Assembly (NCBI GenBank): GCA_041659065.1
Contig: JBAZYY010000004.1
Location: 2,406-66,405, forward strand
DNA length: 64,000 bases
Direction of reading: 5' to 3'
DNA from: Parcubacteria group bacterium
GTDB lineage: Bacteria; Patescibacteriota; Minisyncoccia; Moranbacterales; UBA11712
In this document: one piece after another, positions 1 through 64,000 of the stretch
Layout of the letters: every line of letters begins with the position of its first letter
Position numbering within the stretch: the first letter of the stretch is position 1
Position numbers and translations under genes: made by a program
The notes under the pieces: generated by a model
The model's input: only the letters and a program-made list of their open reading frames with translations
Told to the model about the DNA's origin: nothing
Database searches by the model: none

Positions 1-284
1 GGCCCCAAGACCTTAGAGTTGTCGCTCAAACTCAGGAAAACAAAGGCTTGAGTGATATTCAAGTCGGACAAAAGGCTTTTTTTACAGTTGATGCTTTTGG
101 GTCAAAAAAATTCACTGGCGTTGTCGACGAAGTCAGTCCGACCGCACGCAGTGGGGACGTGGTCTTCAACATTTCCAGCGCCCGTCAGGAACAGGAATTC
201 AACGTAAAAATTCGCTTCAATATTGCCGACTATCCCGAACTGAAAAATGGCATGTCGGCCAAAGCCTGGATATATAAGGACTAG
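1..284 (+). CDS. 3' fragment of a membrane-fusion (HlyD/EmrA-like) efflux adaptor protein, 5' end outside the window
   Basis: Frame 3 is open from the window edge to TAG at 282-284. The tail ...GVVDEVSPTARSGDVVFNI...VKIRFNIADYPELKNGMSAKAWI resembles the C-terminal beta-barrel region of HlyD-family adaptors. It is immediately followed by an MFS pump gene. Confidence 0.5.
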   Translation, partial: PQDLRVVAQTQENKGLSDIQVGQKAFFTVDAFGSKKFTGVVDEVSPTARSGDVVFNISSARQEQEFNVKIRFNIADYPELKNGMSAKAWIYKD

Positions 285-294
285 CCAGCATTTT

Positions 295-1803
295 ATGATA
301 AAGAAACTACGGAGAGCAAAAAATAATCCGGATAATTTCCGCTGGCTGGTTCTCCTAACCGTGATTGTCGGAACATTCCTTGGGCGCTTGGATCAGACAA
401 TCGTAAACTTGGCTCTTCCGAAGATTATCCAGGATTTTAGCATTACTGTTTCGTCAGCCGGCTGGATCGCGACAGCTTACATCCTGGCAAATGCCATTTT
501 CGTCCCCATCTGGGGAAAGCTGGGAGATACGGTTGGTAGAAAAAAAGTATATATTTTGGGTTTCTCAATTTTTATTTTTGGTTCTGTCTTAGCGGGACTT
601 TCCTGGAATTTAAGTTCCCTGCTGGTGTTTAGAGTTATCCAGGCTATTGCTGGATCAGCCGATTATCCAACCGCAATGGCAATTATTGCGGTCACTTTTC
701 GCGAAGGCAAAGAAAGGGCCCAAGCCCTTGGAGTTTGGTCCGCCTCTTTTGCCGCCGCCGCCGTTTTTGGTCCACTTATCGGCGGACCGCTCATTGATAA
801 TTTCGGCTGGCGCTCAATCTTTTTGGTCAATTTGCCAGTTGGAATTATTGGGCTTTTCATGGCCATTGCCTTTATTCGAGAATCAGTTTCGGAAAAGAAG
901 ACCATGAATTTTGATTGGTGGGGCGCGATTACCCTGGGCGCTTCCCTCTCCGCCCTCGTATTGGTTCTGGATAAAGGACTAGACTGGGGATGGGGATCCG
1001 CAAATAGCCTCATTTCTTATTCCGCGATTTTGGTGTTCGGCTATATTTTTTATTTAATTGAAAAGAACCATCCTGAACCGATTGTGGACTTCAAATTTTT
1101 CAGAGTTCCGGCTTTCGTCAATACTCTGGCGAACAATTTCGTCGTTTTTATGGGAATGATGGGCGGAGTTTTTTTAATTCCCATATTCGCTCAAACATTT
1201 TTAGGCTATGATGCCACCCAAACCGGCTACTTGTTTATGCCAATGGCTTTTATGATAGTTTTGGCCGCCCCTCTTGGCGGAAGCCTGACGGGCAAAGTTC
1301 AGCCCAGATACGTCATTGCTTTAAGCACTCTTGTCGCCGCCATTGGGCTATACTTATTTTCCTTTTTGGACCCCCGCTCGACGGCGTTAAGCATAATTAT
1401 TCCTCTTTCGATAATGGCTTTCGGAATAGGCTTCGGGATGGCACAGCGCACCAATATCATTGCTTCGATCGTTCCGGATAATGAGATTGGGATTGCTTCT
1501 TCTATCTTAGCTCTGGCGCGCAACATCGCCGGTGCTTTTGGAATTGCGATTTTTGCGACCATTCTTAATAACACCACTAACTCAAATGTACTGACCACTG
1601 CTGCGCGCAGCTTTGTAAATCTGAAGGATAATCCCTTAGTGATGGAACAGTTCGTCAGCCTGATTATCTTGAAGGCTCAGATTCAGGCCTATGGGAAAGT
1701 ATTCGCTGTTGCTTCGGTTTTCCTCCTGATTGGAGCTATTGCCGCCTTAAGCATCAAAGTTAAAAATGAAAACAAACTGAAGGAAAATATCATGCTGGAA
1801 TAA
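295..1803 (+). CDS. MFS drug:H+ antiporter, DHA2 (EmrB/QacA-like, 14-TMS type)
   Basis: ATG at 295 (MIKKLRR...). The ~500 aa product is a polytopic membrane protein with MFS motifs (GRLDQTIVNLALP, GKLGDTVGRKKV). It sits downstream of an adaptor-like gene, as in emrAB. Confidence 0.85.
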   Translation: MIKKLRRAKNNPDNFRWLVLLTVIVGTFLGRLDQTIVNLALPKIIQDFSITVSSAGWIATAYILANAIFVPIWGKLGDTVGRKKVYILGFSIFIFGSVLAGLSWNLSSLLVFRVIQAIAGSADYPTAMAIIAVTFREGKERAQALGVWSASFAAAAVFGPLIGGPLIDNFGWRSIFLVNLPVGIIGLFMAIAFIRESVSEKKTMNFDWWGAITLGASLSALVLVLDKGLDWGWGSANSLISYSAILVFGYIFYLIEKNHPEPIVDFKFFRVPAFVNTLANNFVVFMGMMGGVFLIPIFAQTFLGYDATQTGYLFMPMAFMIVLAAPLGGSLTGKVQPRYVIALSTLVAAIGLYLFSFLDPRSTALSIIIPLSIMAFGIGFGMAQRTNIIASIVPDNEIGIASSILALARNIAGAFGIAIFATILNNTTNSNVLTTAARSFVNLKDNPLVMEQFVSLIILKAQIQAYGKVFAVASVFLLIGAIAALSIKVKNENKLKENIMLE

Positions 1804-1823
1804 AATCATTTTTCTTTTTATGA

Positions 1824-1850
1824 AAAACCCAGGTATGAGCCTGGGTTTTT
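1824..1850. terminator. Rho-independent terminator between convergent genes
   Basis: aaaaACCCAGGtatgagCCTGGGTtttt: a GC stem flanked by A and T runs, usable in both directions. Confidence 0.6.
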
Positions 1851-1877
1851 GCATTTAAGCGACCTCAATCGGAAAAA

Positions 1878-2696
1878 TCATAATCCGTACTTTTTCACCA
1901 ATTTTTTATAAGTTTTGTAATTCTTTTTTATTTTCAGCCCCCCATTGAGCGCGTTTCGAAATTTCGTTCCATCCTTAAAATCATTTTTCGCGTCAAAAGT
2001 TCGTCCGTCCGCGTATATATCAACTTCCGGGTCTGAGTCTTTATAGGATCCGGAATAAGTAATCATATGCCTGTAGTTCGGGTCGATAAAGCAATAGCCC
2101 GTGTCCCGGAAATCATATTTCGGGGAACATTTAATTGCCGGGACCTGATGCAATTCATCCCCAATAAATGTAAACGTCGCTACTCCGAATCCCAGCTCCT
2201 TGAGCAGGAATACGATAAACATGGATTTTTGCCCGCAAATTCCCTTATAATCATAGAGAACTTCATAGGGATAGCGCGTGCCGTGGCCTCGCCCGGAAGA
2301 ATCTCCATAAAGGTACCAGTCAGTGTCGTAGGGAATTTTCTGCACCAGACTAACAGCAATTCGCGCCTGGCTATCGGGCCTTTTTTTCTTTTTTTTAATC
2401 CAATTTACGAGGCTTACTAAGCGTTCCTTTTGATCTTCCCGGTCTATCATGTGGGAATCACGCTCAGCAACACTGCTGCAGGTACGGCAATAATAATCCG
2501 GCTCGTTAAACATTGTTTGATAAAATTGCGAATCGACCGGCATTTTATAGCTCATCTTTTTTCCGCTTAAAACGGCGGATACTTTCCGCGTGCCGTCATA
2601 AGCTAACTTTTCTTCTTTTCCAAAAGACACGGAAGCGCTCAAAAATATGCTTAGCGCGATACCCGCTGCTAGTACGGTTTTTTTGTTTGTTTTCAT
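1878..2696 (-). CDS. Secreted protein with signal peptide, possibly a transglutaminase-like (papain-fold) domain
   Basis: The N-terminus MKTNKKTVLAAGIALSIFLSASVSFG is signal-like. The central segment YKGICGQKSMFIVFLLKELGFG ... H ... D resembles a transglutaminase-core Cys-His-Asp arrangement. The coding strand has a poly-Lys stretch from A8-G-A7. Confidence 0.45.
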   Translation of the reverse strand: MKTNKKTVLAAGIALSIFLSASVSFGKEEKLAYDGTRKVSAVLSGKKMSYKMPVDSQFYQTMFNEPDYYCRTCSSVAERDSHMIDREDQKERLVSLVNWIKKKKKRPDSQARIAVSLVQKIPYDTDWYLYGDSSGRGHGTRYPYEVLYDYKGICGQKSMFIVFLLKELGFGVATFTFIGDELHQVPAIKCSPKYDFRDTGYCFIDPNYRHMITYSGSYKDSDPEVDIYADGRTFDAKNDFKDGTKFRNALNGGLKIKKNYKTYKKLVKKYGL

Positions 2697-2727
2697 ATTT
2701 TTTTTATTATCTATTCACTATTATACA

Positions 2728-2742
2728 CAAATGGTATAATTT
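2728..2742 (+). promoter_or_regulatory. Extended -10 promoter element (TGgTATAAT) upstream of nth
   Basis: tggtataat lies 7-15 nt upstream of the nth ATG at 2747. Confidence 0.35.
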
Positions 2743-2746
2743 AACC

Positions 2747-3409
2747 ATGCTTATGCTCAAAAAAAGAATCAAATCATCAAACCAAAATCTGGATTATCGC
2801 AAGCAAAAGGCGCGAAAAATCATTGCTGAGCTCAAAAAAAGAATTCCAAAAGCCAAAATCGCTCTAAAATATGGTAATAATTGGGAACTTCTTGTGGCAG
2901 TCATTCTTTCCGCGCAAACAACCGATAAAAAAATAAATGAAATTACCGAAAAACTTTTCAAAAAATACAAGTCACTTGATGATTACGCCAAAGCCGACCC
3001 GAAGGAATTCGAAAAAGATATCCATTCCGCCGGTTTTTTCCGGAACAAGACAAAGAGCATCCTGGCATCTGCAAAGATTGTAAAGGAAAAATTTGGGGGT
3101 AAAATCCCCGGCAATATGGAAGATCTGCTGGCTTTGCCGGGAGTCGCGAGGAAAACTGCCAATATTGTGCTCGGTAACGCTTTCGGAGTTGTCGAAGGAA
3201 TCGCAGTTGACACTCATGTCAAAAGATTAGCAAAGGAACTGGGACTCACTGACGAAACCAGTCCCGACAAAATTGAAAAGGATCTTATGGAGATTATCCC
3301 CAAATCCGAATGGTTCATCTTCACTTACAGGCTAATTGATTACGGCCGCAATTATTGCCCCGCCCGCAGCAGGGACCGCTCAAAATGTTTTTTGGACAAA
3401 ATTAATTAA
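2747..3409 (+). CDS. nth: Endonuclease III (DNA glycosylase/AP lyase)
   Basis: The HhH-GPD region LALPGVARKTANIVL and the C-terminal CX6CX2CX5C [4Fe-4S] motif (CPARSRDRSKC) are present. The ATG at 2747 was chosen over the longer upstream ORF. Confidence 0.9.
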   Translation: MLMLKKRIKSSNQNLDYRKQKARKIIAELKKRIPKAKIALKYGNNWELLVAVILSAQTTDKKINEITEKLFKKYKSLDDYAKADPKEFEKDIHSAGFFRNKTKSILASAKIVKEKFGGKIPGNMEDLLALPGVARKTANIVLGNAFGVVEGIAVDTHVKRLAKELGLTDETSPDKIEKDLMEIIPKSEWFIFTYRLIDYGRNYCPARSRDRSKCFLDKIN

Positions 3410-3455
3410 AAAAGACATCTGATTTCCGCCAGGAAATCCGATCTCTAAATATTTT

Positions 3456-3656
3456 ATGGACCAAGATCTCCTCGATAAATTAAACCAGCAAAACGCGAGA
3501 ATAGAGCAAATCTATGTTTCAGTTGAAAAAACCCGAAAATATTTCATGTGGACTTTAATTGCCACTATTGTCATGTTCGTTCTCCCGCTTATAGCTTTGG
3601 CATTTGTGATCCCTTTTTTCCTCAAATCAATCACTTCAGGGCTAACGGGTCTTTAA
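3456..3656 (+). CDS. Small hypothetical membrane protein (66 aa)
   Basis: Single hydrophobic helix (LIATIVMFVLPLIALAFVIPFF), followed by a terminator. Confidence 0.4.
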   Translation: MDQDLLDKLNQQNARIEQIYVSVEKTRKYFMWTLIATIVMFVLPLIALAFVIPFFLKSITSGLTGL

Positions 3657-3683
3657 CTTAACAAATAAAAACGCAATAAAAAA

Positions 3684-3712
3684 ATCAGCTCTTCCCAGAG
3701 CTGATTTTTTTA
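3684..3712. terminator. Bidirectional rho-independent terminator
   Basis: aaaaatCAGCTCTtcccAGAGCTGatttttttt lies between convergent genes. Confidence 0.6.
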
Positions 3713-3748
3713 CACTAGATACTAGATACAATAATACGAAATACTAAT

Positions 3749-5212
3749 TTATTCTCCCCTGTAATTTGGTGATTCTTTCGTGATCGTCACATCATGCACG
3801 TGGCTTTCGCGATAGCCCGCGTTGGTAATTCGCACAAATTTTGCCTTACTCCAAAGTTCGGACATATTTTTGCATCCCGAATAACCCATTCCGGATCGAA
3901 GCCCGCCGATAAGCTGATAGACGCTTTGGGAAAGCGGTCCTTTGTATGGAACCCTGCCTTCGATGCCTTCGGGGACTAATTTCGAAGCCTCAGTGCCCTT
4001 CTGGCCGTAACGGTCGGCTGATCCTTGCATCATCGCGCCCAGTGACCCCATTCCGCGATAGAGTTTGTAATGCCTGCCTTGATAAAGGATGGTTTCTCCG
4101 GGAGACTCGTCCGTGCCCGCGAACATACTCCCGATCATCACCGCACTCGCTCCCGCCGCGATAGCCTTCGTAACGTCGCCTGAATATTTTATTCCCCCGT
4201 CGGCTATCACGGGAATTTTATATTTTTTTGCCACGGCTACCACCTCTTGAATGGCGGTGATTTGCGGAACACCCGCGCCAGCCACGATCCTGGTAGTGCA
4301 AATAGAACCCGGCCCGATTCCAACCTTGACCGCATCGGCCCCGGCCTTGATAAGATCAAGTGCCCCGTCTCCAGTCGCGATATTCCCTGCAATTACCTCG
4401 CAGCCAATCTTATTTTTAATTTCTTTCAATTTGGCGATCACTGATTTTGTGTGCCCATGCGCGGTATCAATAGCAATTACATCCGCTCCTGCCTCATGGA
4501 GCAGCTTGACCCTTTCGAGCGTATCGGAACTGGTGCCTACTGCGGCTCCGACCCGAAGCCGGCCCAATTTATCTTTTGCGGCATTCGGATATTTTCTTAT
4601 TTTTTCAATATCTTTTATGGTAATAAGCCCCTTAAGCGCGTTGTTTTTCCCGACTATGGGAAGTTTTTCTATTTTATATTTATGCAGGATCTTCTTGGCC
4701 TCGTCCAAGGTAGTCTTCTCATGAGACGTCACAAGATTATCCTTAGTCATCACGTCTTTAACAAGCCTCTTCTTATTGGTCTCAAATCTCAGATCCCGAT
4801 TGGTTATAATACCGATCAATTTCCCGCTTTTGTCCGTGACCGGAATTCCCGAAATTCTGTACATTTCAGTGAGCTCAAATACTTCTCCAATCGTAGCCTC
4901 CGGAGAAACAGTAATCGGATCAATAATCATTCCGCTTTCTGATTTTTTTACCTTTTCTATTTCGCCCGCCTGCTGCTCCGGCGTCATATTCCGGTGGATT
5001 ATTCCGATTCCGCCTTCCTGCGCAAGCGCAATGGCCAAATTCGATTCTGTCACTGTATCCATGGCTGCTGAGAGGATCGGGATATTTAGCTTGATGTTTT
5101 TCGTGATTTGAGTGGCGACGTCTACTTCTTTTGGAAGGATGTCGGATCTTTGGGGAATTAATAGTACGTCATCGAATGTCAGCCCCATTTTTATTGTTTT
5201 TTCCTGCGGCAT
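3749..5212 (-). CDS. guaB: IMP dehydrogenase with CBS pair
   Basis: Start [23 protein letters not shown]; the catalytic loop [11 protein letters not shown] is present. The middle of the protein contains a CBS tandem. Confidence 0.95.
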
Positions 5213-5315
5213 AAAGTTTGAGAAAATAATTATAGTTAAAAAAGGAAGCTCTCAAAAAGAGCTTTCATGCCTTTTTTAAAATATAACATTTTTTGGTATT
5301 ATGTCAAAAAAGAGA

Positions 5316-5342
5316 GGGCGGCTTAACGTACTAAGCCGCCCC
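5316..5342 (-). terminator. Terminator for the small minus-strand gene 5376..5564
   Basis: 10-bp stem GGGCGGCTTA/TAAGCCGCCC with loop acgtac. On the minus strand it is followed by tctctttttt. Confidence 0.5.
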
Positions 5343-5375
5343 AAGCCTAACTTTCGCTCATTATCTTCTTGCTCT

Positions 5376-5564
5376 TCACGATGTTTTGGGAGTTTTATCT
5401 CCCTTTAACATCCGCTCGATGGGATGTTCTAGGAGTTTCACCATCGAGCCCCCGAATATAAAATCCGGAATAAGACCGCCTTGGTCGACTGTCCTGCTAT
5501 TGATGTACGCCAACTGTTCAGGCGTTAGCGCAAACCAATCAGGCGGTGTATTTTTATCTGCCAC
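5376..5564 (-). CDS. Small hypothetical protein (62 aa)
   Basis: ORF MADKNTPPDWFALTPEQLAYINS... ends just upstream of a strong terminator hairpin. No family recognised. Confidence 0.4.
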   Translation of the reverse strand: MADKNTPPDWFALTPEQLAYINSRTVDQGGLIPDFIFGGSMVKLLEHPIERMLKGDKTPKTS

Positions 5565-5651
5565 GGATTTGCCCTCCCCAAATTTGATGATTTTACACTA
5601 GCATACAGCTTACACCTTTACAATTAGCCCTTGAAAGGCTAGTTTATCATT

Positions 5652-6233
5652 ATGGAAGTTAATAAAATAATTGTTGATAAAATAAAAAAAGAGGCAATCG
5701 GCGTCATCCCAACCGATACTATTTATGGCGTTGTGGCTTCGGCATTATCCAAAAAAGCTGTCGCGCGCGCCTACAAAATTCTCAGTCGAAACCCCAAGAA
5801 GCCTTTTATTATCCTCATCAGTTCAATCAAGGATTTGGAATTATTCGGAGTAATTTTGGATAATGACGCCAAAAGAATCCTCAAAAAACTCTGGCCTGGG
5901 AAAGTCAGCGTCATTCTCCCATCTCCAGGCAATAATTTTCGGTATTTGCACCGAGGAACAAAATCATTAGCCTTCAGGCTCCCCAGAAAAAAGTCTTTGA
6001 CCGAATTACTTGGAAAAACCGGCCCGCTCATTTCCACCAGCGCCAACCCGGAGGGGAAAAAACCGGCAGTTACGGTTGCCGGAGCAAAAAAATATTTCGA
6101 TAATAAGGTTGATTTTTTTGTGAACGCCGGGAAGTTATCTTCAAAGTCATCCACACTTTTGAAAGTCGAAGGCGGAAAGATTTGTATTATTAGACGTGGC
6201 ACTTTTCAAACTCCGGAAAATTTGCTACAATAA
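5652..6233 (+). CDS. tsaC: L-threonylcarbamoyladenylate synthase (TsaC/YrdC/Sua5 family)
   Basis: YrdC motifs IPTDTIYGVVASA, KPFIILISS and LISTSANPEG. Confidence 0.85.
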   Translation: MEVNKIIVDKIKKEAIGVIPTDTIYGVVASALSKKAVARAYKILSRNPKKPFIILISSIKDLELFGVILDNDAKRILKKLWPGKVSVILPSPGNNFRYLHRGTKSLAFRLPRKKSLTELLGKTGPLISTSANPEGKKPAVTVAGAKKYFDNKVDFFVNAGKLSSKSSTLLKVEGGKICIIRRGTFQTPENLLQ

Positions 6234-6266
6234 GATTTGTTTTAGTAAAAATTAACCATCATAATC

Positions 6267-6380
6267 ATGGAAGATAAATGCCCAAATTGCGGCAAATCGA
6301 TGGATGAATGCTCCTGCGAAAAGGAAGATGCGCAAGAACATGGATGTCATTGTCCGTCTTGTGACCATCCTTGCGAATAG
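6267..6380 (+). CDS. 37-aa Cys-rich mini-protein (zinc-ribbon/metallothionein-like)
   Basis: ATG..TAG translates to MEDKCPNCGKSMDECSCEKEDAQEHGCHCPSCDHPCE, with 8 Cys including CPNCG and CPSC knuckles. It lies between tsaC and a strong terminator. It is below the ORF-track size cut-off. Confidence 0.35.
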   Translation: MEDKCPNCGKSMDECSCEKEDAQEHGCHCPSCDHPCE

Positions 6381-6414
6381 GATTCTCCGCAATAATTTAA
6401 ACTAGTGTATTTTG

Positions 6415-6448
6415 CGCCTCCCCTCTAACGGGAGGCGTATTTCTTTTC
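6415..6448 (+). terminator. Rho-independent terminator
   Basis: CGCCTCCCctctaacGGGAGGCGtatttcttttc. Confidence 0.55.
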
Positions 6449-6571
6449 AAAATCCTGAATATTGGTTATTATATCAACAATGAATGATTTGAGGATATAT
6501 TTCCCATTCGAAAAATAGTTTTTTTCTCGCACAATTTTGGTTTAAATATAAACTGAAGGGAGGTGAGAAAT

Positions 6572-6784
6572 ATGAAAAAAATGAGCACTATGGATTGGAT
6601 CGCAATGATTTTACTGATCATTGGCGGTTTGAATTGGGGTTTGGTGGGTTTTTTCAAGTTTGATTTAGTTGCTGCAATCTTTGGAGACATGACTGCTGTT
6701 TCAAGAGTTATTTACGCTCTAGTTGGCCTCTCGGCACTCTACATGATTTGGATGGCAACAGCCGGAGACAATAAATCGGAATAG
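6572..6784 (+). CDS. DUF378-family small membrane protein
   Basis: Strong SD gaagGGAGGtgagaaat before the ATG at 6572. The GGLNWGLVG motif is characteristic of DUF378. Confidence 0.65.
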   Translation: MKKMSTMDWIAMILLIIGGLNWGLVGFFKFDLVAAIFGDMTAVSRVIYALVGLSALYMIWMATAGDNKSE

Positions 6785-6922
6785 TCTGAGCTTAATTTAA
6801 TATATTGATTTTAAGCCGAAAGAAGTCGGAATTGTATTTTGTGGTTTATATTTATTATTTGACGTTTACTTTTTTTAAAAATATCCCGATCTGCTCCTTT
6901 CCTTTTCTGGAAAGTTTGAAAA

Positions 6923-6981
6923 TGGTGCCCTCAGAGGGAGTCGAACCTTCATTTCCCCGCCCGTGGCGGGGCGCTCTCACC
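6923..6981 (-). other. tRNA-like 3' half (T-arm + acceptor 3' strand + encoded CCA) with no 5' half
   Basis: Minus strand reads GGTGAGAGCG-CCCCGCCacgGGCGGGG-AAATG-AAGG-TTCGACT-CCCTC-TGAGGGC-A-CCA. It has a canonical T-loop, a 3' acceptor strand, a discriminator and CCA, preceded by a 7-bp GC hairpin (variable-arm-like). The complementary 5' acceptor strand GCCCTCA is absent. Confidence 0.4.
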
Positions 6982-6991
6982 TTTTTATATA

Positions 6992-7063
6992 TGCCCTCGA
7001 CAGGAATCGAACCTGTATTTTAAGTTCCGGAAACTTACGCCCTATCCGTTGGACGACGAGGAC
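6992..7063 (-). tRNA. tRNA-Arg (anticodon CCG)
   Basis: Folded by hand: acceptor GTCCTCG/CGAGGGC, D-arm GTCC..GGGC, anticodon stem TAAGT/ACTTA with loop TTCCGGA, T-arm ACAGG-TTCGATT-CCTGT, discriminator A. CCA is not encoded. Confidence 0.8.
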
Positions 7064-7100
7064 ATTTGGTACAGTATACTGTTTTACTGTACTGGGTATT

Positions 7101-8354
7101 TTACTTGTTTTTCCAATTTTTCTTTCGCAATTTCTTGTGATAACCAATCGCAAATCGGTGCGCTTCGTTTCGAATTCTTTCAACCAGACCTTCATCACTG
7201 ATAACGCTCTGAAAAACCAATGCCTCCTTATTGTAATACATATCCACTTTTTTGCGAGTGGATCCTTTAGCAACTCCCACCACGGGAATATCATGACCAA
7301 ACTCACTTACCACATTTTCAGCCATGTTTAGATGCCCTTTTCCCCCATCCACAAAAATGAGATCCGGCAACGGCCAGTCGTTTTGAAAACGGCGCCGGAG
7401 CATTTCGCGCATCATGCCCACATCATCGATGCCCTTGATCGTAATTATTTTAAACTTGCGATATTGGCTCTTGTCCGGCTTGTGTCCAGCAAAAACAACC
7501 ATCGAGCCTGTTGCGAAATCCCCTCCGATATTCGAGACGTCGTACGCTTCGATTCTTGTATTTTCAATTTTATCTGCTGAGATTGCCAAACCTTTTGATA
7601 CCATATCCTCGGATATCAAAGCAATATCCCGGATGTGCTCAAGCGCAAAAATTCTATTTCGCGCCTGGGCCGCTTTTTCAAATTCCTTATCTTTCGAGTA
7701 AGATTTCATTTGTTTTTCGAGCTGTGTCAGCAAGTTCTTTTTTTTGCCGCGCAAAATCATTTCGATCCCATGAATGTTTTTGAGGTAATCCTTTTTGGAT
7801 ATTGCGCCTGCGTAGGGGCCAGGACATCTCCCAATCTGAAAATCAAGGCAGCCCTTTTCCGTTTTTGCCTTGATGGAATGGAAAGGAAATATTTTGCGGA
7901 TCAGCTTGAGCGCAGTTTCCATCTGATGCTTAGACATATACGGGCCATAAATGCTTTCGGCCTGATATTTTCCCAATTGCGTTTTGAAAACCGCCAGCAC
8001 CCGCGGAAATTCTTCTTTCGTGATTACAAAATAGCCGAAACTCTTGTCATCTTTCTCCCGCACGTTGTATTTCGGCAAGTGTTTCTTGATGAGATTTGCT
8101 TCGAGAATCAGCGCCTCTAAAACCGAATCCGTCTCGTGGACTTTTATATCCGCTACCAACGGAATCATTCCCCCAATTTGAGGTCTATCCTCGAAGTATT
8201 CGAGGTGAGACCTCGAATGGAAATACGAACTCACTCTATCCTTGAGGCTCGTCGCTTTGCCAATATAAAGAATTTTCCCTTGTTTATCTCGAAATTCATA
8301 CACGCCGGGGGATTTGGGAAGGTTGGATATTTTGGATTTTAGATTGTTTGACAC
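7101..8354 (-). CDS. uvrC: Excinuclease ABC subunit C, short form (GIY-YIG + UVR + RNaseH-like endonuclease domain; the C-terminal (HhH)2 region is missing)
   Basis: N-terminal GIY-YIG (GVYEFRDKQGKILYIGKATSLKDRV). UVR helix EFEKAAQARNRIFALEHI. C-terminal endonuclease region LIFVDGGKGHL. The product is only 417 aa. Confidence 0.8.
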   Translation of the reverse strand: MSNNLKSKISNLPKSPGVYEFRDKQGKILYIGKATSLKDRVSSYFHSRSHLEYFEDRPQIGGMIPLVADIKVHETDSVLEALILEANLIKKHLPKYNVREKDDKSFGYFVITKEEFPRVLAVFKTQLGKYQAESIYGPYMSKHQMETALKLIRKIFPFHSIKAKTEKGCLDFQIGRCPGPYAGAISKKDYLKNIHGIEMILRGKKKNLLTQLEKQMKSYSKDKEFEKAAQARNRIFALEHIRDIALISEDMVSKGLAISADKIENTRIEAYDVSNIGGDFATGSMVVFAGHKPDKSQYRKFKIITIKGIDDVGMMREMLRRRFQNDWPLPDLIFVDGGKGHLNMAENVVSEFGHDIPVVGVAKGSTRKKVDMYYNKEALVFQSVISDEGLVERIRNEAHRFAIGYHKKLRKKNWKNK

Positions 8355-8596
8355 TTATTTTTAAAAGTATTACAGTTAGCGAAGTAAATCCTTTAATAAT
8401 CAATCCTCATTCCTAGTAAATCCAGCACTAACCACGTGCCTGGGAGCTAGCTTTAGTATTTTGAATAGACTTTGGAGAAAAAGCATGGAAACGGCCTTAA
8501 TAGTAAATTACTATTTACAAGACCAATTTCCCGACTTCCTTTAATAGCTCTATTGCTTTAGCTAAGTTAATGAGGATTGTTTTTCGAAGGATTTTT

Positions 8597-11527
8597 TTAT
8601 TTCAACACTTCCTTCAAAAACTTTCCCGTATAACTTTCTTTATCATACTTCACCACTTCTTCCGGTGGGCCGGTGACGACGACTCGGCCGCCTTTGTCTC
8701 CGCCTTCAGGGCCAAGATCGATAATCCAATCAGCTGTTTTGATGACATCCATATTGTGCTCGATGACAATCACTGTGTTCCCCGCGTCCACTAAGCGGTG
8801 CAAAACGTCCAACAGTTTTTTTACGTCGTCAAAATGGAGTCCTGTTGTCGGCTCATCTAGAATATACACGGTGTTCCCTGTCATGCGCCGCGAGAGTTCT
8901 GACGCCAATTTGATCCTTTGCGCTTCCCCGCCCGAAAGAGTCGTCGCCGACTGACCGAGGTTGATGTATCCCAGCCCAACTTCGTTCAAAACTTTTAAGG
9001 CTTCGTGGATCTTCGGATAGTTTTCAAAAAATTCCACCGCTTCCGCGACCGGCATTGCTAAGACGTCGGCAATATTTTTTCCTTTGTATTTTACCTGCAA
9101 AGTTTCGCGATTGTATCTTTTTCCATGGCAAACATCGCACGGCACGAAAACATCCGGCAAAAATTGCATTTCCACTTTGATGAAGCCCTCTCCGCGGCAA
9201 TTGTCGCAGCGTCCGCCATTCACATTAAAAGAAAACCTGCCCGGGCCATATCCTCTTTCGCGCGCATCCTTTGTGAGCGCGAACAGTTCCCGGATATTTG
9301 TGAAAAATCCGACATATGTCGCGGGATTCGACCGCGGCGTTCTTCCGATTGGCGACTGATCGATGTGAATAACCTTATCCACATATTGCATCCCAAGAAT
9401 TTCTTTGTGTCGGCCTGGCCGCTCGAGCGACCGCATAATTTTCGACGATAAGCCTTTATATAAGATTTCCTGCACGAGCGTTGATTTTCCGCTCCCGGAA
9501 ACTCCCGTCACGACAGTCAGAACTTTCAGCGGAAAATCCACCGTCACGCTTTTGAGATTGTGCTCCGTCGCTCCTTTCACCGTCAGCCATTTTTTGTTCC
9601 GGATCGGCCGTCTGGTTTTTGGAATCCCAATTTCCAAATCTCCGCGCAAATATTTTCCCGTAATCGAATCCTTGGCATTTTCAATATCCTTGACTGATCC
9701 TTCAGCAATCACTTTTCCCCCGAGTCTCCCCGCTCCTGGACCGATATCAACCAAATGATCAGCGGCGCGGATCGTTTCTTCGTCGTGCTCAATCACTATC
9801 ACAGTGTTCCCAAGGTCTCTCAATTTGAGCAATGTTTGCAGTAATTTCGTATTGTCCCGCGCATGAAGCCCGACCGAGGGTTCGTCGAGAATATATAGAA
9901 CGCCCACGAGCTGAGATCCAATTTGAGACGCAAGCCGGATTCTTTGCGTTTCTCCTCCCGCAAGCGTATTTGCTGATCTTCCGAGAGTTAAATAACCCAA
10001 GCCGACGTTATCCAAAAAATGCAAACGGCTGTGGATTTCTTTCACGATTCTCTCCGCGATCAGTTCTTCGCGCTGGCTCAACTTAAGGTTGTGAAAAAAT
10101 TTCAGTGATTCCATCACAGGGAGACTCGATATTTCATAGATGTTCTTGTCACCTACGGTTATCCAGAGCGCTTCCTTTTTATATCTCGAACCTTTGCAAG
10201 TCGGACAAACATTTGGCGACATATATTTTTCGATATCTTCCCGCACCGCTTCTGATTCGGTTTTGAAATAGCGATCGCGCATAAAACCCAAAATTCCATT
10301 CCACTCGACGTCGAAAGTCCAGACAGTCCCGGTCTTCGTTCGCATTCTCACCCCGACCATATCTGGCTCTTCGTCGCCATGCAATAAAATATTTTGATGT
10401 TTCTCGCTTAAATCCCTAAATCTGACATTGTCAGGTATGCGGTAATAATTAGTCACAGCCCGCAATATGGATCCTTGATAGTTATTCGGTTTGTAGCTCC
10501 AAGGCATGATCGCCCCTTCCGCGATCGTGCGGGTTTTGTCGGGAATCACAAGATTCGGATCAATTTCTTTTTTCGTTCCGAGCCCTTCGCACGTCAGGCA
10601 CGCTCCCTGCGGACTGTTGAAAGAAAATAATCTAGGCTCAATTTCCGGAAAAACCACCTCTTCGTGATCAGGACAGGAAAGATTTTGATTGAATACTATT
10701 TCACTACTCTCGTCTTTCTTTTGGATTTTAGATTTTTGATTTGATTTGACGCTTGGATTTTGAAATTTGGATTTTATCTTAACTAGCCCTTGCGAAAGCC
10801 GCAGCGCCTTTTCCACGCTCTCAAAGATTCTGGTTAAATTTTTGTCGCTGATCTCCACTTCGTCGATTCTGATATCGATGCTGTGTTTTTTGTATCGCGC
10901 AAGCGAGAGTCCTTGCTTGGCTTTTTCGGTGAGATCTATTTTTTTCCCATCGACATACGCCTCTGAAAACCCACGCTTCCACATCTCGCCAAGTAGCGTT
11001 GAATATTCCCCTTTCCGCTCGCGGACGACTGGAGAAAGTATTTCAATTTTCGTTGGAGGTTCGACCTCCCTTTTGGAGGTCGAACCTCCACAACCTGCGC
11101 ACAAATCAATGATTCGATCCACAATTTCATCAATCGAAAGCTTCCGAATCTCTTTCCCGTCAATCGGACAATGCGCCACGCCGATTTTGGCAAAAAGAAG
11201 CCGCATATAATCGTGAATCTCCGTCACTGTTCCAACGGTCGAGCGCGGATTATGCGAAGCGGATTTTTGATCGATGGAAATGGCCGGGCTCAAGCCTTCA
11301 ATAGAGTCAACATCTGGCTTTTCCATTTGTCCCAAAAATTGCCGGGCATAGCTCGAAAGGCTTTCTAAATACCTTCTCTGCCCCTCGGCAAAAATGGTAT
11401 CAAAAGCCAGAGTCGATTTTCCCGACCCGCTGATTCCAGTGAACACGATAAACTTTCCCCGCGGAAGTTCGAGGTTGATGTTTTTTAAATTATGCTCTCT
11501 AGCGCCACGTATAATTATGCTATTCAT
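8597..11527 (-). CDS. uvrA: Excinuclease ABC subunit A
   Basis: Two ABC modules (GISGSGKSTLAFDTIFAEGQRRY; GVSGSGKSTLV) and zinc-finger Cys pairs; 976 aa. Confidence 0.95.
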   Translation of the reverse strand: MNSIIIRGAREHNLKNINLELPRGKFIVFTGISGSGKSTLAFDTIFAEGQRRYLESLSSYARQFLGQMEKPDVDSIEGLSPAISIDQKSASHNPRSTVGTVTEIHDYMRLLFAKIGVAHCPIDGKEIRKLSIDEIVDRIIDLCAGCGGSTSKREVEPPTKIEILSPVVRERKGEYSTLLGEMWKRGFSEAYVDGKKIDLTEKAKQGLSLARYKKHSIDIRIDEVEISDKNLTRIFESVEKALRLSQGLVKIKSKFQNPSVKSNQKSKIQKKDESSEIVFNQNLSCPDHEEVVFPEIEPRLFSFNSPQGACLTCEGLGTKKEIDPNLVIPDKTRTIAEGAIMPWSYKPNNYQGSILRAVTNYYRIPDNVRFRDLSEKHQNILLHGDEEPDMVGVRMRTKTGTVWTFDVEWNGILGFMRDRYFKTESEAVREDIEKYMSPNVCPTCKGSRYKKEALWITVGDKNIYEISSLPVMESLKFFHNLKLSQREELIAERIVKEIHSRLHFLDNVGLGYLTLGRSANTLAGGETQRIRLASQIGSQLVGVLYILDEPSVGLHARDNTKLLQTLLKLRDLGNTVIVIEHDEETIRAADHLVDIGPGAGRLGGKVIAEGSVKDIENAKDSITGKYLRGDLEIGIPKTRRPIRNKKWLTVKGATEHNLKSVTVDFPLKVLTVVTGVSGSGKSTLVQEILYKGLSSKIMRSLERPGRHKEILGMQYVDKVIHIDQSPIGRTPRSNPATYVGFFTNIRELFALTKDARERGYGPGRFSFNVNGGRCDNCRGEGFIKVEMQFLPDVFVPCDVCHGKRYNRETLQVKYKGKNIADVLAMPVAEAVEFFENYPKIHEALKVLNEVGLGYINLGQSATTLSGGEAQRIKLASELSRRMTGNTVYILDEPTTGLHFDDVKKLLDVLHRLVDAGNTVIVIEHNMDVIKTADWIIDLGPEGGDKGGRVVVTGPPEEVVKYDKESYTGKFLKEVLK

Positions 11528-11623
11528 ACTTTAATGCTATTACTTGCCCCGTAGCCAACGCAAAGCGTTATATTTCGGGGTGTTCACACGCTCCCCTGAT
11601 TATTATCTTATCCATAAAGTTTC

Positions 11624-11666
11624 CCTAAGATGACATCTTAGGACGCCCCTGAGATGCTATCTTAGG
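11624..11666. promoter_or_regulatory. Candidate operator: perfect palindrome CCTAAGATG-a-CATCTTAGG plus a related half-site 9 nt downstream, between divergent uvrA and a small ORF
   Basis: The 19-nt palindrome at 11624-11642 and GAGATGctATCTTAGG at 11651-11666 both share an AGATG..ATCT core. They lie about 100 nt upstream of the uvrA start. Confidence 0.35.
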
Positions 11667-11817
11667 AATCGTCCGAATGCAAAAATTCCCCATTTTGGGG
11701 CAACCTGTATAGTAATACCTCTCGGTTAATAAATCAATTTCAATATTTGCTTAGAAAGGCATGAGCAAATATAATAGTTGATAGGGATTATTACAATTAT
11801 TTGCAGGAGGAGAGCAA

Positions 11818-12134
11818 TGACTCGAATAAACGGCTCTTTGTACAAGCATCTGGGTCAAAACATATCTTCTTTCAGCGCGTTATGCCCGCTGGGACATCTG
11901 AAATCCGTCTTAACTGAAGAAGGTTTTATAAAATTAGAAAATATTAAAGACTTCTTCAATCAAGTTTGGAAAATGATGTACGAATTCGGCTATGGTGATA
12001 AATTTGTGTCCAAAAACCTAGCTAATATCAATATTGATATGTTCTATTTCGTCATTATCGCGCTAAACAAAAGATATAAAAATTCTTTGCGATGGGAAAA
12101 ATTAAAATGGCCTCTCTGGGAAATTAAAACCTAA
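11818..12134 (+). CDS. Hypothetical protein (105 aa)
   Basis: GGAGG SD 7 nt before the ATG at 11818 (MTRINGSLYKHLGQ...). It is divergent from uvrA. No family recognised. Confidence 0.45.
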
Positions 12135-12177
12135 GGGCGTGCCTTTTGCGATGTGTTCTTTTCGCTAAGATACAAAA

Positions 12178-14139
12178 CTATCCCATCTGCAATTTCCGCA
12201 ATTGCACAATCTCATCCCGAATCACCGCCGCTTTTTCGAATTCCAAATTCCTCGCGGCGGTTTTCATTTCCGATTCTTTTTGCTTGATATATCCCTCAAT
12301 ATCCTCGAGTGATTCGAGATTCACGAATTCCTGGGGCATTTCGGGTTTGAGCTCATGATCAACGATCGACTCGATCTTTTTCTTGATTGTTTTCGGCGTG
12401 ATATGGTGCTTTTTGTTGAACGCCGTTTGCGTCGCGCGCCGGCGGTTGGTTTCGTCGATTGCTCTTTTCATCGAACCGGTGACATGATCGGCATAGAGAA
12501 TCACCCGCCCGGCAATGTTCCTCGCCGCCCGGCCGATCGTTTGGATGAGCGAAGTTTCACTGCGCAAAAATCCTTCTTTGTCCGCGTCGAGAATTGCGAC
12601 GAGCGACACTTCTGGCAAATCCAAGCCCTCACGGAGCAAATTTACACCGACAAGCACATCAAATTTCCCGCGCCGCAAATCCTCGAGAATATTCACCCGC
12701 TCAATCGTCGCCACGCCTGAGTGCAGATATTCCGCCTTGATCTCGCTTTCTTTGAGATAATCCGAAAGATCTTCCGCCATTTTTTTGGTGAGAGTTGTGA
12801 TCAAAACGCGCTCTTTTTTCTTCACCACTTTCGCCACTTCTGCCATCACGTCTTTCACTTGGCCTTTCGCCGGTCGCAAAACCAATTCCGGATCGATGAG
12901 GCCCGTCGGACGGATGATTTGTTCGACGATTTGAGCGGAATTTTTTCGTTCGTACTCCGACGGAGTGGCCGTCGTGAAAATAACCTGATTGATTTTTTGC
13001 TCGAATTCCGGAAATTTGAGCGGCCGGTTGTCATAGGCGCTTGGCAGACGAAAACCGTTTTCAATGAGCGCCGTTTTTCGGGCCCGATCACCGTTGTACA
13101 TCGCATTCAGCTGCGGCACCGTCACATGCGACTCATCGATCACGATCAAAAAGTTTTTGGCGAAATAGTCGATGAGCGTATGCGGCGGCTCCCCTGCCTG
13201 GCGCCCGGTCAGATATCGGGAATAGTTTTCGATCCCGTTGCAATAGCCAACCTCGCGCATCAGCTCAAGATCTTGTTTTGTCCGCCGCCACAGTCGTTCC
13301 GCTTCCAGAAGCTTGTTGTTTTTTCGAAAATACGCCACCCTTTCTTCAAGTTCTTTTTCGATGTCTCCAAGCGCGTCTTGCATGACCGGTTCTGGCACAA
13401 CAAAATGTTTGGCGGGATAGATCAGAGTTGTGTCCAGTTTTCCCAATACTTCGCCGGTCAATAAGTCGTATTCGGATATTCTGCGCGCGATGCCATCCTT
13501 GACCTCGATTCTGATCACAACTTCTCGCGAAGGAGTGACGACCTCAATATTCTCCCCTGTCACGCGAAATCTTCCGCGCAGAAGCACTTCCGAACGAATA
13601 TAATGCATGGAAGTGAGCCCGCTGATAATTTCCTGCCGGTCCAGCTTGTCTCCGACATTAATCTTCACGGAAGTTTCCTCATAATATTCCGGCGAACCCA
13701 AGCCGTAGATGCAGGAAACAGATGCCACGATAATCGTGTCTTTGCGCGAAAGCACCGCCGCCGTGGCCGCGTGGCGCAAGCGATCGATTTCGTCGTTGAT
13801 ATCGGCTTCTTTTTCGATGTAAGTGTCAGTTGAAGCAATGTAGGCTTCCGGCTGGTAATAATCGTAGTAAGAAACGAAATATTCCACCGCGCTCTTCGGG
13901 AAAAAAGTCCGGAATTCCTGGGCCAATTGCGCCGCAAGTGTTTTGTTGGGCGCGATCACTAGTGTCGGCCTTTGTATGTTCTCGATCACATTCGCCATCG
14001 TAAAAGTCTTCCCCGATCCGGTCACGCCGAGCAGAGTTTGGAATTTGTCCCCGCGCTGAAGACCGGCGGTCAATTGCTTGATTGCCTTGGGCTGATCGCC
14101 ATCGGGACTAAATTTTGAGTTGATCTTAAATTTAGACAC
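12178..14139 (-). CDS. uvrB: Excinuclease ABC subunit B
   Basis: Helicase motifs LGVTGSGKTFTMA and DESH. UVR domain at the C-terminus (EFEKAAVIRDEIVQLRK). Confidence 0.95.
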   Translation of the reverse strand: MSKFKINSKFSPDGDQPKAIKQLTAGLQRGDKFQTLLGVTGSGKTFTMANVIENIQRPTLVIAPNKTLAAQLAQEFRTFFPKSAVEYFVSYYDYYQPEAYIASTDTYIEKEADINDEIDRLRHAATAAVLSRKDTIIVASVSCIYGLGSPEYYEETSVKINVGDKLDRQEIISGLTSMHYIRSEVLLRGRFRVTGENIEVVTPSREVVIRIEVKDGIARRISEYDLLTGEVLGKLDTTLIYPAKHFVVPEPVMQDALGDIEKELEERVAYFRKNNKLLEAERLWRRTKQDLELMREVGYCNGIENYSRYLTGRQAGEPPHTLIDYFAKNFLIVIDESHVTVPQLNAMYNGDRARKTALIENGFRLPSAYDNRPLKFPEFEQKINQVIFTTATPSEYERKNSAQIVEQIIRPTGLIDPELVLRPAKGQVKDVMAEVAKVVKKKERVLITTLTKKMAEDLSDYLKESEIKAEYLHSGVATIERVNILEDLRRGKFDVLVGVNLLREGLDLPEVSLVAILDADKEGFLRSETSLIQTIGRAARNIAGRVILYADHVTGSMKRAIDETNRRRATQTAFNKKHHITPKTIKKKIESIVDHELKPEMPQEFVNLESLEDIEGYIKQKESEMKTAARNLEFEKAAVIRDEIVQLRKLQMG

Positions 14140-14312
14140 AGTTTTTTACTGGCTTGCTTACCCGCCAAAGCCTTGGCGAAGGCGGAAATTTTGAGGATAT
14201 TTTAAATTTCATGTCCAATTATTATATACGCTCAAAAATAAAAAGTCCATTGCTCATAGCAAAGTAAGGAGGAATTACGTATAATAAAACAGTAAGCAAA
14301 TATATTAAAAAT

Positions 14313-15428
14313 ATGCAATTCAAAAACCCCAAATTAACCAAACGCAGACGAATCACCATCGCAGCCTCATCCATAGCCATCGCGCTCTTGGCCGGCATGC
14401 TGATTGATTTTTTTGAATCGAAGAACGAAACAAGTCCTTTGATTGGCGCGCAGGAAAATGTCATTTTACTGTCCCCAAAGGGTCCGACAACAATCGTGGA
14501 AAAAACCGATACGGGAGCCGATTTTTCAGCCATTGATTCGTCGCTTGCCGATAGGCTTGGGCTTCAGCGCAACAAGCTCAAACGCCGGGTCATCAGCGCC
14601 ACCGGAGTCCAAGTCCGAGAAACGGTAAACGCGGAGTTTATCCTGGGAAACCAGACCATCAGTTCCATCCTTTCGGTCGCCGACCGCTCCCAGCTCAACA
14701 CGGACATGATTGTCGGGCGACAAGACCTCTTGGGATTCACGATTGACCCGGCCCGCCAGTTTCTGAACGAACCAAAAGTCCCCAGCAACCAAAAATTTTC
14801 TTGGGCTATGCTCATTGCCCGCTCCGCCAACCGAGCCGTAAGCAAAACTATTCTCATAATTCCCATTCTGGGAGCGCTAGTTGTTTTGCTTAATCTTATG
14901 GGAGGAATCAAAACATTTGGCATATTCGCTCCCGTCGTAATTGCCCTGTCATTGATTTTGATGTCCCCTAACATTATTCAGGGGATTTTGATATATATTT
15001 TTCTCATTTCTATTGGCACCGCCTTTAAAATCCTCCTTTTTGACCGGCTCGAGCTGCCGCACATCGCCGAAATGTCACTTATCATGTCCGCCGTAGTGCT
15101 CACTCTCGTGGCTTTTTCTTTTCTTCCGCTTGGATTTCAAATTGCCGTCACCACCGTTTTCTTTCCGCTAATTATCACAACTCACATCATTGAAAGATTT
15201 TCCAAAACCGTAACTGAACATCGAATTGGAGACGCTATTTTCCTGACTGTCGAAACCTTGGCTGTTGCTATTGTGCTAACTTTCATCGGCAGTTATCTCA
15301 TCACACAATCCTACGGAGCGATTTGGATAACATTTGCTATTGCGATCCTCATCGCTATTGCTGTTGGCTATTACAGCGGAATGCGGCTGACAGAATTCTT
15401 CCGCTTTAAACTTTTGCAAAAAAAATGA
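14313..15428 (+). CDS. Fusion of a retropepsin-like (RimK-associated 'ATP-dependent zinc protease', PF05618-like) domain to a ~6-7 TM membrane domain
   Basis: N-terminal TM, then KTDTGADFSAIDSS ... ADRSQLNTDMIVGRQDLLGFTIDP (DTGA-type aspartic protease signature). The C-terminal 230 aa are polytopic hydrophobic. The stop overlaps the next start (ATGA). Confidence 0.55.
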   Translation: MQFKNPKLTKRRRITIAASSIAIALLAGMLIDFFESKNETSPLIGAQENVILLSPKGPTTIVEKTDTGADFSAIDSSLADRLGLQRNKLKRRVISATGVQVRETVNAEFILGNQTISSILSVADRSQLNTDMIVGRQDLLGFTIDPARQFLNEPKVPSNQKFSWAMLIARSANRAVSKTILIIPILGALVVLLNLMGGIKTFGIFAPVVIALSLILMSPNIIQGILIYIFLISIGTAFKILLFDRLELPHIAEMSLIMSAVVLTLVAFSFLPLGFQIAVTTVFFPLIITTHIIERFSKTVTEHRIGDAIFLTVETLAVAIVLTFIGSYLITQSYGAIWITFAIAILIAIAVGYYSGMRLTEFFRFKLLQKK

Positions 15429-16291
15429 AAACTCTTTCCGAAAAATTATTTTCCCGCCATAAAATTCCGCTTGGGATGAACCTTCGCAATTATCTGATCC
15501 GGGAATACAACTCCTTCGAGTCACTTGATCTTGCGAAAGACAAATCCGGCGCCAAGCGGCTTTTTTCGGAGCATGGCATTATTACCCCGAAAACTTTTTT
15601 TGAAATAAAAAGTTTCTCTGATCTTAGTAAAATTTCTCTTTTCCCCGATGAATTTGTGATAAAACCGTCCCGCGGCTTCGGCGGTAACGGAATTATGGTA
15701 CTTCAAAAAAACAGCCAAGGTTTTCTGGATCCATCGGGAGAAGTTTTTTCAGAAAATAAAATTCGAAAACACATTCGAAAGATATTGGACGGTGAATTTT
15801 CCGGACACAAGGAAGAAGACGTCGCGATCGTTGAGGAAAGAATTTTTGCCTCGCCCAAAATAACTTTCAAAGAATCCGCCGGTCTCCCTGACATTCGTAT
15901 TTTTTGCGTGAACTATGTTCCGGTGATGGCTATGATGCGGCACTCGACTAAGGCCACTCGCGGACGAGCCAACCTGACGGTCGGCGCCATCGGGATCGGG
16001 ATCGACGTTGAAACCGGAAGAGTGACTCACCTTTTTTCCAAAAAAGAAGAACGCGAATTCAAACTTTCGGATTTTGATATTCCGGAAAACTTCCGCGTTC
16101 CTCATTGGAAGCAGCTGATAGAGGCCTCTATAGAAGCTTCTAAGCTTTCCCAGCTTTCTATTTCAGGCGTGGATCTCATCATCGATCGCAATGACCGAGT
16201 CGTCCTAATTGAAATCAACGGCCGTCCGGGCATCGAAATCCAAAACGTGAACAAAAAATCTTTGCTGGAAAGCATGAGGCTTCTTTCATAA
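15425..16291 (+). CDS. RimK-related ATP-grasp ligase (alpha-L-glutamate ligase-like)
   Basis: ATP-grasp signatures FVIKPSRGFGGNGIMV and DLIIDRNDRVVLIEINGRPG. Translationally coupled to the upstream protease/7TM gene. Confidence 0.7.
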   Translation: MKTLSEKLFSRHKIPLGMNLRNYLIREYNSFESLDLAKDKSGAKRLFSEHGIITPKTFFEIKSFSDLSKISLFPDEFVIKPSRGFGGNGIMVLQKNSQGFLDPSGEVFSENKIRKHIRKILDGEFSGHKEEDVAIVEERIFASPKITFKESAGLPDIRIFCVNYVPVMAMMRHSTKATRGRANLTVGAIGIGIDVETGRVTHLFSKKEEREFKLSDFDIPENFRVPHWKQLIEASIEASKLSQLSISGVDLIIDRNDRVVLIEINGRPGIEIQNVNKKSLLESMRLLS

Positions 16292-16312
16292 TATATATAT
16301 TGAATAAAAAAA

Positions 16313-16358
16313 GGGTTGCGACGAACATCTGAATCGCAACCCTGCTTTGATTTTTTTT
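16313..16358. terminator. Bidirectional rho-independent terminator
   Basis: aaaaaaaGGGTTGCGAcgaacatctgaaTCGCAACCCtgctttgatttttttt between convergent genes. Confidence 0.6.
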
Positions 16359-16375
16359 AGCCACACTCGTCCTTC

Positions 16376-16843
16376 CTAAGGACGGTGAGCCTTGAGAATG
16401 GCCGCAACTTTTTTGGTGGCGTCCTTTTCCAAGATGCGCAGCTTACTCTCAACTAGCCGTATTTCCAACATGGCAACGCCAAGGATTTTTGCTGCCCTGA
16501 CGTAAGCCACTGCCACATCCGTGGGGTTAATGTTGAGGAAATGGGAACTTGAGTCGAAATACTCGAGGCCCTGAAGACCCAGTTCCCGCTTGATGTCTCG
16601 AGCCAACTCTCCCTGGTATTGACCGGCACAAAGTGCGGGCAAAGCGATGGAGAGACTTCCCTGCCCGCAATGGCAGGTCACTTTCACTTCTCTGGGAAGA
16701 TTGAGGCTCGTGGCAGTTTTAGAGTCGTTGGGGATGTTGAGGATCTCAAAAATCGCACCGAGATCTTCAAAACTCTCCAAAAGTTCCTGAAAAAAAATCT
16801 GACATTGCGGCAATATTGCCGAGCCGGCTCCAGCTTCAGTCAT
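16376..16843 (-). CDS. Hypothetical protein with HCGQGS...C motif (~155 aa)
   Basis: ATG at 16843 with GGAGG SD (MTEAGAGSAILPQ...). Contains VKVTCHCGQGSLSIALPALCAGQ. Any FmdE/V4R-like assignment is a guess. Confidence 0.45.
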   Translation of the reverse strand: MTEAGAGSAILPQCQIFFQELLESFEDLGAIFEILNIPNDSKTATSLNLPREVKVTCHCGQGSLSIALPALCAGQYQGELARDIKRELGLQGLEYFDSSSHFLNINPTDVAVAYVRAAKILGVAMLEIRLVESKLRILEKDATKKVAAILKAHRP

Positions 16844-16963
16844 AATGAACCTCCTTCGAATGTGCTCCTGAATTGTGTTTTTTTTAGCATGAAATAAGAA
16901 AACAATCAAATTTTTAGGTTGCACTTGCTTGAAAGAATTATTCTATAGTGATATAGTGATAGT

Positions 16964-18193
16964 ATGTTCAAACGTGGAATTGCGACATTCACTCTCGACT
17001 ACGGCAAGTGCCCCAAATGGCTCTTCGAGCGGATGGTGAAACTGGGACGGGAGATGGCGCGGGTGATCATCGCCGAGTACGGGCCGGACGAATTTGTGAA
17101 ACGGATTGCCGATCCGGTCTGGTTTCAAGCGCTCGGGACGGTGCTGGCTTTTGACTGGAACGCTTCGGGGCTCACAACAATTTTGACTGCAGCTCTGAAG
17201 GAAGCGATTCGCGGGGAAGAAAAAGATTTGGGAATATATATCTGCGGCGGAAAAGGAAAGACTTCCCTCAAAACGCCGGAGCAAATTTCCCTCTTTGGCG
17301 CTCGAGCTGAGCTCTCGCAGGAAAAAATAAATTCATTGGAATACAATTCCCGCATGGCGGCGAAAGTCGATTCTTCGCTTGTCCAGGATGGGTTTCAAAT
17401 TTATCATCACTCGTTTTTCTTTTCCCGCAACGGTGCCTGGGCCGTCGTCCAACAGGGCATGAACGAAAAAACAGTGACAGCAAGACGTTATCACTGGTTT
17501 TCGGACACGGCTCGGAATTTGGTGATGGAACCACACAGCGGGATAATTTCCGACGGACAGCATGCCGGACTCAACATGGCTGCGAAAGAAAGCGAAAATA
17601 CCCAAAAAATCAGCACGGAACTTGTCCAGGGAAGCTATAATACTTTGATGAAAGATTTTCAATTATTGAGCAAATATACCGCCGCTCGGAAGTTGGACTT
17701 CCATTATGGAAGTCCAACTTCCATCCTGCGGAAATATTCAACGCCGCAAAGCGACGTCATTTCTGTCGAGAATAAATGTCAGGAATTCACCAAGCTGCAT
17801 CTTCACGACCGCGATTACAAGGTTCTTCCGGTTGTCGCGGAAGATTTTTCGAAGAGCAAGTATTTGCAGAAAATTCTTTACGAAGTTTCGGAGATAAAAC
17901 CGAAAAATTATGAGCAGCTTTTATCATTGAAAGGTGTCGGACCGAAGACAATTCGCGCTCTCGCTCTCACCGCGGAGGTAATTTATGGCGCAAAGGCTTC
18001 CTATGAGGACCCAGCCCGTTATTCCTTCGCCCACGGCGGAAAAGACTTCATCCCCTATCCCGTCGACCGGCCGACCTACGACCAGACCATTGCGACCATG
18101 CGCCAACTTGCCTCCAAGATGAAAATTGGATATAGTGAAAAAAATAAGATATTAGAAAGGTTTGGCTATGGAAATTATGAAGCCAGAAATTGA
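16964..18193 (+). CDS. Conserved hypothetical protein, DUF763-like by recollection, with C-terminal helix-hairpin-helix
   Basis: N-terminus MFKRGIATFTLDYGKCPKWLFERMVKLGREMARVIIAEYGPDEFVKRIADPVWFQALGTVLAFDWNASG matches my recollection of DUF763 proteins. An HhH motif LKGVGPKTIRALALTAEVIYG lies near the C-terminus. Confidence 0.5.
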   Translation: MFKRGIATFTLDYGKCPKWLFERMVKLGREMARVIIAEYGPDEFVKRIADPVWFQALGTVLAFDWNASGLTTILTAALKEAIRGEEKDLGIYICGGKGKTSLKTPEQISLFGARAELSQEKINSLEYNSRMAAKVDSSLVQDGFQIYHHSFFFSRNGAWAVVQQGMNEKTVTARRYHWFSDTARNLVMEPHSGIISDGQHAGLNMAAKESENTQKISTELVQGSYNTLMKDFQLLSKYTAARKLDFHYGSPTSILRKYSTPQSDVISVENKCQEFTKLHLHDRDYKVLPVVAEDFSKSKYLQKILYEVSEIKPKNYEQLLSLKGVGPKTIRALALTAEVIYGAKASYEDPARYSFAHGGKDFIPYPVDRPTYDQTIATMRQLASKMKIGYSEKNKILERFGYGNYEARN

Positions 18194-18467
18194 CGCTGAT
18201 CAATTTCAACAATTAGTAGTCGAAGGCACTGAACAAGTATCCTCTTGGTTAATGAAAGAAAGTATTTCCCAGAAGAACCCTGATTATGGCAAACTTATTG
18301 GATCTTTCATAAGAATATATTTATCCAATAGGAAACTTGTTGCAAGCTCGGCAAGACAGCCCGGAGGTCAAGCTGGATTAATTTATCAGGCTATCTACAG
18401 CAAATTAAATCCAACAAAGCAACGAAAACCGAAAATAGCTGAGGACCCTTTTTCCCAAAAATTGTAA
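18162..18467 (+). CDS. Hypothetical protein (101 aa)
   Basis: ORF overlapping the end of the previous gene; followed by a terminator. No family recognised. Confidence 0.35.
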   Translation: MAMEIMKPEIDADQFQQLVVEGTEQVSSWLMKESISQKNPDYGKLIGSFIRIYLSNRKLVASSARQPGGQAGLIYQAIYSKLNPTKQRKPKIAEDPFSQKL

Positions 18468-18484
18468 GTACGAGAAACAAAAAA

Positions 18485-18510
18485 GCCGGTCGATTTTGAC
18501 TGGCTTTTTT
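18485..18510 (+). terminator. Rho-independent terminator
   Basis: GCCGGTCgattttGACTGGCtttttt. Confidence 0.5.
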
Positions 18511-18516
18511 GATGAA

Positions 18517-18578
18517 CCCCGCACCACAACAATGATATTTTTTTGAAATTACGACAAAAATCATTCTGTGGTGCGGGG
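18517..18578. repeat. Perfect 12-bp inverted repeat (CCCCGCACCACA ... TGTGGTGCGGGG) with a 38-nt AT-rich loop, between convergent operons
   Basis: Read directly: 18517-18528 against 18567-18578. Confidence 0.5.
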
Positions 18579-18595
18579 TGAATAATTTCTATAAA

Positions 18596-18754
18596 TTATT
18601 CTTCCGGTGGCATTTCTGGAGTTGGCTCAGCTGGAACAGCTGGCTCTTCCGGAGTTGCTTCCGGCATAGTCGTAGGCTCATCCGCAGGAGGAGTCATTGG
18701 CGCAGTTTGAGTATCATCGCTCTGCGGAACTACCGGGTTCATGTCGTCTGTCAT
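18596..18754 (-). CDS. Small acidic Pro/Glu/Thr-rich protein (last ORF of the large minus-strand operon)
   Basis: MTDDMNPVVPQSDDTQTAPMTPPADEPTTMPEATPEEPAVPAEPTPEMPPEE. Low-complexity and disordered, so it could be non-coding. Confidence 0.3.
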   Translation of the reverse strand: MTDDMNPVVPQSDDTQTAPMTPPADEPTTMPEATPEEPAVPAEPTPEMPPEE

Positions 18755-18790
18755 GATGTTTGAATTAAAAATTAAAATATCAATTTTCAT

Positions 18791-21331
18791 TTATAACGGT
18801 TTCTCCCCCATGTCGAATGCGTCAGCGGTCGCAGGTGCGGTAATAAAGCTGGCCCGTTTCATAATCTCTTCATTAACTATATCACGATTCCGGCCGTATT
18901 TCAATTTTGAAAGCTCTTTAATAGCTTCGGCTATTTGCGGATTTCCTTTTGTGGGAGGATAAGTTTTCATATTGAACGGCGAAGCAACCTGGCTATTGAT
19001 CAAAAGTTTCATAAAGCAATTCCTGTTATCGACATTCATTAGGTCGTTCGCGTCAAAAACAGGCTCGTATTGCTTCTGCAAAAATTCCGCGTCCTCCGCG
19101 CCAACTCGGAACGAACAAATCGAACCGACATTCCCAAAGACAGCCTTTGAAATTTCTTCTTTGAGTTGGGCAATAAATTGGTGCGCTATTACCAACGCCA
19201 AACGGTATTTCCTGGCCTCCGAGAGTATCTGCGCAATCGAATCAGTCGTGAAATTTTGGAATTCATCGATATAGAGATAGAAATCTTTTCTTTCAGATTC
19301 CTGCATATCAACCCTTGAAAGAGCAGAGATAAGTATCTTCCCGACAATTATCATGCCGAGCAGATTCGCGTTAATTTCTCCAATCTTACCTTTCGACAAA
19401 TTGACCAGGATTATCTGCTGGTCATCCATCGCCTGCCGAAAATTGATGGTCGTTTTTTGCTGGGCGATAATCGGGCGCATCATGTCATTGGAGATGAACT
19501 GGGTAAGTTTTGAAGTGATATAAGGAACCATATTCGCGAGCGCCGCCTCTCCTCCGGCCTTTTCCGCTTCCTTCTCCCAAAAGTTTTTCACGACCGGATT
19601 TGTGCAATGTTCGAGCTTTAGATGCCTGAATTCCTCGTCCGCCAGCACCCTCGGGATTTCCATCAGCGTCGATCCGGATTCGGGATGTTCCATGACGAGA
19701 AGAGACGCATTTCGCATGTATTGCTCAAACATCGGTCCGCCGGTCTGGCGAAGATCGTAAAGTTTATCAAAAATATTAATAAGTTCGTTTATGACAAATG
19801 TTTTTTGCTCAGGTTTGGAAACGTCATATTCCAACATGTTAAGTCCAAATGGCCGTTCCATGTCTGACGGATCAAAATAAATCACGTCTTCGGCGCGCTC
19901 TTTAGGGATACACTCGGTCACATGCTCTATGAATTCCCCATGCGGATCAATAACACAGACTCCCTCGCCATTATTGATGTCCTGTTTTACCATTTCTTCC
20001 ATCATTGTCGATTTTCCTGTACCGGTTTGTCCAATAATATAGAAATGGCGCCGGCGATCGTCATCCGCGTGCCGAATCACTGTTTCCGCTCCCCTATAAT
20101 CATTGAACCCGAGCCTGATGCCCTCTTTCGAGATATTTGAAGGCGGAGCGGCAGTTCTGGCTTTGAGCCAGGATATCTTGGGTGTTTCAGTGGAAAAAAG
20201 CGGAAAATGGAAAACGCTCGTTACTTCCTCCGAAGAAAATATGAAGCTTTGATCATCCCTGAAATTTCGGAAGATAAAATCAAAAGCGACTCCTTTTTTC
20301 TTTCTGGGCCCGGTTTCGCGAAAGACCCGAAAAGAATTAATGCCCGGATTTTCGTATTGGATAAAAGCATTTTCAAGTTCGGCCAGAATTTCTTCAGATC
20401 GTTCCTGAGTAAGGGCTGAAGCAACCAGACGGATATTTGTGCGAAAACCCGGCTTGTTAGCTTTGGCTTCAACTTTCTTTATGACTTCTTGTTCTTCGGG
20501 AGTAAGCTGGATCGGTTCTCCGGTCGGACCGTACTTATTTTTATTTTTCTGGTCATCGCCCTTGTTCGTTAAAATTCCAAACAATCCCCTTAAGAATTGC
20601 CGGAAGGCGTTATCCCGCTTTACTTCGTCCAATCTCCTGCCTTGCTGCATTTTATGCGCCACTTCCCGCCCGCGGTGCCGCCAGCTTCCGCGCGCCGGCT
20701 TAACCAAAACCTGAATAGCCGCGCCTTCCTTCTTTTCGTCAAACTTGCCCAGGACATTAGTAATATTATTGATCGGATCCGACTCAAGAGTCTGATAAGT
20801 CCTGATGGGAAGAAAATATTTATCTTTGAGTTCAAGATAGGCTGATGATGTAAAACTTCCAGGCGTAAATATATTGTAATCCTTAACTCTTTCAATGGAA
20901 GCTTTGGGATAGAAACTATGGATTTGCTTCTCCACTATGCCAATGAACTTTTTGGGCGCACCGACAAAAAAACAAATTTCGTCGTTATCAGACGGATTGG
21001 CAATTTCCAGCGCCACCACCGCATCACCGTAAATCAACCGATGAAACAGGCTGGCGTTTTCTTTGATATTTCCAAGACTCGCCAGAACGTGCTCCATCAC
21101 GGATATTATTTCCTTTTCGGTTTTGGGCTGCTGCTGTTCCCCGCCCTGGCTTTCGCGCTTCAAAGGCCGACTGACTTTCACAATATCAATGTCCATGTTT
21201 AAAGAACGGGTAATCTGACCACGAAAAAGAAACAGACTCCGAAAAAGCAGCCATAGGCCGGTAGCAAGACTAATAACAGCCAATAGTCCGGCTAACGGAT
21301 ATAAAATTAGATTCAAGCCAAGTGTATCCAT
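18791..21331 (-). CDS. Membrane-anchored FtsK/HerA-TraG/VirD4 superfamily P-loop translocase ATPase (T4 coupling-protein-like) with a ~430-aa unique N-terminal domain
   Basis: N-terminal TM (LILYPLAGLLAVISLATGLWLLF). Walker A HFYIIGQTGTGKST. Walker B FYLYIDEFQNF. This is followed by LALVIAHQ and a ...CSFRVGAEDAEFL arrangement as in FtsK/TrwB motors. No gamma/winged-helix domain is evident. Confidence 0.7.
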   Translation of the reverse strand: MDTLGLNLILYPLAGLLAVISLATGLWLLFRSLFLFRGQITRSLNMDIDIVKVSRPLKRESQGGEQQQPKTEKEIISVMEHVLASLGNIKENASLFHRLIYGDAVVALEIANPSDNDEICFFVGAPKKFIGIVEKQIHSFYPKASIERVKDYNIFTPGSFTSSAYLELKDKYFLPIRTYQTLESDPINNITNVLGKFDEKKEGAAIQVLVKPARGSWRHRGREVAHKMQQGRRLDEVKRDNAFRQFLRGLFGILTNKGDDQKNKNKYGPTGEPIQLTPEEQEVIKKVEAKANKPGFRTNIRLVASALTQERSEEILAELENAFIQYENPGINSFRVFRETGPRKKKGVAFDFIFRNFRDDQSFIFSSEEVTSVFHFPLFSTETPKISWLKARTAAPPSNISKEGIRLGFNDYRGAETVIRHADDDRRRHFYIIGQTGTGKSTMMEEMVKQDINNGEGVCVIDPHGEFIEHVTECIPKERAEDVIYFDPSDMERPFGLNMLEYDVSKPEQKTFVINELINIFDKLYDLRQTGGPMFEQYMRNASLLVMEHPESGSTLMEIPRVLADEEFRHLKLEHCTNPVVKNFWEKEAEKAGGEAALANMVPYITSKLTQFISNDMMRPIIAQQKTTINFRQAMDDQQIILVNLSKGKIGEINANLLGMIIVGKILISALSRVDMQESERKDFYLYIDEFQNFTTDSIAQILSEARKYRLALVIAHQFIAQLKEEISKAVFGNVGSICSFRVGAEDAEFLQKQYEPVFDANDLMNVDNRNCFMKLLINSQVASPFNMKTYPPTKGNPQIAEAIKELSKLKYGRNRDIVNEEIMKRASFITAPATADAFDMGEKPL

Positions 21332-21402
21332 TTGTTAATAGAATTGCGAATAGGGAATTCTGAATTGCGAATTAGAATATTGAATATTAGGATAAAATCC
21401 TT

Positions 21403-21801
21403 TCAGGATTCAAACTTATTAATCCTAGTTGCTTTAATAAGGCCAATAATTAGCTTATGACAAACAACAGTTTGATTGGCAATTTTCATAAATTCGGAAT
21501 TGGATAAATAGCCAACATCTCTGGCTACAAGAGTTTGATTCTGGATTTCTATCAGAGAAGTATGCGATGTGTTATAATATTTATTTTTTTCCTTCGAAGA
21601 ATGCTTCGCGAAACCTTCCGCTATATTTGAAGTAAAAGAAACGACAGCTCGGTTAAGCTGATTAGATAAACCAAATTTTTCACAATCAGGAAATTTTTTC
21701 GTGGTAGTATAAATCAATAAAACTAGCTTATGCCCCTCCTGCCACACAACTAAATCAGTGAACTTTGTTATTTTTCTAAATTCGTTACTCTTGATTCCCA
21801 T
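21403..21801 (-). CDS. Four-helix-bundle protein (23S rRNA IVS protein / Avd-like family)
   Basis: Family signature DLVVWQEGHKLVLLIYTTTKKFPDCEKFGLSNQLNRAVVSFTSNIAEGFAK. Flanked by AATTC-rich degenerate repeats. Confidence 0.8.
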   Translation of the reverse strand: MGIKSNEFRKITKFTDLVVWQEGHKLVLLIYTTTKKFPDCEKFGLSNQLNRAVVSFTSNIAEGFAKHSSKEKNKYYNTSHTSLIEIQNQTLVARDVGYLSNSEFMKIANQTVVCHKLIIGLIKATRINKFES

Positions 21802-21822
21802 TCCAAATTCCCAATTCTAAAT

Positions 21823-22317
21823 TCACAATTCTTTTAACAACCCCTTACTGACCAGCTGTGAACGAAGATCATCCGCTATCATGCGGTCGTGCAGTTCGTC
21901 CAGAGTGTAATTGTCATTCGCATCCAGATGTTCGGCAACTTTAATGGCATGTTCCGGCCCTCTTTGAAGCGCCAGTTCAACCAGCTTATCGAGTTTTTTT
22001 TCATATTCATCAATCTGAGAAACAGCCTTCGCGTCGTCCGTCACGCTGGTAACCGCTGCCGGTTTTTGAGTGTTTAAGGTTTTTCGAGCTGTTTCAATTT
22101 TCTCCGAGACTTTCTCTTCTTGTGCCTCAACCTTGAACTCCCCTTCAGGCGAAACTCCCTCAGTTTCTTTGGATTCCGACTCTGCAAAAGTTTCTTTTTC
22201 CTGCTCCTGTGGCTCTTTGGCTTCAGGAGCTATAAATCCGCCGCCTACCCCGGTCATTTTTTTCTTTAAATCAAGATCCTCCTTTTCAATTGGCTCCTGG
22301 TAATTTGATTGCGCCAT
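21823..22317 (-). CDS. Acidic E/K-rich hypothetical protein (164 aa)
   Basis: Co-oriented in the operon. Low-complexity N-terminus and a structured C-terminus (AIKVAEHLDANDNYTLDELHDRMIADDLRSQLVSKGLLKEL). Confidence 0.5.
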   Translation of the reverse strand: MAQSNYQEPIEKEDLDLKKKMTGVGGGFIAPEAKEPQEQEKETFAESESKETEGVSPEGEFKVEAQEEKVSEKIETARKTLNTQKPAAVTSVTDDAKAVSQIDEYEKKLDKLVELALQRGPEHAIKVAEHLDANDNYTLDELHDRMIADDLRSQLVSKGLLKEL

Positions 22318-22358
22318 GGATTTTTAGCATTAAATTCAAAAATGTTCTTGTATCAAGT

Positions 22359-22712
22359 TTACTCTGCCGCCAGCTGTTCTTCTCCCTTTTCTGTATCTGC
22401 TCCGCCGAAACTATCCAGATCTTCCTTTATTTCCGCCTTGAACTCATCTACAACTTTTTTCACGAAATCGTCGTAATTCTCAATTTTTTCCCGTAAAAAA
22501 ACTTCCACTTTTTCTTCTTCGGCTTTATTGTCAAGTAAATCCATCAGCGCGCCCCGATCTTCCTCTGAAAGTTTTTCCATCGTTTCTATATACAGCCGCT
22601 TCAGAATCACTTCCATCATATCAACCAAAATTTTTTCTTTTCTCTCTTCGGGCAAATCTACAATACCCAGTTCGTCCAAAATCGTTTGTTTTAAGATTGT
22701 ACTTTGAGACAT
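22359..22712 (-). CDS. Acidic hypothetical protein (117 aa)
   Basis: Co-oriented. Helical and acidic (pI visibly low). No family recognised. Confidence 0.5.
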   Translation of the reverse strand: MSQSTILKQTILDELGIVDLPEERKEKILVDMMEVILKRLYIETMEKLSEEDRGALMDLLDNKAEEEKVEVFLREKIENYDDFVKKVVDEFKAEIKEDLDSFGGADTEKGEEQLAAE

Positions 22713-22728
22713 AAATTCAATTTAATAC

Positions 22729-25140
22729 TTATAATTTATAAATATTCCTTAGCTCGACTATCTTTTCATGCGGAATTTTAATTAGATAATCTCTCATGTC
22801 TTGCCCCGGCCTGTAAGGAAATTTTTTAAAGAGTTCTGCAAGAAACTTGGCGCTTTTTTGATTATATTCTCCTTCGGCAAAAGTTAAATTTTCTGGCAAT
22901 GAACCGCTGGGCAGCGTAGCAAAACTTTTGACCGCCTCGGCAACATTTTCAACTTTTTCCGACAACCTAAAACTATTTCCAATAGATTTTTTCATCACAT
23001 GCTGCAGATACTCATAATTAGTCCTTAGATCATCCATCGCCATGGAGTGGGCTTGGGCATCCAATTCGTCTGGCTGCAATACATATTCCCTAATTTTCGC
23101 GTTTTCATCTAGAATTTTTTGAGCCGCAATCTCCCTGGGAGAACGAGTAACGCCCTTGCGTGCGCCTGCTTCCTCCGCATTATATGATCCCCTACCCTTT
23201 GAAGGAATTTCCGACGCAGAACTTCTTGCTCCAGCTCCATGATGCATTTTTACCGCTTCATGCCCCCCACTGCCTGATCCGCGATTCCAATTCGTATCAA
23301 AAATCATTCCTCGTCCGGAAGTATCATCTACGGAAACGTCGATTATCCCGCCTTTTCCAATTGACATATGGAATTTGTCACCCGGATGGATTATATGCCT
23401 AAGGTGGCTCATTTCATCCGCATTATATTCCAACCCAAATTTATCCAATAAATTCGGCAGAGCCTGGCCCATTGTTTTTGATGCTGCGAATTTTTCCAGC
23501 GCTTGATTTTTGCTCATGCCCGGATAATTTTTAGGATCAAAACCGCATTTATCAGCATTCGCTTTGATGAAGTTTTTTAGAATTCCATAAGTTGTGTCAC
23601 CCGGTTCTACTTTATAATTAGCCTCAGCCAACTTTTCGATCGCCTGGCCAGCTTTTGCTCCCTCGCCAGTCGGAATTTCTGGACCTCCAACATTTTTAGG
23701 CCCTGCTGCGGAGGAATCGGCCATAACCTTGAATTCATGAGATCCTTTTCCGCCCGTTATCTCGGGTCCTTTTGGATCTACCGGCCCAAATTCGGATGAA
23801 TCCCCCATGATTGGCGGAAATTTCGATCCTTTTCCTGCAGTAGTTGAGATATCAGCTGCATACGCCGCTTTCGGTCCGATACTCATCCCTCCCCAAAGGC
23901 TCACGACTTTATCAAGCGCATGTCCGACTGAATGTCTTGCTGATTGAACAGTCTCAGAAGCCCTAATTTCTCCCGCAAAATGACTGATTAGGGACCCTAA
24001 CAAAAAAGTTCCTCCGCCAATCAAGATTGCATACAGTTTATGTTTAGCATCGGCCTCTCCGAAAGCTGCTTCTCGATCCTCAACAGTCATTTGCTCATCT
24101 GTTTTATGCCTATTCTCAAGCCCATTTACGATATCCTTCCACCTTAGATCCGTTTTCTGCTTTATAAGCGCTAACTTGGCTTCCACTCTTCGGGCAGTTT
24201 CTATCTTCACTTTTTCAAGATGGGCAGTTTCCATCTTCTTTTTCGCGGAATAACCGGCTCCTAACGCCCCGAATCCTCTCATCCCAATAGCCGTGATGCT
24301 GCCTGCGCTTAATCCCAAAGCGGCAATGCCTAAAGCAGGCAGAGCTGCTCCTAACGCTGTAGCTATGGCAATCGAAATGCCAGCTGAAGTCGCCATCCCC
24401 TTCGCGAAGCTCTTCAATGTCGTTTTTCCATTCTCTTGATATTTGCTCCCAACCCATGTCCTGAAATTCTTGCTTAAATTTGCAAAACCGACTAAGGCCC
24501 GGCCAGTCAGGCTGCTTTCTGCCCGCATATCTACTTCCGCGTTTCTAGTTCTATTTGATATGGTTTCTTTGTCATAGTGATCCAAAAACTGCGCCATTTT
24601 CCTGTCGTTCCCCTTGAAAGCTCCCAAGCCCGCATCCATGAGCGCGTTCAGCAGTAATTCTCTTTTATTTACACATGCTTGAACGGACGGATCGTGCACC
24701 ATCTTTTTTTCCCATCCAATAGCCTCGGCAATTACCTGCCATGATTTCTTGTTTTTGAATCGCCCTTCGGCAATCATTCTTTCATTGGCTTCAAATTCTG
24801 CCTGCGCTTTTTCATACATTTCTCTCCTTCTCTGACCTTCCTTCATCTTTTTTGCTAAATCTTCCTTTGTCAGCGGCTTACCCTCTGCTTTTCCATGCTT
24901 ATCCGGGTCATATTTAACAACTTCTTGGTTCGTCCGGCTGCCACGTGTTCCAATCTCTTTTCCATGGCTCGCCGTGCCATAATGGACTTTATCAGGCGCA
25001 ATTTTAAGATCAGGTTTTCTGCCAGGATAATTATCAGCCGCTCCAGTCGGAATAGGATTTCCATATTTTTCATCAACTTTACCCAGCGACTGTTTAAATT
25101 GTGCTCCAAAATCTGGTGGTAATATTTCGGGGTTACCCAT
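22729..25140 (-). CDS. 803-aa hypothetical protein with a central glycine-zipper TM hairpin and a LysM-like segment
   Basis: AGISIAIATALGAALPALGIAALGLSAGSITAIGMRGFGALGAG and LYAILIGGGTFLLGSLISHFAG hydrophobic segments. YKVEPGDTTYGILKNFIKA resembles the LysM core. The remainder is unannotatable. Confidence 0.6.
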   Translation of the reverse strand: MGNPEILPPDFGAQFKQSLGKVDEKYGNPIPTGAADNYPGRKPDLKIAPDKVHYGTASHGKEIGTRGSRTNQEVVKYDPDKHGKAEGKPLTKEDLAKKMKEGQRRREMYEKAQAEFEANERMIAEGRFKNKKSWQVIAEAIGWEKKMVHDPSVQACVNKRELLLNALMDAGLGAFKGNDRKMAQFLDHYDKETISNRTRNAEVDMRAESSLTGRALVGFANLSKNFRTWVGSKYQENGKTTLKSFAKGMATSAGISIAIATALGAALPALGIAALGLSAGSITAIGMRGFGALGAGYSAKKKMETAHLEKVKIETARRVEAKLALIKQKTDLRWKDIVNGLENRHKTDEQMTVEDREAAFGEADAKHKLYAILIGGGTFLLGSLISHFAGEIRASETVQSARHSVGHALDKVVSLWGGMSIGPKAAYAADISTTAGKGSKFPPIMGDSSEFGPVDPKGPEITGGKGSHEFKVMADSSAAGPKNVGGPEIPTGEGAKAGQAIEKLAEANYKVEPGDTTYGILKNFIKANADKCGFDPKNYPGMSKNQALEKFAASKTMGQALPNLLDKFGLEYNADEMSHLRHIIHPGDKFHMSIGKGGIIDVSVDDTSGRGMIFDTNWNRGSGSGGHEAVKMHHGAGARSSASEIPSKGRGSYNAEEAGARKGVTRSPREIAAQKILDENAKIREYVLQPDELDAQAHSMAMDDLRTNYEYLQHVMKKSIGNSFRLSEKVENVAEAVKSFATLPSGSLPENLTFAEGEYNQKSAKFLAELFKKFPYRPGQDMRDYLIKIPHEKIVELRNIYKL

Positions 25141-25142
25141 AA

Positions 25143-27197
25143 CTAGTGTTTTATATTTCTATATATTTTATTATATATCCTATCTATCATTTCGTCACGA
25201 TTTGCACCCTCGAAAGCCTCCTGCTGAGCAAGGGATTCTTCGTATACTCTGCCAATATAATTTTTTAATAATCTTTCAATAGCTTCTTCGCCATCGTAAT
25301 TCTCCTCCGGCATCCTATTGACCGCATCCTGATATTCATCCAAATAATCCCTAATTCTTTTACCCTTATCATCTCTAAACAAAATTAACGCATCAATATA
25401 TTCATCTTGCCTTCTTAGTTTTTCTGCTTCTGACATCTCGACAGCATCAGCTTCTTCCGCTTGAGGCGCTGTAATTTCTAATAATTTTCTTATCTTTATA
25501 TTTATAATCATCTCCACAATATTATCGACATCCGCCTGATTTTTTATAATATAATCCGCTCTTTCCAATTCCAATATAGGTAAGTGAGATTTAGTTAACA
25601 TACCTAAAGCATCAGAAATTAGAGAATCTTTTTTGCTCCTAATTTCTTCCGCAACTGCCTTTATCACGTCGTTGTCAATAATTAATCCCATTTCTCCCCC
25701 AATTTTAATTACTCTTTCGGCCAGGTCATCCCCTTCTCTCCCTCCAGGTTGTAAAAGGACGAGGAGTTTATCCTTAACATATTCGCCTATTGCAAAATTT
25801 TTTCTCTTTTTTTCTTGATTCTCGCGATCTTTTGCCATAGCCTCTTTAAAGCTGTCCTCCATTTGATAGCCTGTGTTTCCGGATAAATTTCTCATCACAT
25901 CTTCCAGCGTTGTTTTCAACGGACCCTCTCCCTTTTTCTTCGTTATTAGATGATATCTGTCGCTCACTCGAAAACCTTCTGAAAGCGTAAAGTTCATGCT
26001 CTTAGTCGTCTGAATAGAGCAAAAACCTCCGCTCTCGTCACTGTTATAAATTACATATCCCCCGAAGCCGAAATATCGAGCCGCGATATAACCCATCTTG
26101 ACTCTCGGTCCCCTGTGGATACCACTTGCATCCACTCTTCCCAAATCAACCAGCACATCGCCGTGCAAGGTATCTCCGGTTTTCAGCACAAAACCTTCCT
26201 CCTTCATTTTTTCAATGGAACCTTTTGAATATCGGTCACGTTCAAGGATAAGATTCTTCTGAGCTTCTTTGAATTTACACGGCTTGCCTGTCTTCGGATC
26301 CGTGTAGACTAAGTTCTTCAGGTAGTTTGGATCCATTTTCTCATATGGGCTGAATTCGGAGTTAATTAACATCTGTTCCTTGAAAATCTGCAGTATTTGG
26401 TCGCTATTTAGATATTTCCTGAGACCCATCAAATTCTGGTGATAATTTTCAAAAATATCTTTGACTTCCTTATCTTTATAATTCATATTGTCTTCTTTGG
26501 TGGCGAATTCAACGATTCTTTCCAGAATTTTCGAATCTTTTAGGAGGCCGAACTCCACCAGCCCCTTGTAGATAAATTTCGCCGTACTATCCTCTCCGGA
26601 TGACCTGTCTTTGTCGCTAACAACCATTAATTTACCATCGTTTTTTAAAACCCATCCCTGATCTTTGGAAACATCGAATGCAAAACCGGCCTCAGGTAAT
26701 TTAGATTCATCGTCCTGGGGTATATAATTTACTTTCGAGATATCAATCCCAGCTTCACTGAGAAGCGCCAGGCAAACTTGGCCATCGAGATCGGTTTTAT
26801 CTTTAAGCTCGACTTCTCCTGTTTTGGCATCAGTTCTCAATTTGCCATGAGTGATAAGCGCCCTGAAAACAAACTCCTTCGCTTTTTCCCCGATTAATTC
26901 ATCCGCTTTTTCTTGCACCTCTTTATTATTAAGGCCTTCGCCCGCCAGATCTCTGAATGTTAAGCTAGGATCGTTTTCCAGCACCATTCGCGCTGGAAGT
27001 CTAGCTACTCCCGACACCCCACCAGGCTTCGGATCAGAAACAGCTCTCTCTTCTTCCGGCCCAAAATAGTGCTTCTTAACTTGTCTCACACCAAAAGGAA
27101 CCTTCTTGGTTTTTTCAGACAGCTTTGACATTAAATCCTGATCTAGCTTTCCTAGAGCTTCTGCAGTTTCAGGATTAATTTTAAGTAGTTCTATCAT
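25143..27197 (-). CDS. 684-aa hypothetical soluble protein
   Basis: Long ORF 2 nt upstream of the next gene. No P-loop, TM or known motif recognised. Confidence 0.6.
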   Translation of the reverse strand: MIELLKINPETAEALGKLDQDLMSKLSEKTKKVPFGVRQVKKHYFGPEEERAVSDPKPGGVSGVARLPARMVLENDPSLTFRDLAGEGLNNKEVQEKADELIGEKAKEFVFRALITHGKLRTDAKTGEVELKDKTDLDGQVCLALLSEAGIDISKVNYIPQDDESKLPEAGFAFDVSKDQGWVLKNDGKLMVVSDKDRSSGEDSTAKFIYKGLVEFGLLKDSKILERIVEFATKEDNMNYKDKEVKDIFENYHQNLMGLRKYLNSDQILQIFKEQMLINSEFSPYEKMDPNYLKNLVYTDPKTGKPCKFKEAQKNLILERDRYSKGSIEKMKEEGFVLKTGDTLHGDVLVDLGRVDASGIHRGPRVKMGYIAARYFGFGGYVIYNSDESGGFCSIQTTKSMNFTLSEGFRVSDRYHLITKKKGEGPLKTTLEDVMRNLSGNTGYQMEDSFKEAMAKDRENQEKKRKNFAIGEYVKDKLLVLLQPGGREGDDLAERVIKIGGEMGLIIDNDVIKAVAEEIRSKKDSLISDALGMLTKSHLPILELERADYIIKNQADVDNIVEMIINIKIRKLLEITAPQAEEADAVEMSEAEKLRRQDEYIDALILFRDDKGKRIRDYLDEYQDAVNRMPEENYDGEEAIERLLKNYIGRVYEESLAQQEAFEGANRDEMIDRIYNKIYRNIKH

Positions 27198-27203
27198 ATA
27201 ATT

Positions 27204-28871
27204 TTACTTTTCCCCAACAATTTCGTTCATACGACCTTTTATTATATAGTCCGCTATTCTCTCTACATCTTCCGGCCTAAACGAACCTTCATATATTTTT
27301 TCATCTATGGGCCGCCATAGCTTTTCCAAAAATGATACGAGATGACCTTTTAAATCTTCGAGACTTATATCGCGCCCTTCTTTTTCCGTAACTATTCTGG
27401 GAGCTTCTGTGATATATTGCTGTATAAAATCGTGAGTATACTTTAAAAATCCCAGTTGATCAGGCGTAATTTTAATTTCCTCCGGCGAAGATGCCTCCTC
27501 GACTCGTATCTTTTTCCCCCTCGCTAAATATTCCAAAGTAAGCAGAAATTTTACCTGTTCCCCGATCTCGGGATGGTTTTTGAATCTTTCTCGTATTTTT
27601 TCCTTTAAAATTTCATCTCTTTTTCTCGCTCGTTCTTTTTCCAGCTCTTTTCTTTCTTTCTCTTTTGTCTGGGCAATTCTTTCATTGAGCTTAGCATAAT
27701 CTTCATCATTTCTGACTTCTCCCCATAGTTCATCCATCTCCTCGGGAGTAAAATTCCCCATTTCATCAAACGCTTTGAGATGTTCTAGCGTAGGCTTATA
27801 TTTCATAGCCTTTTCGACACGGGCTAAAGCCTCCTTCTCCAATTCCCCGACTGCTGAAAATGTTCTTCGGGGATAATCAAGTTCTTTGATATAAGCAAGC
27901 GCTTTTTCAATTTGTCCCCTCGCTTCTTTTGCAAATCTTTTCACCACCGCTTCAAAATTTTTCGGTTTCTTTTCTCTTCTTGGATTTATATCCGGATTTG
28001 GCTTAGACCCAAACTTATCAAATTCCATCCAATCCGAAATTCTTTTTAATTGCGGATAATTTTTAAATGCTGAATCGATTAAAAATTCCCTGCACGCTAT
28101 TGAGATTGATGCTAAATCGTTATCTCCCCTGCTATTAATAATTAGTTTTACCGCCTCTCTATACTTGGACAAATTTTTCTCGTTATAAAGATCAGCAATC
28201 TCTTCTCCAAGCTCTTTAGCATCTGCTTCGCTAAATCCTCTATTAGGGACTTCGTTTTTTTCAATCCGATCAATATAAGCTCTGATATTTCTATATTGAA
28301 GATTAAGCTCATTCAATAAAGTCTTTTTAATCACTTCGTTCAGCCTCGATTCTCCCTCTGCTGGCGCTCCCTCGCCACCCTCCTCTTTATTTCCCCAATT
28401 TGCCTCAATCTCAAGAATCCTCTCCAGAGCCTCTTTTTGTCCTTTGCTTCGCTTTTTTTCCGGAATATCGTCGATTATACTTGCCGCGGTTTGAAGTGTG
28501 ATTTTTTCAAATTCACGATGAATTTTTTCTTTTATCGACTGCTTATTTAAATCAACTGCGTCAATTTTATCTAAATTATTCCCGAGACTGACCTTAATAT
28601 CTTCATAGATAATATCGACAAGCAGATCCCAATTTGTTAAAGCATGATCTTGCATCTGTCTGATTGCTGCTTCCGGCATTTCTAATTTGTATTTTTTTAA
28701 TGCTCCCGAGACCTGTTCAGGATTAGAAATCAAATCCAGCAATTGATCCTCGAGGATTTTTTTATTATCCGGCAATTCAAAATCAACCGGTTCGGAATCG
28801 TCCACCCAATCTCCTGCTTTCACGCCCCAATGTTCAACTTTATTGTTCTTTTCCATAACACAACAAATCAA
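27204..28871 (-). CDS. 555-aa hypothetical protein, E/K/R-rich with coiled-coil character (first gene of the operon)
   Basis: The first ATG is at 28856 (MEKNNKVEHWG). The ORF-track start at 28871 is TTG. No family recognised. Confidence 0.55.
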   Translation of the reverse strand: MICCVMEKNNKVEHWGVKAGDWVDDSEPVDFELPDNKKILEDQLLDLISNPEQVSGALKKYKLEMPEAAIRQMQDHALTNWDLLVDIIYEDIKVSLGNNLDKIDAVDLNKQSIKEKIHREFEKITLQTAASIIDDIPEKKRSKGQKEALERILEIEANWGNKEEGGEGAPAEGESRLNEVIKKTLLNELNLQYRNIRAYIDRIEKNEVPNRGFSEADAKELGEEIADLYNEKNLSKYREAVKLIINSRGDNDLASISIACREFLIDSAFKNYPQLKRISDWMEFDKFGSKPNPDINPRREKKPKNFEAVVKRFAKEARGQIEKALAYIKELDYPRRTFSAVGELEKEALARVEKAMKYKPTLEHLKAFDEMGNFTPEEMDELWGEVRNDEDYAKLNERIAQTKEKERKELEKERARKRDEILKEKIRERFKNHPEIGEQVKFLLTLEYLARGKKIRVEEASSPEEIKITPDQLGFLKYTHDFIQQYITEAPRIVTEKEGRDISLEDLKGHLVSFLEKLWRPIDEKIYEGSFRPEDVERIADYIIKGRMNEIVGEK

Positions 28872-29076
28872 CTTAATTGATTTTCGTTTAGCAAAACTCT
28901 TTTCCTAAATTATACCATAAAACCAGGCCAAAAAACACCTGTGGATAATGTCTTTTATCCTTATTCTGTGCGTCCCTTGAATGAGGGCATTCTTTTTACT
29001 CGTACTATTGCGAGAAGCATGCCAATCAACTAAAATATAATTAAACTTAGCGTAAGTCAGTCTTGCGAAATATAAA

Positions 29077-30825
29077 ATGAAAAGAAAAAAAACGGTTTCG
29101 AGAAAAAAAACCGCGATTGTTTCTGATGTCGAGCCTAAAAGCAATTTCTCACGCCACCATAAGTATATTTTTATCGGCCTGGTTGTTGTCCTTCTCTTGA
29201 TAGCTTTTGGCATTCGAACCTATCATCTGACATCTCTTCCGCCGGGGATATACCCGGATGAGGCCGTTAATGGCACAGATGCCATCCGAGCCAATGAAAC
29301 CGGGCACTATCAGCTTTTTTATTCCAACAACTACGGCCGGGAAGGCCTCTTCATGAATCTCATCGCTTTGGGATTTTTGTTTTTTGGGGTAAGTATTGTC
29401 ACACTCAAAATGTGGTCCATTTTTTTTGGGACTTTGACTGTCCTGGGAATGGTTCTTCTGGGGCGCGAGCTGTTCAAGTCCTGGAGAGCAGGCTTGATTG
29501 CGGGGTTTTTGATCGCAACTTCATTTTGGGCAATCAATTTCAGCCGAATCGCCTTTCGCGCCAATATGCTACCTTTTGTTCTTGTTTTTTCGTTCTATTT
29601 TCTTTTTCGAGGGCTGCGAATTTACTCCGCACGAATTTCCCAAAATCAAAGGGATACAACTAAAAATTTGGATTTTTTTTCGAAAATAAAAAATTGGTGC
29701 GGGGCAAACTATAATTATATTTTAGCAGGAGCTCTGTTTGGACTCGGTGTGCATACCTATATCGCCTTCCGCATTGCACCGGTAATACTAATTGCCATTT
29801 TTTTCGCCTTTTTGCTAAGTGGAAAAAATTTTTTGCGAACCCATTGGAAGACAATTCTGATATTCACGCTTTCGATCATAGTAGTCGCGCTCCCGATGCT
29901 CCTGACTTTTTATTATCACCCTGAGTATTTTGAAACCCGTTCAGAGGCTGTCTCGGTTCTAAGCCCGAAGGTCAATCAGGGCCATCCCCTGAAAGCCCTG
30001 GCAACCAGCATAGCATTGAACTTAAAAATGTTTAATTTTCATGGAGACCAAAACTGGCGACATAATTTGCCCAGCCAGCCTGAACTCCAGCTCTTGGTGG
30101 GCGTATTTTTCCTTCTTGGAATAGGATATTATCTGGCTCAATTCTTCCGACTCCTTTATCTTCGAATCCGGAGAGAAAAGAGAAGCGAGGAGTTTGTCAT
30201 ATCGACTTTCCTGCTGTCCTGGTTTTTTGCCATGCTTCTGCCTGGCATACTGGCCTACGAAGGCCTTCCTCACTCCCTGCGAGTTATCGGCGCCATGCCG
30301 GTTGCGCTCTTATTCGCCACCTTTGCGTTCGAAAGTGTATTTAAGTTTTTTGATAAAATTCAAAATCGCTATTGGCGGACCCTTACATATGTCATCTTAA
30401 CTGTTGCTATTATCTCAAGCGGCGTAATTTCCGTTAGGCGTTATTTTGTGGACTGGGGCAATAGCCTTAATATTCACGCGGCTTTCTCCCAGAATCTCAA
30501 GAATATGGCGCTGTTTCTTAATAACCTGCCCCCGAAATACAATAAATACGTAGTGGCTAACGCCGGCGGACAAATAATGAACGACGGTATGCCTGTTGCA
30601 GCTCATGTAGTTGAGCTTTTAACCCATTATCGAACGCCAGGAATTGTTTTTTTGCGCCCCGACTTTGATCCGAAAATCATCAAGCCGCGAGCCAAAATAG
30701 CACTTATGTATTACAATGGAGAGGTAATCGCCAAGATAAAATCCATTTATCCCGACGCACAGGTTCAGAAGCTTGATCCTCAACCGGGAAATGGCACGGA
30801 CTATTTTGTGGTAAATATTAATTAA
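29077..30825 (+). CDS. GT-C fold glycosyltransferase, ArnT/PMT (GT39/GT83-like) family
   Basis: Polytopic membrane protein. The N-terminal loop YPDEAVNGTDAIRA carries the DE motif. Divergent from the large operon. Confidence 0.75.
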   Translation: MKRKKTVSRKKTAIVSDVEPKSNFSRHHKYIFIGLVVVLLLIAFGIRTYHLTSLPPGIYPDEAVNGTDAIRANETGHYQLFYSNNYGREGLFMNLIALGFLFFGVSIVTLKMWSIFFGTLTVLGMVLLGRELFKSWRAGLIAGFLIATSFWAINFSRIAFRANMLPFVLVFSFYFLFRGLRIYSARISQNQRDTTKNLDFFSKIKNWCGANYNYILAGALFGLGVHTYIAFRIAPVILIAIFFAFLLSGKNFLRTHWKTILIFTLSIIVVALPMLLTFYYHPEYFETRSEAVSVLSPKVNQGHPLKALATSIALNLKMFNFHGDQNWRHNLPSQPELQLLVGVFFLLGIGYYLAQFFRLLYLRIRREKRSEEFVISTFLLSWFFAMLLPGILAYEGLPHSLRVIGAMPVALLFATFAFESVFKFFDKIQNRYWRTLTYVILTVAIISSGVISVRRYFVDWGNSLNIHAAFSQNLKNMALFLNNLPPKYNKYVVANAGGQIMNDGMPVAAHVVELLTHYRTPGIVFLRPDFDPKIIKPRAKIALMYYNGEVIAKIKSIYPDAQVQKLDPQPGNGTDYFVVNIN

Positions 30826-30845
30826 CTTTTTATTAAAACAAAAAA

Positions 30846-32651
30846 ATGTTAGAAAAGTACTCAAAGTATGTTGTAATTGGCGTGCTAGCAGTTATGTTCG
30901 CCATTTCTCTTGGCACTATGTTGGGGGATGCCGCTATCATGGATGAGGTCGCTCATATTCCGGCTGGGTATTCCTACGTCCGCTACCATGATTACCGGCT
31001 CAATCCTGAACACCCGCCTCTTCTCAAAGACCTGGCTGGTATTCCGCTCCAGTTTCTCAAGCTTGATTTTCCCGCTCAAAACCAGTTTTGGACAACCGAC
31101 GCTAACGGACAATGGGAAGCCGGGTGGGAGTTTTTATACCTGCCCCAGAATAATACCGAACAAATTTTATTTTGGTCCCGCCTGCCGATTTTAATCCTAT
31201 CGCTTTTCTTGGGCTGGATGATTTACTACTGGACAAGAAAACTATTTGGAATTAAAGCCGGCCTTTTGGCGCTCGTGATATACGCGTTTGATGCCAATAT
31301 TCTCGGCCATGACCATTACGTAACGACAGACCTTGGCATCGCCGCCTTTTTGTTCTTTGCTTTTTACTTTTTCATAAAATATCTCAAAACCCCAAGCTAC
31401 AAGACAATTATCCTGGCAGGAATTTTCATGGGGCTGGCACAACTCGCCAAATTCTCCTCCGTCCTGATGTTTCCCGTTTTCGGACTCGCTCTGCTTCTTT
31501 ATATCTTCTTTCGCAGGAACAAACTGCCCTTTTCATTTTTGGGGTCCGGAAAGATCAAGAAATTCTGGGTCCAAAAATTATATTTTTATGCCACAACGTT
31601 TATTCTCGCCTTGATCATCCATTTGGCGCTGATCGGCATTGTTTATGAATTCAATGTCTTCTCGATGCCTCCTGCCAAAATTCACCAACTCGCTGACACG
31701 CAAATCTACGGAAAGATTGCCACCATAGCAAAACCTTACATCCATCAGATGGCTGATAATCCGATTCTGCGGCCCTACAGTCAGTATTTAATTGGACTCG
31801 TAATGGTTTTTGGCAGAGTTGCCGGTGGGAATACCACCTATTTCTTCGGCCAAGTGACTAATCAAAGCTTCAAAGAATATTTTCCGATGGTTTTCCTCAT
31901 CAAGGAACCTCTGCCCAATCTCCTGCTGATGCTGATGGCTTTCGCTACTGGTTTATTCCTCCTGCTGAAACGCAATTTATCCCAATTTCCGAAAAAAATA
32001 TGGAACAATATAAAAAATTATCTCGATGGGAATATTGCCGAATTTTCAATGATTTCTTTTATCGTTCTCTACGCCTACGTCAGCATTACGGGTAATCTGA
32101 ACATCGGCTTCCGCCATCTTTTCCCGATCTTACCCTTTGCGTATGTCCTCGTAGCGAAAGAAGTATCCTTTCTGGGAAGCGAAATAAGCGCAAAATATAG
32201 AAAATATTTTTGGGGGTTCATTTCTTTGCTGTTGGCATGGCTTGTAGTGGGAACTCTCCTTGCGTATCCGTACTATCTGGCATATTTTAATGAACTCATT
32301 GGCGGATCAAAAAACGGCTACAAGTATGTAACCGATTCAAATGTTGATTGGGGCCAGGATCTCAAGAGACTGTCTGCGTGGGTGAATGAAAATAATATCC
32401 AGAAAATACGAGTTGATTATTTTGGCGGCGGAGACGTAAAACATTATCTTGGAGACAAAGCTGTGATTTGGCACGCTCACATGGGCCAAGAAAATGGCTG
32501 GTACGCCATATCAGCGACATTCCTGCAAAATTCCCTCTATTACAAGATTGTTCAGGGCGAGCCGGATTATGAGTGGCTGCGCGAGAGAAAGCCTTACGCT
32601 GAAATCGGAAATTCGATCTTAATCTACAAGGTCGAAGACCTCGAAAAATAG
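30846..32651 (+). CDS. Second GT-C glycosyltransferase (PMT_2/ArnT-like)
   Basis: DEVAHIPAGYSY ... NPEHPPLLKDLAG motifs in the first periplasmic loop; more than 10 TMS. Confidence 0.7.
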   Translation: MLEKYSKYVVIGVLAVMFAISLGTMLGDAAIMDEVAHIPAGYSYVRYHDYRLNPEHPPLLKDLAGIPLQFLKLDFPAQNQFWTTDANGQWEAGWEFLYLPQNNTEQILFWSRLPILILSLFLGWMIYYWTRKLFGIKAGLLALVIYAFDANILGHDHYVTTDLGIAAFLFFAFYFFIKYLKTPSYKTIILAGIFMGLAQLAKFSSVLMFPVFGLALLLYIFFRRNKLPFSFLGSGKIKKFWVQKLYFYATTFILALIIHLALIGIVYEFNVFSMPPAKIHQLADTQIYGKIATIAKPYIHQMADNPILRPYSQYLIGLVMVFGRVAGGNTTYFFGQVTNQSFKEYFPMVFLIKEPLPNLLLMLMAFATGLFLLLKRNLSQFPKKIWNNIKNYLDGNIAEFSMISFIVLYAYVSITGNLNIGFRHLFPILPFAYVLVAKEVSFLGSEISAKYRKYFWGFISLLLAWLVVGTLLAYPYYLAYFNELIGGSKNGYKYVTDSNVDWGQDLKRLSAWVNENNIQKIRVDYFGGGDVKHYLGDKAVIWHAHMGQENGWYAISATFLQNSLYYKIVQGEPDYEWLRERKPYAEIGNSILIYKVEDLEK

Positions 32652-32654
32652 TTT

Positions 32655-33539
32655 TTAGCGGAACTTGTAATAGACCTTATTTTTAACTCGCAAGTCAAAA
32701 TATTCCAGATTCTTCCTTTTTTCCGAATCTAATTCCTTGTCAAACACGGTTTGAATTATTTTTTTTGTGTCTTCCGCCGATACCTGCGAACTAAGTTTTA
32801 TCGCCCAACCTTCTTTAGTTTGCAAATAAATTTCTTCCGAAGCGATTGAAGGCGTGTGAATTCCCCCTTCCGTTTCAATTTTCAGATCTCCCTTAATAAT
32901 CGCGTTGACGCCTTTGATATAATTGATAAAATCCGGATTAATGGAAGTTTTTTCGATATCCACGGGTCTGGCGCTATCGTCAATTATGGTCAAAAAATTA
33001 TTATTTCTCAATTCTTCATCCGTCCCGCTGGCACCAGAGTAGACAAGGCCGTTTTGATCCACGAGATAGCATACCCCTCCGCTGCACCAGACCAGTTCGG
33101 CCTGACGCTCATCCACTCGAATAACGAGGGTTCGCGGAAATTTTTTCTCGATTTCTACCAATCCCAGTCGACTGAAATTATTTTTGAGAAATACCGCTAA
33201 ATCATTCTTTCTCGCAAAGAAATAGTTTCGTTTTGAAAATAATTTGTAGTATTTTCCTTCGAGCCCTTGATTTGCCTTGCTTGCAATCTCCTCGCTCGGC
33301 ACGCTTTCGTTGCCCTGAACTGAGATGGTATCAATTTCCAAAAAGGGCGAAAAGAGAAATGAGTACGCGCAAACTCCCAAAAAAACAACCAGAAGAACTC
33401 CGTATAGAATCCGGGCTAATTTTGCGCCGGTTTTCTCACGTGTTTTCCGCGGCACCGCGGAATATGTTTTTGGATTGCGCCGCTGCCATGATTTCTTTGC
33501 GAGCGGTATTTTCTTTTGTTTTCTTCCTAAAAAAGGCAT
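32655..33539 (-). CDS. ftsQ: Cell division protein FtsQ/DivIB-like (single TM + POTRA)
   Basis: N-terminal basic tail, TM ILYGVLLVVFLGVCAYSFLF, then a POTRA-like LEIDTISVQGNESV region. Confidence 0.6.
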   Translation of the reverse strand: MPFLGRKQKKIPLAKKSWQRRNPKTYSAVPRKTREKTGAKLARILYGVLLVVFLGVCAYSFLFSPFLEIDTISVQGNESVPSEEIASKANQGLEGKYYKLFSKRNYFFARKNDLAVFLKNNFSRLGLVEIEKKFPRTLVIRVDERQAELVWCSGGVCYLVDQNGLVYSGASGTDEELRNNNFLTIIDDSARPVDIEKTSINPDFINYIKGVNAIIKGDLKIETEGGIHTPSIASEEIYLQTKEGWAIKLSSQVSAEDTKKIIQTVFDKELDSEKRKNLEYFDLRVKNKVYYKFR

Positions 33540-34282
33540 TAGAGAATATCTTTAATTATCTTTGCCACCATCCAGGCATAGACAAAGTGCTTGCCGTACT
33601 TTTTTATTTTTACTCGTTCTCCATTTGATTTGAAAGTAAAATCAAATTCCTGGCCTTCCACGTCATTCTTAAGATTTGAGACATGCGCATCGGAATCTTC
33701 CGAAAAACCATAGGTTACGACCTCAGCTGAAGTTAATTTTTTCAGATTTCTTACCCGGCTATCATCTATATTTAAAATTAATTTTCCGTCCTTTTTGATT
33801 TTATTTGCCAGATACTTGAATTCTTCAAATAGTTCCTCGAGACCCGAACTGGGATCGGAAAAGCTCGTCTCGATGTTCGTCAAGATGGCAATATCCGGAT
33901 TCACTATGCCAAGCAGATATTTCATATCCCCTTCGCTTTCTATTCCCAGTTCCAGGACTAATTTTGAAGGAAAATTCCTTGCAAACAGAGCTTTTACCGT
34001 TCCGCTAGCCAGAATTCCCGCCCATTTTAGAAATGACAAATATCCGGAATCAAGATATAGAATTGCCAAAGGCAGCCCAATCTCCGTATTAAAACTTCTT
34101 GGATTCGCCCGTACTTCTTCTTCACCATATTTCTCGCGCAGGAATTTAAGAATATAATCCTTAACGACTGTCTTATTTGTTGTTCCCGAAACAGCAATAA
34201 TAAAAGGCTTATGCCGCCAGAGGACGAATTTTGTGAGAATTTTCAGATAAAACTGAATAAATGATTTGAAAAAAGGTTTCAT
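33539..34282 (-). CDS. Mur-ligase-family protein, short (247 aa)
   Basis: P-loop-like IIAVSGTTNKT and EIGLPLAIL resemble the Mur ligase central domain. Too short for a complete MurC-F. Confidence 0.4.
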   Translation of the reverse strand: MKPFFKSFIQFYLKILTKFVLWRHKPFIIAVSGTTNKTVVKDYILKFLREKYGEEEVRANPRSFNTEIGLPLAILYLDSGYLSFLKWAGILASGTVKALFARNFPSKLVLELGIESEGDMKYLLGIVNPDIAILTNIETSFSDPSSGLEELFEEFKYLANKIKKDGKLILNIDDSRVRNLKKLTSAEVVTYGFSEDSDAHVSNLKNDVEGQEFDFTFKSNGERVKIKKYGKHFVYAWMVAKIIKDIL

Positions 34283-34376
34283 GATATCGATTTGAGCTTA
34301 AAACTAAAATCGAAAAGCTAAAAACAAATAAGAGAAGAACTTAAAACTTTATGCTTTTAGCTGTTGTTCTTACATT

Positions 34377-35636
34377 TTAGTTCTTAGCTTTTAGCTCAAT
34401 TTCAAAAAATTTCTCCATTCGGTCAAACGCCAGATTGATATCTTCGTCGCTCCGCCCAAAACACATTCGGACGTGATTTTCACCGCTAGGACCAAATGCC
34501 ACGCCCGGAACAGTTGCTACCTTGGCTCTTTCCAATAATTCTATCGCAAACCGCCAAGATTCGCTACCCGCCTGCTTCGTTATGTGAAGCATTTCGGGCA
34601 GGCGTAGCGATGCGGGCGGGCTTGAAGCTACTTTCCGCAAAATTTCTTCATTTATCCGCGGAAAAACGAAGTAAGCGCTGTCTGGTTTTTGGTAAGAAAA
34701 TATATTTCGCAGCTTATCCAGTCGCTTGCAGATCAAATCTCTTCTTTTTTGAAAAACTTTTCGAAAATTGGCAACATCATTTTCTGCCATTTCGAGTGCG
34801 CCCATTGCCGCGAACTGCGACACTACGGGAGCGCACGTCACCAGCGCGTCATGGACCGCAAGGATTTTCTTGGCCAGATGCTGATGAGTGGCCAAATATG
34901 CTATTCGCCAGCCGGTCATGGCATAAGCTTTTGAAAATGAAAAAATGTATATTAATCTGTCCCTTATCCCCCGCAATTCCGCCAGTGAATACAACTTTTT
35001 GGAAACCTGGTTTCCAAAATCAGGGTAAACAAAGTCTTTATAAACTTCATCGCTCAAAATATATATGTTATGCTTGATGGCAAGTTGCGCCAAAGCATGC
35101 AGTTGATTGCGGGAAAAAATCGTACCAGTCGGATTATTGGGATTGCAAAAGAGAAAGGCTTTGGTTTTCGGCGTTATCAGCTTTTCGAATTTTTCAATGT
35201 CAAACTCCCAATGATTTTTCTCATCAAGCGGAACAAAAACCGGAATACCCCGCGCTACTTTTATGGCTGACTGATACGAAGTGTAAGTTGGATCCGGAAT
35301 CAGCACTTCATCGCCTGGTTCAAGGACGGCAAGCAGTGTCGCTGTGATCGCTTCGATAGACCCAGCTGTGGCGATTATTTCCGTTTCGAAATCATAATAT
35401 TTGTTTTCTTTCTCAAGCTGCTGGGCGATTATTTCCCGAAATTCCAAAATACCCGGCGATAAGGAATATTTTGCCACTTTCCCTTTTTCAATCGCGTCAA
35501 TGGCCGCTTTCTTTATAGCATCCGGCGTATCAAACGATGGCACCCCTTGCGCGAGCGATACCACGCCGGGGATTCGCGATGCCCGGAGTTCCATTTCTTT
35601 TATAGGGGAAAGATTTATTTCTCTATCTTGGGGCAT
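34377..35636 (-). CDS. PLP-dependent class I aminotransferase (AspC-family)
   Basis: SFSKAYAMTGWRIAY lysine motif, GVPSFDTP, NPNNPTG. Start taken at MPQDREINL (35636). Confidence 0.8.
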   Translation of the reverse strand: MPQDREINLSPIKEMELRASRIPGVVSLAQGVPSFDTPDAIKKAAIDAIEKGKVAKYSLSPGILEFREIIAQQLEKENKYYDFETEIIATAGSIEAITATLLAVLEPGDEVLIPDPTYTSYQSAIKVARGIPVFVPLDEKNHWEFDIEKFEKLITPKTKAFLFCNPNNPTGTIFSRNQLHALAQLAIKHNIYILSDEVYKDFVYPDFGNQVSKKLYSLAELRGIRDRLIYIFSFSKAYAMTGWRIAYLATHQHLAKKILAVHDALVTCAPVVSQFAAMGALEMAENDVANFRKVFQKRRDLICKRLDKLRNIFSYQKPDSAYFVFPRINEEILRKVASSPPASLRLPEMLHITKQAGSESWRFAIELLERAKVATVPGVAFGPSGENHVRMCFGRSDEDINLAFDRMEKFFEIELKAKN

Positions 35637-35759
35637 TTTGAAAATATTTGCGAATAATAAAATAAGGCTGATATAATACAAACAAGCCTAAACACGCCAT
35701 AATTTTAGCCCATATACTATGGGCGGTCAATTAACAGCCTGCAGTCAGGAGGAAGAGAC

Positions 35760-36113
35760 GTGGTCTCCCCTGCATTCCGACGATGGGAGGCAATTTTGAA
35801 AACGGCGCAAGAAGTTGAAGAGATTCTGGAATGGTGTCTTGGAGACAGTGCTGTTCCCAGCTTCAAAGGTTATTTTCCTTTTCAGGTGTTGCTTGACCAA
35901 GGGAGAATAGCCGCATATTACACATCGATTCGTCCTATGTATAGCGGATGGGCTGATATAGCTTATTATGTCAACCAAGACGGCTTGCTCGAGCAAATCG
36001 GAATTGAAAACCCGCCCGCTCTCAACCCAGAAGAAGTTCTTTCTGAAAAAAACCTTCCGGACGGCTGGGAACCCGAACAGTTAAAGCCAAAGCAGAGAGA
36101 GTTTACGCCATAA
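35760..36113 (+). CDS. Hypothetical protein (GTG start)
   Basis: AGGAGG 8 nt upstream of GTG at 35760. No family recognised. Confidence 0.35.
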   Translation: MVSPAFRRWEAILKTAQEVEEILEWCLGDSAVPSFKGYFPFQVLLDQGRIAAYYTSIRPMYSGWADIAYYVNQDGLLEQIGIENPPALNPEEVLSEKNLPDGWEPEQLKPKQREFTP

Positions 36114-36221
36114 GGGGGCTGGTAATATATTCTCGAAGAGTATCGCTAGCCCCCCCCTTTTTTTTAAAAACTTTTCCAATACTAACTTTTCCTGACATTT
36201 AATATTAGGCTAGAAAAAAAT

Positions 36222-36944
36222 ATGATGGAAAAACAAGAAGATAACCACCCCCTTGGGAAACCAGAAGTTGTTTCCACGCCAGATAATACGAATCTCGGCA
36301 AATTGACTAAATTAGCTCCGGTGGATTTGATTCCCGCTGATCTTAAAAATATTCCCGGCATCGCCGGAAATATCAGTGCGTTTATCAAAAGATTTCCAAC
36401 TGAGACTAGTTTTGTGATAACTGATGAAACCATAGCGGAAAATATGAACGCACTTCTAAACGGATTCACCCACTTCGAAGATTTCGATCTTGAGGACTTC
36501 CCGGAGTTAGCATTGCCTAACGGAGATTACAGAAGACTGATTATATACGGATCTCTGCGAGAGCTAACGCCGGATATTTTATTTGGCGTTATACTGGAAA
36601 CAAATCCCGCATTACGAGGAAAAGGAGCTGGCGTAGCTTTTCAAGAGCATCTGGCTAATTTAGCCAGGAATCTTGGTTATAAATTTTTATCCGGATGCCA
36701 GCATACTGAAGACTTGGCGCTTTTTTTCTTAAAACGCGGCCGTTATCTAATGGAGGAAGTTAAGGATGAATTACGAACCGAATTCCGGATAATTGGAAGG
36801 CAGGAGGAAGAAGCTGATTGGGAAGAATTATTTTTCACGATCAAATTCTTGAATCCTGAAGATATTACTCGATACATAAAACCAGAGCGAATTGACACAA
36901 GCGTAGAAGATAAAATTGAATTCAAAAAAAAATATTACGCTTGA
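36222..36944 (+). CDS. Hypothetical protein, possibly GNAT-like
   Basis: RGKGAGVAFQEHLANLARNLGYKF weakly resembles GNAT motif A. Confidence 0.4.
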   Translation: MMEKQEDNHPLGKPEVVSTPDNTNLGKLTKLAPVDLIPADLKNIPGIAGNISAFIKRFPTETSFVITDETIAENMNALLNGFTHFEDFDLEDFPELALPNGDYRRLIIYGSLRELTPDILFGVILETNPALRGKGAGVAFQEHLANLARNLGYKFLSGCQHTEDLALFFLKRGRYLMEEVKDELRTEFRIIGRQEEEADWEELFFTIKFLNPEDITRYIKPERIDTSVEDKIEFKKKYYA

Positions 36945-37359
36945 TAGAACGCCCGTTATTAAATTTATGAATAAATTAAAATTAATAAAAATAACTCTGT
37001 ATCTTAGTAGCCTGTATTACCTTATCGGCGCGGTGGCGCACTTTTTCTGCCTGACTATTTTTCCATTCTATGATGGCCATCTATGCGCGTCTTACCACGA
37101 CGTCGTAATCGCGCTCGCCGCGATCACGCTTGCGCTTTTTCTTTTTGTGACCGCAAGAAACCCCGTCAAAAATGAGGATAACCTCAAAGTGATTATCCTC
37201 GGAGGGATTTTGGCGATTATATTCAACATTGGGATTATTTACGGAGTCGATTTTGTTGCACTCGGAGGACCGGGCAAAAAATTCCAAACATTGATAGAAA
37301 CACTTTTACTCTTGGTATTTTTAGCTCCCTTGATATATCACGAAGTGACCAAACGATAG
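36916..37359 (+). CDS. Hypothetical membrane protein (4 predicted TMS)
   Basis: Hydrophobic helices throughout; the start is uncertain (internal Met at MNKLKLIK). Confidence 0.4.
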   Translation: MNSKKNITLDRTPVIKFMNKLKLIKITLYLSSLYYLIGAVAHFFCLTIFPFYDGHLCASYHDVVIALAAITLALFLFVTARNPVKNEDNLKVIILGGILAIIFNIGIIYGVDFVALGGPGKKFQTLIETLLLLVFLAPLIYHEVTKR

Positions 37360-37439
37360 ACAGCTTATTTGACACGGAATATGCAAAATCCCAAGCGCAA
37401 AGCCTGGGATTTTTTTGTTTTTTAAGAAAAATATAGAAG

Positions 37440-37736
37440 TCAAAAATTCAACTTATTTTTTCTTCGTTGGCCGGGAGTTTTTACATCCCGCTCGTTCCCC
37501 TGAATATGCCTGTTTGCTTTTATCCTTTCCACTATAATATTCCTTTTGCCACCCAACTCTTTCCTTTCCTGCCCCGAAGGTATTCTGCCAATTTCTGTTT
37601 GAAGAATATCCGCGGCCTTTTTAAGCAACTGGTCATCCCTTTCATTTTTAATCCACACTCTTAATTGTTCCGGGCTAATTTTTTTTAACTCATCGACAAA
37701 AGTATCTAAGAAATTTTCCGGTTGCTCCAAAGACAT
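37440..37736 (-). CDS. Hypothetical basic protein (98 aa)
   Basis: ORF downstream of serS; no family recognised. Confidence 0.35.
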   Translation of the reverse strand: MSLEQPENFLDTFVDELKKISPEQLRVWIKNERDDQLLKKAADILQTEIGRIPSGQERKELGGKRNIIVERIKANRHIQGNERDVKTPGQRRKNKLNF

Positions 37737-37766
37737 ATTATGTGATATTAAGACAAAATTTTAATC

Positions 37767-39077
37767 TCACCGATTTTTAGCAATGACGCCCATATTCCCA
37801 GGCATCCATTTGCGAAGCACTTCCGGGATCTCGACCGAACCATCAGCTTGTTGAAAATTTTCAAGAATAGCAATGAGGATGCGCCCGATTGCGAACGCGG
37901 TTGCGTCGTTCGTATGCAAATATTTTTTCTCGCCATTTTCATCCCTGTAGCAGGAATTTATTCCTCGCATCTGATAGTCCGTCATATAATCGGATGTGTG
38001 GGTCTCCCTGTATTTGTTTTGTCCTGGCACCCAACATTCGATATCAAATTGATCATAATCGGGACGTCCAGTGTCCCCCGTGCAGACATGGACTACTTGA
38101 TACGGAATTTTCAACTGCTGAACAAGATACTCTTGAATGCCAACAATAAATTTCTGTTCCTCCGCTCCGGTCTCGGCGTCAGTGAATGATTCTATTTCCA
38201 GCTTGTCAAAATGATGGACACGCAAAATCCCTTTCATATCTTTCCCGTATGTTCCTGCTTCCCGGCGAAAAGCCGTCGAATAACCGATGTACCTGAACGG
38301 CAAATCTTTTTTATCGACAGTTTCATTCATATGATAAGGCGCCAAAGTGTGTTCAGCTGAAGCCACAAAATTCAAATTATCCTGCTCAAGCCTGTATGTC
38401 TGCTCGCCGAAAACCCGATGAATGTTGTTTTGCACGTCATGCTTTATCATAACGGGAGGAAGAATCGGCACAAACGGTTTGGCGGAAACTTTCGCCTTTG
38501 TCTTCTCAATAATCTCTTTCAATATTTTTTCCTGCGACAAAACGCCGAGCGTAAAATTGATGATTGCAAATTGGAGCCAGACAGCTTCATTTTTCAAATA
38601 ATAAAACCGGGAACCGGAGACTTCAGCCGCCTTTTTTATGTCGATAAGATCCAAACTTTCCCCCAACTCGACGTGATCCTTTATTTCGAAATCGAACTTC
38701 GGAATATCGCCCCATTGCCTGATAACTTCGTTTTCACTGTCGTCCTTTCCAACCGGCATATCCAGCGCCGTAACATTGGGCACCTGCATCAAAATATTTA
38801 TATATTCCTCGTTGACGGAATCCAGCTGCGGCTTGATATTTTCCAACTGCTCTTTCACAGCCTTGCCTTTCTCGATCAGGCTTTTTTTGTCTTCCGCTTT
38901 TTGAATTTCTTCATTGAGTTTGTTTTTCTCAGCGTTGAATTCTTCCACTTTCTGCAAAAGCGCCCGCCGCTTTTCATCTAATTCCAAAAGCCGATCCACA
39001 TCACACTTGATGTTGCGCAATTCGCAATTTTTCTTCACGACCTCCTTGTTTTCCCAGATGAATTTGATATCCAACAT
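37767..39077 (-). CDS. serS: Seryl-tRNA synthetase
   Basis: N-terminal coiled-coil arm and class II motifs (FRREAGTYGKDMKGILRVHHFDKLE; GRILIAILENFQ). Confidence 0.95.
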   Translation of the reverse strand: MLDIKFIWENKEVVKKNCELRNIKCDVDRLLELDEKRRALLQKVEEFNAEKNKLNEEIQKAEDKKSLIEKGKAVKEQLENIKPQLDSVNEEYINILMQVPNVTALDMPVGKDDSENEVIRQWGDIPKFDFEIKDHVELGESLDLIDIKKAAEVSGSRFYYLKNEAVWLQFAIINFTLGVLSQEKILKEIIEKTKAKVSAKPFVPILPPVMIKHDVQNNIHRVFGEQTYRLEQDNLNFVASAEHTLAPYHMNETVDKKDLPFRYIGYSTAFRREAGTYGKDMKGILRVHHFDKLEIESFTDAETGAEEQKFIVGIQEYLVQQLKIPYQVVHVCTGDTGRPDYDQFDIECWVPGQNKYRETHTSDYMTDYQMRGINSCYRDENGEKKYLHTNDATAFAIGRILIAILENFQQADGSVEIPEVLRKWMPGNMGVIAKNR

Positions 39078-39084
39078 AGAAAAT

Positions 39085-39915
39085 TTAGTTACTATTCTTT
39101 ATATAATTCAACGAAGCCTCGATAGCCTTACTCTGTTTTTTCCAATCGCTTCCCCATCTAGTTGACCCTTCGATTTCAATATAGGAAATATCGCACTGGT
39201 CGCACCATTCACCCATCCAACCGGAGAAATCCCGATCATAGTTGCATTCTGGACCCAAAAGTCTGAATCCTGAATTTCTAGCATAAATATTAGCAATTTT
39301 TTTGGCAAATGAGTCACTGTTTGAAATTACGTCACTGCCAACACTGTGAAACGAGAAAACAATCTTGATTTCTTTCTCTTGGATGATCTTTATAAGCGCT
39401 TGTGCCTCGCTCTCCGACGCCCCATTGGGCCCGCAATAAACTTTCTCGCTCTCCGCATAGTTTTTGCCTCGATACCAGAAAGATTCGGATTTAAAGCTCA
39501 GCACCGGGAAGTTCCGGTTGAGATCCACTCTGTTTTTATTGAATCTCCCGATTTTTCCGCCTCCAAAATAATTTGGATTCTTTTTCGCGCTGGCATACCC
39601 ATCCGGGTTTAGGCACGGAATAATATAAAATGACAAATCCGGAAAATTTTCTTTATCAATATTCAGCCAGCTTGCAACATTACGCGCTAATTTTACAGTT
39701 CCAACTTCGTTTCCATGCGTTCCGGCAACAAGCAAGATCTTTCTGGGGCCGTTTCCGATTTCAAGCAAATTAATTTCTAAACCACCCGCTGACTTTCCTA
39801 TTGGATAATTTTGAATTTCCCGTGAGACATCGGAATTTTTTTCAAAATTATTTTGAATTATGCCCGAAACGCCTCTCCTTAATATACCCAGCCTATTTTT
39901 CAGATTCAGCTTCAT
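39085..39915 (-). CDS. M14-family zinc carboxypeptidase (murein peptide amidase-like)
   Basis: HGNE zinc motif (LVAGTHGNEVGT), DLNRNFP and FSFHS. Confidence 0.7.
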   Translation of the reverse strand: MKLNLKNRLGILRRGVSGIIQNNFEKNSDVSREIQNYPIGKSAGGLEINLLEIGNGPRKILLVAGTHGNEVGTVKLARNVASWLNIDKENFPDLSFYIIPCLNPDGYASAKKNPNYFGGGKIGRFNKNRVDLNRNFPVLSFKSESFWYRGKNYAESEKVYCGPNGASESEAQALIKIIQEKEIKIVFSFHSVGSDVISNSDSFAKKIANIYARNSGFRLLGPECNYDRDFSGWMGEWCDQCDISYIEIEGSTRWGSDWKKQSKAIEASLNYIKNSN

Positions 39916-39935
39916 CTCATTTCCGCTTCATAATG

Positions 39936-41825
39936 CTATTTATACAGTTCAAAGTCTTTAGTGATCGTTTCCACTAAATTCTTTTCGCCAAATATCAGCG
40001 CGCCCAGATACTCAATATCACTTGCTTTCTTTTTGCTCGTAATTTCAATAACTTTTTTATCATCCGTAGTTTCGATCATTTCTTTCGTGAACTCCACGAC
40101 AACCAGCTTTTCTCCTTTAGCATTCTCCAGTAGATCAAGAATATCCTTATTGGATTGAGCGTTTTTAATCAAAATGGCGTGCTGGATATTCAATTTAATC
40201 TTTTCATTATCTTGAGTGGATATGTCATCTTGGAAAAAAAGTTTCTTCCCCTCTCTTGCGGCGAACGAAGCATTTAGATGAGCGACTGTATTGAGTTCTT
40301 GCCACGGCTGCATGCCGGCGCCTTTATTGATTATTGCCACTGCTATTTTAGTATTTTTAGATTTTCCTTCTTTATTCGTAATTTCCCTCATTGGCGGAAA
40401 AATTACCGTTTCACGGACGGATTTATTCATGATAAAAGCGAAGAAGCGCTCGCTCATGCCGACGCCAAACGCTGAAGGCATGCCATATTCCAAAGCTTCG
40501 ACAAAATCTTCGTCTATCATAAGCGCTTCATTGTCACCAGCCTCTCGCAGTTTCATCTGCTCCAGAAATCTATTTTTTTGGTCTATGGGGTCATTAAGCT
40601 CCGCGAAAGCATTATATAATTCACTTCCCCCGACCACGATTTGAAAGCGCAAGGTTTTCTTGGGATCTTGAGGATCGCGTTTGGCGAAAGGAGAAACCTC
40701 AACTGGCTGACCAAATAATATGGAAGGCTGGATTAATTTTTGACGAACGGTTTTTTTGTAGATTGTGTCAATCATCCGCCCTTTGCCGTAATTTTTTTCG
40801 TATTTTATGCCAAGTTCGTCGGCTTTTTTCATCAAATCCTTGACGCTGACCGGCTTGTCGAGGTCAAGCCCGGTTTCCTTTTTGAATTCCACGAAATAAT
40901 CAACCAGCCTAAAATCATCCTTCCAGTTTATTTTGTGGCCTTCGTACTCGGTTTCATATCCTCCGGTAACCTCGAAAACAATTTTTTTGAATAAATCTTC
41001 GGAGAATTTCATACCTTTCTCCATATCCCAGTAAGCCGCATAGAATTCCACGTCGTCAAATTCCTGAAGATGATCACGGTCAATTCCTTCATTTCGAAAT
41101 AATCTTCCTATCTCAAACACTTTTTCATAACCGCCCACTAAGAGCCGTTTGAGCGGCAATTCGAGCGATATGCGCAGGAAAAAATCTTGGTTCAGCGCGT
41201 TATAATGAGTCACAAATGGTTCAGCTTCGGCTCCACTGGGTATATGCTCCAGAACCGGAGTTTGTACTTCCAAAAAACCTTCAGCCACCAAAAAATTCCT
41301 GATAGTTTGCCAAAAAATATTTTTCTTGCGAAAAAGTTCGCGTGTTTCCGGATTCGTCATAAGATCGAGATATCTCCGGCGCAAAAGTTCTTCCGTATCT
41401 TTCACTCCGAAATATTCAGTAGGCACAGGCAGAATACTCTTGGAGATAATTTTCCAGTCAGAGACTCCAAGTGTTTTTTCGTCTTTCTTGGTCTTAAAAA
41501 GCTTGCCTTTGACCTCGATGAAATCACCTATTTCAATATTAGCCACAAAAAGCTTGTATTTTTCAGCTTCGATATTTTTCTTATTTAAAAATATCTGGAT
41601 CTTGCCGGATCCGTCTTCAATGTGCGCAAAAACTGACCCACCCATCGGACGAAGAGACTTTATTCTCCCCACTAAACTTATCTTCTGACCATCCAGTTTA
41701 TCAAAATCCTTTAGCGCTTTTTTGTTATCCATCGAACGCTCCACTTTCTCCGGATATGGTTCCATTCCAGCCTTGCGCAAGGCCTCTAGTTTGGAGATTT
41801 TAATTTTCTGTATATCGTCAAGCAT
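39936..41825 (-). CDS. lysS: Lysyl-tRNA synthetase (class II) with a ~150-aa C-terminal extension
   Basis: Anticodon-binding OB fold, class II motifs and the canonical end ...ETVIFPPMR at about residue 475. It is followed by an extra domain (KIAVAIINKGAGMQPWQELNTVAHLNASFAA...). Confidence 0.9.
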   Translation of the reverse strand: MLDDIQKIKISKLEALRKAGMEPYPEKVERSMDNKKALKDFDKLDGQKISLVGRIKSLRPMGGSVFAHIEDGSGKIQIFLNKKNIEAEKYKLFVANIEIGDFIEVKGKLFKTKKDEKTLGVSDWKIISKSILPVPTEYFGVKDTEELLRRRYLDLMTNPETRELFRKKNIFWQTIRNFLVAEGFLEVQTPVLEHIPSGAEAEPFVTHYNALNQDFFLRISLELPLKRLLVGGYEKVFEIGRLFRNEGIDRDHLQEFDDVEFYAAYWDMEKGMKFSEDLFKKIVFEVTGGYETEYEGHKINWKDDFRLVDYFVEFKKETGLDLDKPVSVKDLMKKADELGIKYEKNYGKGRMIDTIYKKTVRQKLIQPSILFGQPVEVSPFAKRDPQDPKKTLRFQIVVGGSELYNAFAELNDPIDQKNRFLEQMKLREAGDNEALMIDEDFVEALEYGMPSAFGVGMSERFFAFIMNKSVRETVIFPPMREITNKEGKSKNTKIAVAIINKGAGMQPWQELNTVAHLNASFAAREGKKLFFQDDISTQDNEKIKLNIQHAILIKNAQSNKDILDLLENAKGEKLVVVEFTKEMIETTDDKKVIEITSKKKASDIEYLGALIFGEKNLVETITKDFELYK

Positions 41826-41875
41826 AATGGTATTCTAGCTTTTTCCCCATAAAAAGACAAGTTTTACTGCATAAA

Positions 41876-41908
41876 GAAACCGGGTTTCCTCTTGAGAAAC
41901 CCGGTTTC
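41876..41908 (-). terminator. Terminator downstream of greA
   Basis: Perfect 13-bp stem GAAACCGGGTTTC/GAAACCCGGTTTC with a 7-nt loop. Confidence 0.55.
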
Positions 41909-41935
41909 TAATTCAGTTTTGTCTTAATAGAAGTA

Positions 41936-42391
41936 TTACTTTATCTCCAAAATCTCGTACGTCTTCTCTCCGCTTGGAGTCATAACTTTGGTCTTTTCAC
42001 CCACTTCTTTCCCAAACAACGCTTTTCCGATTGGAGACTCGTTTGATATCCTACCATTTAAGGGATCCGCCTCATTTGACCCGACTATCTGAAAAGACTG
42101 CTCATCCCCATTAAATTTAACTTTTACGTGCGACCCCATCTGGACAACCCGACTCTTTTTGTCGAAGCTTGCCACCTGTGACGTCCGGATTTCATTCTCA
42201 AGTTCCATGATCCTGCGCTCATTATCCGCTTGCTGGCGTTTGGCTTCGCTATATTCAGCGTTTTCGCTCAAGTCGCCCTGCTCCTTCGCCTCTTTGATCG
42301 TGGCCGCGATAACCCGACGCGTTTCGGTCTTTCGCGTTTCAAGCTCTTCCTCTAATTTTTTTCGGCCTTCGGGAGTAAGAAATTTGGTCAT
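41936..42391 (-). CDS. greA: Transcription elongation factor GreA
   Basis: MTKFLTPEGRKKLEEELE... coiled-coil N-terminus and FKBP-like C-terminus. Confidence 0.9.
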   Translation of the reverse strand: MTKFLTPEGRKKLEEELETRKTETRRVIAATIKEAKEQGDLSENAEYSEAKRQQADNERRIMELENEIRTSQVASFDKKSRVVQMGSHVKVKFNGDEQSFQIVGSNEADPLNGRISNESPIGKALFGKEVGEKTKVMTPSGEKTYEILEIK

Positions 42392-42618
42392 TTTTTTTGG
42401 TTTAAATTAAAAGGCATTCAACCAATTGAATACCAGCGCTTATTTATGTTCTGATCGGAATGTAAGAACAGCAGCCAAATAATAATCGAAACGGAAAGGC
42501 TTGTCAATAGCCACTGCTGGTTTAAAAAGCTTGGCTTTGAGGAATGACGGGAGTTGAGCTCTCGTCAGGGAAAAACCGAGCTTTAAAAAACAGTTAGCAA
42601 ATAGTCCATATAATATAA

Positions 42619-42653
42619 AAAGAAAAGCGACGAACCCATCCCGCAAGGGTTCG
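42619..42653 (-). terminator. Terminator downstream of gene 42666..43649
   Basis: CGAACCCatcccgcaaGGGTTCG, with a T-run on the minus strand. Confidence 0.5.
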
Positions 42654-42665
42654 CCGCCGTATTAT

Positions 42666-43649
42666 TTATTTTCGCCGGTAATCCAACGTTTTTATTACTC
42701 CCCCCCTCTGAAAGAAGACGATTTCGGGTTCGAACGGTCCAATCTTGAACCTTATGGTCATAAGCGGGTCACCCCTAGCCAGTTGATGGACCCGGTATTC
42801 CATCTGGCCGATCGAAAGCGTGCTCGCGATAAATCTCGCGCCCCGAAACGCCAAGAGCCCCTCCGAAGGAATAGGAAGTGCGGTATTGTCCAGAGGAGTA
42901 ACTTCCCCAGATGGACCGTATCCGTACCGGGCGTGATATCGCTGATCAATGAGAGCCAAGGATTCAAACTTGACGGACGTAGTTCCTGCCTGCAGAAGCC
43001 GGGCGACCGCCATCTCAACTTCTTGCTGAAGGCTGCTGGGTATGAGTTTCGGATAGTTTCCAATCTGGGCCACCACCTGACCAGTAAGCTCCTCGTCCTG
43101 TGTTGCAAGACGAATAGCTTCCCTGCATTCACCCAAAAACTCCTTCTGAAGCTCCAGGTCTTTTTGAAAACAGTCTTCGCATAGACCCGAGGCGGTCACT
43201 GCTTTATTATCGCAGCGGTCACACTCTTGTGCGCAAATTTCGTCCGGAGACTCGAGCACACCTTTATATTCATCTCGCATAATAAGCATTATGGTTAGTA
43301 GTATCGCTAAGGCAAAACTTAGCCCAAAAGCTATTCTCGCCAACAAGGTTCCACTGTAATTTGCCATTACCATAGCACATAAAACGATAGTGACTATGGC
43401 CGCTGCTGCTACCAGCCTGAGAAGAAGTAAGTGACGATACCACCATGCCCTCCAGCCAGTCAGCCCGGCTGTCACGCCTGCTTTGTGCTCAAGTAGCCTC
43501 TGCTTTTCTTCTTGATTAAAATCACGCCGCTCATTGATGCGACGCATAATTTCCCCAATAACCACTTTGCCTGCCTCGTTCTCCGCTTGCATGTTCGGCA
43601 GCAGCGAGTCAAGCATCCTAACCAGATCCAGTATTCTGATAGTCGGCAT
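42666..43649 (-). CDS. Hypothetical 2-TM protein with a Cys-rich zinc-ribbon-like segment; visibly higher GC than its neighbours
   Basis: TMs at residues ~70-120 and a CAQECDRCDNK...CEDC motif. The GC-richer codon usage suggests foreign origin. Confidence 0.55.
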   Translation of the reverse strand: MPTIRILDLVRMLDSLLPNMQAENEAGKVVIGEIMRRINERRDFNQEEKQRLLEHKAGVTAGLTGWRAWWYRHLLLLRLVAAAAIVTIVLCAMVMANYSGTLLARIAFGLSFALAILLTIMLIMRDEYKGVLESPDEICAQECDRCDNKAVTASGLCEDCFQKDLELQKEFLGECREAIRLATQDEELTGQVVAQIGNYPKLIPSSLQQEVEMAVARLLQAGTTSVKFESLALIDQRYHARYGYGPSGEVTPLDNTALPIPSEGLLAFRGARFIASTLSIGQMEYRVHQLARGDPLMTIRFKIGPFEPEIVFFQRGGVIKTLDYRRK

Positions 43650-43827
43650 GGCTTTCCCCTTTTCTTACGCCAATAAATTTATTATCGGACACTCATGCGC
43701 CGGTTTTTAAACAACTTCAAACAGCTATACATTCAAACACGAAAATTATTTCATGTCAAAAATGCCCTGCTATTGAAAACCTATACCCTGCAGGGCCGGT
43801 AGATTTTCGATTAATGCTAATCTGCTA

Positions 43828-44316
43828 CTATTTTTCTTTCGCGAAATAGCGAAAAAGATCGGCATAATCTTTAAAAAGCAACTCAAGCTCTTCTTTCGTT
43901 TCTGGTTCAGTATGGCCTAGGGACGATAAGCTATAATTCGCGGGATTATTCGTATCAAATAAAACATTCACAGCCTTCAAAAACTGCGGGTCGCCGGTTA
44001 AATCATCAATAGACTTAATTGTGTTTTCCAGTTCTTCGCGTGGCACAAGCGCGGGCTTTAAAAGTGTCGCTTCTTCAATGTCGTAATAAGCATCCCTGAC
44101 ATATCCCATATATCCCGATAACCTCAATAGCTTTTCATCCAAGCTGCTGGGAAGTTTAGCGCCATTCCGTTTCATTCGATCAATCATATCTTGAATATGA
44201 TAGCATACTTCAATGGGATCATTGTGAAAGACACCCTTAATCCTCCTGGGATCGCTTTTTTCAATTTCCTCCGTTGGATCGACGGGAATTTGCGACTCCC
44301 TGTCTATTTTTACCAT
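43828..44316 (-). CDS. Hypothetical protein (162 aa)
   Basis: Clean ORF; no family recognised. Confidence 0.45.
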   Translation of the reverse strand: MVKIDRESQIPVDPTEEIEKSDPRRIKGVFHNDPIEVCYHIQDMIDRMKRNGAKLPSSLDEKLLRLSGYMGYVRDAYYDIEEATLLKPALVPREELENTIKSIDDLTGDPQFLKAVNVLFDTNNPANYSLSSLGHTEPETKEELELLFKDYADLFRYFAKEK

Positions 44317-44353
44317 TTCATTTAGGAAATATTATTTATATTCTCCTTATTTT

Positions 44354-46243
44354 TTATTTCCTGTCCCCAAAATACCACTGATAGACATCATGCGTAACCG
44401 GTTCTGCTGTACTGAATCCTTCGCCTCCGCCTTCGACGAGCACCGCCATCGCGATAGTCGGATTATCATACGGCGCAAAAGACACAAACCAGCCATGTTC
44501 CTTTTCATTACCGCTCCCGAACTGCGCCGTTCCAGTCTTTCCTGCCACCTCAACAGGCAGGTCTTTGAGCGGCTGAGCCGTTCCTGAAAGCACTGTCTGC
44601 CGCATTCCTTCGCGCACGACCTGCAGGTTGGCGGGAGAAATGAAATTTTTATTTAATACAACCGGATCAATTTTCTTCACCGATCCATCGTTATTTTTGA
44701 TTGAATCAACAAAGCGCGGCTGATAAACCGTTCCGCCATTTGCAATGGCTGCGACGTAGTTTGCAATCTGTAGCGGCGTCGAAGTGATAAAGCCCTGCCC
44801 AATCGCGCAGTGATAATCGTCACCTACATACCATTTTTCACCAACCTTATCCAGCTTCCACCGCTGATTAGGCACAAGACCCGACGCCTCTCCGGGGATA
44901 TCCACTCCTAATTTCTCCCCCAATCCGAACTTGTTGGCATATTGCTGAATTTTATCAATTCCCAGCGCAGGTATATCCCCCCAACCGCCACCGATCGCAT
45001 AGAAAAAAATATCCACACTCTCCGCGATCGCTTTTCTGATATCCGTCAGGTCATGCGTTTTCCAATCGGGAAAGCGGTAGCTTCCTATATTGATCGCCGC
45101 CGGACAATTGAGAGTGGTGCTGGATGTGATAGTCTTTTCCTGGAGCGCCGCCGAAGCCACAAGCGGCTTGAAAGTCGAACCGGGCGGATATTCCCCGCTG
45201 ATAGCCCGGTTAAACATCGGGAGATTCTCGTCTTCCAGCAGTCTTTTATAATCTTCCGAGGAAATCCCCTGTGAAAATAAATTATTATCATAGCTTGGCA
45301 CGTTGACCATGGCGAGAATTTCGCCATTTTGGGGATTTATAGCCACCGCGGACGCGGTCTTTGTTCCCGTACTTTCAAGCATGCCCTTGAGGTTTTCTTC
45401 GATCTTCTTTTGGAGGCCAGCATCAAGGCCCAAATGAAGATCGCTCCCTGGAACAGGACTTACGACTCCATAATCTTTTTTGATGTTGCCCGAAGAATCC
45501 ACCTCTACTTTCTGCGCCCCGTGAGTTCCGCGCAAATATTTTTCATAGGAATATTCAAGGCCCGTTTTCCCGATAAGGTCCGTCATTAAATAATCTGAAT
45601 TTTTTTCAAGTTCGGTTTGACTAATCTTGCCGCTGTAACCCATAACCGGTGAGAATACTTCCCCGTTTTCGTATTGCCTGACAGCCGTTTGGTCGATATA
45701 AAATCCCTTGAACTCATTTTTTCTTTCCGAAAATATCAAAGCTTGGTCCTGGGAAATATTTTCCTTAAGCAGGACCGGATTAAGTGAATTGAAATCCTGG
45801 CTTTCCGCCAATGTGACAACGCTTTGGTCATTCATATCGACAAGCTCCGCCAACTTTTTTTCCGAGCTTACCCTTGTTTGGGAATCCCTAGGCAAGTCTG
45901 CCGGAATAATTACCAGATCAAAACTGGGAATATTTTGGACCAGCTTTTCACCATTCTTATCATAAATGATGCCGCGAGGCGCTTTGATGATAATTGAGCG
46001 CAGCCGATTTTCCGCTGACATCTTCGAGTAATAATCCCCTTTCACCACCTGAAGATAATAGACCCTCCCGGCCAGGAAAAGGAAAAAAAATATTGCCAGC
46101 ATGTGCAAAAAGCCAATGCCCCTATGAGACATCCTGCCCTTTATAGCTACTGTCTCGTCGATATCGCTGGGTTCTTGAGAAAGCTCCTCGATCTCGACGC
46201 CCTTTTGCTTTATGATTTTATTCGATTTTGCCCTGGTAAACAT
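44354..46243 (-). CDS. mrdA: Penicillin-binding protein 2 (peptidoglycan D,D-transpeptidase)
   Basis: N-terminal TM, transpeptidase motifs PGSTFKP, SGN and KTGTA. Downstream of mreBCD. Confidence 0.9.
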   Translation of the reverse strand: MFTRAKSNKIIKQKGVEIEELSQEPSDIDETVAIKGRMSHRGIGFLHMLAIFFFLFLAGRVYYLQVVKGDYYSKMSAENRLRSIIIKAPRGIIYDKNGEKLVQNIPSFDLVIIPADLPRDSQTRVSSEKKLAELVDMNDQSVVTLAESQDFNSLNPVLLKENISQDQALIFSERKNEFKGFYIDQTAVRQYENGEVFSPVMGYSGKISQTELEKNSDYLMTDLIGKTGLEYSYEKYLRGTHGAQKVEVDSSGNIKKDYGVVSPVPGSDLHLGLDAGLQKKIEENLKGMLESTGTKTASAVAINPQNGEILAMVNVPSYDNNLFSQGISSEDYKRLLEDENLPMFNRAISGEYPPGSTFKPLVASAALQEKTITSSTTLNCPAAINIGSYRFPDWKTHDLTDIRKAIAESVDIFFYAIGGGWGDIPALGIDKIQQYANKFGLGEKLGVDIPGEASGLVPNQRWKLDKVGEKWYVGDDYHCAIGQGFITSTPLQIANYVAAIANGGTVYQPRFVDSIKNNDGSVKKIDPVVLNKNFISPANLQVVREGMRQTVLSGTAQPLKDLPVEVAGKTGTAQFGSGNEKEHGWFVSFAPYDNPTIAMAVLVEGGGEGFSTAEPVTHDVYQWYFGDRK

Positions 46244-46266
46244 CGAAAATATTTAGCGGTTACATT

Positions 46267-46809
46267 TTATCTCTTGATTATTCCGTCGTTCTGGTTTCTG
46301 TAGAGCCAAGCAATAAAACGGCTGGCAATAAAGTACATTGGCACGGCAAAGATTAAGGTATAAAGAACTGATAGGACATAATCGAAACTGAAAATGTTCA
46401 GAGCATACACATATGAATATTTTGTAGTCAAAGCTACTAGCCTGGATACGATAATTTTGCTTATATCAAAAGATAACTTGGAAGCAAAAATAATAACCTC
46501 AAACATAACCAAAAATAAAATTCGTCTTGCTCTCAAGCGATACGCCGATTTTATTTCGAAGGCGACCAGGGCAGCGACAAATAAACCGAGGATATTTAGA
46601 CCCAATAGTTGAAAGGAAAAGATATCCAGCAATATTCCGAGCAACAATATCCATTTGATTGACCATTGAAATCCTTTAAGAATTACTATGCTTACGAGAA
46701 ATGATAAGATTAAGTTTGGGATTCGATGAACTTCAAAAAAAATTGGAAGCGCTGAAACTTGGACATATGTTAAAATCAAACAAAAGACAATGAAAATGAA
46801 GTTTTGCAT
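46267..46809 (-). CDS. mreD: Rod shape-determining protein MreD (polytopic membrane)
   Basis: Position between mreC and mrdA; a 5-TM small hydrophobic protein. Confidence 0.55.
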   Translation of the reverse strand: MQNFIFIVFCLILTYVQVSALPIFFEVHRIPNLILSFLVSIVILKGFQWSIKWILLLGILLDIFSFQLLGLNILGLFVAALVAFEIKSAYRLRARRILFLVMFEVIIFASKLSFDISKIIVSRLVALTTKYSYVYALNIFSFDYVLSVLYTLIFAVPMYFIASRFIAWLYRNQNDGIIKR

Positions 46810-46811
46810 GC

Positions 46812-47615
46812 CTAGAATCCTTTGATTATGAATACTAAATCTAGTTTAGAAAAATCAACCGACGAGACGATTTCAGCTTGCTGAAAAAGCTTATCCGCGG
46901 ATTCCTTCACCTTACCAATCTTGCCGACGTAAAGAGATTTTGGCACTGCCCCTCCCAGGCCGGAGGTAATAACTGAATCGCCCTCATTTATCACATCTTT
47001 TTGCGATATCATGTCCAAGGCGATCCCCAAGCCGTATTCCCCTTTCACGATTCCTCGAGCTCCAGAGTTCTCCACTTCGGCATTTACGGTGCTCTGCGGA
47101 TCCGTAGTCAGCAAGACCTTAGAACTTGCTTCGTACACTTCCGATACCTTGCCTACCAAGGTACCTTTGGAAACTATGGCCGGCATTCCCTCCTCGATGC
47201 CGTTCCTGGAACCCTTATCGATCAATATAAAATTATTAATGCCTTGGGGATCTTGCCCAATAACAAACGAGGCTTCGAGATCGTAATCTTTTCGGGGCGC
47301 GAGGTCAAGTTGCTGTCTTAAAAGCTGGTTTTCATTGCCAACGTTTGCAAGCTCCGCATTTTTTGAAAGCAGTTCATTGTTTTCCTGCATGAGTTTTTCG
47401 TTTTCTTGTTTTAGGTCTCCGATAGATCCTAAAAATCCGAAAAATCCCCTGGTTCCAAGTGAAAAATTGCGAAGCACCCTAAGAAACGGGCTGGAAGCGC
47501 TTATTGCCAAGCTTCGAACAGGCCGGTTTATTACAGCCCCCGCTGAGAATAGCAGGATAAAGACAAATAAAAAGAATAAAAAAGATCTCCAATTATTTTT
47601 CGTCAATATTTTCAT
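46812..47615 (-). CDS. mreC: Rod shape-determining protein MreC
   Basis: N-terminal TM, coiled coil (ENEKLMQENNELLSKNAELAN), and a C-terminal beta domain with GIVKGEYGLGIALD. Confidence 0.8.
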   Translation of the reverse strand: MKILTKNNWRSFLFFLFVFILLFSAGAVINRPVRSLAISASSPFLRVLRNFSLGTRGFFGFLGSIGDLKQENEKLMQENNELLSKNAELANVGNENQLLRQQLDLAPRKDYDLEASFVIGQDPQGINNFILIDKGSRNGIEEGMPAIVSKGTLVGKVSEVYEASSKVLLTTDPQSTVNAEVENSGARGIVKGEYGLGIALDMISQKDVINEGDSVITSGLGGAVPKSLYVGKIGKVKESADKLFQQAEIVSSVDFSKLDLVFIIKGF

Positions 47616-47669
47616 TTAGTCTTTGGATATGATTCTTCGGATAATTTTGAAAATTTATACTTGACTTCT

Positions 47670-48722
47670 CTAAAAACTCACCTTGTCGTATTGAGTTTCA
47701 GCTAGTACATTCTTTAGATCGTCCAGATGCTCGAGTATTATCCCCGTCCCCCTCGCAACCGCCGTGAGGGGATCATCCATGACTCTGACTGGCATATCGG
47801 TTTGCTCCGCGACCAGGCGATCAAGTCCCCGAATAAGCCCGCCGCCGCCCGCGATAATAATCCCTTTTTGCATTATATCGGAGATAAGCTCAGGAGGTGT
47901 CTCTTCAATAGTCGCTTTTATATTATTCACAATGATTTTTATTGAACGGAAGATAGCTTCCCTTATTTGCGAGTCGTTGATAATTACTTCTTTCGGCAGC
48001 CCGGTAACCAAATCCCTTCCTCGCATGGGAATTTCAAGTACTTCGTCCAGCTCATAGGCGCTTCCTATGGCGATTTTGATATCTTCCGCTGTTTTTTCTC
48101 CGAGCAATAGATTAAATTCGTCTCGGGCATAGTTTATGATATCTTCATTCATCTCATCCCCGGCAATACGAAGGCTTCGACAGACCACTACGCCCCCCAA
48201 CGAGATTACTGCAATCTCCGTTGTCCCTCCTCCAATGTCGACAATCATATTTCCCGAAGCTTCCTGCACGGGAAGCCGGGCACCGATGGCCGCCGCCATG
48301 GGTTCGTCAACTAAATAAGCGCGCCTCGCTCCAGCGCTCACAGCCGCGTCCACCACGGCTCGTTTTTCAACCTCAGTCACTCCAGAGGGTATGCCGATTA
48401 CCACTTGAGGGCGAGCCAATAGGGTAAAGGATCCTTGATGGACTTTTTCGATGAAGTATCGAAGCATCTGCTCGGTCACTTCAAAATCGCTGACCACCCC
48501 GTCAACCAACGGACGCGTCGCTACTATATGCGAGGGCGTTTTCCCCACCATCTTCTTTGCCTCTCCTCCAATGGCCAGTATCTGCCCAGTTTTTTTATTA
48601 ACTGCCACTACTGAGGGTTCATTGATAACTATCCCTCTTCCTCTGACATAAACCAAGGTATTCGCGGTACCTAAATCAATCCCTATATCTTTTGAAAATT
48701 TGCCAAAAAAATTTGCGAACAT
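47670..48722 (-). CDS. mreB: Rod shape-determining protein MreB
   Basis: GIDLGTANTLVYVRGRGIVINEPSVVA actin-fold signature. Confidence 0.95.
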   Translation of the reverse strand: MFANFFGKFSKDIGIDLGTANTLVYVRGRGIVINEPSVVAVNKKTGQILAIGGEAKKMVGKTPSHIVATRPLVDGVVSDFEVTEQMLRYFIEKVHQGSFTLLARPQVVIGIPSGVTEVEKRAVVDAAVSAGARRAYLVDEPMAAAIGARLPVQEASGNMIVDIGGGTTEIAVISLGGVVVCRSLRIAGDEMNEDIINYARDEFNLLLGEKTAEDIKIAIGSAYELDEVLEIPMRGRDLVTGLPKEVIINDSQIREAIFRSIKIIVNNIKATIEETPPELISDIMQKGIIIAGGGGLIRGLDRLVAEQTDMPVRVMDDPLTAVARGTGIILEHLDDLKNVLAETQYDKVSF

Positions 48723-48872
48723 AATATGAAATAAAAGCGTAAATCCAAAAAAGCAAAAGCGACAGACAAAAACTCAAAACTGCTTAAATAAAGAGTTTTA
48801 AGCTTCGGACTGTTGTTTTTAGATTTTCGTTTTTAGCTTCTGGTTTTCTGCACTATTATACCTAAGTAAAAA

Positions 48873-48897
48873 GGCCGTGTCAAAAGTAATTACGGCC
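48873..48897 (-). terminator. Terminator after rseP, followed by a TATAAT -10 for mreB
   Basis: GGCCGTgtcaaaagtaattACGGCC, with a T-run and cttaggtataat on the minus strand. Confidence 0.45.
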
Positions 48898-48938
48898 TGG
48901 CTTCAAGCAAAGCAAAAAAGTCAATAGATAAAAATTGT

Positions 48939-50099
48939 TCAAAATAATGCCTTAACTTTACTCAACACGTCAAACCGCATCAAATCCTGAAATGTGACAA
49001 CGACCATCAGGGTTATCAGCAACGCAAAACCGATATTATGCGCTCTCTGCTCGAATTTTTGGCTGACTGGCGAACCCTTAATCGCTTCGATAAGGACAAA
49101 AAGGACCCGTCCGCCGTCTAACGCCGGTATAGGAAGGGCATTTATTATCGCCAGATTTATTGAAAGAAGCGCCATGAATTGGATGACATAAACCAGCCCC
49201 ATGTGGGCGACCTGTCCGGTCAAAACCGCGATCCCGACTGGGCCGGAAACGTCCATTCCCGCGCCTTGTCCGGAAAGGAGCCTTGTGATTATTTGAGCGA
49301 ATGTGGTAAGGATCAGCCAGGTTATTTCAAAAGTGGATTTTATCCCCCGCCAGACAGCTTCCGGAAGAGGATAAGAGACCTCAGCTGTTTTCGCGAGGCT
49401 TATGCCAAGCGACCCCTGATCAGCCGGGTAATCTTTCCGAGGAATGCCGGATAATTTCAAATTTTCATTTCCTCTTTTTATATCGAAGGTAATTTTCTCG
49501 CCCTCATGAGCATGGATATAACTTTGGATTTCATTGATGCTTCCAAACACAGAATTAGGCTCTGAATCGGTTTTCGCGGAAATCACCTGATCTCCGATTT
49601 TGATGCCCATATCAGCCGCCGGGGAACCTTTAATTACGTCAATAATTTGGATTTTTTCATTTTTCAGTATCCCCGAAGAATTATCCTCCACGACTTGAGG
49701 CGCTCCGATAAAATATACCGCCGAGAGAAGAACTCCCGCGAGCAAAAAATTCATCGCCACACCCGCTGCCAGCATCCTGACTCTGGTCCAGGGAGATTTA
49801 GATGCGAAACTATTGGGATTATTTTTCTCTTCTCCATCTTCGCCGACTATTTTAACGAAACCCCCTAGCGGTATCCAATTGATCGAATAGATGGTCCCGA
49901 CAGCCTTAACGCGTCTGCCGCCCCAGACTATCTTTCTTTTGCCTTTTTCATCCCAGTAAAAGCCTAAGATCCTGGGCGGGAATCCGAATCCGAATTCTTC
50001 CGCAGACACTCCGTTGCGCCTGGCTACGACAAAATGGCCCAACTCGTGGACAAATACCAAAACTCCAAGAACTATTATAAATACCAGAAGTGTAAACAT
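48939..50099 (-). CDS. rseP: RIP site-2 metalloprotease RseP (M50 with PDZ)
   Basis: HELGHFVVAR HExxH in TM1, a PDZ segment, and a C-terminal LDGG motif. Confidence 0.85.
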   Translation of the reverse strand: MFTLLVFIIVLGVLVFVHELGHFVVARRNGVSAEEFGFGFPPRILGFYWDEKGKRKIVWGGRRVKAVGTIYSINWIPLGGFVKIVGEDGEEKNNPNSFASKSPWTRVRMLAAGVAMNFLLAGVLLSAVYFIGAPQVVEDNSSGILKNEKIQIIDVIKGSPAADMGIKIGDQVISAKTDSEPNSVFGSINEIQSYIHAHEGEKITFDIKRGNENLKLSGIPRKDYPADQGSLGISLAKTAEVSYPLPEAVWRGIKSTFEITWLILTTFAQIITRLLSGQGAGMDVSGPVGIAVLTGQVAHMGLVYVIQFMALLSINLAIINALPIPALDGGRVLFVLIEAIKGSPVSQKFEQRAHNIGFALLITLMVVVTFQDLMRFDVLSKVKALF

Positions 50100-50288
50100 G
50101 GAACTAACTTAAAGTTCAAAATTAAAAGTTAAGCGGCATAGGCTAAAGCAAAAGCTGCAAGGACAAAAAATTTATTTCAAACTGTGATTCTAACCTTTTT
50201 CAGCCAAAGGCTGATCCCCGCCTGCTTTGATTTGCAAAGCAATTCGGGCAGGTGTCCAAGGCGTAGCACTTTTAACCTTAAACTTTCC

Positions 50289-50846
50289 TTAGATTTCCGT
50301 AATTTCTCTTTCTTTCTTTTCTCTAATTTCCTCAATCTTCTTATTGTACTCATCCACTAATTTCTGCAATTCGTCTTTGCCCCTAAATTTATCATCTTCA
50401 CCCAACTTACCTTCTTTCACCGCATCTTGAATTTCGTCCCAACTTTCTTCCCTGGCTTGTCTCACGCCGACCCTCGCTTCTTCGGCATATTTTCCCAAAA
50501 CTTTCACTAGTTCCGCTCTCCTCTCTTCATTTAGCGGCGGAATGGATATGCGGATAACCTGTCCGTCATTAGTCGGGTTAAACCCCAGTTGCGATTCCTT
50601 TATTGCTTTCTCAATGTCGACCAAATTATCCCGGCTCCAAGGCTGGATTACAATTAAACGCGGTTCAGGCACGTTGACGCTGGCCATTTGCTTGATCGGG
50701 CTTTTCGCTCCGTAATAATCGACCATCAAATTTTCTACCATCGCCGTATTTGCCCTTCCGGTCCGGAGTTTCACTATCTCCTCTTGGAATCTCTCAACCG
50801 CCTTTTCCATTTTTGGATTTGAGTTTTGGATAATTTGATCCAACAT
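50289..50846 (-). CDS. frr: Ribosome recycling factor
   Basis: Canonical RRF sequence across the full length (185 aa). Confidence 0.95.
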   Translation of the reverse strand: MLDQIIQNSNPKMEKAVERFQEEIVKLRTGRANTAMVENLMVDYYGAKSPIKQMASVNVPEPRLIVIQPWSRDNLVDIEKAIKESQLGFNPTNDGQVIRISIPPLNEERRAELVKVLGKYAEEARVGVRQAREESWDEIQDAVKEGKLGEDDKFRGKDELQKLVDEYNKKIEEIREKKEREITEI

Positions 50847-50920
50847 ATAGCATTTCCTTAATTATTACTTCTACTTGATGGTTAATGTTTCACATCTGAT
50901 CCGCGCAAATGAATTTGCCG

Positions 50921-51973
50921 CTAGCGCTTATTCATGCCCACATAAACGGTCGCCGGGTTCTGCCGATTATACGCGATAACTTCTATCGTTCTCGAAACAT
51001 CGAACTGTACCGTCTTCCAGTTCACGCCCCCGTCGATTGATTTATAAAACGCCTGGCTGACTGAAAAAACGATTTCGTCTGAGCTAACCGGATTTATGGC
51101 GATTGATCTTATAGTCTGCTCGCTCGGCTTTATGAGAGTCTTTACGGATTCCCAATTTTCTCCCTGATCCTTACTTCTCAGAAGCCCCGATGGAGAACCG
51201 ACATACAGCCATCCTTCCTGATTAGGATCGGCTGCGAGTGAGGTTGGGTTTCCCAGTTGATTGGATGAAATAAAAGATTCTTTCTGAGACAGATCTTCAA
51301 AGCTTTTTCCTCCGTCTAATGTTCTCAGTAACCCGCGCTGGAAAATTACAAAGTACGCAGTGCTTGGATTGAAATAATCAAGAGCTATCTTATAAACCGG
51401 GCCTTGCGCCCAGAGTAGATTCCTCCATGTCTCTCCGCCATCTTCGGAAAAAATTATCTGCCCCTTGTCCGTGCCGGCATAAACATTCTGCGAATTCAGA
51501 GGATCCAGAGCTAGGCTTAAAACCAGCGAGCCAGTTGAAGGTTCGGTATAGATATCCTTCCACGTATCTCCTCCATCTTGGGATTTGATTATTTTAGCGC
51601 GTTTATCCACTAAAGCTCCTGCGAGGATCACTTTGGGGTCGGAGTTGCTAATCGCCATGGAATAAACTTTTGTCGGAGTCAGATCTGAAACTTTGAGCTG
51701 TCTCCAATTTTCTCCCGCGTCGTTTGTCTTGAAAATGCCTGAGGACGCCGTCCCAATATATACCTCATTGCCATCTTGCGGATTAACAGCCAAACTCAAA
51801 ACATCAGTCTGGCTGATTGTTCCGTTCTGTCCTACCTTATCCTTTGGATAAAAAGTTGCGCCTCCATCATCTGAGCGGTTCACGCCCCCGTCGTTGCCTC
51901 CCGAAATCAATGAACATCCGGCAAGCAAAAACGTACCCATAATCAATCCGGTTAATTTTGCTGTTTTTTTCAT
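50921..51973 (-). CDS. BNR/Asp-box repeat beta-propeller lipoprotein (Ycf48-like)
   Basis: Lipobox LLAGCSL. Repeated SxDxGxTW motifs (DGGDTWKDI, DGGETWRNL, DQGENWESV, DGGVNWKTV). Confidence 0.6.
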   Translation of the reverse strand: MKKTAKLTGLIMGTFLLAGCSLISGGNDGGVNRSDDGGATFYPKDKVGQNGTISQTDVLSLAVNPQDGNEVYIGTASSGIFKTNDAGENWRQLKVSDLTPTKVYSMAISNSDPKVILAGALVDKRAKIIKSQDGGDTWKDIYTEPSTGSLVLSLALDPLNSQNVYAGTDKGQIIFSEDGGETWRNLLWAQGPVYKIALDYFNPSTAYFVIFQRGLLRTLDGGKSFEDLSQKESFISSNQLGNPTSLAADPNQEGWLYVGSPSGLLRSKDQGENWESVKTLIKPSEQTIRSIAINPVSSDEIVFSVSQAFYKSIDGGVNWKTVQFDVSRTIEVIAYNRQNPATVYVGMNKR

Positions 51974-52088
51974 AATTTTTCTGCCTTAATTATATCATAT
52001 TTGCCAATATCCTCAATCTCATCAAAAGAAATTCCGCTCTGCCAAACTCCCGCCGTTTTATCATACGCCTACTGATTATTTAGCGAAC

Positions 52089-53018
52089 CTATAAGTCAAG
52101 CACTAGAGATTCCATCGTAGCGCGCGGATTGGCGTTAGTTGAAATTAATTTATTTTCAGCCTCTCGCAGTTTCTTTATGAGCAGCATCAATTTAGCAATC
52201 CTGCCTTTTTCCTGATTTTCCGGCTTTTCGAAATAAGCAGTCAGTTTTTGCTGGGCTAAATTCTCCCAATCCTCCAACAAAACAATTGTTTCAATCTTAT
52301 CTTTTGAAATACTTTCCGCGAAATCAAAACGTTCGTAGATTTGATTCTGGAAAATTCGATTGAGTGCGGTCCGGTTCCCCTCTTTTCCGGCAAGATATTT
52401 TTTATCTTCGGCCATCTTTTTTGCGATTCCTAGTCGGCCGCCGGACCAGAGCCAAATTTTTTCCGCAACATTTTCTTGGATATTTTGAGTTTGCGACCAC
52501 TTGAAGAATTCCGCCCTTGAGACCGAAGAGAATCTCAATACTGCGCACCTTGAGACAATTGTTGGAAGGATCGATTCGACGCTCGAAACCAGCAAAATAA
52601 AATATGTATCGCTGGTCGGCTCTTCAAGGCTTTTGAGAAGCGCGTTAGCCGCCTCCCGATTCATTTTTTCGGCTTTTTTTATAACGCAAAATTTTTGCTT
52701 CAGCTCGTAAGGGAAATACTTGAGGCGCTCTTGCGCCGTTCTTATTTGGGAAATACCGATTTCTTTCTCGCGTATCTTTCCTTTTTTTTCTTCCACCACG
52801 GGTTCCACAATCAAAACATCCGGATGGTTTTTTGCTTCGACTTTAGTCATAAATTCCGGGACATTCTTGGTGCCGGATACCTTTTGAATGAAATAAAAGG
52901 CTGCATTTTCTTTGCCTGTTCCTGCCGGACCGGAAAACAAATATGAGTTCGGCCTTTTGGCCGAGTCTGAGAGCCTATCTATATAAGTTTTGATTTTCGA
53001 ATTAAAAATATCCTGCAT
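52089..53018 (-). CDS. holB: DNA polymerase III delta' subunit (AAA+ clamp-loader)
   Basis: SYLFSGPAGTGKENAAFYF P-loop and an SRC-like box. Confidence 0.75.
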   Translation of the reverse strand: MQDIFNSKIKTYIDRLSDSAKRPNSYLFSGPAGTGKENAAFYFIQKVSGTKNVPEFMTKVEAKNHPDVLIVEPVVEEKKGKIREKEIGISQIRTAQERLKYFPYELKQKFCVIKKAEKMNREAANALLKSLEEPTSDTYFILLVSSVESILPTIVSRCAVLRFSSVSRAEFFKWSQTQNIQENVAEKIWLWSGGRLGIAKKMAEDKKYLAGKEGNRTALNRIFQNQIYERFDFAESISKDKIETIVLLEDWENLAQQKLTAYFEKPENQEKGRIAKLMLLIKKLREAENKLISTNANPRATMESLVLDL

Positions 53019-53027
53019 AGCGATATT

Positions 53028-54173
53028 TCAAGACTCTTTTGGGATGTCCTGTATCATTTTTTTTATGTTTTCGACAAATATCTCTTTGGAAAAATTTTCG
53101 GATTGAACGCGAATTTTTTCCGGATCATATGTTTCTTCATGTTCGATGAATCGCCTTAACGCATCAACCATAACTTCAATGGATGCATCATCGAAAAACT
53201 CTCCGGTCTCTCCCTCAATAATTGTTTCCACGGCTCCGCCTCTGCGAAGAGCTATTACAGGCTTCCCGTGAGACATGGCCTCAATCGGTGTTATTCCAAA
53301 ATCGTCTTCGCCTGGAAAAAGAAAAGCCCGGCAATTTCCGTAGTGTTGGTGAATTTTTTCGTCCGGGAGCCAGCCAAGGAATCGCGTTTTGGGACCAGCG
53401 ATTTTTTTTAGATATTTCTGATATTTTTCAGGTCCCTCGCCAACAATCACCAAAGGTAAATTGAGTTTGTTAAGCGCCTCAATCGCGACGTCAATTTTTT
53501 TATATGGAGCCAGGCGCGAAACTATGAGAAAATAATCGCCGGAGCTCGAGGTGAAACCTCGAGCTTCTCGAGGTGAAACCTCGAATGAACCGATATCGAC
53601 CGGCGGGTATATGACCCTACTTTCTCTTCCGTAGTATTTTTTAATCCTCGCCTGAGTCGCGCGCGAATTGGCGATAAAATAATCGGCTCTGTCAGCCGCC
53701 ACTCTATCCCAGATGCGAACATAGTTAAGAATCATCCGTGCGAATATTCTGCGTTTCCTTCCCAGGCCTTGCTCGGCAAGGTAATTTTCATTCCAGTCCC
53801 AAGTGTACCGCATCGGACTATGGCAGTAGCAGACATGAATAGTCTTGGGTTTTATAACTATGCCTTTTGCGAAAGCACTGGAAGAGGAAATCACTAAATC
53901 ATAGTCCCTGAAATTGAAAGTCTCCGGCGCCGTCGGCATAAGAGGCAACAGCCATTTATGGCGCCGCCGAATCCATTTTGGAAATTTTTGCAAAAAGGAT
54001 GTTCTTATTTCGGCATTCTCCAGCTTCCCACGCATTTTTTCCTTTTCGTAGAGTAGCGTGTATATCGGAGCTTCGGGAAATATTTCATGTAAAATTTCAA
54101 GGACCCTTTCTGCTCCCCCGTACTGATTAAGAAAATCATGAACAATGGCAATTTTTATGTTTTTTATGTCCAT
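53028..54173 (-). CDS. Glycosyltransferase family 4 (GT-B)
   Basis: C-terminal EX7E region FPGEDDFGITPIEAMSHGKPVIA. Confidence 0.8.
   Translation of the reverse strand: MDIKNIKIAIVHDFLNQYGGAERVLEILHEIFPEAPIYTLLYEKEKMRGKLENAEIRTSFLQKFPKWIRRRHKWLLPLMPTAPETFNFRDYDLVISSSSAFAKGIVIKPKTIHVCYCHSPMRYTWDWNENYLAEQGLGRKRRIFARMILNYVRIWDRVAADRADYFIANSRATQARIKKYYGRESRVIYPPVDIGSFEVSPREARGFTSSSGDYFLIVSRLAPYKKIDVAIEALNKLNLPLVIVGEGPEKYQKYLKKIAGPKTRFLGWLPDEKIHQHYGNCRAFLFPGEDDFGITPIEAMSHGKPVIALRRGGAVETIIEGETGEFFDDASIEVMVDALRRFIEHEETYDPEKIRVQSENFSKEIFVENIKKMIQDIPKES
53551..53589. repeat. Tandem pair of a self-complementary 17-mer (TCGAGGTGAAACCTCGA) inside the GT4 coding sequence
   Basis: ccggagcTCGAGGTGAAACCTCGAgcttcTCGAGGTGAAACCTCGAatg. 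It is in-frame and encodes FEVSPREARGFTSS. Confidence 0.6.
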
Positions 54174-54180
54174 TTATTAG

Positions 54181-55317
54181 CTACTCATTTGATATTAGCA
54201 ATTTACTGACTTCACGCGCGCATGCGTCCCATGAAAACCTCTTCACATTCTCATGCCCTTTATTTATTATATCATCTCTTGCTTCTTTGTCAGTCATTAG
54301 CTTATAGGCAGCTTCCGCTATGTTTTCCGACTTCTTTGGATCAACCAAAACCGCGCCGTCCCCCGCTACTTCCGGCATCGACGACACATTCGAAGTTACG
54401 ACCGGCACACCCACGCTTTGTGCCTCAACAATCGGCAAACCAAAGCCTTCATAAAATGTCGGAAATAAAAAAACGCCGGCACCGCGAAGCAATGCCCGCT
54501 TCTCCTCATCGCTGACATATCCAACCTGAATTATGTCCTCTTCATGCTTGCTGCCCTTAATTTTATTTTTTATGCGTTCCGCTCCGTATCCGAAGTTTCC
54601 CGCCAAAACCAATTTATAGGGAACGTTATATTTGGATTTTAAAAACTCGAACGCTTCGATTATGCCGCAAATATTTTTTCTTTCTTCCAGCCGGCCAACA
54701 AACAATAAAAAATTTTCATCGCGAAGTGACTCTAAAGTTTTGAATTTTGAACTTTGAATTTTGAACTTATTTTCGATTCCATTATAAATCATCTTAATCT
54801 TCCCTACCGGCACTTTATATAATTTCATCAGATCTTTTTCCGTATTTTCACTGACGGAAATTATCTTCTCCGCCCACCGGCAAGAATTTTTGATGACAAA
54901 ACGCATATAGAGCTTTCCAAAAAAAGAATACGCTTTCGGGCAAAATTCATATTCCAAACCGTGAACCACGACGAACGATTTTTTTGGACGTATGATCGGA
55001 ATCGTATGCGCCGGAATGAATAATACATCGACTGGATGAAAAATCATTTGAACGGACAAACGGATTTGAGTCCAAAAGATCGGTGCGCGAAGAAATTTTA
55101 TTTCCCAGTCACCAGGAAGTTCGAAATCAATAAGTTCGCTTTTATTTATTCTGGGATCCAGATATAAAATTACCTTTTCGTGTCTAAGGTAACTGCGCAA
55201 GTGCTTGATTATTTGATAGGAATATTCCTCAATGCCAGTTTTGTTTTTCACGAATGCGCGCGATGCGTCAATGCCAATAGTCATAAGATATGGAATACGA
55301 AACATGGAGCAACGCAT
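54181..55317 (-). CDS. Glycosyltransferase family 4 (GT-B)
   Basis: FPTFYEGFGLPIVEAQSVGVPVVTSNVSSMPEVAGD. The start may be the internal MTIGIDAS. Confidence 0.8.
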   Translation of the reverse strand: MRCSMFRIPYLMTIGIDASRAFVKNKTGIEEYSYQIIKHLRSYLRHEKVILYLDPRINKSELIDFELPGDWEIKFLRAPIFWTQIRLSVQMIFHPVDVLFIPAHTIPIIRPKKSFVVVHGLEYEFCPKAYSFFGKLYMRFVIKNSCRWAEKIISVSENTEKDLMKLYKVPVGKIKMIYNGIENKFKIQSSKFKTLESLRDENFLLFVGRLEERKNICGIIEAFEFLKSKYNVPYKLVLAGNFGYGAERIKNKIKGSKHEEDIIQVGYVSDEEKRALLRGAGVFLFPTFYEGFGLPIVEAQSVGVPVVTSNVSSMPEVAGDGAVLVDPKKSENIAEAAYKLMTDKEARDDIINKGHENVKRFSWDACAREVSKLLISNE

Positions 55318-55356
55318 AAGCTCATGTTATGCGTTTTGTGTTCCATGCTATGTGAT

Positions 55357-56364
55357 TTATTTACTTAGCATTATCGTCCGCTTGTATATCTCCAAATGCT
55401 CCAGTGCTATTCCTGTTCCCTTCGCGACACAAAACAAGGGATCATCAGCCACGTAGCACGGAACCCCAGTTGTTTTCGTTATGAGCTGATCAAGATGTCG
55501 GAGAAGAGCTCCTCCTCCTGACAAAATCATCCCCTTGTCGATGATATCGGCTGCCAGTTCCGGCGGAGTTTCCTGAAGGACTTTTTTGATCGCGTTTATA
55601 ATCTCCCGCAACTCATCCTGAATCGCCTCTGTGATTTCGTTGGATGACACGCGAATAGTTTTCGGAAGACCGGCGATAAGATCCCTTCCTCGAATTTCCA
55701 GGAACTCGTCTTTCATTTGAGGCAGCGCGCTACCTAACGCGATTTTAATTTCTTCCGCCGTCCTCTCACCAATCGCGAGGCCGTGTTTCTTTTTTACATA
55801 GTCTGCAATAGCCTGATCTATCTTATTTCCACCAACTCTTGCACTATGCGCGGCCACAACGCCCCCCAAAGAAATTATAGCCACTTCACTGGTCCCGCCA
55901 CCAATATCCACTATCATGTTTCCAGCCGCATTGTTGATTGGGATGCCAGCTCCAATAGCGGCCAAGATTGGCTCTTTGACCACGTAGGCAGTTTTGGCTC
56001 CCGCCTTCACAGTGGCATCAATAACGGCTCTCCTTTCAGTCGAAGTAACACCCGCCGGAATTGAGACCATTACTTCCGGACGAAACAAGCGAAAGCCACC
56101 GCTGACCTTGTTAATAAAATACTTAAGCATGGCCTCTGTAATCCGATAATCCGCTATTACACCATCTTTTAAGGGCCTAGACGCAGTGATTGACTCCGGC
56201 GTTCTTCCCAGCATTTCCTTGGCTTCATTGCCTACGGCCAAGACTTTATTATCTACAAGCGAAATAGCCACTACGGACGGCTCATTAACAACAATACCCT
56301 TGCCCGGCAGGAACACAAGCGTATTTGCGGTACCCAAATCAATTCCGATTTTTTTGATAAACAA
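55357..56364 (-). CDS. Second MreB/Mbl-family actin-like protein
   Basis: KIGIDLGTANTLVFLPGKGIVVNEPSVVAI; a full-length paralog of the gene at 47670..48722. Confidence 0.85.
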   Translation of the reverse strand: MFIKKIGIDLGTANTLVFLPGKGIVVNEPSVVAISLVDNKVLAVGNEAKEMLGRTPESITASRPLKDGVIADYRITEAMLKYFINKVSGGFRLFRPEVMVSIPAGVTSTERRAVIDATVKAGAKTAYVVKEPILAAIGAGIPINNAAGNMIVDIGGGTSEVAIISLGGVVAAHSARVGGNKIDQAIADYVKKKHGLAIGERTAEEIKIALGSALPQMKDEFLEIRGRDLIAGLPKTIRVSSNEITEAIQDELREIINAIKKVLQETPPELAADIIDKGMILSGGGALLRHLDQLITKTTGVPCYVADDPLFCVAKGTGIALEHLEIYKRTIMLSK

Positions 56365-56495
56365 AGCAATAATAACTCAAAACTTAAAACTCAAAACGCA
56401 AACCTTTGGAACTCGCTGCGCTCGAAATTATTTATCTCAAAATCGCGTAGCGACACCTTAGTTTTGAGCTTTGACATTTGAGCTTTGAGCTAATT

Positions 56496-57764
56496 TTATT
56501 TTATTCTTTTTATATCCGCCCCTAGTCTTTGCAACCGCTGCTCAATCCTCTCATATCCCCGATCAATCTGGTAAATATTTTCAATTCTAGTTTTCCCTTT
56601 TGCGATTAATCCCGCCAGCAGCAACGTGATTCCGGCTCTCAAATCCGGACTTGCTATTTTCCGCCCATGCAGCGCAGTCGGACCTTGAACGGTAGCGCGA
56701 TGAGGATCATTCATTGTAATGCGCGCGCCCATCATATTTAAAATGTCAGTGAATATTAGTCTGCCTTCGAATATGGGATCATGGATCAAGCTCGGTCCTT
56801 CTGCCTGGGTCATTAAAAGCGTGAAAGGCGGTTGGGTATCCGTGGCAAATCCTGGATATTCATGCGTTGTGATATCGACGGGCTTAATTTTTTTTGATCC
56901 CCACACAATCAATTCATTCTTATTCTCTTGAAATTTAACTCCCGCTTTTTTCAAGCTGATTAAAAATGACCTCACATGTTCCGGCTCGCATTTCACGATT
57001 CGTATCTTCCCCCCGCCAAGTGCTCCTAAGATCGCGAACGTAGCCGTTTCAATTCTGTCGGGAAGCAATCTCAATGTTCCTCCTCCGATTCTTTTTACTC
57101 CTCCGATTTTTATAGTGGGAGTGCCTGCTCCCCTAATCTTCGCTCCACATTTATTCAGAAATTCAGCCAGCATCGGAATCTCCGGCTCCATTGCTGCGTT
57201 TTCAAGTACGGTGTCTCCTTCTGCCAGGACCGCGGTCATCATCATCGTCTCCGTACCCGTGACCGTAACTTTCGGGAAAAAAATATTAGCTCCTTTCAAT
57301 TTATTGGCAGTAAGCCTGAAATGATCGTTTAGCCATTCCACTCGCGCGCCAAATGCCTTGAAGCCTTCCAAAAAAATATCGATTGGTCGTTTGCCGATTA
57401 CGCAACCGCCCGGGTGCGACATAATTACCCTGCCTTTTCTCGCAAGTAACGGCCCGGCTAAAATTATTGAGGCGCGAAGCTTTCTGGTTAATTTCTCATC
57501 CAGCCGGTCGCTTTTTATCTCAGACGCTCGGATTTCAATTCGATCTTTTTTTTGTTCAACCTGCACGCCCAGTTTTTCGACCATCTCTATGATCCTGTTC
57601 GTATCTTCAATAAAAGGGAAATTAGTAACAGTCCATTTTTCTTTGGAAAGCAAAGATGCGGCAATCGCCTTCAGAGCCGCGTTTTTCGCCCCTTTTACTT
57701 CGATGGTCCCATTTAGTTTTTTTCCGCCGTTTATCTCGAAATATTGCATAAAACATTTTTTCAA
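56496..57764 (-). CDS. murA: UDP-N-acetylglucosamine 1-carboxyvinyltransferase
   Basis: Inside-out alpha/beta barrel repeats and the catalytic Cys loop region (GGCVIGKRPID). Confidence 0.9.
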   Translation of the reverse strand: MKKCFMQYFEINGGKKLNGTIEVKGAKNAALKAIAASLLSKEKWTVTNFPFIEDTNRIIEMVEKLGVQVEQKKDRIEIRASEIKSDRLDEKLTRKLRASIILAGPLLARKGRVIMSHPGGCVIGKRPIDIFLEGFKAFGARVEWLNDHFRLTANKLKGANIFFPKVTVTGTETMMMTAVLAEGDTVLENAAMEPEIPMLAEFLNKCGAKIRGAGTPTIKIGGVKRIGGGTLRLLPDRIETATFAILGALGGGKIRIVKCEPEHVRSFLISLKKAGVKFQENKNELIVWGSKKIKPVDITTHEYPGFATDTQPPFTLLMTQAEGPSLIHDPIFEGRLIFTDILNMMGARITMNDPHRATVQGPTALHGRKIASPDLRAGITLLLAGLIAKGKTRIENIYQIDRGYERIEQRLQRLGADIKRIK

Positions 57765-57831
57765 ATTAGCATAGGCATTATAAAGGAAAAATACAATATA
57801 ATCAACTGATTCTTTCTTAATATTTTTCCAT

Positions 57832-58824
57832 TTATTTTTTTATGCGAAGTGTTAACTTATGCGCATTCCCGTGCGAAAGCAATCCGAGATACGAGGCGAT
57901 TGATTCCGACGCGGAATTATTCTTTATTCTTTTCATCATCCTTTTCTTTGTGCTCGTCCGTAAAACTCTGTGATGCGGAAAATTGACCCAGCCGAGAAAA
58001 TCCACTCCGGAGGAAAAAGTTCTGACAAAAAATTTTTCAGGATGCAATGAAAGCGCCAATCTTCCATCCAGAAATTTCCCAATTCTGGGAATGAGATTCT
58101 CTAGATAAAATCTGTTTTTGTGAAGAATGACAAAGTCATCGGCGTAGCGGATATAATATTTTACTTTCAATATCCGTTTCATAAACTGGTCAAATTCGTT
58201 CATATAAATATTCACGAAAAGCTGGCTGGTGAGATTGCCGAGTGGCAGGCCGACGCCGATTTTGCCTTTCGCGCCAAAACTTTCAATCACCTGCGCCAAA
58301 AGCCACGAAACATCCTCGTCCGCGATATGTTTCGCCAGAATATTTTTCAAAATTTGATGGTTAATATTGGCGAAAAATTTTCGGATGTCACACTTCAAAA
58401 TCCAACAAGTTTTTGTGTTATTCTTGGAAACCCTCATTCCAAAACGCCGGAAACGCCTGATTGCCCGACGTGTCCCTTTCCCGATCCGGCAGGAATACGA
58501 ATCAAAAATGAACTTGCGGTCGAAATAAGAATACAAAATTCGGTAAATCGCGTGATGGACAAGCCGGTCGCGCACACTGGCTTTGTGAATGTCCCGCGGC
58601 TTCGGATCATTTATTTTGAAAGCCTGGTAGTCGCCATGCCGATAAGCTTTACTCGCGAGTTCACGGTGAAGGACGAGAATATTGTCTAAAAAATTCAGCG
58701 AAAATTCGGCCACATCTTTTCTTTTTCTTTTTCCGCGCAAAAACTCCCGCCAGGATTCGAGCAAATTTTCCACGGATATGATATTATCATAAGTATGATG
58801 AAGCCTTTTAATCCCCCCCCCCAT
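57832..58824 (-). CDS. DGR-type reverse transcriptase
   Basis: RT motifs 1-7 with catalytic YADD (IRYADDFVIL) and the DGR-RT hallmark LGNLTSQ in motif 4. GGAGGG SD before the ATG at 58824. A TR lies ~400 nt upstream on the same strand. Confidence 0.9.
   Translation of the reverse strand: MGGGIKRLHHTYDNIISVENLLESWREFLRGKRKRKDVAEFSLNFLDNILVLHRELASKAYRHGDYQAFKINDPKPRDIHKASVRDRLVHHAIYRILYSYFDRKFIFDSYSCRIGKGTRRAIRRFRRFGMRVSKNNTKTCWILKCDIRKFFANINHQILKNILAKHIADEDVSWLLAQVIESFGAKGKIGVGLPLGNLTSQLFVNIYMNEFDQFMKRILKVKYYIRYADDFVILHKNRFYLENLIPRIGKFLDGRLALSLHPEKFFVRTFSSGVDFLGWVNFPHHRVLRTSTKKRMMKRIKNNSASESIASYLGLLSHGNAHKLTLRIKK
58813..58822 (-). repeat. Homopolymeric tract C10 (G10 on the coding strand) inside the start of the RT ORF
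   Basis: Forward strand reads atCCCCCCCCCCat. The minus strand reads ATGGGGGGGGGGATT, encoding M-G-G-G-I. Confidence 0.9.
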
Positions 58825-58897
58825 TCCCTCCGGCAGAGCCTCGATTCTTCAGCGAATCAAAGAGGGATATTTGATATGGCTTTCTATTGTTCCGCAT

Positions 58898-59197
58898 ATG
58901 CAAAAGGGCGCGCGCTATACCATCGGCGCCAGAATTGAAAACAAATTTCTCGATTTACTGGAACTGGCGCATATCACTTACTTTTCCAAAAAAGAGGGGA
59001 AGATTGAAAAAATTTCCGATTGTATTTTTCTTTTGGATAAAATCAAATTTCTTGTTTCCGTTGCCTGGGATGGAAAATTGATTTCCAACCGGCATTTTGA
59101 GGAAATCGCCGCCAAACTTGATGAGACGGGCCGGATGCTATGGGGATGGAAGGAAAAAATAAAAAAGAGCCCCGAAAAGAAAAACCGCGATTTGTGA
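58898..59197 (+). CDS. Avd-like accessory (helical bundle) protein candidate, on the opposite strand to the RT and target
   Basis: 99-aa helical ORF (MQKGARYTIGARIENKFLDLLELAHITYF...ISNRHFEEIAAKLDETGRMLWGWKEKIKK). Its C-terminal helices resemble the four-helix-bundle/Avd family. It lies between the RT and the TR. Confidence 0.4.
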   Translation: MQKGARYTIGARIENKFLDLLELAHITYFSKKEGKIEKISDCIFLLDKIKFLVSVAWDGKLISNRHFEEIAAKLDETGRMLWGWKEKIKKSPEKKNRDL

Positions 59198-59217
59198 ACG
59201 CGGAAGAAAAAGAAAGC

Positions 59218-59349
59218 ACTTTCGGAGGCGGAAGACAAACTCATTGTCGAGATTCCACCTGTTCGATGGATTCGTCCAGTTGTTGTCAAGCCAAAAACCG
59301 TCGTCGTTCCGGTTCACGTTGAAAACGTTCAAGTCGCCGTCGGAGTCGA
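59218..59349 (-). repeat. DGR template repeat (TR), 132 bp
   Basis: Aligns to 59769-59900 with about 15 differences. Every difference is at a position where the TR coding (minus) strand has A. In the VR frame the TR would encode DGDLNVFNVNRNDDGFWLDNNWTNPSNRWNLDNEFVFRLRK, which is AAC-codon rich. Confidence 0.85.
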
Positions 59350-59766
59350 TTTTGCGTGCCACGCCATCCGTTCCACTGCCTGCGCGATTCGGCGCAACGC
59401 TGTATTTTATTTGCGATCTAAAATCGACCAGCGCGGCACACCAAGTCTTTTCTTTTTTGAAAAGCACGGCGCAAATCCTCCGCGGAAAGTCTTGACCGTT
59501 CGCGTTCTCAATTTGCGCTTGCGGGAAAGGTCTCGAATAGCCGTGGCCATTCGATGCAACCGATCCAAGTTTATTTTATCCTCACGTCAAATTTTTTACA
59601 AGTTTCGAATGTTTGTTGAGAGTGCTTGATATTGATGCGGGACTATGCCAAAAAATTGCGTCGCCCGCCCACGGCGGAAAAAAATCAAAGCGTCAAAGAT
59701 TCAAAGTGTCCCGCCTACGCTAAAGCTTCGGCGGGCAAAATTTTCAAAGAGACAAAGTTTCTAAGA

Positions 59767-61761
59767 TTACTTGCGGAGGCGGAAGACAAACTCATGGTCG
59801 AGATGCCACCTGTTCGATGGATTCGTCCAGCTGATGCCAAGCCAAAAACCGTCGTCGCTCCGGCGCACGCGGAAAACGCTCAAGTCGCCGCCGGAGCCGA
59901 AAATCTGTTTCATGGCGATTCGCAAATACTCGTACATCGGCTGTTCTCTTTGGAAAACTTCTTCGTATTTCAGCCTCAAATGTGGTCCGACTTCCGGCGG
60001 ACAGAGTTCCAATCCCAATTCTTCCGCTCTCTTATATAATTCATCTGTAGTCGGATTTTCAGTGAATCCCAGATCCCTCACCTTGAGGCGAACTAGGTCG
60101 ATAGTTTCTGGATTTTTCAATCTTTCTTGGATGGAGACGGTGAAATCCTTGTGCTTCATCATGCTTTCGGCGTACGAACTTATTTGATAATTTCTGCCTT
60201 GCTCATCTTTTTTGTTTTCAATTTCTTTTTTCAGTTCTTCTTCCGTCATGCCGCCAATTTCGATTTTCCCTTGATCTATTTTGCCTTCAGGAAAAGAGGT
60301 ATAGATATGTTCAATATTGTATTTTTGGATCAGGTCGAAAATACCGGACTCCAATCTTCCGATATACGCTTTTGTATTTCCGGTGATATCCTCTTGCTTC
60401 CAGGCAATTTCTTCCGGTTGACATTCAAAAACAATCGGAGCGTCTTCTTTTGGCTTTCTGGTTTTTCGGATTTCCTCGATGCGGGGATCCTTTTGAAGGC
60501 CGAAATATTTGATTGGCCGGTCTATTTCATAAATAAAGACCAGCTCCTCTCGGCTTAGCGGAACTCTCGCGGATATCTTTTTGTCAATTGCCGTGAGAAA
60601 TTTCATATCCCGGTCAATTTCAAAAAATTCTTCGCCGCCGGGAAAAGTTTTCAGCTTATCGCTGATGATGTTCGATTCCTTGATGTATTTGTCAACATTT
60701 TCCTCCCATTCGATGCCGCGGACTTCCATCACTTTTTTGTCCTTTTCAACAACAACCACCCGGGGGATCGAAAATTGGCCGTCACGATCACGGGTATAAT
60801 AAATATGGAGATTGCCCGATTCAAGATATTGTCCAGCTATCTGCTCTCCGGCAATGCACCAGCCGGAACCTTTGCCCTGCAAAGTTTCTGTCAAATTTTT
60901 CGGTTCGCTGCCTTGCTCATAAACGACCCATTGGCCTTCCGTGATTTGCATTTCTTCTTCGCTGATGGGCGGAAGATATTCCTGACCCCAGCCGTATAAA
61001 GCGCGGAAATCTTTCTGTTCGAGGTGCTTTCGAAATGCTTGTCTGGCTTCTTCCGGAATATCATAGCGAAAACTTATGTCTTTATTTTCCGATTGCGCCT
61101 TATATGCCTTGGCGATAAATTCCAGCACCCGATCGTTGACTTCGGGAAACATTTTTACCGATCTCTGCTTTCCGGTTGAACGTTCGGGAAATTTACCGGA
61201 AATTCCTTTTTCTTTGTCTCCTTTTTTATATCGTTCCAATCGGAGCATGCCCTGAAACGCCCAGTATTTGAGATAATCGGGCAAATATGAAGATTTTTCC
61301 GAAGCCAGATAATCAATCCACTCTTCTAGAGATCCCTTTTGATCTTCTTTTGTCTGGACGAGATGCTCCAGCTTGATCTTTAGTTTTTGTTCCTCGGACA
61401 ATTCTTGCCAGTCTCCCGCTTCGCCGCGCGATCGAACCACCCGCATTTGAGCTTGCCAGTAGCTTTCAGGAATGTCTTCCACTCTGACAACATAAGAATC
61501 AATTAATATTTTCTTGAGAGCGTTAATGCCTCGTTTTCTATCTTTTTGGTCGTTGCGATCCATGATTTCCTTGAAACGGTCTAAGTAATTCTGAATTTGC
61601 GCTTCGAATTGATCAAGTTTCGGATATTTCGAATCAGCTGCTTCATGCGTTCTCTTTTCCGTCCGTTTTGCCGCCTTTTGCGCTTCGGGGCTTTTCGCGA
61701 GCAAGGGGAATCGCTCCTTGATAAATTTGGAATTTTGTTCGAATGAATCGTATTTTTCCAT
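59767..61761 (-). CDS. DGR target protein (664 aa), VR in the last ~43 codons; no obvious signal peptide
   Basis: Long ORF ending TAA at 59767-59769. Its C-terminus overlaps the VR. The N-terminal 600 aa are unannotatable and hydrophilic. Confidence 0.85.
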   Translation of the reverse strand: MEKYDSFEQNSKFIKERFPLLAKSPEAQKAAKRTEKRTHEAADSKYPKLDQFEAQIQNYLDRFKEIMDRNDQKDRKRGINALKKILIDSYVVRVEDIPESYWQAQMRVVRSRGEAGDWQELSEEQKLKIKLEHLVQTKEDQKGSLEEWIDYLASEKSSYLPDYLKYWAFQGMLRLERYKKGDKEKGISGKFPERSTGKQRSVKMFPEVNDRVLEFIAKAYKAQSENKDISFRYDIPEEARQAFRKHLEQKDFRALYGWGQEYLPPISEEEMQITEGQWVVYEQGSEPKNLTETLQGKGSGWCIAGEQIAGQYLESGNLHIYYTRDRDGQFSIPRVVVVEKDKKVMEVRGIEWEENVDKYIKESNIISDKLKTFPGGEEFFEIDRDMKFLTAIDKKISARVPLSREELVFIYEIDRPIKYFGLQKDPRIEEIRKTRKPKEDAPIVFECQPEEIAWKQEDITGNTKAYIGRLESGIFDLIQKYNIEHIYTSFPEGKIDQGKIEIGGMTEEELKKEIENKKDEQGRNYQISSYAESMMKHKDFTVSIQERLKNPETIDLVRLKVRDLGFTENPTTDELYKRAEELGLELCPPEVGPHLRLKYEEVFQREQPMYEYLRIAMKQIFGSGGDLSVFRVRRSDDGFWLGISWTNPSNRWHLDHEFVFRLRK
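59769..59900 (-). repeat. DGR variable repeat (VR) at the 3' end of the target gene
   Basis: Encodes GGDLSVFRVRRSDDGFWLGISWTNPSNRWHLDHEFVFRLRK. The residues that differ from the TR translation are exactly the Asn (AAC) codons of the TR. Confidence 0.85.
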
Positions 61762-61824
61762 GATCTCAATATAGCATAAACTGCGATTGTTTCAATAGCT
61801 TGAAAATGTCAAAACAAAATCCCG

Positions 61825-61855
61825 CCTTTGCGATAACGAAAGGCGGGATATTTTT
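61825..61855. terminator. Terminator hairpin between the CAP-domain gene and the DGR target gene
   Basis: ATCCCGCCTTTgcgataacgAAAGGCGGGAT, an 11-bp stem with T-runs on both sides. Confidence 0.55.
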
Positions 61856-62100
61856 GTCTTTTTTTGCCTCAACGGCTAAAGATAAGGACACTTATCTTTT
61901 TAATTTATTAACACTTTTTTGTGTTTTATTTCACCCGCTGGAAACTCCGCTTTAATTTTTTTATTCCCAAATTCGGACAAACCGATATTTTAATCAAAAC
62001 TGATTCCTTGATAAAAAAGACCAAAGCGGATAGATATTTAATTTTAAAAGAGCTTTAGTTTCTTTGTTTTGATATCAACGCATACTTATTGGATTAATTA

Positions 62101-63423
62101 TTAATGATACCATGGCCAATGGTTGCTATTCGTTGTTGAAGCAAGCGCCCGGTTGATTCCCAACATTTCAGCTATCTTATCCGTGAGCCCGCCCTGCTTT
62201 GATGGAATATATAAACCCGCCAAATTTATTTGCTTCGTAGCGGTATTACCCGCACGGTCAGAAACCTTAATCGCGCTCAGTGCTTCTCTTCGCGGAATTT
62301 TTAGCAGTGCAGCCTGATCCTGCAGAGTGTAAACCGTAGCGCCCCCAAGCTCATAAGTGCAACCAGGTTCACTCGATTTCACTTCCGCAAGAAGCTCCTC
62401 CGCGCCATTTTCTTCTCCGAAAATATGATAATTAACTTCCGGCTTGGTTCTATCAACCGTAACCTTGATCTCATTAAGCGAGAGCCTGGCTCTATTTCCT
62501 ACCGCATCAATTTGGGAATAACTTTTTGCTTGAAGCCTGTGCTCACCCTCCTTAGGCTGCACCAGCTCTGTTTCAAACCAGCCTTTTTCGTCAGCCATAG
62601 TTGAAGCAAACGATTTACCGTTATCTTGGACTTCTATTTTTTCTTTTGGCAAGGCTCTGCCGAAAATCGCCATAACGTCTCCTGATACGTAAGCGCCATC
62701 TTGAGGGTTGGTAATTATCGGTGAAAAAGAATTATTCGCGCTAATCGTTCCGTCTTCCGGAAGAAGCGGGTACTCGATTTTAATTTTATCCTTTTGCGCC
62801 TTCTTTTCCTTAGGCTGAGCAGCGGGCGGCAAAGGATTTTTTTTGTCTCCTGACCCGAACAATACCACAACCAAAATTGTGTCATGGCCGTTAATTTTTC
62901 CCTTTTCTACAGCCACTCCGATTTCTTTATACTTTTCATTAAGGATATTTGCCCTGTGCGTAGGGCTGTCCAGCCACGCTTGGTGCATTTTTTCGGAAGA
63001 CGAAAAATCCATGGCCAAATTTTCCCCGGCGTAGTCATAATCATATTGCTCTTTATCTATCCAATGCCAAGGAGTCAGCCCTTCCGGCGAGTTATGAGAG
63101 AAGTAGTCGTGCCCGATCATATCTTTAGCTTTATCTTCGGCTGCCTTGGATAATCTCGCGTTTTCCAAAAGAGCCTTTTCTCCGTTCTCCGCTCGTGTCG
63201 CGTTAGTCAGATCGATTACTCTGGAACTGGAGATATCCGATACTTTCACCTCCGCGCTGGCAAATGAAAACATAACCCCGAAAAGCAGTGCGAGGCTCAA
63301 TAAAAATTCAACTCCAAAAAAATCGAATATGGAAGAAAAATATTCCCCTTTTGCAATTGAGTCCACCCGTCCTTGTTGTATCGCGCATTTTTCAGAATAA
63401 TGCATTCTTGAGGTGAAGCTCAC
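62101..63423 (-). CDS. Membrane-anchored or secreted CAP/SCP (PR-1-like) domain protein
   Basis: Signal-anchor LLSLALLFGVMFSFASA. CAP signature HDYFSHNSPEGLTPWHWI...GENLA...AWLDSPTHRANIL. Confidence 0.7.
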   Translation of the reverse strand: MSFTSRMHYSEKCAIQQGRVDSIAKGEYFSSIFDFFGVEFLLSLALLFGVMFSFASAEVKVSDISSSRVIDLTNATRAENGEKALLENARLSKAAEDKAKDMIGHDYFSHNSPEGLTPWHWIDKEQYDYDYAGENLAMDFSSSEKMHQAWLDSPTHRANILNEKYKEIGVAVEKGKINGHDTILVVVLFGSGDKKNPLPPAAQPKEKKAQKDKIKIEYPLLPEDGTISANNSFSPIITNPQDGAYVSGDVMAIFGRALPKEKIEVQDNGKSFASTMADEKGWFETELVQPKEGEHRLQAKSYSQIDAVGNRARLSLNEIKVTVDRTKPEVNYHIFGEENGAEELLAEVKSSEPGCTYELGGATVYTLQDQAALLKIPRREALSAIKVSDRAGNTATKQINLAGLYIPSKQGGLTDKIAEMLGINRALASTTNSNHWPWYH

Positions 63424-63836
63424 CCAGACTTCGATTTAAAATTTTTATCTTTGTTTTTTACCGTCTTGCCGCCATTCTCCATCTGGCGGTCCGGTTTCAG
63501 AAAAATTCAGGCAATCAAAAAAGCGATTCACCACCCATAGTAAATCACCCTTTAGCTTCGTGAAATACAACCCGGGGGCGGCATTCCGCTGAAGCATTGA
63601 AGATCCCCTTTATTGCCCACCTGTAGGTAGGCGGGGATTCAACATTACCCTACTATTATATAATTAATTTTACTAAATGTCAATTATGTTCTGCTAATTT
63701 TTCTCGCATTTACTTGACAGATATTTAACCCGATTTGAGAAATAATAAAATTAATTTTTTTGTTACCTCGCGCAAACTTCCCGACTTTTAAAATTTTCCT
63801 ATCCAATATTACGAGACGTTAATAAAAAAACTGAAC

Positions 63837-64000
63837 TAATAATCCTTCAGCATTTTTTTGAATCCGTCCGCGTAAAACAGCACGCGATCGGAATACCATG
63901 AATACCTTTCCCAGTTGGCTCCGGCAAGATACATTCCGGCCGCTTTTGCCCATGCCTTCCTGTCGCTGCCGGTCACGCCATTCACGCCGGCAAGCTTTAT
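63837..64000 (-). CDS. 3' end of an unidentified gene running off the window
   Basis: Open frame to TAG (forward cta at 63837-63839). Tail ...AGMYLAGANWERYSWYSDRVLFYADGFKKMLKDY. Confidence 0.35.

Follow-up and report, generated by a model that had tools for sequence, protein, structure and literature searches.

A partner-gene module around an orphan coupling-protein ATPase in the Moranbacteria lineage of Patescibacteria

Coupling proteins in Patescibacteria and the locus

Patescibacteria, which live in dependence on host cells, account for a large part of bacterial diversity. In the coupling complexes of DotL and Cag-beta, IcmS/IcmW/LvgA and CagZ, respectively, serve the ATPase as adaptors or chaperones, and we know of no characterised member of the T4CP family that does not work with a T4SS.

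T4CP homologues occur in 2,918 of 3,035 Patescibacteria genomes (96%), in about two copies per genome on average and mostly far from virB4, and VirB4 is found in 2,417 genomes (PMC12102498). In Southlakia the T4SS is essential and t4cp is not, and the authors state that exaptation of the T4CP homologues cannot be excluded (PMC12102498). In the one Patescibacteria species that is genetically tractable, the T4SS is essential for epibiotic growth; it has no recognised coupling protein in its gene cluster and no known substrate (PMC10633639). The locus described here resembles these orphan T4CPs (PMC12102498, PMC10633639) in belonging to the same phylum and in its setting: VirD4-type homologues that are near universal, lie away from virB4 and have no relaxase. 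In contrast to this work, neither paper describes the neighbourhood of an orphan T4CP, DUF8128, or partners of the DUF5663, 164-aa or 803-aa type, and our literature search returned no paper that mentions DUF8128, DUF5663 or a module around the ATPase. An earlier note on this DNA, made from the sequence alone, had called the locus a candidate for an undescribed system. This holds for the partner module, which is new in the literature that we found, and not for orphan T4CP homologues in Patescibacteria, which were reported in 2025 (PMC12102498).

The window, i.e., the whole 64,000-nt stretch that was analysed, contains a run of eight minus-strand ORFs at 18596-28871, whose coordinates and sizes we verified and whose successive gaps are 6, 2, 16, 41, 21, 71 and 0 nt (Table 1). 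The GC content of the locus is that of its surroundings, and promoter and terminator scans of it were uninformative. The ORFs had been taken for one eight-gene operon; they are real, but they are not eight equal members of one system, because the gene for the four-helix bundle is an insertion and the 64-aa ORF is doubtful.

Table 1. Features of the locus and its divergent flank in window coordinates
Feature	Coordinates	Strand	Remarks
64-codon Pro/Glu/Thr-rich ORF	18596..18790	-	abuts the ATPase stop codon; doubtful as a gene
Membrane-anchored T4CP-family ATPase, 846 aa	18791..21331	-	TM helix, DUF8128, VirD4/HerA-type domain
Inserted cassette, ~510 nt	21332..21840	.	four-helix-bundle gene (132 aa) at 21403-21801 on -; not part of the system
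164-aa acidic partner protein	21823..22317	-	pI 4.7 (4.67); just upstream of the ATPase in 71/82 loci
117-aa DUF5663 protein	22359..22712	-	pI 4.35; PF18908 6.2e-7
803-aa membrane protein	22729..25140	-	TM prediction and conserved ~390-aa module
684-aa soluble protein	25143..27197	-	degenerate DHH-phosphoesterase-like domain ~aa 90-466; helical C-terminal half
555-aa (probably 550-aa) orphan protein	27204..28871	-	soluble, acidic, highly charged; first operon position
Two PMT-type GT-C glycosyltransferases	29077-30825 and 30846-32651 (29077..32651)	+	Pfam PMT, PMT_2; divergent from the operon

The four-helix-bundle gene lies in a cassette bounded by 47-nt inverted repeats (77% complementarity) with inverted arrays of 7-nt GAATTNN units, a motif enriched only at the cassette. 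In relatives the gap between the 164-type gene and the ATPase gene is about 40 nt, and the four-helix-bundle gene is missing from 80 of the 82 related loci. The repeat boundaries and this absence together identify the gene as an insertion and not as a component of the system. Of the earlier description of its product as an Avd/IVS-type bundle, the IVS half is borne out by PF05635 (104 bits against a cut-off of 33.8, 6e-30) and TIGR02436 (96.5 against 24, 1e-27); a DGR was rejected, as the equivalog of the DGR Avd, NF033474, scores 22.4 against a cut-off of 80. The 64-aa ORF has neither a homologue nor a positional counterpart in any related locus and is on this account doubtful as a gene.

All eight ORFs were scanned against Pfam, NCBIfam, PHROGs and PADLOC. 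The 555-, 684-, 803- and 164-aa proteins had no hit, and in the same collections the large ORFs match no phage-structural or housekeeping family. The label "unannotatable" given to them earlier is thus apt for the 555-, 803- and 164-aa proteins, for which no family was found, and not for the 117-aa protein, which is Pfam DUF5663, nor for the N-terminal domain of the ATPase, which precomputed annotation assigns to DUF8128 (PF26449).

The ATPase and its relatives

The ATPase is composed of an N-terminal TM helix (about aa 7-37), DUF8128 (about aa 45-400), which gives a name to what had been noted as a domain of about 430 aa of unknown function before the P-loop, and a VirD4/HerA-type nucleotide-binding domain (about aa 405-800). 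The N-terminal hydrophobic segment (aa 1-37) is modelled as one long helix (aa 7-46) and is kept in homologues; the start that gives 846 aa is correct, and the NCBI model of 801 aa omits this conserved helix. In the precomputed annotation PF26449 is present on all 120 homologues listed, including the identical protein P0001; our own Pfam scan did not return it. An AF2 model built from 14 sequences was too poor for use (pLDDT 53), and its repeat with 93 sequences is usable. In the nucleotide-binding domain it places an all-alpha insertion (about aa 507-636, pLDDT about 75-85) between strands 483-486 and 640-644, a feature that alone does not discriminate, as helical insertions are also found in HerA and VirB4. 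Walker A (GQTGTGKST), Walker B (YIDEFQNF) and the LALVIAHQ motif are present and invariant in 93 homologues, as are the Arg and Gln residues.

In Pfam the ATPase matches TrwB_AAD_bind (48.7 bits, cut-off 20.5), T4SS-DNA_transf (27.0, cut-off 20.1) and TraG-D_C (22.0, cut-off 22.0), and in the PDB profile search DotL (2e-10) and TrwB (2e-8), both of which are among the best profile and fold matches. Judged by its sequence, the ATPase is a catalytically intact homologue of the VirD4/TrwB-type coupling proteins. It does not reach the NCBIfam T4CP subfamilies (TraD, CD1115 VirD4-like, MobC), with SXT_TraD the best at 44.9 bits against 366 and CD1115 at 40.5 against 250, and scores so far under the cut-offs mark it as a distinct subfamily. 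Its anchor is separated from the nucleotide-binding domain by DUF8128, about 350 aa that TrwB, VirD4, DotL and Cag-beta do not have, and it has one predicted TM helix where two are usual.

The relatives that align over the full length (about aa 96-825, E 1e-29 to 1e-58) include coupling proteins beside relaxases on conjugative plasmids of Bacillus and actinomycetes. The Bacillus proteins, annotated as "DUF87 domain-containing protein", adjoin a replication-relaxation relaxase and the TcpC/TcpD/TcpE and VirB4 genes, and on the Embleya plasmid the order is PrgI, VirB4, T4CP, relaxase and NlpC/P60. With these monoderm-plasmid T4CPs the window protein shares DUF8128 and the nucleotide-binding domain over the full length (about 730 alignable residues) as well as the Walker motifs, and with the Embleya protein also the N-terminal membrane anchor. 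It differs from them in that no more than about 22-28% of residues are identical, in that its gene is not flanked by a relaxase, VirB4, VirB3 or hydrolase gene, and in being chromosomal, vertically inherited and highly conserved, with lineage-specific partners (DUF5663, 164-type, 803-type) that have been acquired. On our reading, the T4CP of this module would have lost its relaxase and T4SS neighbours.

A likeness to VirB4/TrwK lies in the layout of an N-terminal domain followed by a C-terminal RecA-like ATPase, and Foldseek ranks full-length TrwK first (E 6e-13, 900-950 columns). The TM-scores are low, however (0.25-0.31), the PDB profile search gives VirB4 an E-value of 0.1, profile-profile alignment (hhalign) with plasmid VirB4 covers the Walker B region only (probability 24%), and TIGR00929 scores 16.5 bits against 643. 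On plasmids that carry both genes, the ATPase family sits at the T4CP position and not at the VirB4 position. The fold search by itself does not separate T4CP from HerA or from the C-terminal domain of VirB4.

The earlier note had placed the ATPase in the HerA/FtsK-VirD4 clade, and it does belong there, though not as FtsK: a bona fide FtsK was rejected on an FtsK_SpoIIIE E-value of 0.18, the lack of a gamma-domain match and the single TM helix. It would still be conceivable that the protein is a division- or chromosome-linked DNA translocase that substitutes for FtsK/SpoIIIE beside the ftsQ/mur region, given that it is of the same superfamily, that it is conserved at housekeeping level, and that, in the window as in 32 loci, FtsQ and a Mur ligase are encoded within a few kb. 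We consider this very unlikely. Among the features of FtsK/SpoIIIE, neither the motor-domain match, nor the KOPS-binding gamma domain, nor the multi-pass anchor of four helices was found; in profile and fold searches T4CP and HerA far outscore FtsK, the relatives that align over the full length are coupling proteins of plasmids, and segregation would have no need of a wall-reaching membrane protein and hypervariable partners.

An anti-phage module with a HerA-like ATPase had also been proposed. PADLOC returns weak matches, among them mad8 (1.3e-15) and HerA models, that cover the P-loop domain only, and HerA of defence systems is among the PDB and fold matches. As a set, the features of HerA (a HerA-type core, an N-terminal HAS-barrel and a partner effector such as NurA, Sir2 or DUF4297) were not found, and HerA is not characterised by an N-terminal membrane anchor or by DUF8128. 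The locus encodes no partner of the nuclease, Sir2, DUF4297 or methylase kind, and no full PADLOC system is matched. Furthermore, the locus is fixed, vertically inherited and syntenic in at least 80 species with 57-83% identity of the ATPase, a conservation at housekeeping level that is unlike that of patchy, mobile defence islands. A HerA defence system was rejected on these grounds, and we give a defence role hardly any credence.

Partner genes across Moranbacteria

A scan of a genome collection gave, as its best 80 loci, Moranbacteria throughout, and the neighbourhood was analysed in a sample of 82 loci of the Moranbacteria lineage. The recurring order in these is divergent GT-C glycosyltransferases, one to three hypervariable large proteins, the 803-type membrane protein, DUF5663, the 164-type acidic protein and the ATPase. 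The same arrangement is kept in dozens of species, which is more than chance would give. Co-occurrence in other genomes is thus real, and in constant order, for the 164-type gene (71/82 loci), DUF5663 (52/82) and the 803-type module (at least 52/82); it fails for two of the large proteins that had been put forward as conserved partners, as the 555-aa protein has no relatives in the 82 loci and the domain of the 684-aa protein occurs in eight. In locus L068 the 803-type and DUF5663 genes are duplicated together as a unit, and a few loci, e.g., L083 and L072, have no partner genes beside the ATPase. Of the 56 loci whose upstream sequence extends for 8 kb or more, 50 have a divergent PMT gene there, and the downstream flank of the operon is not conserved.

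Compared over the same genome pairs, identity is about 80% for the ATPase, for UvrA and for UvrB, about 50% for the small partners and 23-30% for the 803-type proteins, and the 555-aa protein finds no match. To judge from these sequences, the gradient agrees with a picture in which the motor is conserved and diversifying pressure acts on substrates or surface parts. It also bears on whether the locus is merely what decay has left of an integrated conjugative element or prophage, without a function in the cell today, a reading to which the plasmid coupling proteins and Bacillus phage proteins among the homologues (phrog_5156 at 3.5e-83; gp156 of phage G), and the missing relaxase and integrase, lend some colour. 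Purifying selection on the ATPase is as strong as on UvrA/UvrB, its catalytic residues are all invariant, the genes are in synteny with core genes across the lineage, and the GC content does not depart from that of the surroundings. A remnant was rejected on the intact, selected ATPase and this synteny, and its probability is slight in our estimation.

The two small proteins between the 803-type protein and the ATPase are both acidic. The 117-aa protein matches DUF5663 over the whole profile (positions 1-84 of 84; 30.3 bits against a gathering cut-off of 23.7), and where the DUF5663 gene is present it always comes just after the 803-type gene. In the 164-aa protein an N-terminal EPIE..DLDL motif is followed by an acidic linker that is disordered, and then by a conserved helical domain of about 70 aa at the C-terminus, with KGLLKEL at its end; near relatives are about 50% identical, and a database search gave 135 homologues, all from close relatives and without a Pfam family. 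In the PDB profile search neither family had a significant match, with coiled-coil noise only, and unlike the adaptors in the DotL-IcmS/IcmW/LvgA and Cag-beta-CagZ complexes, these partners have no sequence similarity to IcmS, IcmW or CagZ, nor to TraM or VirE1.

The N-region of the 803-aa protein is predicted to be a coiled coil in the cytoplasm. It is followed by a TM pair of glycine-zipper type (aa 249-287) and, after a charged loop, by a third TM segment (aa 369-390); the predicted part outside the cell begins with a linker rich in Pro, Gly and Ser and continues with a LysM-like motif and a C-terminal domain that is variable. The glycine-rich TM segments noticed earlier are thus supported by TM prediction, which gives two or three of them. 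The LysM-like motif stands as a short "x-V-x-K-G-D/S-S/T-L" pattern that recurs in the 803-type family, and not as a LysM domain: the LysM profile found nothing up to E 1 in the window protein, nor up to E 0.01 in that of L031. Most loci have, in the protein encoded at this place, a conserved module of about 390 aa (aa 89-530 in the window protein, E 7e-57). Outside this family the protein is isolated, with no Pfam, NCBIfam, PHROG or PDB match (the PDB profile search of the module returned coiled-coil noise) and two hits among 5.8e9 proteins in a word-indexed search. No conserved C-terminal signal was found in the 803-type proteins; their last 160 aa form one family in 24 of 52 loci, and the window copy is a singleton.

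The large proteins upstream are the most variable part of the locus. For the 555-aa ORF the ATG five codons further in is probably the true start, which gives the 550 aa of the public gene call. In other loci the first position is taken by proteins that are related neither to it nor to one another; Pfam finds nothing in these and the other giant proteins apart from one weak J-domain (L001). The domain of the 684-aa protein is found in the related loci only inside this cluster, and worldwide its family has 281 clusters, with stand-alone members of 313-354 aa and giant proteins of up to 2,315 aa in which it is embedded. This divergent DHH-like family is defined here. In intact members the motifs DxD, D, DHH and D are invariant and have the same order and spacing as in the DHH/DHHA1 phosphoesterases (NrnA, PggH, RecJ, GdpP), and the stand-alone members are of similar length to NrnA and PggH. 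Unlike in these enzymes, there is no GGGH motif of DHHA1 and no significant match: Pfam DHH is the sole recurrent one, below its cut-off in 4 of 12 members (best E 0.0029), and in the PDB the non-significant match to PggH (7d62, E 1.4-1.8) has motifs I-III aligned. In the window copy SDKD replaces DHH, and with the loss of these histidines it is at best an inactive member of the DHH superfamily.

A possible role in substrate recruitment and translocation

A scan of the ORFs agrees with the earlier statement that no VirB4, pilin, relaxase or integrase is encoded in the window. Within 10 kb, in the window and the 82 loci, there is no VirB4, VirB6, relaxase, integrase or other T4SS component, apart from a pilin-like gene in three loci (L003, L019 and L032), where it lies 21-43 nt downstream of the ATPase. 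Its product has a signal-peptide-like N-terminus and two hydrophobic helices and stays just under the cut-off of PF18895 (25.1 bits against 26.6, E 1.8e-5).

The best explanation of the locus as a whole, offered tentatively, is a chromosomal module that the Moranbacteria lineage has passed on vertically and that is built around a T4CP of the monoderm-plasmid "DUF8128" form. As for its role, we lean, with similar reserve, towards a coupling-complex-like module for substrate recruitment and translocation, which would probably serve a distant T4SS. The ATPase would be held at the membrane by its one N-terminal helix and work as an ATP-driven ring like TrwB, VirD4 and DotL, with the oligomeric state taken from the family. 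From their size, charge and fixed adjacency, the DUF5663 and 164-type proteins may be its adaptors or chaperones. The 803-type protein would be the membrane partner: with the predicted topology, its N-region and loop are cytoplasmic, and the linker, the LysM-like motif and the variable domain extend to the wall. The GT-C enzymes encoded divergently may O-glycosylate the linker. By analogy, the soluble giants encoded upstream (555 aa; 684 aa with its dead DHH-like domain; other types elsewhere) could be cargo or accessory factors recruited by the complex. Translocation would most likely use the Patescibacteria T4SS, whose genes lie elsewhere in the genome, and be directed at the interface with the host cell; a role of the system at the envelope or host interface, as suggested in the earlier note, is plausible. 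For the orphan coupling ATPase this arrangement supplies a conserved genetic context of two candidate adaptors, a membrane/cell-wall partner, neighbouring glycosyltransferases and, as candidate cargo, a hypervariable set of large proteins, and the vague question of what the coupling proteins do and what the T4SS moves becomes concretely testable.

Counted against the T4SS-serving reading were the presence of T4CP homologues in more genomes than VirB4, the dispensable t4cp of Southlakia, the lack of T4SS genes within 10 kb, and a link to pilin that consists of three loci with a Pfam score below cut-off. An alternative, which we regard as rather unlikely though the most serious of the rivals, is a self-contained translocase without a T4SS, in which the ATPase, the 803-type protein and the two small proteins form an envelope machine of their own that exports or inserts large variable proteins, or moves nucleic acid, across the single membrane without VirB4/VirB6. 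The numbers and positions of T4CP homologues (in more genomes than VirB4, about two copies per genome, almost never near virB4; PMC12102498) speak for it, exaptation is left possible by the same authors, and the essential T4SS with non-essential t4cp in Southlakia and the empty 10-kb surroundings of the 82 loci point the same way, as do the conserved polytopic membrane partner and the VirB4-like two-domain layout seen by Foldseek. On the other hand, the 803-type protein has only about three TM helices and no similarity to known channels, the characterised members of the ATPase family all work with a T4SS, and a pilin-like neighbour exists in three loci.

A bolder version of the coupling-complex reading, and an improbable one in our view, is a translocation system for effectors or nutrient acquisition specific to Patescibacteria, in which an exapted ATPase with a VirB4-like N-domain, two acidic adaptors and a glycosylated wall-spanning partner would deliver the diversifying giants to the host interface, through the essential T4SS or through a channel of their own. 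If true, the essential Patescibacteria T4SS would have both its missing coupling complex and its first candidate substrates named, with a possible tie to the harvesting of host nucleic acid. Some of the giants that would be cargo in effector delivery carry putative nuclease or phosphoesterase domains of the DHH type.

The operon and its ATPase

All eight minus-strand ORFs described in the earlier note were recovered with exactly the coordinates and sizes it gave, separated by gaps of 6, 2, 16, 41, 21, 71, and 0 nt. As a whole, the window is unremarkable chromosomal sequence from a bacterium with a small genome, carrying housekeeping genes (UvrA, UvrB, UvrC, IMPDH, aminoacyl-tRNA synthetases, PBP2, MurA, FtsQ, and a Mur ligase), one tRNA, no rRNA, and an even GC content (~0.41–0.47). 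The names of database matches put its source in the Parcubacteria/Moranbacteria group. Two public gene models differ from the readings used here: the first ORF (555 aa) is called as 550 aa, from an ATG five codons further downstream, and the NCBI model of the 846-aa ATPase has 801 aa, beginning at M46 and leaving out an N-terminal hydrophobic/transmembrane helix. As this helix is conserved throughout the homologues, and nearly invariant among 93 of them, the 846-aa version is correct.

Coordinates of the features discussed, in the window and at related loci in other genomes
Feature	Location	Position	Remarks
Run of eight ORFs	window	18596–28871	minus strand
T4CP-family ATPase	window	18791–21331	minus strand, 846 aa
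N-terminal helix of the ATPase	window	21196–21331	first 45 codons
Four-helix-bundle cassette	window	21332–21840	~510 nt
Central domain of the 684-aa protein	window	25788–26945	aa ~90–466
Two PMT-type GT-C glycosyltransferases	window	29077–32651	divergent to operon; conserved neighbours
7TM_transglut/ATP-grasp gene pair	window	14313–16291	
tRNA synthetase with DUF2000	window	39936–41825	
664-aa ORF	window	59767–61761	
CAP domain protein	window	62101–63423	440 aa
Second 803-type + DUF5663 pair	L068	12641–14914	629 and 112 aa
Pilin-like gene	L003	12527–12940	
Pilin-like gene	L019	5468–5875	
Pilin-like gene	L032	12481–12894	

Residues 426–742 of the ATPase fall in type IV coupling protein (T4CP) families with Pfam scores over the cut-offs: 48.7 bits for TrwB_AAD_bind (cut-off 20.5) and 27.0 bits for T4SS-DNA_transf (cut-off 20.1), with TraG-D_C scoring at its cut-off and DUF87, the HerA central domain, at 43 bits. 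In NCBIfam the TraD and VirD4-like models are best, yet far under their equivalog cut-offs. Against PDB sequences the family profile finds DotL (2e-10), anti-phage HerA (4e-10), TrwB (2e-8), FtsK (6e-5), and VirB4 (0.1). Database matches to the ATPase exceed 7,900 proteins; the top 120 show 59–83% identity and carry PF26449 and PF10412. The catalytic residues, including G434–S441 (Walker A), D689/E690 (Walker B), R707, and Q718, are all invariant in 93 of 93 sequences. The protein is thus a conserved, membrane-anchored member of the T4CP family and, judged by its sequence, an active one. The earlier note named an FtsK with a gamma domain as a refuting outcome; the ATPase is not FtsK, as FtsK_SpoIIIE matches only at E 0.18 over the P-loop and Pfam gives no gamma-domain match, and an FtsK role is poorly supported.

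The AlphaFold2 model, built with 93 homologues as input (pLDDT 74.8), predicts an N-terminal helix, an alpha/beta domain of ~350 aa (DUF8128 in precomputed Pfam annotation), and a RecA-like domain bearing an all-alpha insertion at residues ~507–636. Fold comparison of the model ranks HerA first (20.6), followed by DptH-C (19.8), DotL (19.6), TrwB (19.2), the VirB4 C-terminal domain (19.0), Cag-beta (18.0), TcpA (15.6), and FtsK (15.4). HerA stands high in both fold and profile comparisons; as an explanation of the locus, a HerA defence system is poorly supported. Foldseek places full-length TrwK/VirB4 on top (E 6e-13 to 1e-10 over 900–950 columns, with TM-scores of only 0.25–0.31) and TrwB next (7e-10, TM 0.55), an order unchanged with a poorer first model. 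This ranking hints at a likeness between DUF8128 and the N-terminal domain of VirB4, which we regard as unproven, since profile–profile comparison with plasmid VirB4 aligned the Walker B region alone (probability 24%).

Conserved neighbourhood and divergent partners

A scan with one genome per species found relatives of the ATPase in at least 513 species. We compared 82 loci, all Moranbacteria-type (the 80 best from the scan and two from metagenome look-ups), with ORFs called anew and labelled by jackhmmer and HMMs. The genes recur in the order FtsQ (at some loci), a divergent pair of PMT-type GT-C genes, between one and three large proteins on the plus strand (~1,000–2,000 aa in total), DUF5663 (117 aa in the window, typically ~100 aa), a relative of the 164-aa acidic protein (164-type, typically ~145 aa), and the ATPase. 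At one locus (L075) the place of the large proteins is taken by just one, of 2,033 aa. Co-occurrence in other genomes, on which the earlier note had made its candidate system depend, is borne out for part of the genes: the 164-type gene is present in 71/82 loci and DUF5663 in 52/82; of the 56 loci with sufficient upstream sequence, 50 have divergent GT-C genes. The gap from the 164-type gene to the ATPase is usually ~40 nt, with a 1-nt overlap in L001, and the flank downstream of the ATPase is not conserved. Conservation of gene order thus extends to a polytopic membrane protein and a pair of small acidic proteins (pI 4.35 and 4.67). The module is not universal even inside the lineage, because at a few divergent loci, among them L083 (CP175956.1, a complete genome) and L072, no DUF5663, 164-type, or 803-type gene precedes the ATPase, which in L083 comes after an HU-like gene.

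Conservation falls off steeply within the module. At a distance where UvrA, UvrB, DUF763, and the ATPase are each ~80% identical, identity to near relatives is 62–70% for the GT-C genes, 51–57% for FtsQ, ~50% for the two small partners, and 23–30% for the 803-aa protein; the 684-aa protein has 41%, in a single genome only, and the 555-aa protein has no match. The large proteins are thus extremely divergent beside conserved GT-C neighbours.

Iterative search nevertheless revealed a ~390-aa module common to the proteins just upstream of DUF5663 in most loci, found in the window's 803-aa protein at residues 89–530 (E 7e-57) and composed of a coiled-coil region, a glycine-zipper transmembrane pair, a Lys/Glu-rich loop, and a third transmembrane segment. 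After it come a linker rich in Pro, Ser, Ala, and Gly, then a brief LysM-like motif, and finally a C-terminal domain that varies. The LysM-like feature reported earlier thus holds as a short motif and has no LysM HMM match. By the positive-inside rule, the N-region and loop would be cytoplasmic and the C-terminal half outside. The predicted extracellular linkers are Pro/Ser/Thr/Ala-rich and would suit O-glycosylation, and GT-C genes are conserved neighbours. At L068 a second pair of 803-type and DUF5663 genes lies straight downstream of the ATPase; since the pair is duplicated, the two genes behave as a unit, which suggests a functional unit able to duplicate. The 803-type protein truly belongs to the conserved module.

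The central domain of the 684-aa protein occurs in 8/82 loci, each time within the ATPase gene cluster, and belongs to a family of 281 clusters worldwide, at varying positions in host proteins of 313–2,315 aa (database proteins P0243–P0392). Intact members have invariant DxD, D, DHH, and D motifs in DHH-family order and spacing. Pfam DHH is the sole recurrent match and a weak one (4/12 members, best E 0.0029); PggH aligned over motifs I–III with a non-significant E. Both the window copy and the three sequences closest to it have lost the DHH triad, and the window copy is probably an inactive, binding-only version. For the 555-aa protein no relative was detected among the 82 loci, where first-position proteins are a mixed set of orphans.

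Two ORFs that the earlier note had counted in the system fall outside it. The 64-codon Pro/Glu/Thr-rich ORF is not conserved in related loci. The 132-aa four-helix-bundle protein clearly belongs to the 23S-rRNA-IVS protein family (it missed the threshold of the DGR Avd model), and its gene recurs at just one other locus, L027, in a different position. In the window its cassette sits precisely between the 164-aa gene's stop codon and the start codon of the ATPase, flanked by 47-nt imperfect inverted repeats of tandem GAATTNN heptamers that are not enriched elsewhere in the window, and has the look of a small element that is mobile or prone to recombination.

Relation to conjugation and type IV secretion

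Full-length plasmid relatives of the ATPase were found by tblastn (residues ~96–825, 22–28% identity, E 1e-29 to 1e-58). On Bacillus subtilis plasmids the relative lies directly upstream of a replication-relaxation-family relaxase, followed by TcpC-like, TcpD, TcpE, and a VirB4-like ATPase; an Embleya plasmid has the order PrgI-family, VirB4-like, ATPase relative, relaxase, NlpC/P60. Large Bacillus phages also carry relatives (phrog_5156 at 3.5e-83), and in phage G the relative gp156 adjoins the "VirB-like" gp155. A joint alignment with the plasmid relatives shows homology end to end, DUF8128 included. Because its relatives adjoin relaxase and VirB4 genes and align over their full length, the family is the coupling protein of monoderm conjugation systems, in agreement with the derivation of the Patescibacteria type IV secretion system (T4SS) from the monoderm MPF-FATA class (PMC12102498). 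That the locus is a remnant mobile element is poorly supported.

No relaxase or VirB4 was found near the module, and within 10 kb none of the 82 loci has another ATPase of VirB4-like or T4CP-like type. The sole genomic tie to the T4SS that we found is a pilin-like (VirB2-type) gene 21–43 nt downstream of the ATPase at three loci, encoding 135–137 aa that begin like a signal peptide and include two hydrophobic helices, and matching Pfam T4SS_pilin at 1.8e-5 (25.1 bits, slightly below the 26.6 cut-off); in the window no such gene follows the ATPase. VirB4 is present in 2,417 of 3,035 Patescibacteria genomes, and VirD4-type homologues in 2,918, with 5,713 copies of which just 148 are near virB4 (PMC12102498). 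In Southlakia the T4SS is essential and t4cp is not (PMC12102498), and the T4SS cluster has no recognisable coupling or relaxase proteins (PMC10633639).

Our preferred reading, a tentative one, is that the module docks on a distant T4SS. That it works on its own, without a T4SS, seems to us somewhat less likely; the authors of the genome survey could not exclude exaptation of T4CP homologues (PMC12102498). DUF5663 and the 164-type protein would be adaptors or chaperones, by analogy with DotL–IcmS/IcmW/LvgA and Cag-beta–CagZ, and the 803-type protein would be the membrane and wall partner, comparable to the second membrane protein with which some T4CPs operate (PMC7431656). It may be glycosylated by the adjoining GT-C enzymes, and the soluble giant proteins would be cargo or accessory factors. 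As a proposal of function, this offers candidate adaptors and substrates for an essential, mechanistically opaque secretion system. Earlier work had already recognised the ATPase family and its occurrence as an orphan in Patescibacteria. Apparently new are its partner module, the gradient of conservation, a two-domain layout like that of VirB4, and the family of DHH-like domains, and DUF8128, DUF5663, and PF26449 have no mention in the searchable literature.

Elsewhere in the window, a 7TM_transglut-type membrane protein with an aspartyl-protease-like N-domain is paired with a sugar-transfer-associated ATP-grasp enzyme, a probable peptide-modification pair. A class II lysyl/aspartyl-type tRNA synthetase carries a fused C-terminal DUF2000 domain. 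The 664-aa ORF, for which Pfam gave nothing at E up to 1e-5, adjoins a CAP (cysteine-rich secretory protein) domain protein.

Follow-up and report, generated by a model that had tools for sequence, protein, structure and literature searches.

A diversity-generating retroelement of the standard CPR kind with a predicted C-type-lectin target in a Parcubacteria group bacterium

The window analysed here, a 64-kb stretch of DNA, is part of a Parcubacteria group bacterium genome assembled from a metagenome (MAG). It carries every component of a diversity-generating retroelement (DGR), present and intact. These are a DGR-type reverse transcriptase (RT), an accessory variability determinant (Avd), an adenine-specific pair of template repeat (TR) and variable repeat (VR), a VR of AAY codon design within a gene, and the repeat ends termed IMH and IMH*. 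The earlier note on this DNA had claimed a complete DGR with adenine-specific TR/VR divergence, a claim upheld by the bRT-like RT, the Avd and the adenine-only mismatches.

The RT is encoded on the minus strand (57832-58824, 330 aa), and both motifs previously read from this ORF, YADD and LGNLTSQ, are there. Among solved structures it is closest to bRT, the enzyme of the Bordetella phage DGR (PDB 8ub7, E=3e-42), whereas group II intron and retron-type RTs follow at ~1e-18, 24 orders of magnitude behind. The protein also matches RVT_1 in Pfam (1e-19) and phrog_1423 (2e-104). The 8ub7 chain has I181, Q187, D215 and D216, which the bRT-Avd cryo-EM preprint (bioRxiv 10.1101/2023.10.23.563531) names as residues of bRT. 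The avd gene (58871-59197, plus strand, 108 aa) sits between TR and RT but is read from the opposite strand; it was absent from the earlier note because of this plus-strand position. Avd matches PHROG 3206, “Avd protein of DGR” (5e-14), Pfam bAvd PF22296 (4e-11; 43.7 bits, above the 40-bit cutoff) and NCBIfam DivGenRetAVD (8e-13; 48.6 bits, below the curated 80-bit cutoff). Its inverted orientation is kept in every homologous locus with an RT.

A repeat finder returned a single 132-nt direct repeat of 89% identity, with the TR at 59218-59349 and the VR at 59769-59900, both on the minus strand. The VR had rightly been placed at the C-terminus of the 664-aa ORF, where it covers not ~43 but 44 codons (621-664) and extends to the first base of the stop codon. 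In an ungapped alignment of the coding strand the TR base is A at all 14 mismatches, replaced in the VR by G (8), C (5) or T (1). The proposed check for A-only mismatches by computed alignment was thus passed, while the count of ~15 made by eye dropped to 14. With 34 A in the 132-nt TR, the chance of 14 random positions all falling on A is ~5e-10. Homology fades immediately 5′ of the repeat, where three further differences, all A to T, are found (59901-59903). Read in the VR frame, the TR contains seven AAC and three AAT codons (10 AAY), in agreement with its earlier description as rich in AAC (Asn), and 33 of 35 adenines occupy codon positions 1 or 2. A stop codon can be reached by mutation only from the last TR codon (AAG), and the TR codons permit ~1e19-2e19 protein variants. 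From TR to VR, N is replaced by S, R, I or H, D by G, and I by F; the changes of N had been reported correctly, except for a supposed N to G, which is really D to G. No further VR-like copies were found in the 64-kb window.

At the 3′ end of the VR is an invariant, IMH-like stretch (59769-59795, minus strand; GAGTTTGTCTTCCGCCTCCGCAAGT) with the family-conserved ending CGCAAG, found where the earlier note suggested looking for an IMH. Its counterpart at the 3′ end of the TR, IMH* (59218-59244, minus strand), ends in CGAAAGT. Judging by their sequence, these repeat ends would function as IMH and IMH*. The 3′ 27 nt of VR and TR are identical save one site (VR CGCAAG, TR CGAAAG), and no variable adenine lies 3′ of 59796 other than the fixed site 59773. 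A VR ending xGCAAG is paired with a TR ending xGAAAx in 20 of 32 loci, and in five others the TR has GCCAG. As far as the family sequences indicate, the last of the 14 TR/VR mismatches (59222/59773) is a fixed IMH*/IMH difference across the family and not a product of mutagenesis.

Further downstream of the VR, on the same strand, CTT[TA]G repeats spaced 8 nt apart form two clusters (59745-59765 and 59686-59706) that enclose a GC hairpin, read from the sequence (stems 59735-59730 and 59715-59710). No other such clusters occur on the window's minus strand, and Tandem Repeats Finder gives a period of 8 for the region. Across the loci, CTT[TA]G density is 3.06 per 150 nt after VRs versus 0.26 elsewhere, with a dominant spacing of 8 nt. 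The 8-nt CTTTG array is kept in the family; the GC hairpin is not.

Directly 5′ of the TR, alignment and a covariance model predict a conserved structured RNA domain of ~120 nt (59342-59461, minus strand). It consists of a 12-bp closing helix and two internal hairpins, is preceded by an A-rich run, and has the conserved single-stranded motifs ACUUGGUG, AAAUAAAAUACAGC, GGCAGUGG and GAUGG. From a 28-locus alignment RNAalifold predicted 23 pairs, and compensatory changes occur in 19 of these. At this position the covariance model, R1, reaches 115 bits, its sole match in the window; it finds one match in each DGR locus (66-127 bits), with the exceptions of two matches in L006, due to a tandem duplication, and a weak extra 34-bit match in L013. 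Neither the TR region nor the 5′ domain has a match in Rfam.

A hairpin (CCGCG-9 nt-CGCGG) begins 14 nt beyond the 3′ end of the TR and is followed by UUUUUCUUUUC, a U-run (59174-59203, minus strand). The final codons of avd, stop included, overlap the hairpin on the opposite strand. The hairpin is found in 28/28 loci with 25 different stem sequences. Its sequence suggests either an intrinsic terminator or an Avd-binding stem-loop. Putative Avd-binding stem-loops have been described just downstream of the TR in 207 DGRs, CPR included (bioRxiv 10.1101/2023.10.23.563531). The U-run has two candidate long-range partners, the A-run 5′ of the RNA domain and the TR 3′ end. Both pairings are rich in A/U, and their margin over shuffled controls is slight and not clear for either (means of -6.0 and -6.7 kcal/mol, respectively, versus -4.1 kcal/mol). 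In this window, the pairing of the TR end with the U-run is strong (-14.3 kcal/mol).

The target gene (59767-61761, minus strand) encodes a variable protein of 664 aa, identical to NCBI MFA5871684.1 from a Parcubacteria group bacterium MAG. More than 1068 homologues were found, every one from Patescibacteria, and at E<=1e-3 the family comprises 7818 clusters (50% identity). Sequence and profile searches gave no match for the family in Pfam, NCBIfam, PADLOC, PHROGs or PDB, and on these comparisons it is a very large, CPR-specific, uncharacterised family. As had been noted before, the target lacks a signal peptide; it has no transmembrane segment either (maximum Kyte-Doolittle 19-residue mean 0.61), and is apparently a cytoplasmic cellular protein. 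This does not set it apart, as the earlier note had supposed, since recognisable conserved or transmembrane domains are typically lacking from CPR DGR targets (Roux et al. 2021, PMC8144416; Wu et al. 2018, PMC5758913).

An AlphaFold2 model of the target reached a pLDDT of 92.5. Foldseek found nothing significant for the full model in the PDB (best E 0.5). Within the model, the last ~115 residues (550-664; 59770-60114, minus strand) are confidently predicted to form a compact C-type-lectin (CLec) fold containing the VR. The predicted layout is beta-alpha-alpha-beta-beta-beta-beta, a fold of the kind that tolerates variation, with the VR making up the last three strands and their loops. Structure prediction of the C-terminus had been proposed as a test for a CLec or Ig-like fold, and with the predicted CLec fold the claim of an atypical target is not upheld.

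Among the few motifs known upstream of the VR in CPR DGR targets is a PcfJ-like domain (PF14284; Wu et al. 2018, PMC5758913). By eye, the invariant core of the target, GxGWC[TI]AG...YYxxD...PRV...EVRG, is reminiscent of EGxxLxHCVG...FIRxK...PYFTLE...QIQG in PcfJ, and the top local hhalign alignment falls on the same stretch (probability 0.05%, E 0.84). A PcfJ identity of the central GWCxAG core was rejected at hhalign E 0.35-0.84 against pCF10 PcfJ and relatives, a comparison in which the PcfJ profile was shallow because the homologue search gave close enterococcal relatives only. Pfam PcfJ matched 0/11 members of the target family. The resemblance is not statistically supported, and we regard it as a lead only.

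Of 80 homologous loci, ~40, spread over many CPR lineages, have the same cassette, either in the order target(+)-TR(+)-avd(-)-RT(+) or with the whole TR-avd-RT module inverted. In these ~40 loci, a TR adenine is the starting base of 737 of 826 TR/VR mismatches. Across the family, positions with an AAY codon in the TR have an entropy of 2.85 bits, versus 1.0 bit for adenine-free positions. A synteny comparison revealed no conserved flanking genes across loci; one locus considered as an “empty site” (L008) was ruled out when flanking genes were compared. In 15 family members the flanking 3 kb or more on each side contain neither RT nor Avd nor TR, yet the hypervariable positions are the same, and the IMH-like ends and the CTTTG repeats are kept. 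VRs that are either frozen or served in trans are thus common in the target family.

In the B3 architecture, which accounts for 90% of CPR DGRs, the core reads TR-(avd)-RT and avd runs on the reverse strand (Wu et al. 2018, PMC5758913). The same layout is found in this Parcubacteria MAG, with the TR at 59349-59218(-), avd at 58871-59197(+) and the RT at 58824-57832(-), and in all homologous loci that carry an RT. The locus is a complete DGR, an RT system that would rewrite the last 44 codons of one protein. With high confidence we assign the order of its elements (target with VR, structured RNA, TR, inverted avd, RT) to the chromosomal, CPR-specific B3 architecture. This degree of confidence covers the account as a whole, that is, the chromosomal B3 DGR, its arrangement, its mechanism and the hypervariable CLec surface.

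The steps of the mechanism follow by analogy with the Bordetella phage DGR. A non-coding RNA of ~290 nt would be transcribed from the minus strand and comprise the 5′ domain (59461-59342), the TR (59349-59218), a short linker, and the hairpin with its U-run (59203-59174). A complex of RT and Avd would bind this RNA and copy the TR into cDNA, misincorporating opposite adenines. The cDNA would then replace the VR, which the invariant IMH at its 3′ end would mark as the recipient. In this way up to ~24 codons, mainly AAY (Asn) and GAC (Asp), could be rewritten in the last three strands and loops of the CLec domain, which would thereby become a hypervariable binding surface with ~1e19 possible variants. 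We likewise infer the ends of the RNA, the priming chemistry, current activity, and what the target binds.

An unlikely reading, yet one with appreciable weight, is that the DGR is fossil or silent, so that the VR was diversified in the past and is now a frozen variant. It would fit the 15 family members that bear VR features without RT, Avd and TR, as well as the identity of the VR in two other public assemblies carrying the sequence. A scan of metagenome contigs with the TR pattern, each A replaced by N, retrieved one other contig (L081), which has an identical VR and differs from this element by one synonymous SNP outside the VR; an identical target protein is also found in a Logan assembly. 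These two or three assemblies may derive from the same or sister samples, so that their shared consensus VR is a poor guide to variation within a population. Furthermore, the full-length RT with YADD, the Avd, the uninterrupted AAY TR, the 115-bit 5′ RNA and the hairpin are all intact, which argues against a fossil.

It is very improbable that the DGR belongs to a mobile element or prophage, with a target that serves as a phage receptor-binding protein like Mtd of the Bordetella phage. The matches of RT and Avd to phage PHROGs (2e-104 for the RT) and the differing genomic neighbourhoods of the loci speak for such an origin. Against it, the element lies among housekeeping genes (MurA, MreB, glycosyltransferases), the target matches no PHROG, and no integrase, tRNA or tail genes were found nearby, the sole tRNA lying at 6992-7063. 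In addition, the CPR-restricted DGR clade 2 is almost entirely cellular (Roux et al. 2021, PMC8144416).

That a group II intron, retron or defence-type RT lies by chance beside a duplicated gene fragment is effectively refuted: the NCBIfam match that is best by name, a group II intron RT/maturase (134 bits, far below the 300-bit cutoff), and the weak matches of many DRT and retron models reflect generic RT homology, as no DGR-RT model is among the NCBIfam matches, and they are opposed by the far closer bRT, the [I/L]GxLTSQ motif, the absent maturase domain, the adjoining Avd, the lack of an intron or msr/msd RNA at the locus, and an adenine-only pattern (P ~5e-10) that recurs in ~40 loci.

As a chromosomal B3 element, the locus shows no essential difference from CPR B3 DGRs (PMC5758913) or DGR clade 2 (PMC8144416). 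It shares with them the Patescibacteria/Parcubacteria host, the gene order with inverted avd between TR and RT, the C-terminal VR, the adenine-specific mismatches, and a target without annotated domain, signal peptide or transmembrane segment. With the DGR of BPP-1 (mtd-avd-TR-brt; PDB 8ub7 and related) it has in common a homologous RT with IGxLTSQ and the catalytic DD, an Avd, a TR of ~130 nt, the AAY codon design, a VR at the C-terminus of a CLec fold, and non-identical IMH and IMH*. In contrast to BPP-1, avd is here on the opposite strand, downstream of the TR. The TR of BPP-1 is followed by a 140-nt Spacer RNA, for which there is no room here, because only the hairpin and U-run precede the antisense avd. 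In its stead, the locus has the conserved ~120-nt structured domain on the upstream side of the TR. Moreover, the target is an apparently cytoplasmic cellular protein and not a phage tail-fibre tip, its predicted CLec domain (~115 aa) is much smaller, and downstream of the VR the 8-nt CTTTG array is conserved in place of the GC hairpin. Compared with TvpA of Treponema denticola and other CLec/FGE-like variable proteins, the target has no FGE-sulfatase/DUF1566 signature (no Pfam match), no lipoprotein signal and a different scaffold motif (MKQIxDSxGxPxVFxLxRxxxGLWLxxxWAxPxxxWxxxxEFVFRLRK).

The DGR itself is confirmatory, one more example of a well-surveyed class. It is of the standard CPR kind, seen across thousands of tiny candidate phyla radiation (CPR) bacteria, and ordinary apart from a few new details. 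CPR DGRs were reportedly first surveyed by Paul et al. 2017 (Nat Microbiol). In the accounts of CPR DGRs consulted, among them Wu et al. 2018 and Roux et al. 2021, we found no description of the 5′ structured RNA, the fixed IMH*/IMH nucleotide or a CLec fold for this VR class. The upstream RNA, the post-TR hairpin and the fixed nucleotide provide testable handles on the priming and direction of B3 reverse transcription, and R1 could be used as a marker for CPR DGR annotation.

With the predicted minimal CLec fold, one class of CPR targets with an “unknown VR” becomes assignable. The rule that DGRs diversify CLec folds would thereby extend to a very large, unannotated and apparently cytoplasmic family (7818 clusters). 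This assignment bears on the role of DGRs in reduced-genome CPR symbionts, a question left open by Roux et al. 2021 (PMC8144416). We put forward, as a tentative and rather doubtful proposal, that CPR B3 DGRs use a rearranged DGR RNA and that their signal-peptide-less targets are intracellular recognition proteins, not surface adhesins. The scaffold for RT/Avd binding and priming, which in the Bordetella phage DGR resides in the Spacer 3′ of the TR, would then be in the ~120-nt domain 5′ of the TR. If true, the scaffold would precede the template in a retron-like topology of the RNA, and thousands of targets built from an N-terminal module and a mini-CLec could sense, for example, phage or host-cell molecules.

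The element at 57832-61761 is a genuine and complete diversity-generating retroelement (DGR). Repeat finding in the region 56-64 kb returned one long direct repeat, of 132 nt and 89% identity, at 59218-59349 (template repeat, TR) and 59769-59900 (variable repeat, VR), as an earlier note had claimed. An ungapped minus-strand alignment shows 14 mismatches between the copies; the TR base is A at all of them, with G (8), C (5) or T (1) in the VR. Given 34 A in the 132-nt TR, the probability of this is about 5e-10. The earlier claim of adenine-only divergence therefore holds when the copies are aligned computationally, with 14 differences rather than about 15. On the 5' side the homology fades within at most 5 nt, with three extra A-to-T differences, and on the 3' side it is limited by the stop codon of the target. 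No additional VR-like copy was found in the 64-kb window.

The VR encodes residues 621-664 of the target, a 664-aa open reading frame (59767-61761, minus strand). Read in the VR frame, the TR contains seven AAC and three AAT codons, and 33 of 35 TR adenines occupy codon positions 1 or 2. Of the TR codons, 24 carry adenine. Adenine mutation can create a stop only at the terminal AAG, and about 2e19 protein variants are accessible. Asparagines are indeed among the varying residues, yet the glycines previously attributed to them derive from Asp codons. A 109-aa open reading frame running through the TR in the VR frame (59138-59467, minus strand) is a by-product of this stop-free design and not a gene.

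The reverse transcriptase (RT; 57832-58824, minus strand) matches RVT_1 at 1e-19 and carries the LGNLTSQ and YADD motifs. Among solved structures, chain 8ub7_A is the closest by a wide margin (3e-42), against about 1e-18 for group II intron and retron-type RTs. In the alignment, 8ub7 carries I181, Q187, D215 and D216, which are named as residues of the Bordetella phage RT (bRT) in the preprint on the bRT-Avd cryo-EM structure (bioRxiv 10.1101/2023.10.23.563531); 8ub7 is therefore bRT. The RT had been recognized before, but the gene for the accessory protein Avd on the plus strand (58871-59197) had been overlooked. It matches Pfam bAvd (4e-11, above cutoff), NCBIfam DivGenRetAVD (8e-13, below cutoff) and the PHROG "Avd protein of DGR" (5e-14). 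Along the minus strand the order is thus target with VR, a 419-nt spacer, TR, inverted avd and RT. The flanking genes have housekeeping functions (MurA, MreB, glycosyltransferases), and no synteny of flanking genes was found between the compared loci.

One of the 14 differences has a different origin. At the 3' end of the repeats, xGAAAx in the TR faces xGCAAG in the VR in 20 of 32 loci, and GCCAG faces GCAAG in five further loci. CGA and CGC both encode Arg, so protein selection cannot explain the constant C of the VR. It is a fixed difference between the TR and VR 3' ends, IMH* and IMH. The last mismatch in the window, 59222/59773, is this site and not a product of mutagenesis, which leaves 13 mutagenic differences. 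These record past retrohoming, and all parts of the DGR are intact. When JGI metagenome contigs were scanned with the TR pattern, allowing N at every adenine, a single other contig was retrieved (Ga0172379_10122160, 1961 nt). Its VR is identical to that of the window, and the sole difference is a synonymous A/G SNP at 59908, 8 nt upstream of the VR.

A structured RNA element of about 120 nt (59461-59342, minus strand), hereafter the 5' RNA domain, was recovered with RNAalifold and a covariance model. It is present directly 5' of every TR, and its 3' strand ends about 10 nt ahead of the TR. A 12-bp helix closes the domain, which also contains two hairpins and single-stranded motifs that do not vary, with the loops ACUUGGUG, AAAUAAAAUACAGC, GGCAGUGG and GAUGG. 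Compensatory changes occur in 19 of its 23 predicted pairs, one of which, for example, is GC in 12, AU in 8, GU in 4 and UA in 2 sequences. The covariance model, trained on 28 loci, gave 45 matches in 43 loci, 17 of them in loci outside the training set. Each DGR locus has one match (66-127 bits) except L006, where a tandem duplication accounts for two, and L013, with a weak additional match of 34 bits. The sole match in the window is at 59342-59461 (115 bits), and Rfam 15 has no match to the domain. The unit of target, 5' RNA domain and TR is present twice in tandem in L006 (6001-12820), ahead of a single avd-RT. The matches at 8097-8229 and 11203-11335 both score 124.0 bits, and the two target C-termini are 100% identical over 181 nt; the unit was either duplicated recently or misassembled. 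L023 has a match (2630-2747, 65.7 bits) just after the target, with no TR repeat, RT or Avd detectable within 6 kb, and may be a decayed cassette. In L003 the contig ends at the match (8064-8197) and simply truncates the DGR.

Beyond the TR, at a distance of 12-17 nt, follows a hairpin and then UUUUUCUUUUC (59203-59174, minus strand). All 28 loci have it, and 25 distinct stem sequences occur among them. Because it shares sequence with the final codons and the stop codon of the convergent avd on the opposite strand, the Avd tail (..EKKNR..) and the RNA element are under mutual constraint. The hairpin and its U-run may act as an intrinsic terminator of the TR RNA. The hairpin may also correspond to the putative Avd-binding stem-loop reported just downstream of the TR in 207 DGRs, including those of the candidate phyla radiation (CPR) (bioRxiv 10.1101/2023.10.23.563531). 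The U-run could pair with the A-run preceding the 5' RNA domain, giving a "cPRT-Stop"-like duplex, or alternatively with the TR 3' end, CCGAAAG (-14.3 kcal/mol in the window). The latter pairing would account for the A retained by the TR at the IMH* site. Across loci, neither pairing was clearly better than shuffled controls.

By homology to the Bordetella system, an RT-Avd complex would bind the RNA comprising the 5' RNA domain, TR and hairpin, and make adenine-mutagenized cDNA from the TR RNA, which would then replace the VR up to the IMH. The TR transcript is predicted to measure about 290 nt, from about 59470 to the U-run at about 59174. The Bordetella DGR has its Spacer at the position where, in the window, avd lies on the opposite strand. 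For this reason, the structured RNA for RT binding and priming is probably located in the 5' RNA domain.

The same organization recurs among 80 homologous loci from species-representative genomes. An RT and/or Avd homologue adjoins the target in about 40 of them, with avd divergent from RT in every case. The layouts are target(+)-TR(+)-avd(-)-RT(+), or the same with the entire TR-avd-RT module inverted. TR/VR pairs were found in 41 loci, and 737 of their 826 mismatches start at a TR adenine. RT, Avd and TR are all missing within 6 kb of about half of the target homologues. The loci without a nearby DGR, 25 of which have at least 3 kb downstream (including L008, L017, L020, L030, L035-L037, L042 and L047-L049), retain an IMH-like CGCAAG end.

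We aligned the C-termini of 43 DGR-linked homologues and of 15 DGR-less ones, the latter lacking RT, Avd and TR over at least 3 kb in both directions, and sorted the columns by adenine count of the TR codon. Column entropy was 2.85 bits (DGR-linked) and 2.56 bits (DGR-less) for two-adenine codons, 2.02 and 1.84 bits for one-adenine codons, and 1.01 and 1.14 bits for adenine-free codons. The same positions are therefore hypervariable in the DGR-less homologues, which may be frozen relics or may owe their diversity to a distant DGR acting in trans.

Downstream of the VR, CTT[TA]G motifs, predominantly spaced by 8 nt, are enriched 12-fold in DGR-linked targets (3.06 versus 0.26 per 150 nt). These arrays lie at 59686-59706 and 59745-59765 (minus strand) in the window, and in the loci they fall in the 150 nt that follow the target stop codon. 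DGR-less homologues show an enrichment of about 6-fold as well, and the motifs therefore go with the 3' flank of the target gene. With a period of 8, each of the three reading frames receives TGA- or TAG-containing copies. A GC hairpin (CCCGCC / GGCGGG, 59710-59736, minus strand) with a 14-nt loop containing GCTTTAGCGTA separates the two CTTTG clusters. A near-identical loop occurs about 40-70 nt past the target stop in L076, a locus that lacks a DGR in its vicinity. The target family as a whole does not conserve the hairpin.

The target has the same sequence as MFA5871684.1, a protein of a Parcubacteria group MAG, and matches nothing in Pfam, NCBIfam, PADLOC, PHROGs or PDB sequences. A 90%-clustered database contains more than 1068 homologues, every one of them from Patescibacteria and labelled "hypothetical". 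A 50%-clustered library yielded 7818 representatives at E<=1e-3 and 1918 at E<=1e-30. Many of these align solely over profile positions 1 to about 430, and thus the N-terminal module is also paired with other C-termini. Among such proteins are P0144, P0182, P0206, P0246, P0257 and others of 800-1100 aa, whose C-terminal regions have no Pfam match and are equally unannotated. The most hydrophobic 19-residue window of the target reaches only 0.61, so the protein has no membrane helix, and the earlier statement that a signal peptide is lacking holds. The accompanying view of an atypical target without a ligand-binding fold does not stand: a confident AlphaFold2 model (117 homologues; pLDDT 92.5, pTM 0.84) places the VR within a predicted C-type-lectin (CLec) fold, the canonical DGR scaffold. 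In CPR DGRs, moreover, targets that lack a signal peptide and any known domain are the norm according to published surveys (Wu et al. 2018, PMC5758913; Roux et al. 2021, PMC8144416). Residues 297-349 (60714-60872, minus strand) form an invariant core, GxGWC[TI]AG ... YYxxD ... PRV ... EVRG, with C302, R334, R348 and G349 invariant in 117 family sequences. This core looks like a catalytic or ligand pocket. A likeness to the PcfJ motif, seen by eye, has no statistical support.

The window thus holds a standard member of the CPR class B3, with the architecture TR-(avd)-RT (Wu et al. 2018, PMC5758913), and it appears to match DGR clade 2, which is restricted to CPR (Roux et al. 2021, PMC8144416). 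Of further interest are two conserved RNA structures, the 5' RNA domain and the hairpin after the TR, as well as the IMH*/IMH marker of one nucleotide and the model-based assignment of a CLec fold to a very large, uncharacterized and apparently cytoplasmic family of target proteins.

Follow-up and report, generated by a model that had tools for sequence, protein, structure and literature searches.

Repeat slippage as a probable random on/off switch of targeted-mutation DGRs in CPR bacteria

The 64 kb stretch of Patescibacteria DNA analysed here (the window) harbours a cassette identified as a diversity-generating retroelement (DGR) by a DGR-type reverse transcriptase (RT), a template repeat (TR) and variable repeat (VR) with adenine mismatches, and an Avd protein encoded on the opposite strand. 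The RT gene lies on the minus strand (57832..58824; 330 aa from the ATG at 58824; Pfam RVT_1, E=1.3e-19) and has homologues by the thousand in CPR DGR cassettes, 8000 being found at E<=1e-20, with the best 120 at 66-100% identity. Divergent from it on the plus strand is avd (58871..59197), which encodes a bAvd accessory protein (PF22296, E=4e-11) from a TTG start with AGAGGGA ahead of it. Between the avd stop and the 3' end of the TR is a pyrimidine-rich spacer, GCTTTCTTTTTCTTCCGCGT (59198..59217, minus strand), and a motif of the TTTCTTTTCC type resembling this spacer was found in most related loci. The TR itself (59218..59349, minus strand) spans 132 nt and is 89% identical to the VR (59769..59900, minus strand), which lies at the 3' end of the DGR target gene, an ORF of 664 aa (59767..61761, minus strand) whose product gave no Pfam match. 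Since the TR/VR mismatches all fall at TR adenines (14/14), the DGR of the window looks functional.

At its 5' end the RT gene reads CGGAGGGA-ATG-GGG-GGG-GGG-ATT-AAA on the minus strand. A preliminary description of this DNA had pointed to a G10 run formed by the G of the ATG and nine more G at the RT start, and the minus strand bears this out (58813..58822; C10 on the plus strand). That description gave no strand; the feature belongs to the minus strand. The tract lies 48 nt upstream of the avd start and is the sole G or C run of at least nine within the window, the runner-up being one C8; under an i.i.d. base model, 0.003-0.03 runs of at least 10 would be expected in 64 kb. As a perfect repeat it exceeds the slippage threshold (about 7-8 or more for a homopolymer) and is thus slippage-prone. 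G10 was also found in the Logan assembly SRR18595301, 100% identical across the 750 flanking bases compared; this assembly and the window contig may share a sample and are thus possibly non-independent. Elsewhere in the window, a C8T8 stretch at 36150 was considered as a second switch and discarded, being intergenic and resembling a terminator stem followed by a T-run.

Three possible starts surround the tract. The proximal ATG (58822..58824, minus strand), chosen by NCBI for its 330-aa call, is in frame with the RT at G10 and also at G7 and G13, and the arrangement of ATG plus G9 is found in the sister lineage too (P0002, 79% identity). The Shine-Dalgarno (SD) motif claimed for this ATG is present as GGAGGG (58826..58831, minus strand), but a single base (A 58825) separates the two, a spacing of 1 nt that falls short of what a canonical SD and start would have and, judged from sequence, makes the motif a poorly placed ribosome-binding site (RBS). 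The sister lineage has GAGG directly against its ATG. The first canonical in-frame start 3' of the tract is the GTG of codon 18 (58771..58773, minus strand), from which JGI calls a protein of 313 aa. We had considered this call (P0001) as a sign of a different tract length and rejected it, as it comes from the same 96.5 kb contig with another choice of start. NCBI and JGI thus disagree on the window gene (330 and 313 aa), and under a slippage switch RT starts would be systematically mis-called throughout the clade, a caution for annotators. Upstream, frame 'A' (MRNNRKPYQISLFDSLKNRGSAGGNGGGD*; 58808..58897, minus strand) opens at an ATG at 58897, shares 27 nt with the avd start in head-to-head orientation, crosses the tract and, at G10, stops at a TAA (58810..58808).

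Simulation of the reading frames places the RT in frame with the ATG at 58824 at G10 and with the conserved ATG at 58897 at G9 or G12 (a frame A-RT fusion), while at G8 and G11 the first canonical start is that of codon 18. In silico, the tract is therefore placed such that a change of length would alter expression. The outcome is not the simple on/off effect of a +/-1 change that had been proposed earlier, as three states arise, with G9/G12 fusing the RT to the ATG at 58897. Nor does a frameshift 'after codon 4', as first suggested, provide a general mechanism: most relatives (about two thirds of unique loci) have a separate RT ATG located 4-60 nt 3' of the tract, and the tract there cannot frameshift that ORF. 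In such loci it must act differently or not at all.

The tract is a recurrent feature of related cassettes. We compared 157 related DGR loci from Patescibacteria ('CPR' bacteria) and found a perfect repeat at the homologous position, between the divergent avd and RT genes, in 150 (~95%), comprising 109 runs of G7-13, 40 (GA)n and one (GT)12. The repeats lie 31-100 nt upstream of RT codon 18 and usually 37-48 nt from avd, which runs opposite to the RT wherever a related locus gave an avd hit. Such repeats number 143 in 19.7 kb of control regions and 7 in 833 kb of flanks, i.e. they are ~860-fold denser at this site. Their unit has switched repeatedly while their position is kept: the nearest RT relatives of the window (~74% identity) carry (GA)n and not a G run, the (GT)12 locus has its nearest relatives among loci with G runs, and the repeat persists across RTs down to ~60% identity. 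Tract lengths among relatives are G7-15 and 9-37 nt for (GA)n; the tracts are perfect and long (mode of 9-10 for G, up to 37 nt for GA), and interrupted ones are rare. Contigs tend to end near the tract, with 17/72 ends within ~110 nt compared to ~2.7 expected. The repeat is missing from all viral relatives (16/16), even from one that is 64% identical and has its genes laid out in the same way. Two lineages sampled many times and searched for heterogeneity (P0032 and P0100) are without a perfect repeat and invariant, and can serve as stable controls. Repeat-less lineages with a simple ATG start also exist; neither the tract nor the upstream peptide would then seem to be essential.

The repeat-less relatives L193 and L130 indicate how the tract relates to the RT frame. 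In both, a continuous frame leads from the conserved upstream ATG into the RT, with a peptide homologous to frame A fused in frame to the enzyme, and therefore the repeat sits inside the ancestral RT frame. Two further loci (L055 and L126) keep the peptide LFDSLQ[ND]R despite multi-base synonymous codon swaps, and entropy over the upstream peptide is lowest at codon position 2. In G-type loci, the distance between the end of the tract and the RT frame leaves a remainder of 1 on division by 3 in 59/92 (p=2e-9). Testing codon synonymy across the upstream peptide gave no significant result and placed frame B above frame A; the coding claim therefore rests on the L193/L130 fusions and the deep synonymous swaps.

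Length heterogeneity, which had been put forward earlier as the test of a switch, is seen in relatives but not in the window lineage or its sister (79% identity), for which all five assemblies have G10. Among the 12 JGI assemblies listed, seven have G13, four G14 and one G15, and the four examples compared (L181, L182, L191 and L192) are identical at 950/950 RT bases 3' of the tract. Base substitutions cluster just 3' of these tracts, as Illumina errors after poly-G would, and the differences could be partly technical. Other near-identical pairs differ as G10 and G11. Such differences in length place the strains in different reading phases. Length polymorphism among near-identical genomes is thus seen in related lineages, with technical error possible at long G runs. 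Protein clusters at 90% identity contain members that start in all three phases or differ in the number of Arg-Glu repeats. In the subclade without a downstream start the phases are about uniform (18/26/18), so that in-frame states are not enriched, a result that also fits an upstream frame irrelevant to RT expression. Where no canonical start is possible, all loci (15/15) keep a full-length RT ORF of 306-328 codons. An intact RT behind such start-less, out-of-phase tracts is the signature to be expected of reversible OFF states.

We propose that the G10 run serves as a contingency (phase-variation) tract within the 5' part of the RT frame, a proposal that we regard as about as likely as not. 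The tract would belong to a Patescibacteria-wide DGR clade with avd and RT head-to-head, in which the ancestral full-length RT would start at the conserved ATG (58897 here), antisense inside the first codons of avd. This ATG would encode an N-terminal peptide of ~22 aa (MRNN.NPNQISLFDSLQNRG), which a short linker would connect to the catalytic body. It is this linker that may have turned, among the cellular members of the clade, into a perfect repeat, Gn, (GA)n or rarely (GT)n, and replication slippage would alter its length and so shift the upstream starts relative to the RT body. At G10, the assembled state, the upstream frame would end after 29 codons and the RT would rely on the lineage-specific ATG that abuts the tract, in poor SD context; G9 and G12 would give a long, ancestral-type RT, and G8 and G11 no canonical start ahead of codon 18. 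The predicted outcome is a heritable, reversible and stochastic supply of RT, such that adenine mutagenesis of the target varies among the cells of a population. The anatomy, the constant position, the changes of unit and length, the effects on frame and the intact RTs behind out-of-phase tracts are established from sequence; we infer that slippage occurs here at useful rates, that these start codons are used and that the RT level limits retrohoming. To the clade-wide reading, by which targeted hypermutation in these Patescibacteria would be under a heritable stochastic switch, with the repeat, inside the N-terminal extension of the RT, toggling the enzyme between long, short and absent, we assign a probability of roughly 0.45. 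The phase switch of the preliminary description thus gains from the conserved variable tracts, the strain differences and the intact RTs, but the SD spacing, the three states and the five G10 assemblies speak against the form in which it was proposed.

Tract length could instead tune how transcription or translation starts at one or both genes, and not the frame, if the repeat were a non-coding control element (a purine-rich RBS or 5'-UTR element of the RT, or part of a shared avd-RT promoter); such an element would still be phase- or rheostat-variable. This is an unlikely but serious alternative, as a canonical RT start lies 4-64 nt 3' of the tract in 79 unique loci, with another SD-like motif between tract and start in only 7/79, and the interrupted GA tract of P0100 ends 3 nt before the ATG. 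However, the commonest gaps between tract and start, at 13-19 nt, are longer than an SD would favour, (GA)n and (GT)n match an SD poorly, and the conserved feature is perfect repeats and not merely purine-rich stretches. A promoter role would agree with the near-constant distance of 37-48 nt from the tract to the avd start (31-100 nt to the RT), with TGnTAAAAT-like motifs 3-10 nt upstream of many G tracts, and with a promoter-like match in the window (TTAAAA, 17 nt, GATAAT; 58783..58811, minus strand) that abuts the tract. This last is a consensus match only, one of 2 found in the region where 0.9 were expected, and would place the transcription start just before the GTG at 58773. We rejected a promoter assignment built on this one generic -35/-10-like match and on TGnTAAAAT and TTGCCA picked out by eye near many G tracts: no motif was consistent across subclades or correctly spaced to the avd and RT starts, and therefore we make no promoter claim. 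The mod-3 bias and the repeat-less in-frame fusions also argue, against any control element, that the tract region is, or was, translated. The tract might also be a programmed recoding site, at which slippage of RNA polymerase or ribosome would give a fixed small in-frame fraction of RT whatever the DNA phase, with the DNA length variation incidental. G runs of at least nine are known slippage sites, phases are uniform together with intact RT ORFs, and TAA or TAG follows right after the tract in many loci, the upstream frame ending 3-7 nt past it in one phase. We nevertheless hold recoding to be improbable, as tract lengths vary widely (9-37 nt for GA), unlike tuned signals, and (GA)n and (GT)n are, to our knowledge, not efficient transcriptional or ribosomal slippage sites. 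Programmed slippage would entail a fixed-length motif with a conserved stimulatory element; length and unit vary widely here, no conserved stimulatory structure was found downstream, and a hairpin comes before the tract in only 36% of G-type loci.

The repeat might also be a neutral by-product of mutation in a flexible RT linker or spacer, kept non-adaptively by slippage and cassette inheritance. Repeat-less lineages, the lack of enrichment of in-frame states and the many loci with independent downstream starts would all be accommodated; the local enrichment is hard to square with such a by-product, given that 833 kb elsewhere in these genomes contain hardly any such repeats, as are a position that outlasts repeated unit changes down to ~60% RT identity, the rarity of interruptions in long tracts, and RTs kept intact behind start-less phases. 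We place little weight on this explanation. Still less do we favour a structural cis-element of the DGR nucleic acids, acting in priming or homing by pairing with the TR spacer or as non-B DNA. The conserved TTTCTTTTCC-like spacer between TR end and avd stop, the purine bias of the tract on the RT/TR strand, and a stable hairpin adjoining the G tract, seen in 36% of G-type loci (16% of shuffles, 4% of control windows), could be read in its favour. Against this, close relatives lack the tract, L193 of the same layout among them, the (GT)12 locus has no complementary partner, and folding of this region of the window was no better than that of shuffled sequence (z = -0.8 and -0.2). The tract is moreover ~400 nt from the TR, whereas known essential DGR RNA elements sit just downstream of the TR (bioRxiv 10.1101/2023.10.23.563531). 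Several specific pairings were tried and dropped. Control-region folds in both the RT sense and the avd sense were no better than shuffles, including an avd-sense fold in which the GGAGGG complement pairs with the avd SD, and an Rfam search of the control region found no match. A CUUUGAUUC/GAAUCGAGG stem is broken by a common, uncompensated C-to-A change. Action of the tract as an anti-SD for avd is plausible in some loci but not general (L061 is without a G-rich avd SD), and the same holds for pairing with the pyrimidine spacer after the TR, for which the (GT)12 locus offers no partner. An artefact of assembly or sequencing, such as poly-G from two-colour chemistry, would fit a related contig (L135) that starts with G26 and the several contigs that end at the tract. 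It is scarcely credible here: the tract is internal to the 96.5 kb contig, a second assembler recovered it as well, it recurs in ~150 loci drawn from many projects and in three sister-lineage assemblies, and 40 loci have (GA)n at the homologous position.

If the repeat does act as a phase switch, only a subpopulation would diversify the target at any time, a second-order control of evolvability that would be new for retroelements. To mutate a functioning ligand-binding protein all the time is costly. Under such a switch, most cells of a clonal, genome-reduced CPR population could stay stable and a few sample variants of the target, and contingency loci would be extended to CPR bacteria and to retroelements. 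Viral DGRs have been reported as the most active, with significantly lower activity in Patescibacteria clade 2 (Roux et al. 2021, PMC8144416). The clade considered here is probably this clade 2, in which case slippage would explain its lower apparent DGR activity relative to the repeat-less viral DGRs. Tract phase would also be a directly testable marker, since metagenomic reads reveal it and it can be set against VR diversity in existing time series. No paper in the DGR literature that we searched ties DGRs to repeat-mediated phase variation, in agreement with the preliminary description, whose author was aware of no such gating.

Compared with the DGR of Bordetella phage BPP-1 (mtd-avd-TR-brt), the window cassette shares the DGR-type RT, bAvd, adenine-specific TR/VR mismatches and a target gene with the VR at its 3' end. 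It differs in that avd is inverted, lying between TR and RT and head-to-head with the RT, and in having an extra N-terminal RT peptide that overlaps avd antisense and a simple repeat in the RT 5' region; we know of no such tract described for BPP-1, and none comparable was found in the DGR papers searched. Hypermutable repeats also form contingency loci in coliphages T2 and T4 (bioRxiv 10.1101/2025.10.21.683753), which share with our proposal the use of such repeats for bet-hedging in mobile or viral systems, whereas here the viral relatives are without the repeat and the cellular ones carry it. Features are also shared with the intragenic poly-G/C loci of Campylobacter jejuni, Neisseria and Haemophilus, which undergo translational phase variation: a perfect homopolymer of ~8-13 G close to where an ORF begins, polymorphism of length among near-identical strains (here in related lineages), an intact ORF when out of phase, and a position conserved across orthologues. 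In contrast to those loci, the host of the window is an uncultivated Patescibacteria lineage in which switching is predicted from sequence, the gene is a mutagenic reverse transcriptase and not a surface or modification gene, and two upstream starts in different frames give three potential states.

Other switches resemble the tract in part. The fimbrial switch hifA/hifB of Haemophilus influenzae depends on (TA)n in overlapping divergent promoters and similarly has a simple repeat in the short gap between divergent, co-acting genes; here promoter hexamers are not consistent, a translated tract is favoured, and the units are G, GA and GT. IS3-family transposases and dnaX use programmed transcriptional or ribosomal slippage sites in which, as here, a homopolymer joins a short upstream ORF to an enzyme ORF in another frame, with a stop close behind. 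The present tracts are much longer, variable in length and in some cases dinucleotide, with polymorphism at the DNA level. Phasevarions, finally, are governed by phase-variable DNA methyltransferase (mod) genes, and they share with our proposal a slippery repeat that toggles a heterogeneity-generating enzyme and thus exerts second-order control, although the output here would be targeted hypermutation of one gene and not epigenetic regulation of many.

The window contains a complete diversity-generating retroelement (DGR) whose layout is unusual. The target gene (59767..61761) with the variable repeat (VR, 59769..59900), the template repeat (TR, 59218..59349) and a reverse transcriptase (RT) ORF of 330 aa (57832..58824; RVT_1 match, E=1.3e-19) are all on the minus strand, and 14 of 14 TR/VR mismatches fall at TR adenines. 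The bAvd gene (plus strand, 58871..59197) sits between TR and RT and is divergent from RT. The canonical order being avd-TR-RT, avd is inverted relative to it in every related locus with an avd match. The avd gene and the long form of the RT overlap head to head (58871-58897 in the window, and likewise in all related loci), with the conserved RT ATG (58897) antisense to a conserved His codon within avd, so that the start of either gene lies inside the 5' coding or leader region of the other. A conserved pyrimidine-rich, TTTCTTTTCC-like spacer extends from the TR 3' end to the avd stop in the window (59198-59217) and in related loci; no copy of it follows VR, and it may be part of the DGR RNA downstream of TR.

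The preliminary description had placed a G10 run directly 3' of the RT ATG, and we confirm it at 58822..58813 of the minus strand, which reads CGGAGGGA ATG GGG GGG GGG ATT AAA AGG with the proximal ATG at 58824..58822. The GGAGGG that it named as Shine-Dalgarno (SD) sequence is present (minus strand, 58831..58826) but only 1 base away from this ATG, a poor spacing that is 0 nt in the sister lineage. The 64 kb window (43% G+C) has no other G or C run of at least 9 (i.i.d. expectation 0.003-0.03), and the G10 is also found in the Logan assembly of SRR18595301, where all of the 750 flanking bases compared are identical. The run is real and non-random, and is no artefact. Annotations of the RT start on the same contig (96,497 bp) differ, NCBI taking this ATG (330 aa) and JGI the GTG at codon 18 (58773; 313 aa). 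Across the whole window the plus strand has T 19781 vs A 16501 and C 15439 vs G 12279, and its longest G run is at most 5; this strong asymmetry and the short plus-strand G runs are consistent with most genes being on the minus strand. Between two plus-strand ORFs (36113-36165) a C8 is directly followed by a T8, which looks more like an intrinsic terminator than a switch, with GGGGGCT...AGCCCCC able to pair.

Relatives were fetched as 80 metagenomic loci and 80 loci from GTDB species genomes, the latter labelled mostly Patescibacteria/CPR (Paceibacterota, Nomura-, Magasanik-, Berkel-, Uhr-, Azam- and Saccharibacteria); 157 loci had sufficient upstream sequence. A search for tracts at related DGR RTs, as had been suggested, showed that 150 of these 157 have a perfect simple repeat located 31-100 nt 5' of RT codon 18, comprising 109 poly-G (G7-G13, mode 9-10), 40 (GA)n of 9-37 nt and a single (GT)12. 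Several loci counted as having none carry G6, and one (L100) has G10 slightly more upstream. Wherever matched, avd is on the opposite strand, its start usually 37-48 nt from the tract (48 nt from the TTG start in the window). Such repeats number 143 in 19.7 kb of control regions vs 7 in the other 833 kb, an enrichment of ~860-fold, and the tract architecture is clade-wide. The repeat unit differs between nearest relatives: the RTs closest to that of the window (~74% identity) have (GA)n, a G10 locus (L018) is placed among GA loci, and the (GT)12 locus among G loci. Such constancy of place combined with shifting unit and length is classically the mark of a contingency tract, not of a sequence-specific motif. 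In one protein (P0130, 393 aa) the tract plus N-terminal segment is duplicated, with two GGGG stretches, which suggests local rearrangement at the tract; another locus, L130, has a non-repetitive in-frame linker in place of the repeat.

The length heterogeneity that the preliminary description had proposed to look for is found in related strains. It is not seen in the lineage of the window or in P0002, the sister at 79% identity (three sources), all five assemblies of the two having ATG+G9. For one strain of a JGI sample series, the 12 assemblies listed carry G13 (n=7), G14 (n=4) or G15 (n=1), with the downstream RT identical at 950/950 bases in the four examples compared (L181, L182, L191 and L192), and in two pairs of closely related loci, ~94% identical over the initial 600 nt downstream and 99% identical upstream, one member has G10 and the other G11. 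Within 90%-identity protein clusters, gene calls begin in all three phases or vary in Arg-Glu repeat number, and contig ends lie within ~110 nt of the tract in 17 of 72 cases vs ~2.7 expected. Substitutions (T>G, A>C, T>A) in those same four examples are concentrated in the first ~25 nt 3' of G13-15; these could be Illumina post-homopolymer errors or real mutation near G runs, and since Illumina errors give such a cluster, the homopolymer length variation may be partly technical. Differences in (GA)n length are less exposed to this error.

We divided the loci into those with the tract >46 nt from codon 18 and a close subgroup that includes the window. In the former, a canonical RT start, usually ATG, is downstream of the tract in 64 of 68 unique loci; across all 79 loci with a downstream start it lies 4-64 nt past the tract, and another SD-like motif intervenes in only 7 of the 79. 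In the close subgroup, 45 of 61 loci lack any canonical in-frame start from the tract to the conserved H-x-Y-x-x-I-I-S, a segment clearly translated as its Ser codons alternate between TCN and AGY. An upstream frame (frame A), which encodes MRNN.NPNQISLFDSLQNRG, begins at the conserved ATG located antisense to the first codons of avd; 59 of 62 close loci keep this frame open as far as the tract. Reading is uninterrupted from this ATG into the RT (MRNNIHPNQISIFDSIQNRSITQARNGRCHSTYNSIIS...) in the repeat-less L130 and L193, the latter a viral relative (64% identity) with the layout of the window; the frame-A peptide is retained in L055/L126 despite multi-base synonymous swaps (CTC/TTG, TTG/CTC, CGA/AGG), and of 92 G-type loci, 59 show a spacing of 1 mod 3 between the end of the tract and the RT frame (p=2e-9). 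Fusions, swaps and mod-3 bias together point to frame A as the ancestral N-terminus of the RT, which would place the tract in a linker that once joined, and in one phase still joins, the RT body to an N-terminal extension. As a formal synonymous-fraction test on the frame-A peptide was not significant, we regard coding status as likely, not proven. Cryo-EM work on the Bordetella DGR shows the RT N-terminal extension touching the template-primer duplex braced by Avd, and this region is thus functionally important.

A change of one base had been proposed to frameshift the RT after codon 4 and to switch mutagenic homing on or off. Frame does depend on tract length, but our frame simulation of the window yields three states instead of two. 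At G10 (also G7 and G13) the RT is in frame with ATG 58824, and frame A stops after 29 codons (TAA 58810..58808 at G10); G9 or G12 fuses frame A, from ATG 58897, to the RT in an ancestral-type long form; G8 or G11 brings an upstream in-frame stop, with no ATG, GTG or TTG before GTG 58773. A three-state switch is thus the better description. Read on the avd strand, a C9 or C12 tract would yield an Avd extended at its N-terminus from ATG 58795 via a poly-Pro stretch (58795-58938, plus strand), and JGI calls avd at 136 aa rather than 107 in G14 loci (L182, L185, L189); tract length possibly affects Avd as well.

We consider a contingency tract controlling RT translation through reading frame the best explanation, at a probability of about 0.5; within the clade-wide architecture it would gate translation by frame. 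No canonical start precedes the conserved N-terminus in 13-15 unique loci, each with an intact RT ORF of 306-328 codons, a pattern that fits reversible OFF states and also, as a rival reading, RT expression independent of upstream starts. Of the close subgroup, 18 loci have frame A and RT in phase, 26 have them offset by +1 and 18 by +2, with no enrichment of in-frame states. The main rival, that the same mutable tract acts on initiation or transcription and not on frame, we hold to be rather unlikely. Promoter hexamers showed no consistent placement around the tract, RNA folds of the region were no better than shuffles, and an Rfam search of it found nothing. In 36% of G-type loci (L056, L061, L075, L063, L081, L117, L144 and others), vs 16% of shuffles and 4% of control windows, the G run is preceded at 0-3 nt by a stable hairpin of 6-11 bp whose sequence varies; the window itself has no stable hairpin adjoining its run. 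In some loci the tract could pair with the avd SD or the post-TR pyrimidine spacer, but this is not general and was rejected.

A structural role for the tract is addressed by relatives that lack a perfect repeat. None of 16 viral (IMG/VR) relatives (27-64% identity) has a repeat upstream of RT, and 5 of the 16 have a divergent avd. Two lineages, P0032 (L162-L170; 13 contigs read, 9 independent places shown identical) and P0100 (L171-L177; 10 contigs read, 7 such places), start the RT at a plain ATG, invariant across samples. The former has no repeat, a frame-A ORF interrupted by a stop and an RT beginning MYNNIIS; the latter has only an interrupted GA tract finishing 3 nt before the ATG. With such invariant lineages the tract is apparently not an essential cis-element, and on this comparative ground they would speak for a regulatory and against a structural role. 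Essential RNA elements of the Bordetella DGR sit just downstream of TR in the cryo-EM work; at ~400 nt from TR, the tract probably does not belong to the core template RNA.

Should either the frame or the initiation/transcription reading be true, DGR activity would be phase-variable. Roux et al. 2021 (PMC8144416) report that viral DGRs are the most active and those of Patescibacteria clade 2 significantly below average; frequent OFF phases would depress clade 2 activity in this way, a link that we infer. The preliminary description knew of no such gating, and our full-text searches likewise returned no paper tying DGRs to homopolymeric tracts, simple repeats or phase variation. DGRs and contingency tracts are each known mechanisms, and their pairing here appears to be so far undescribed.
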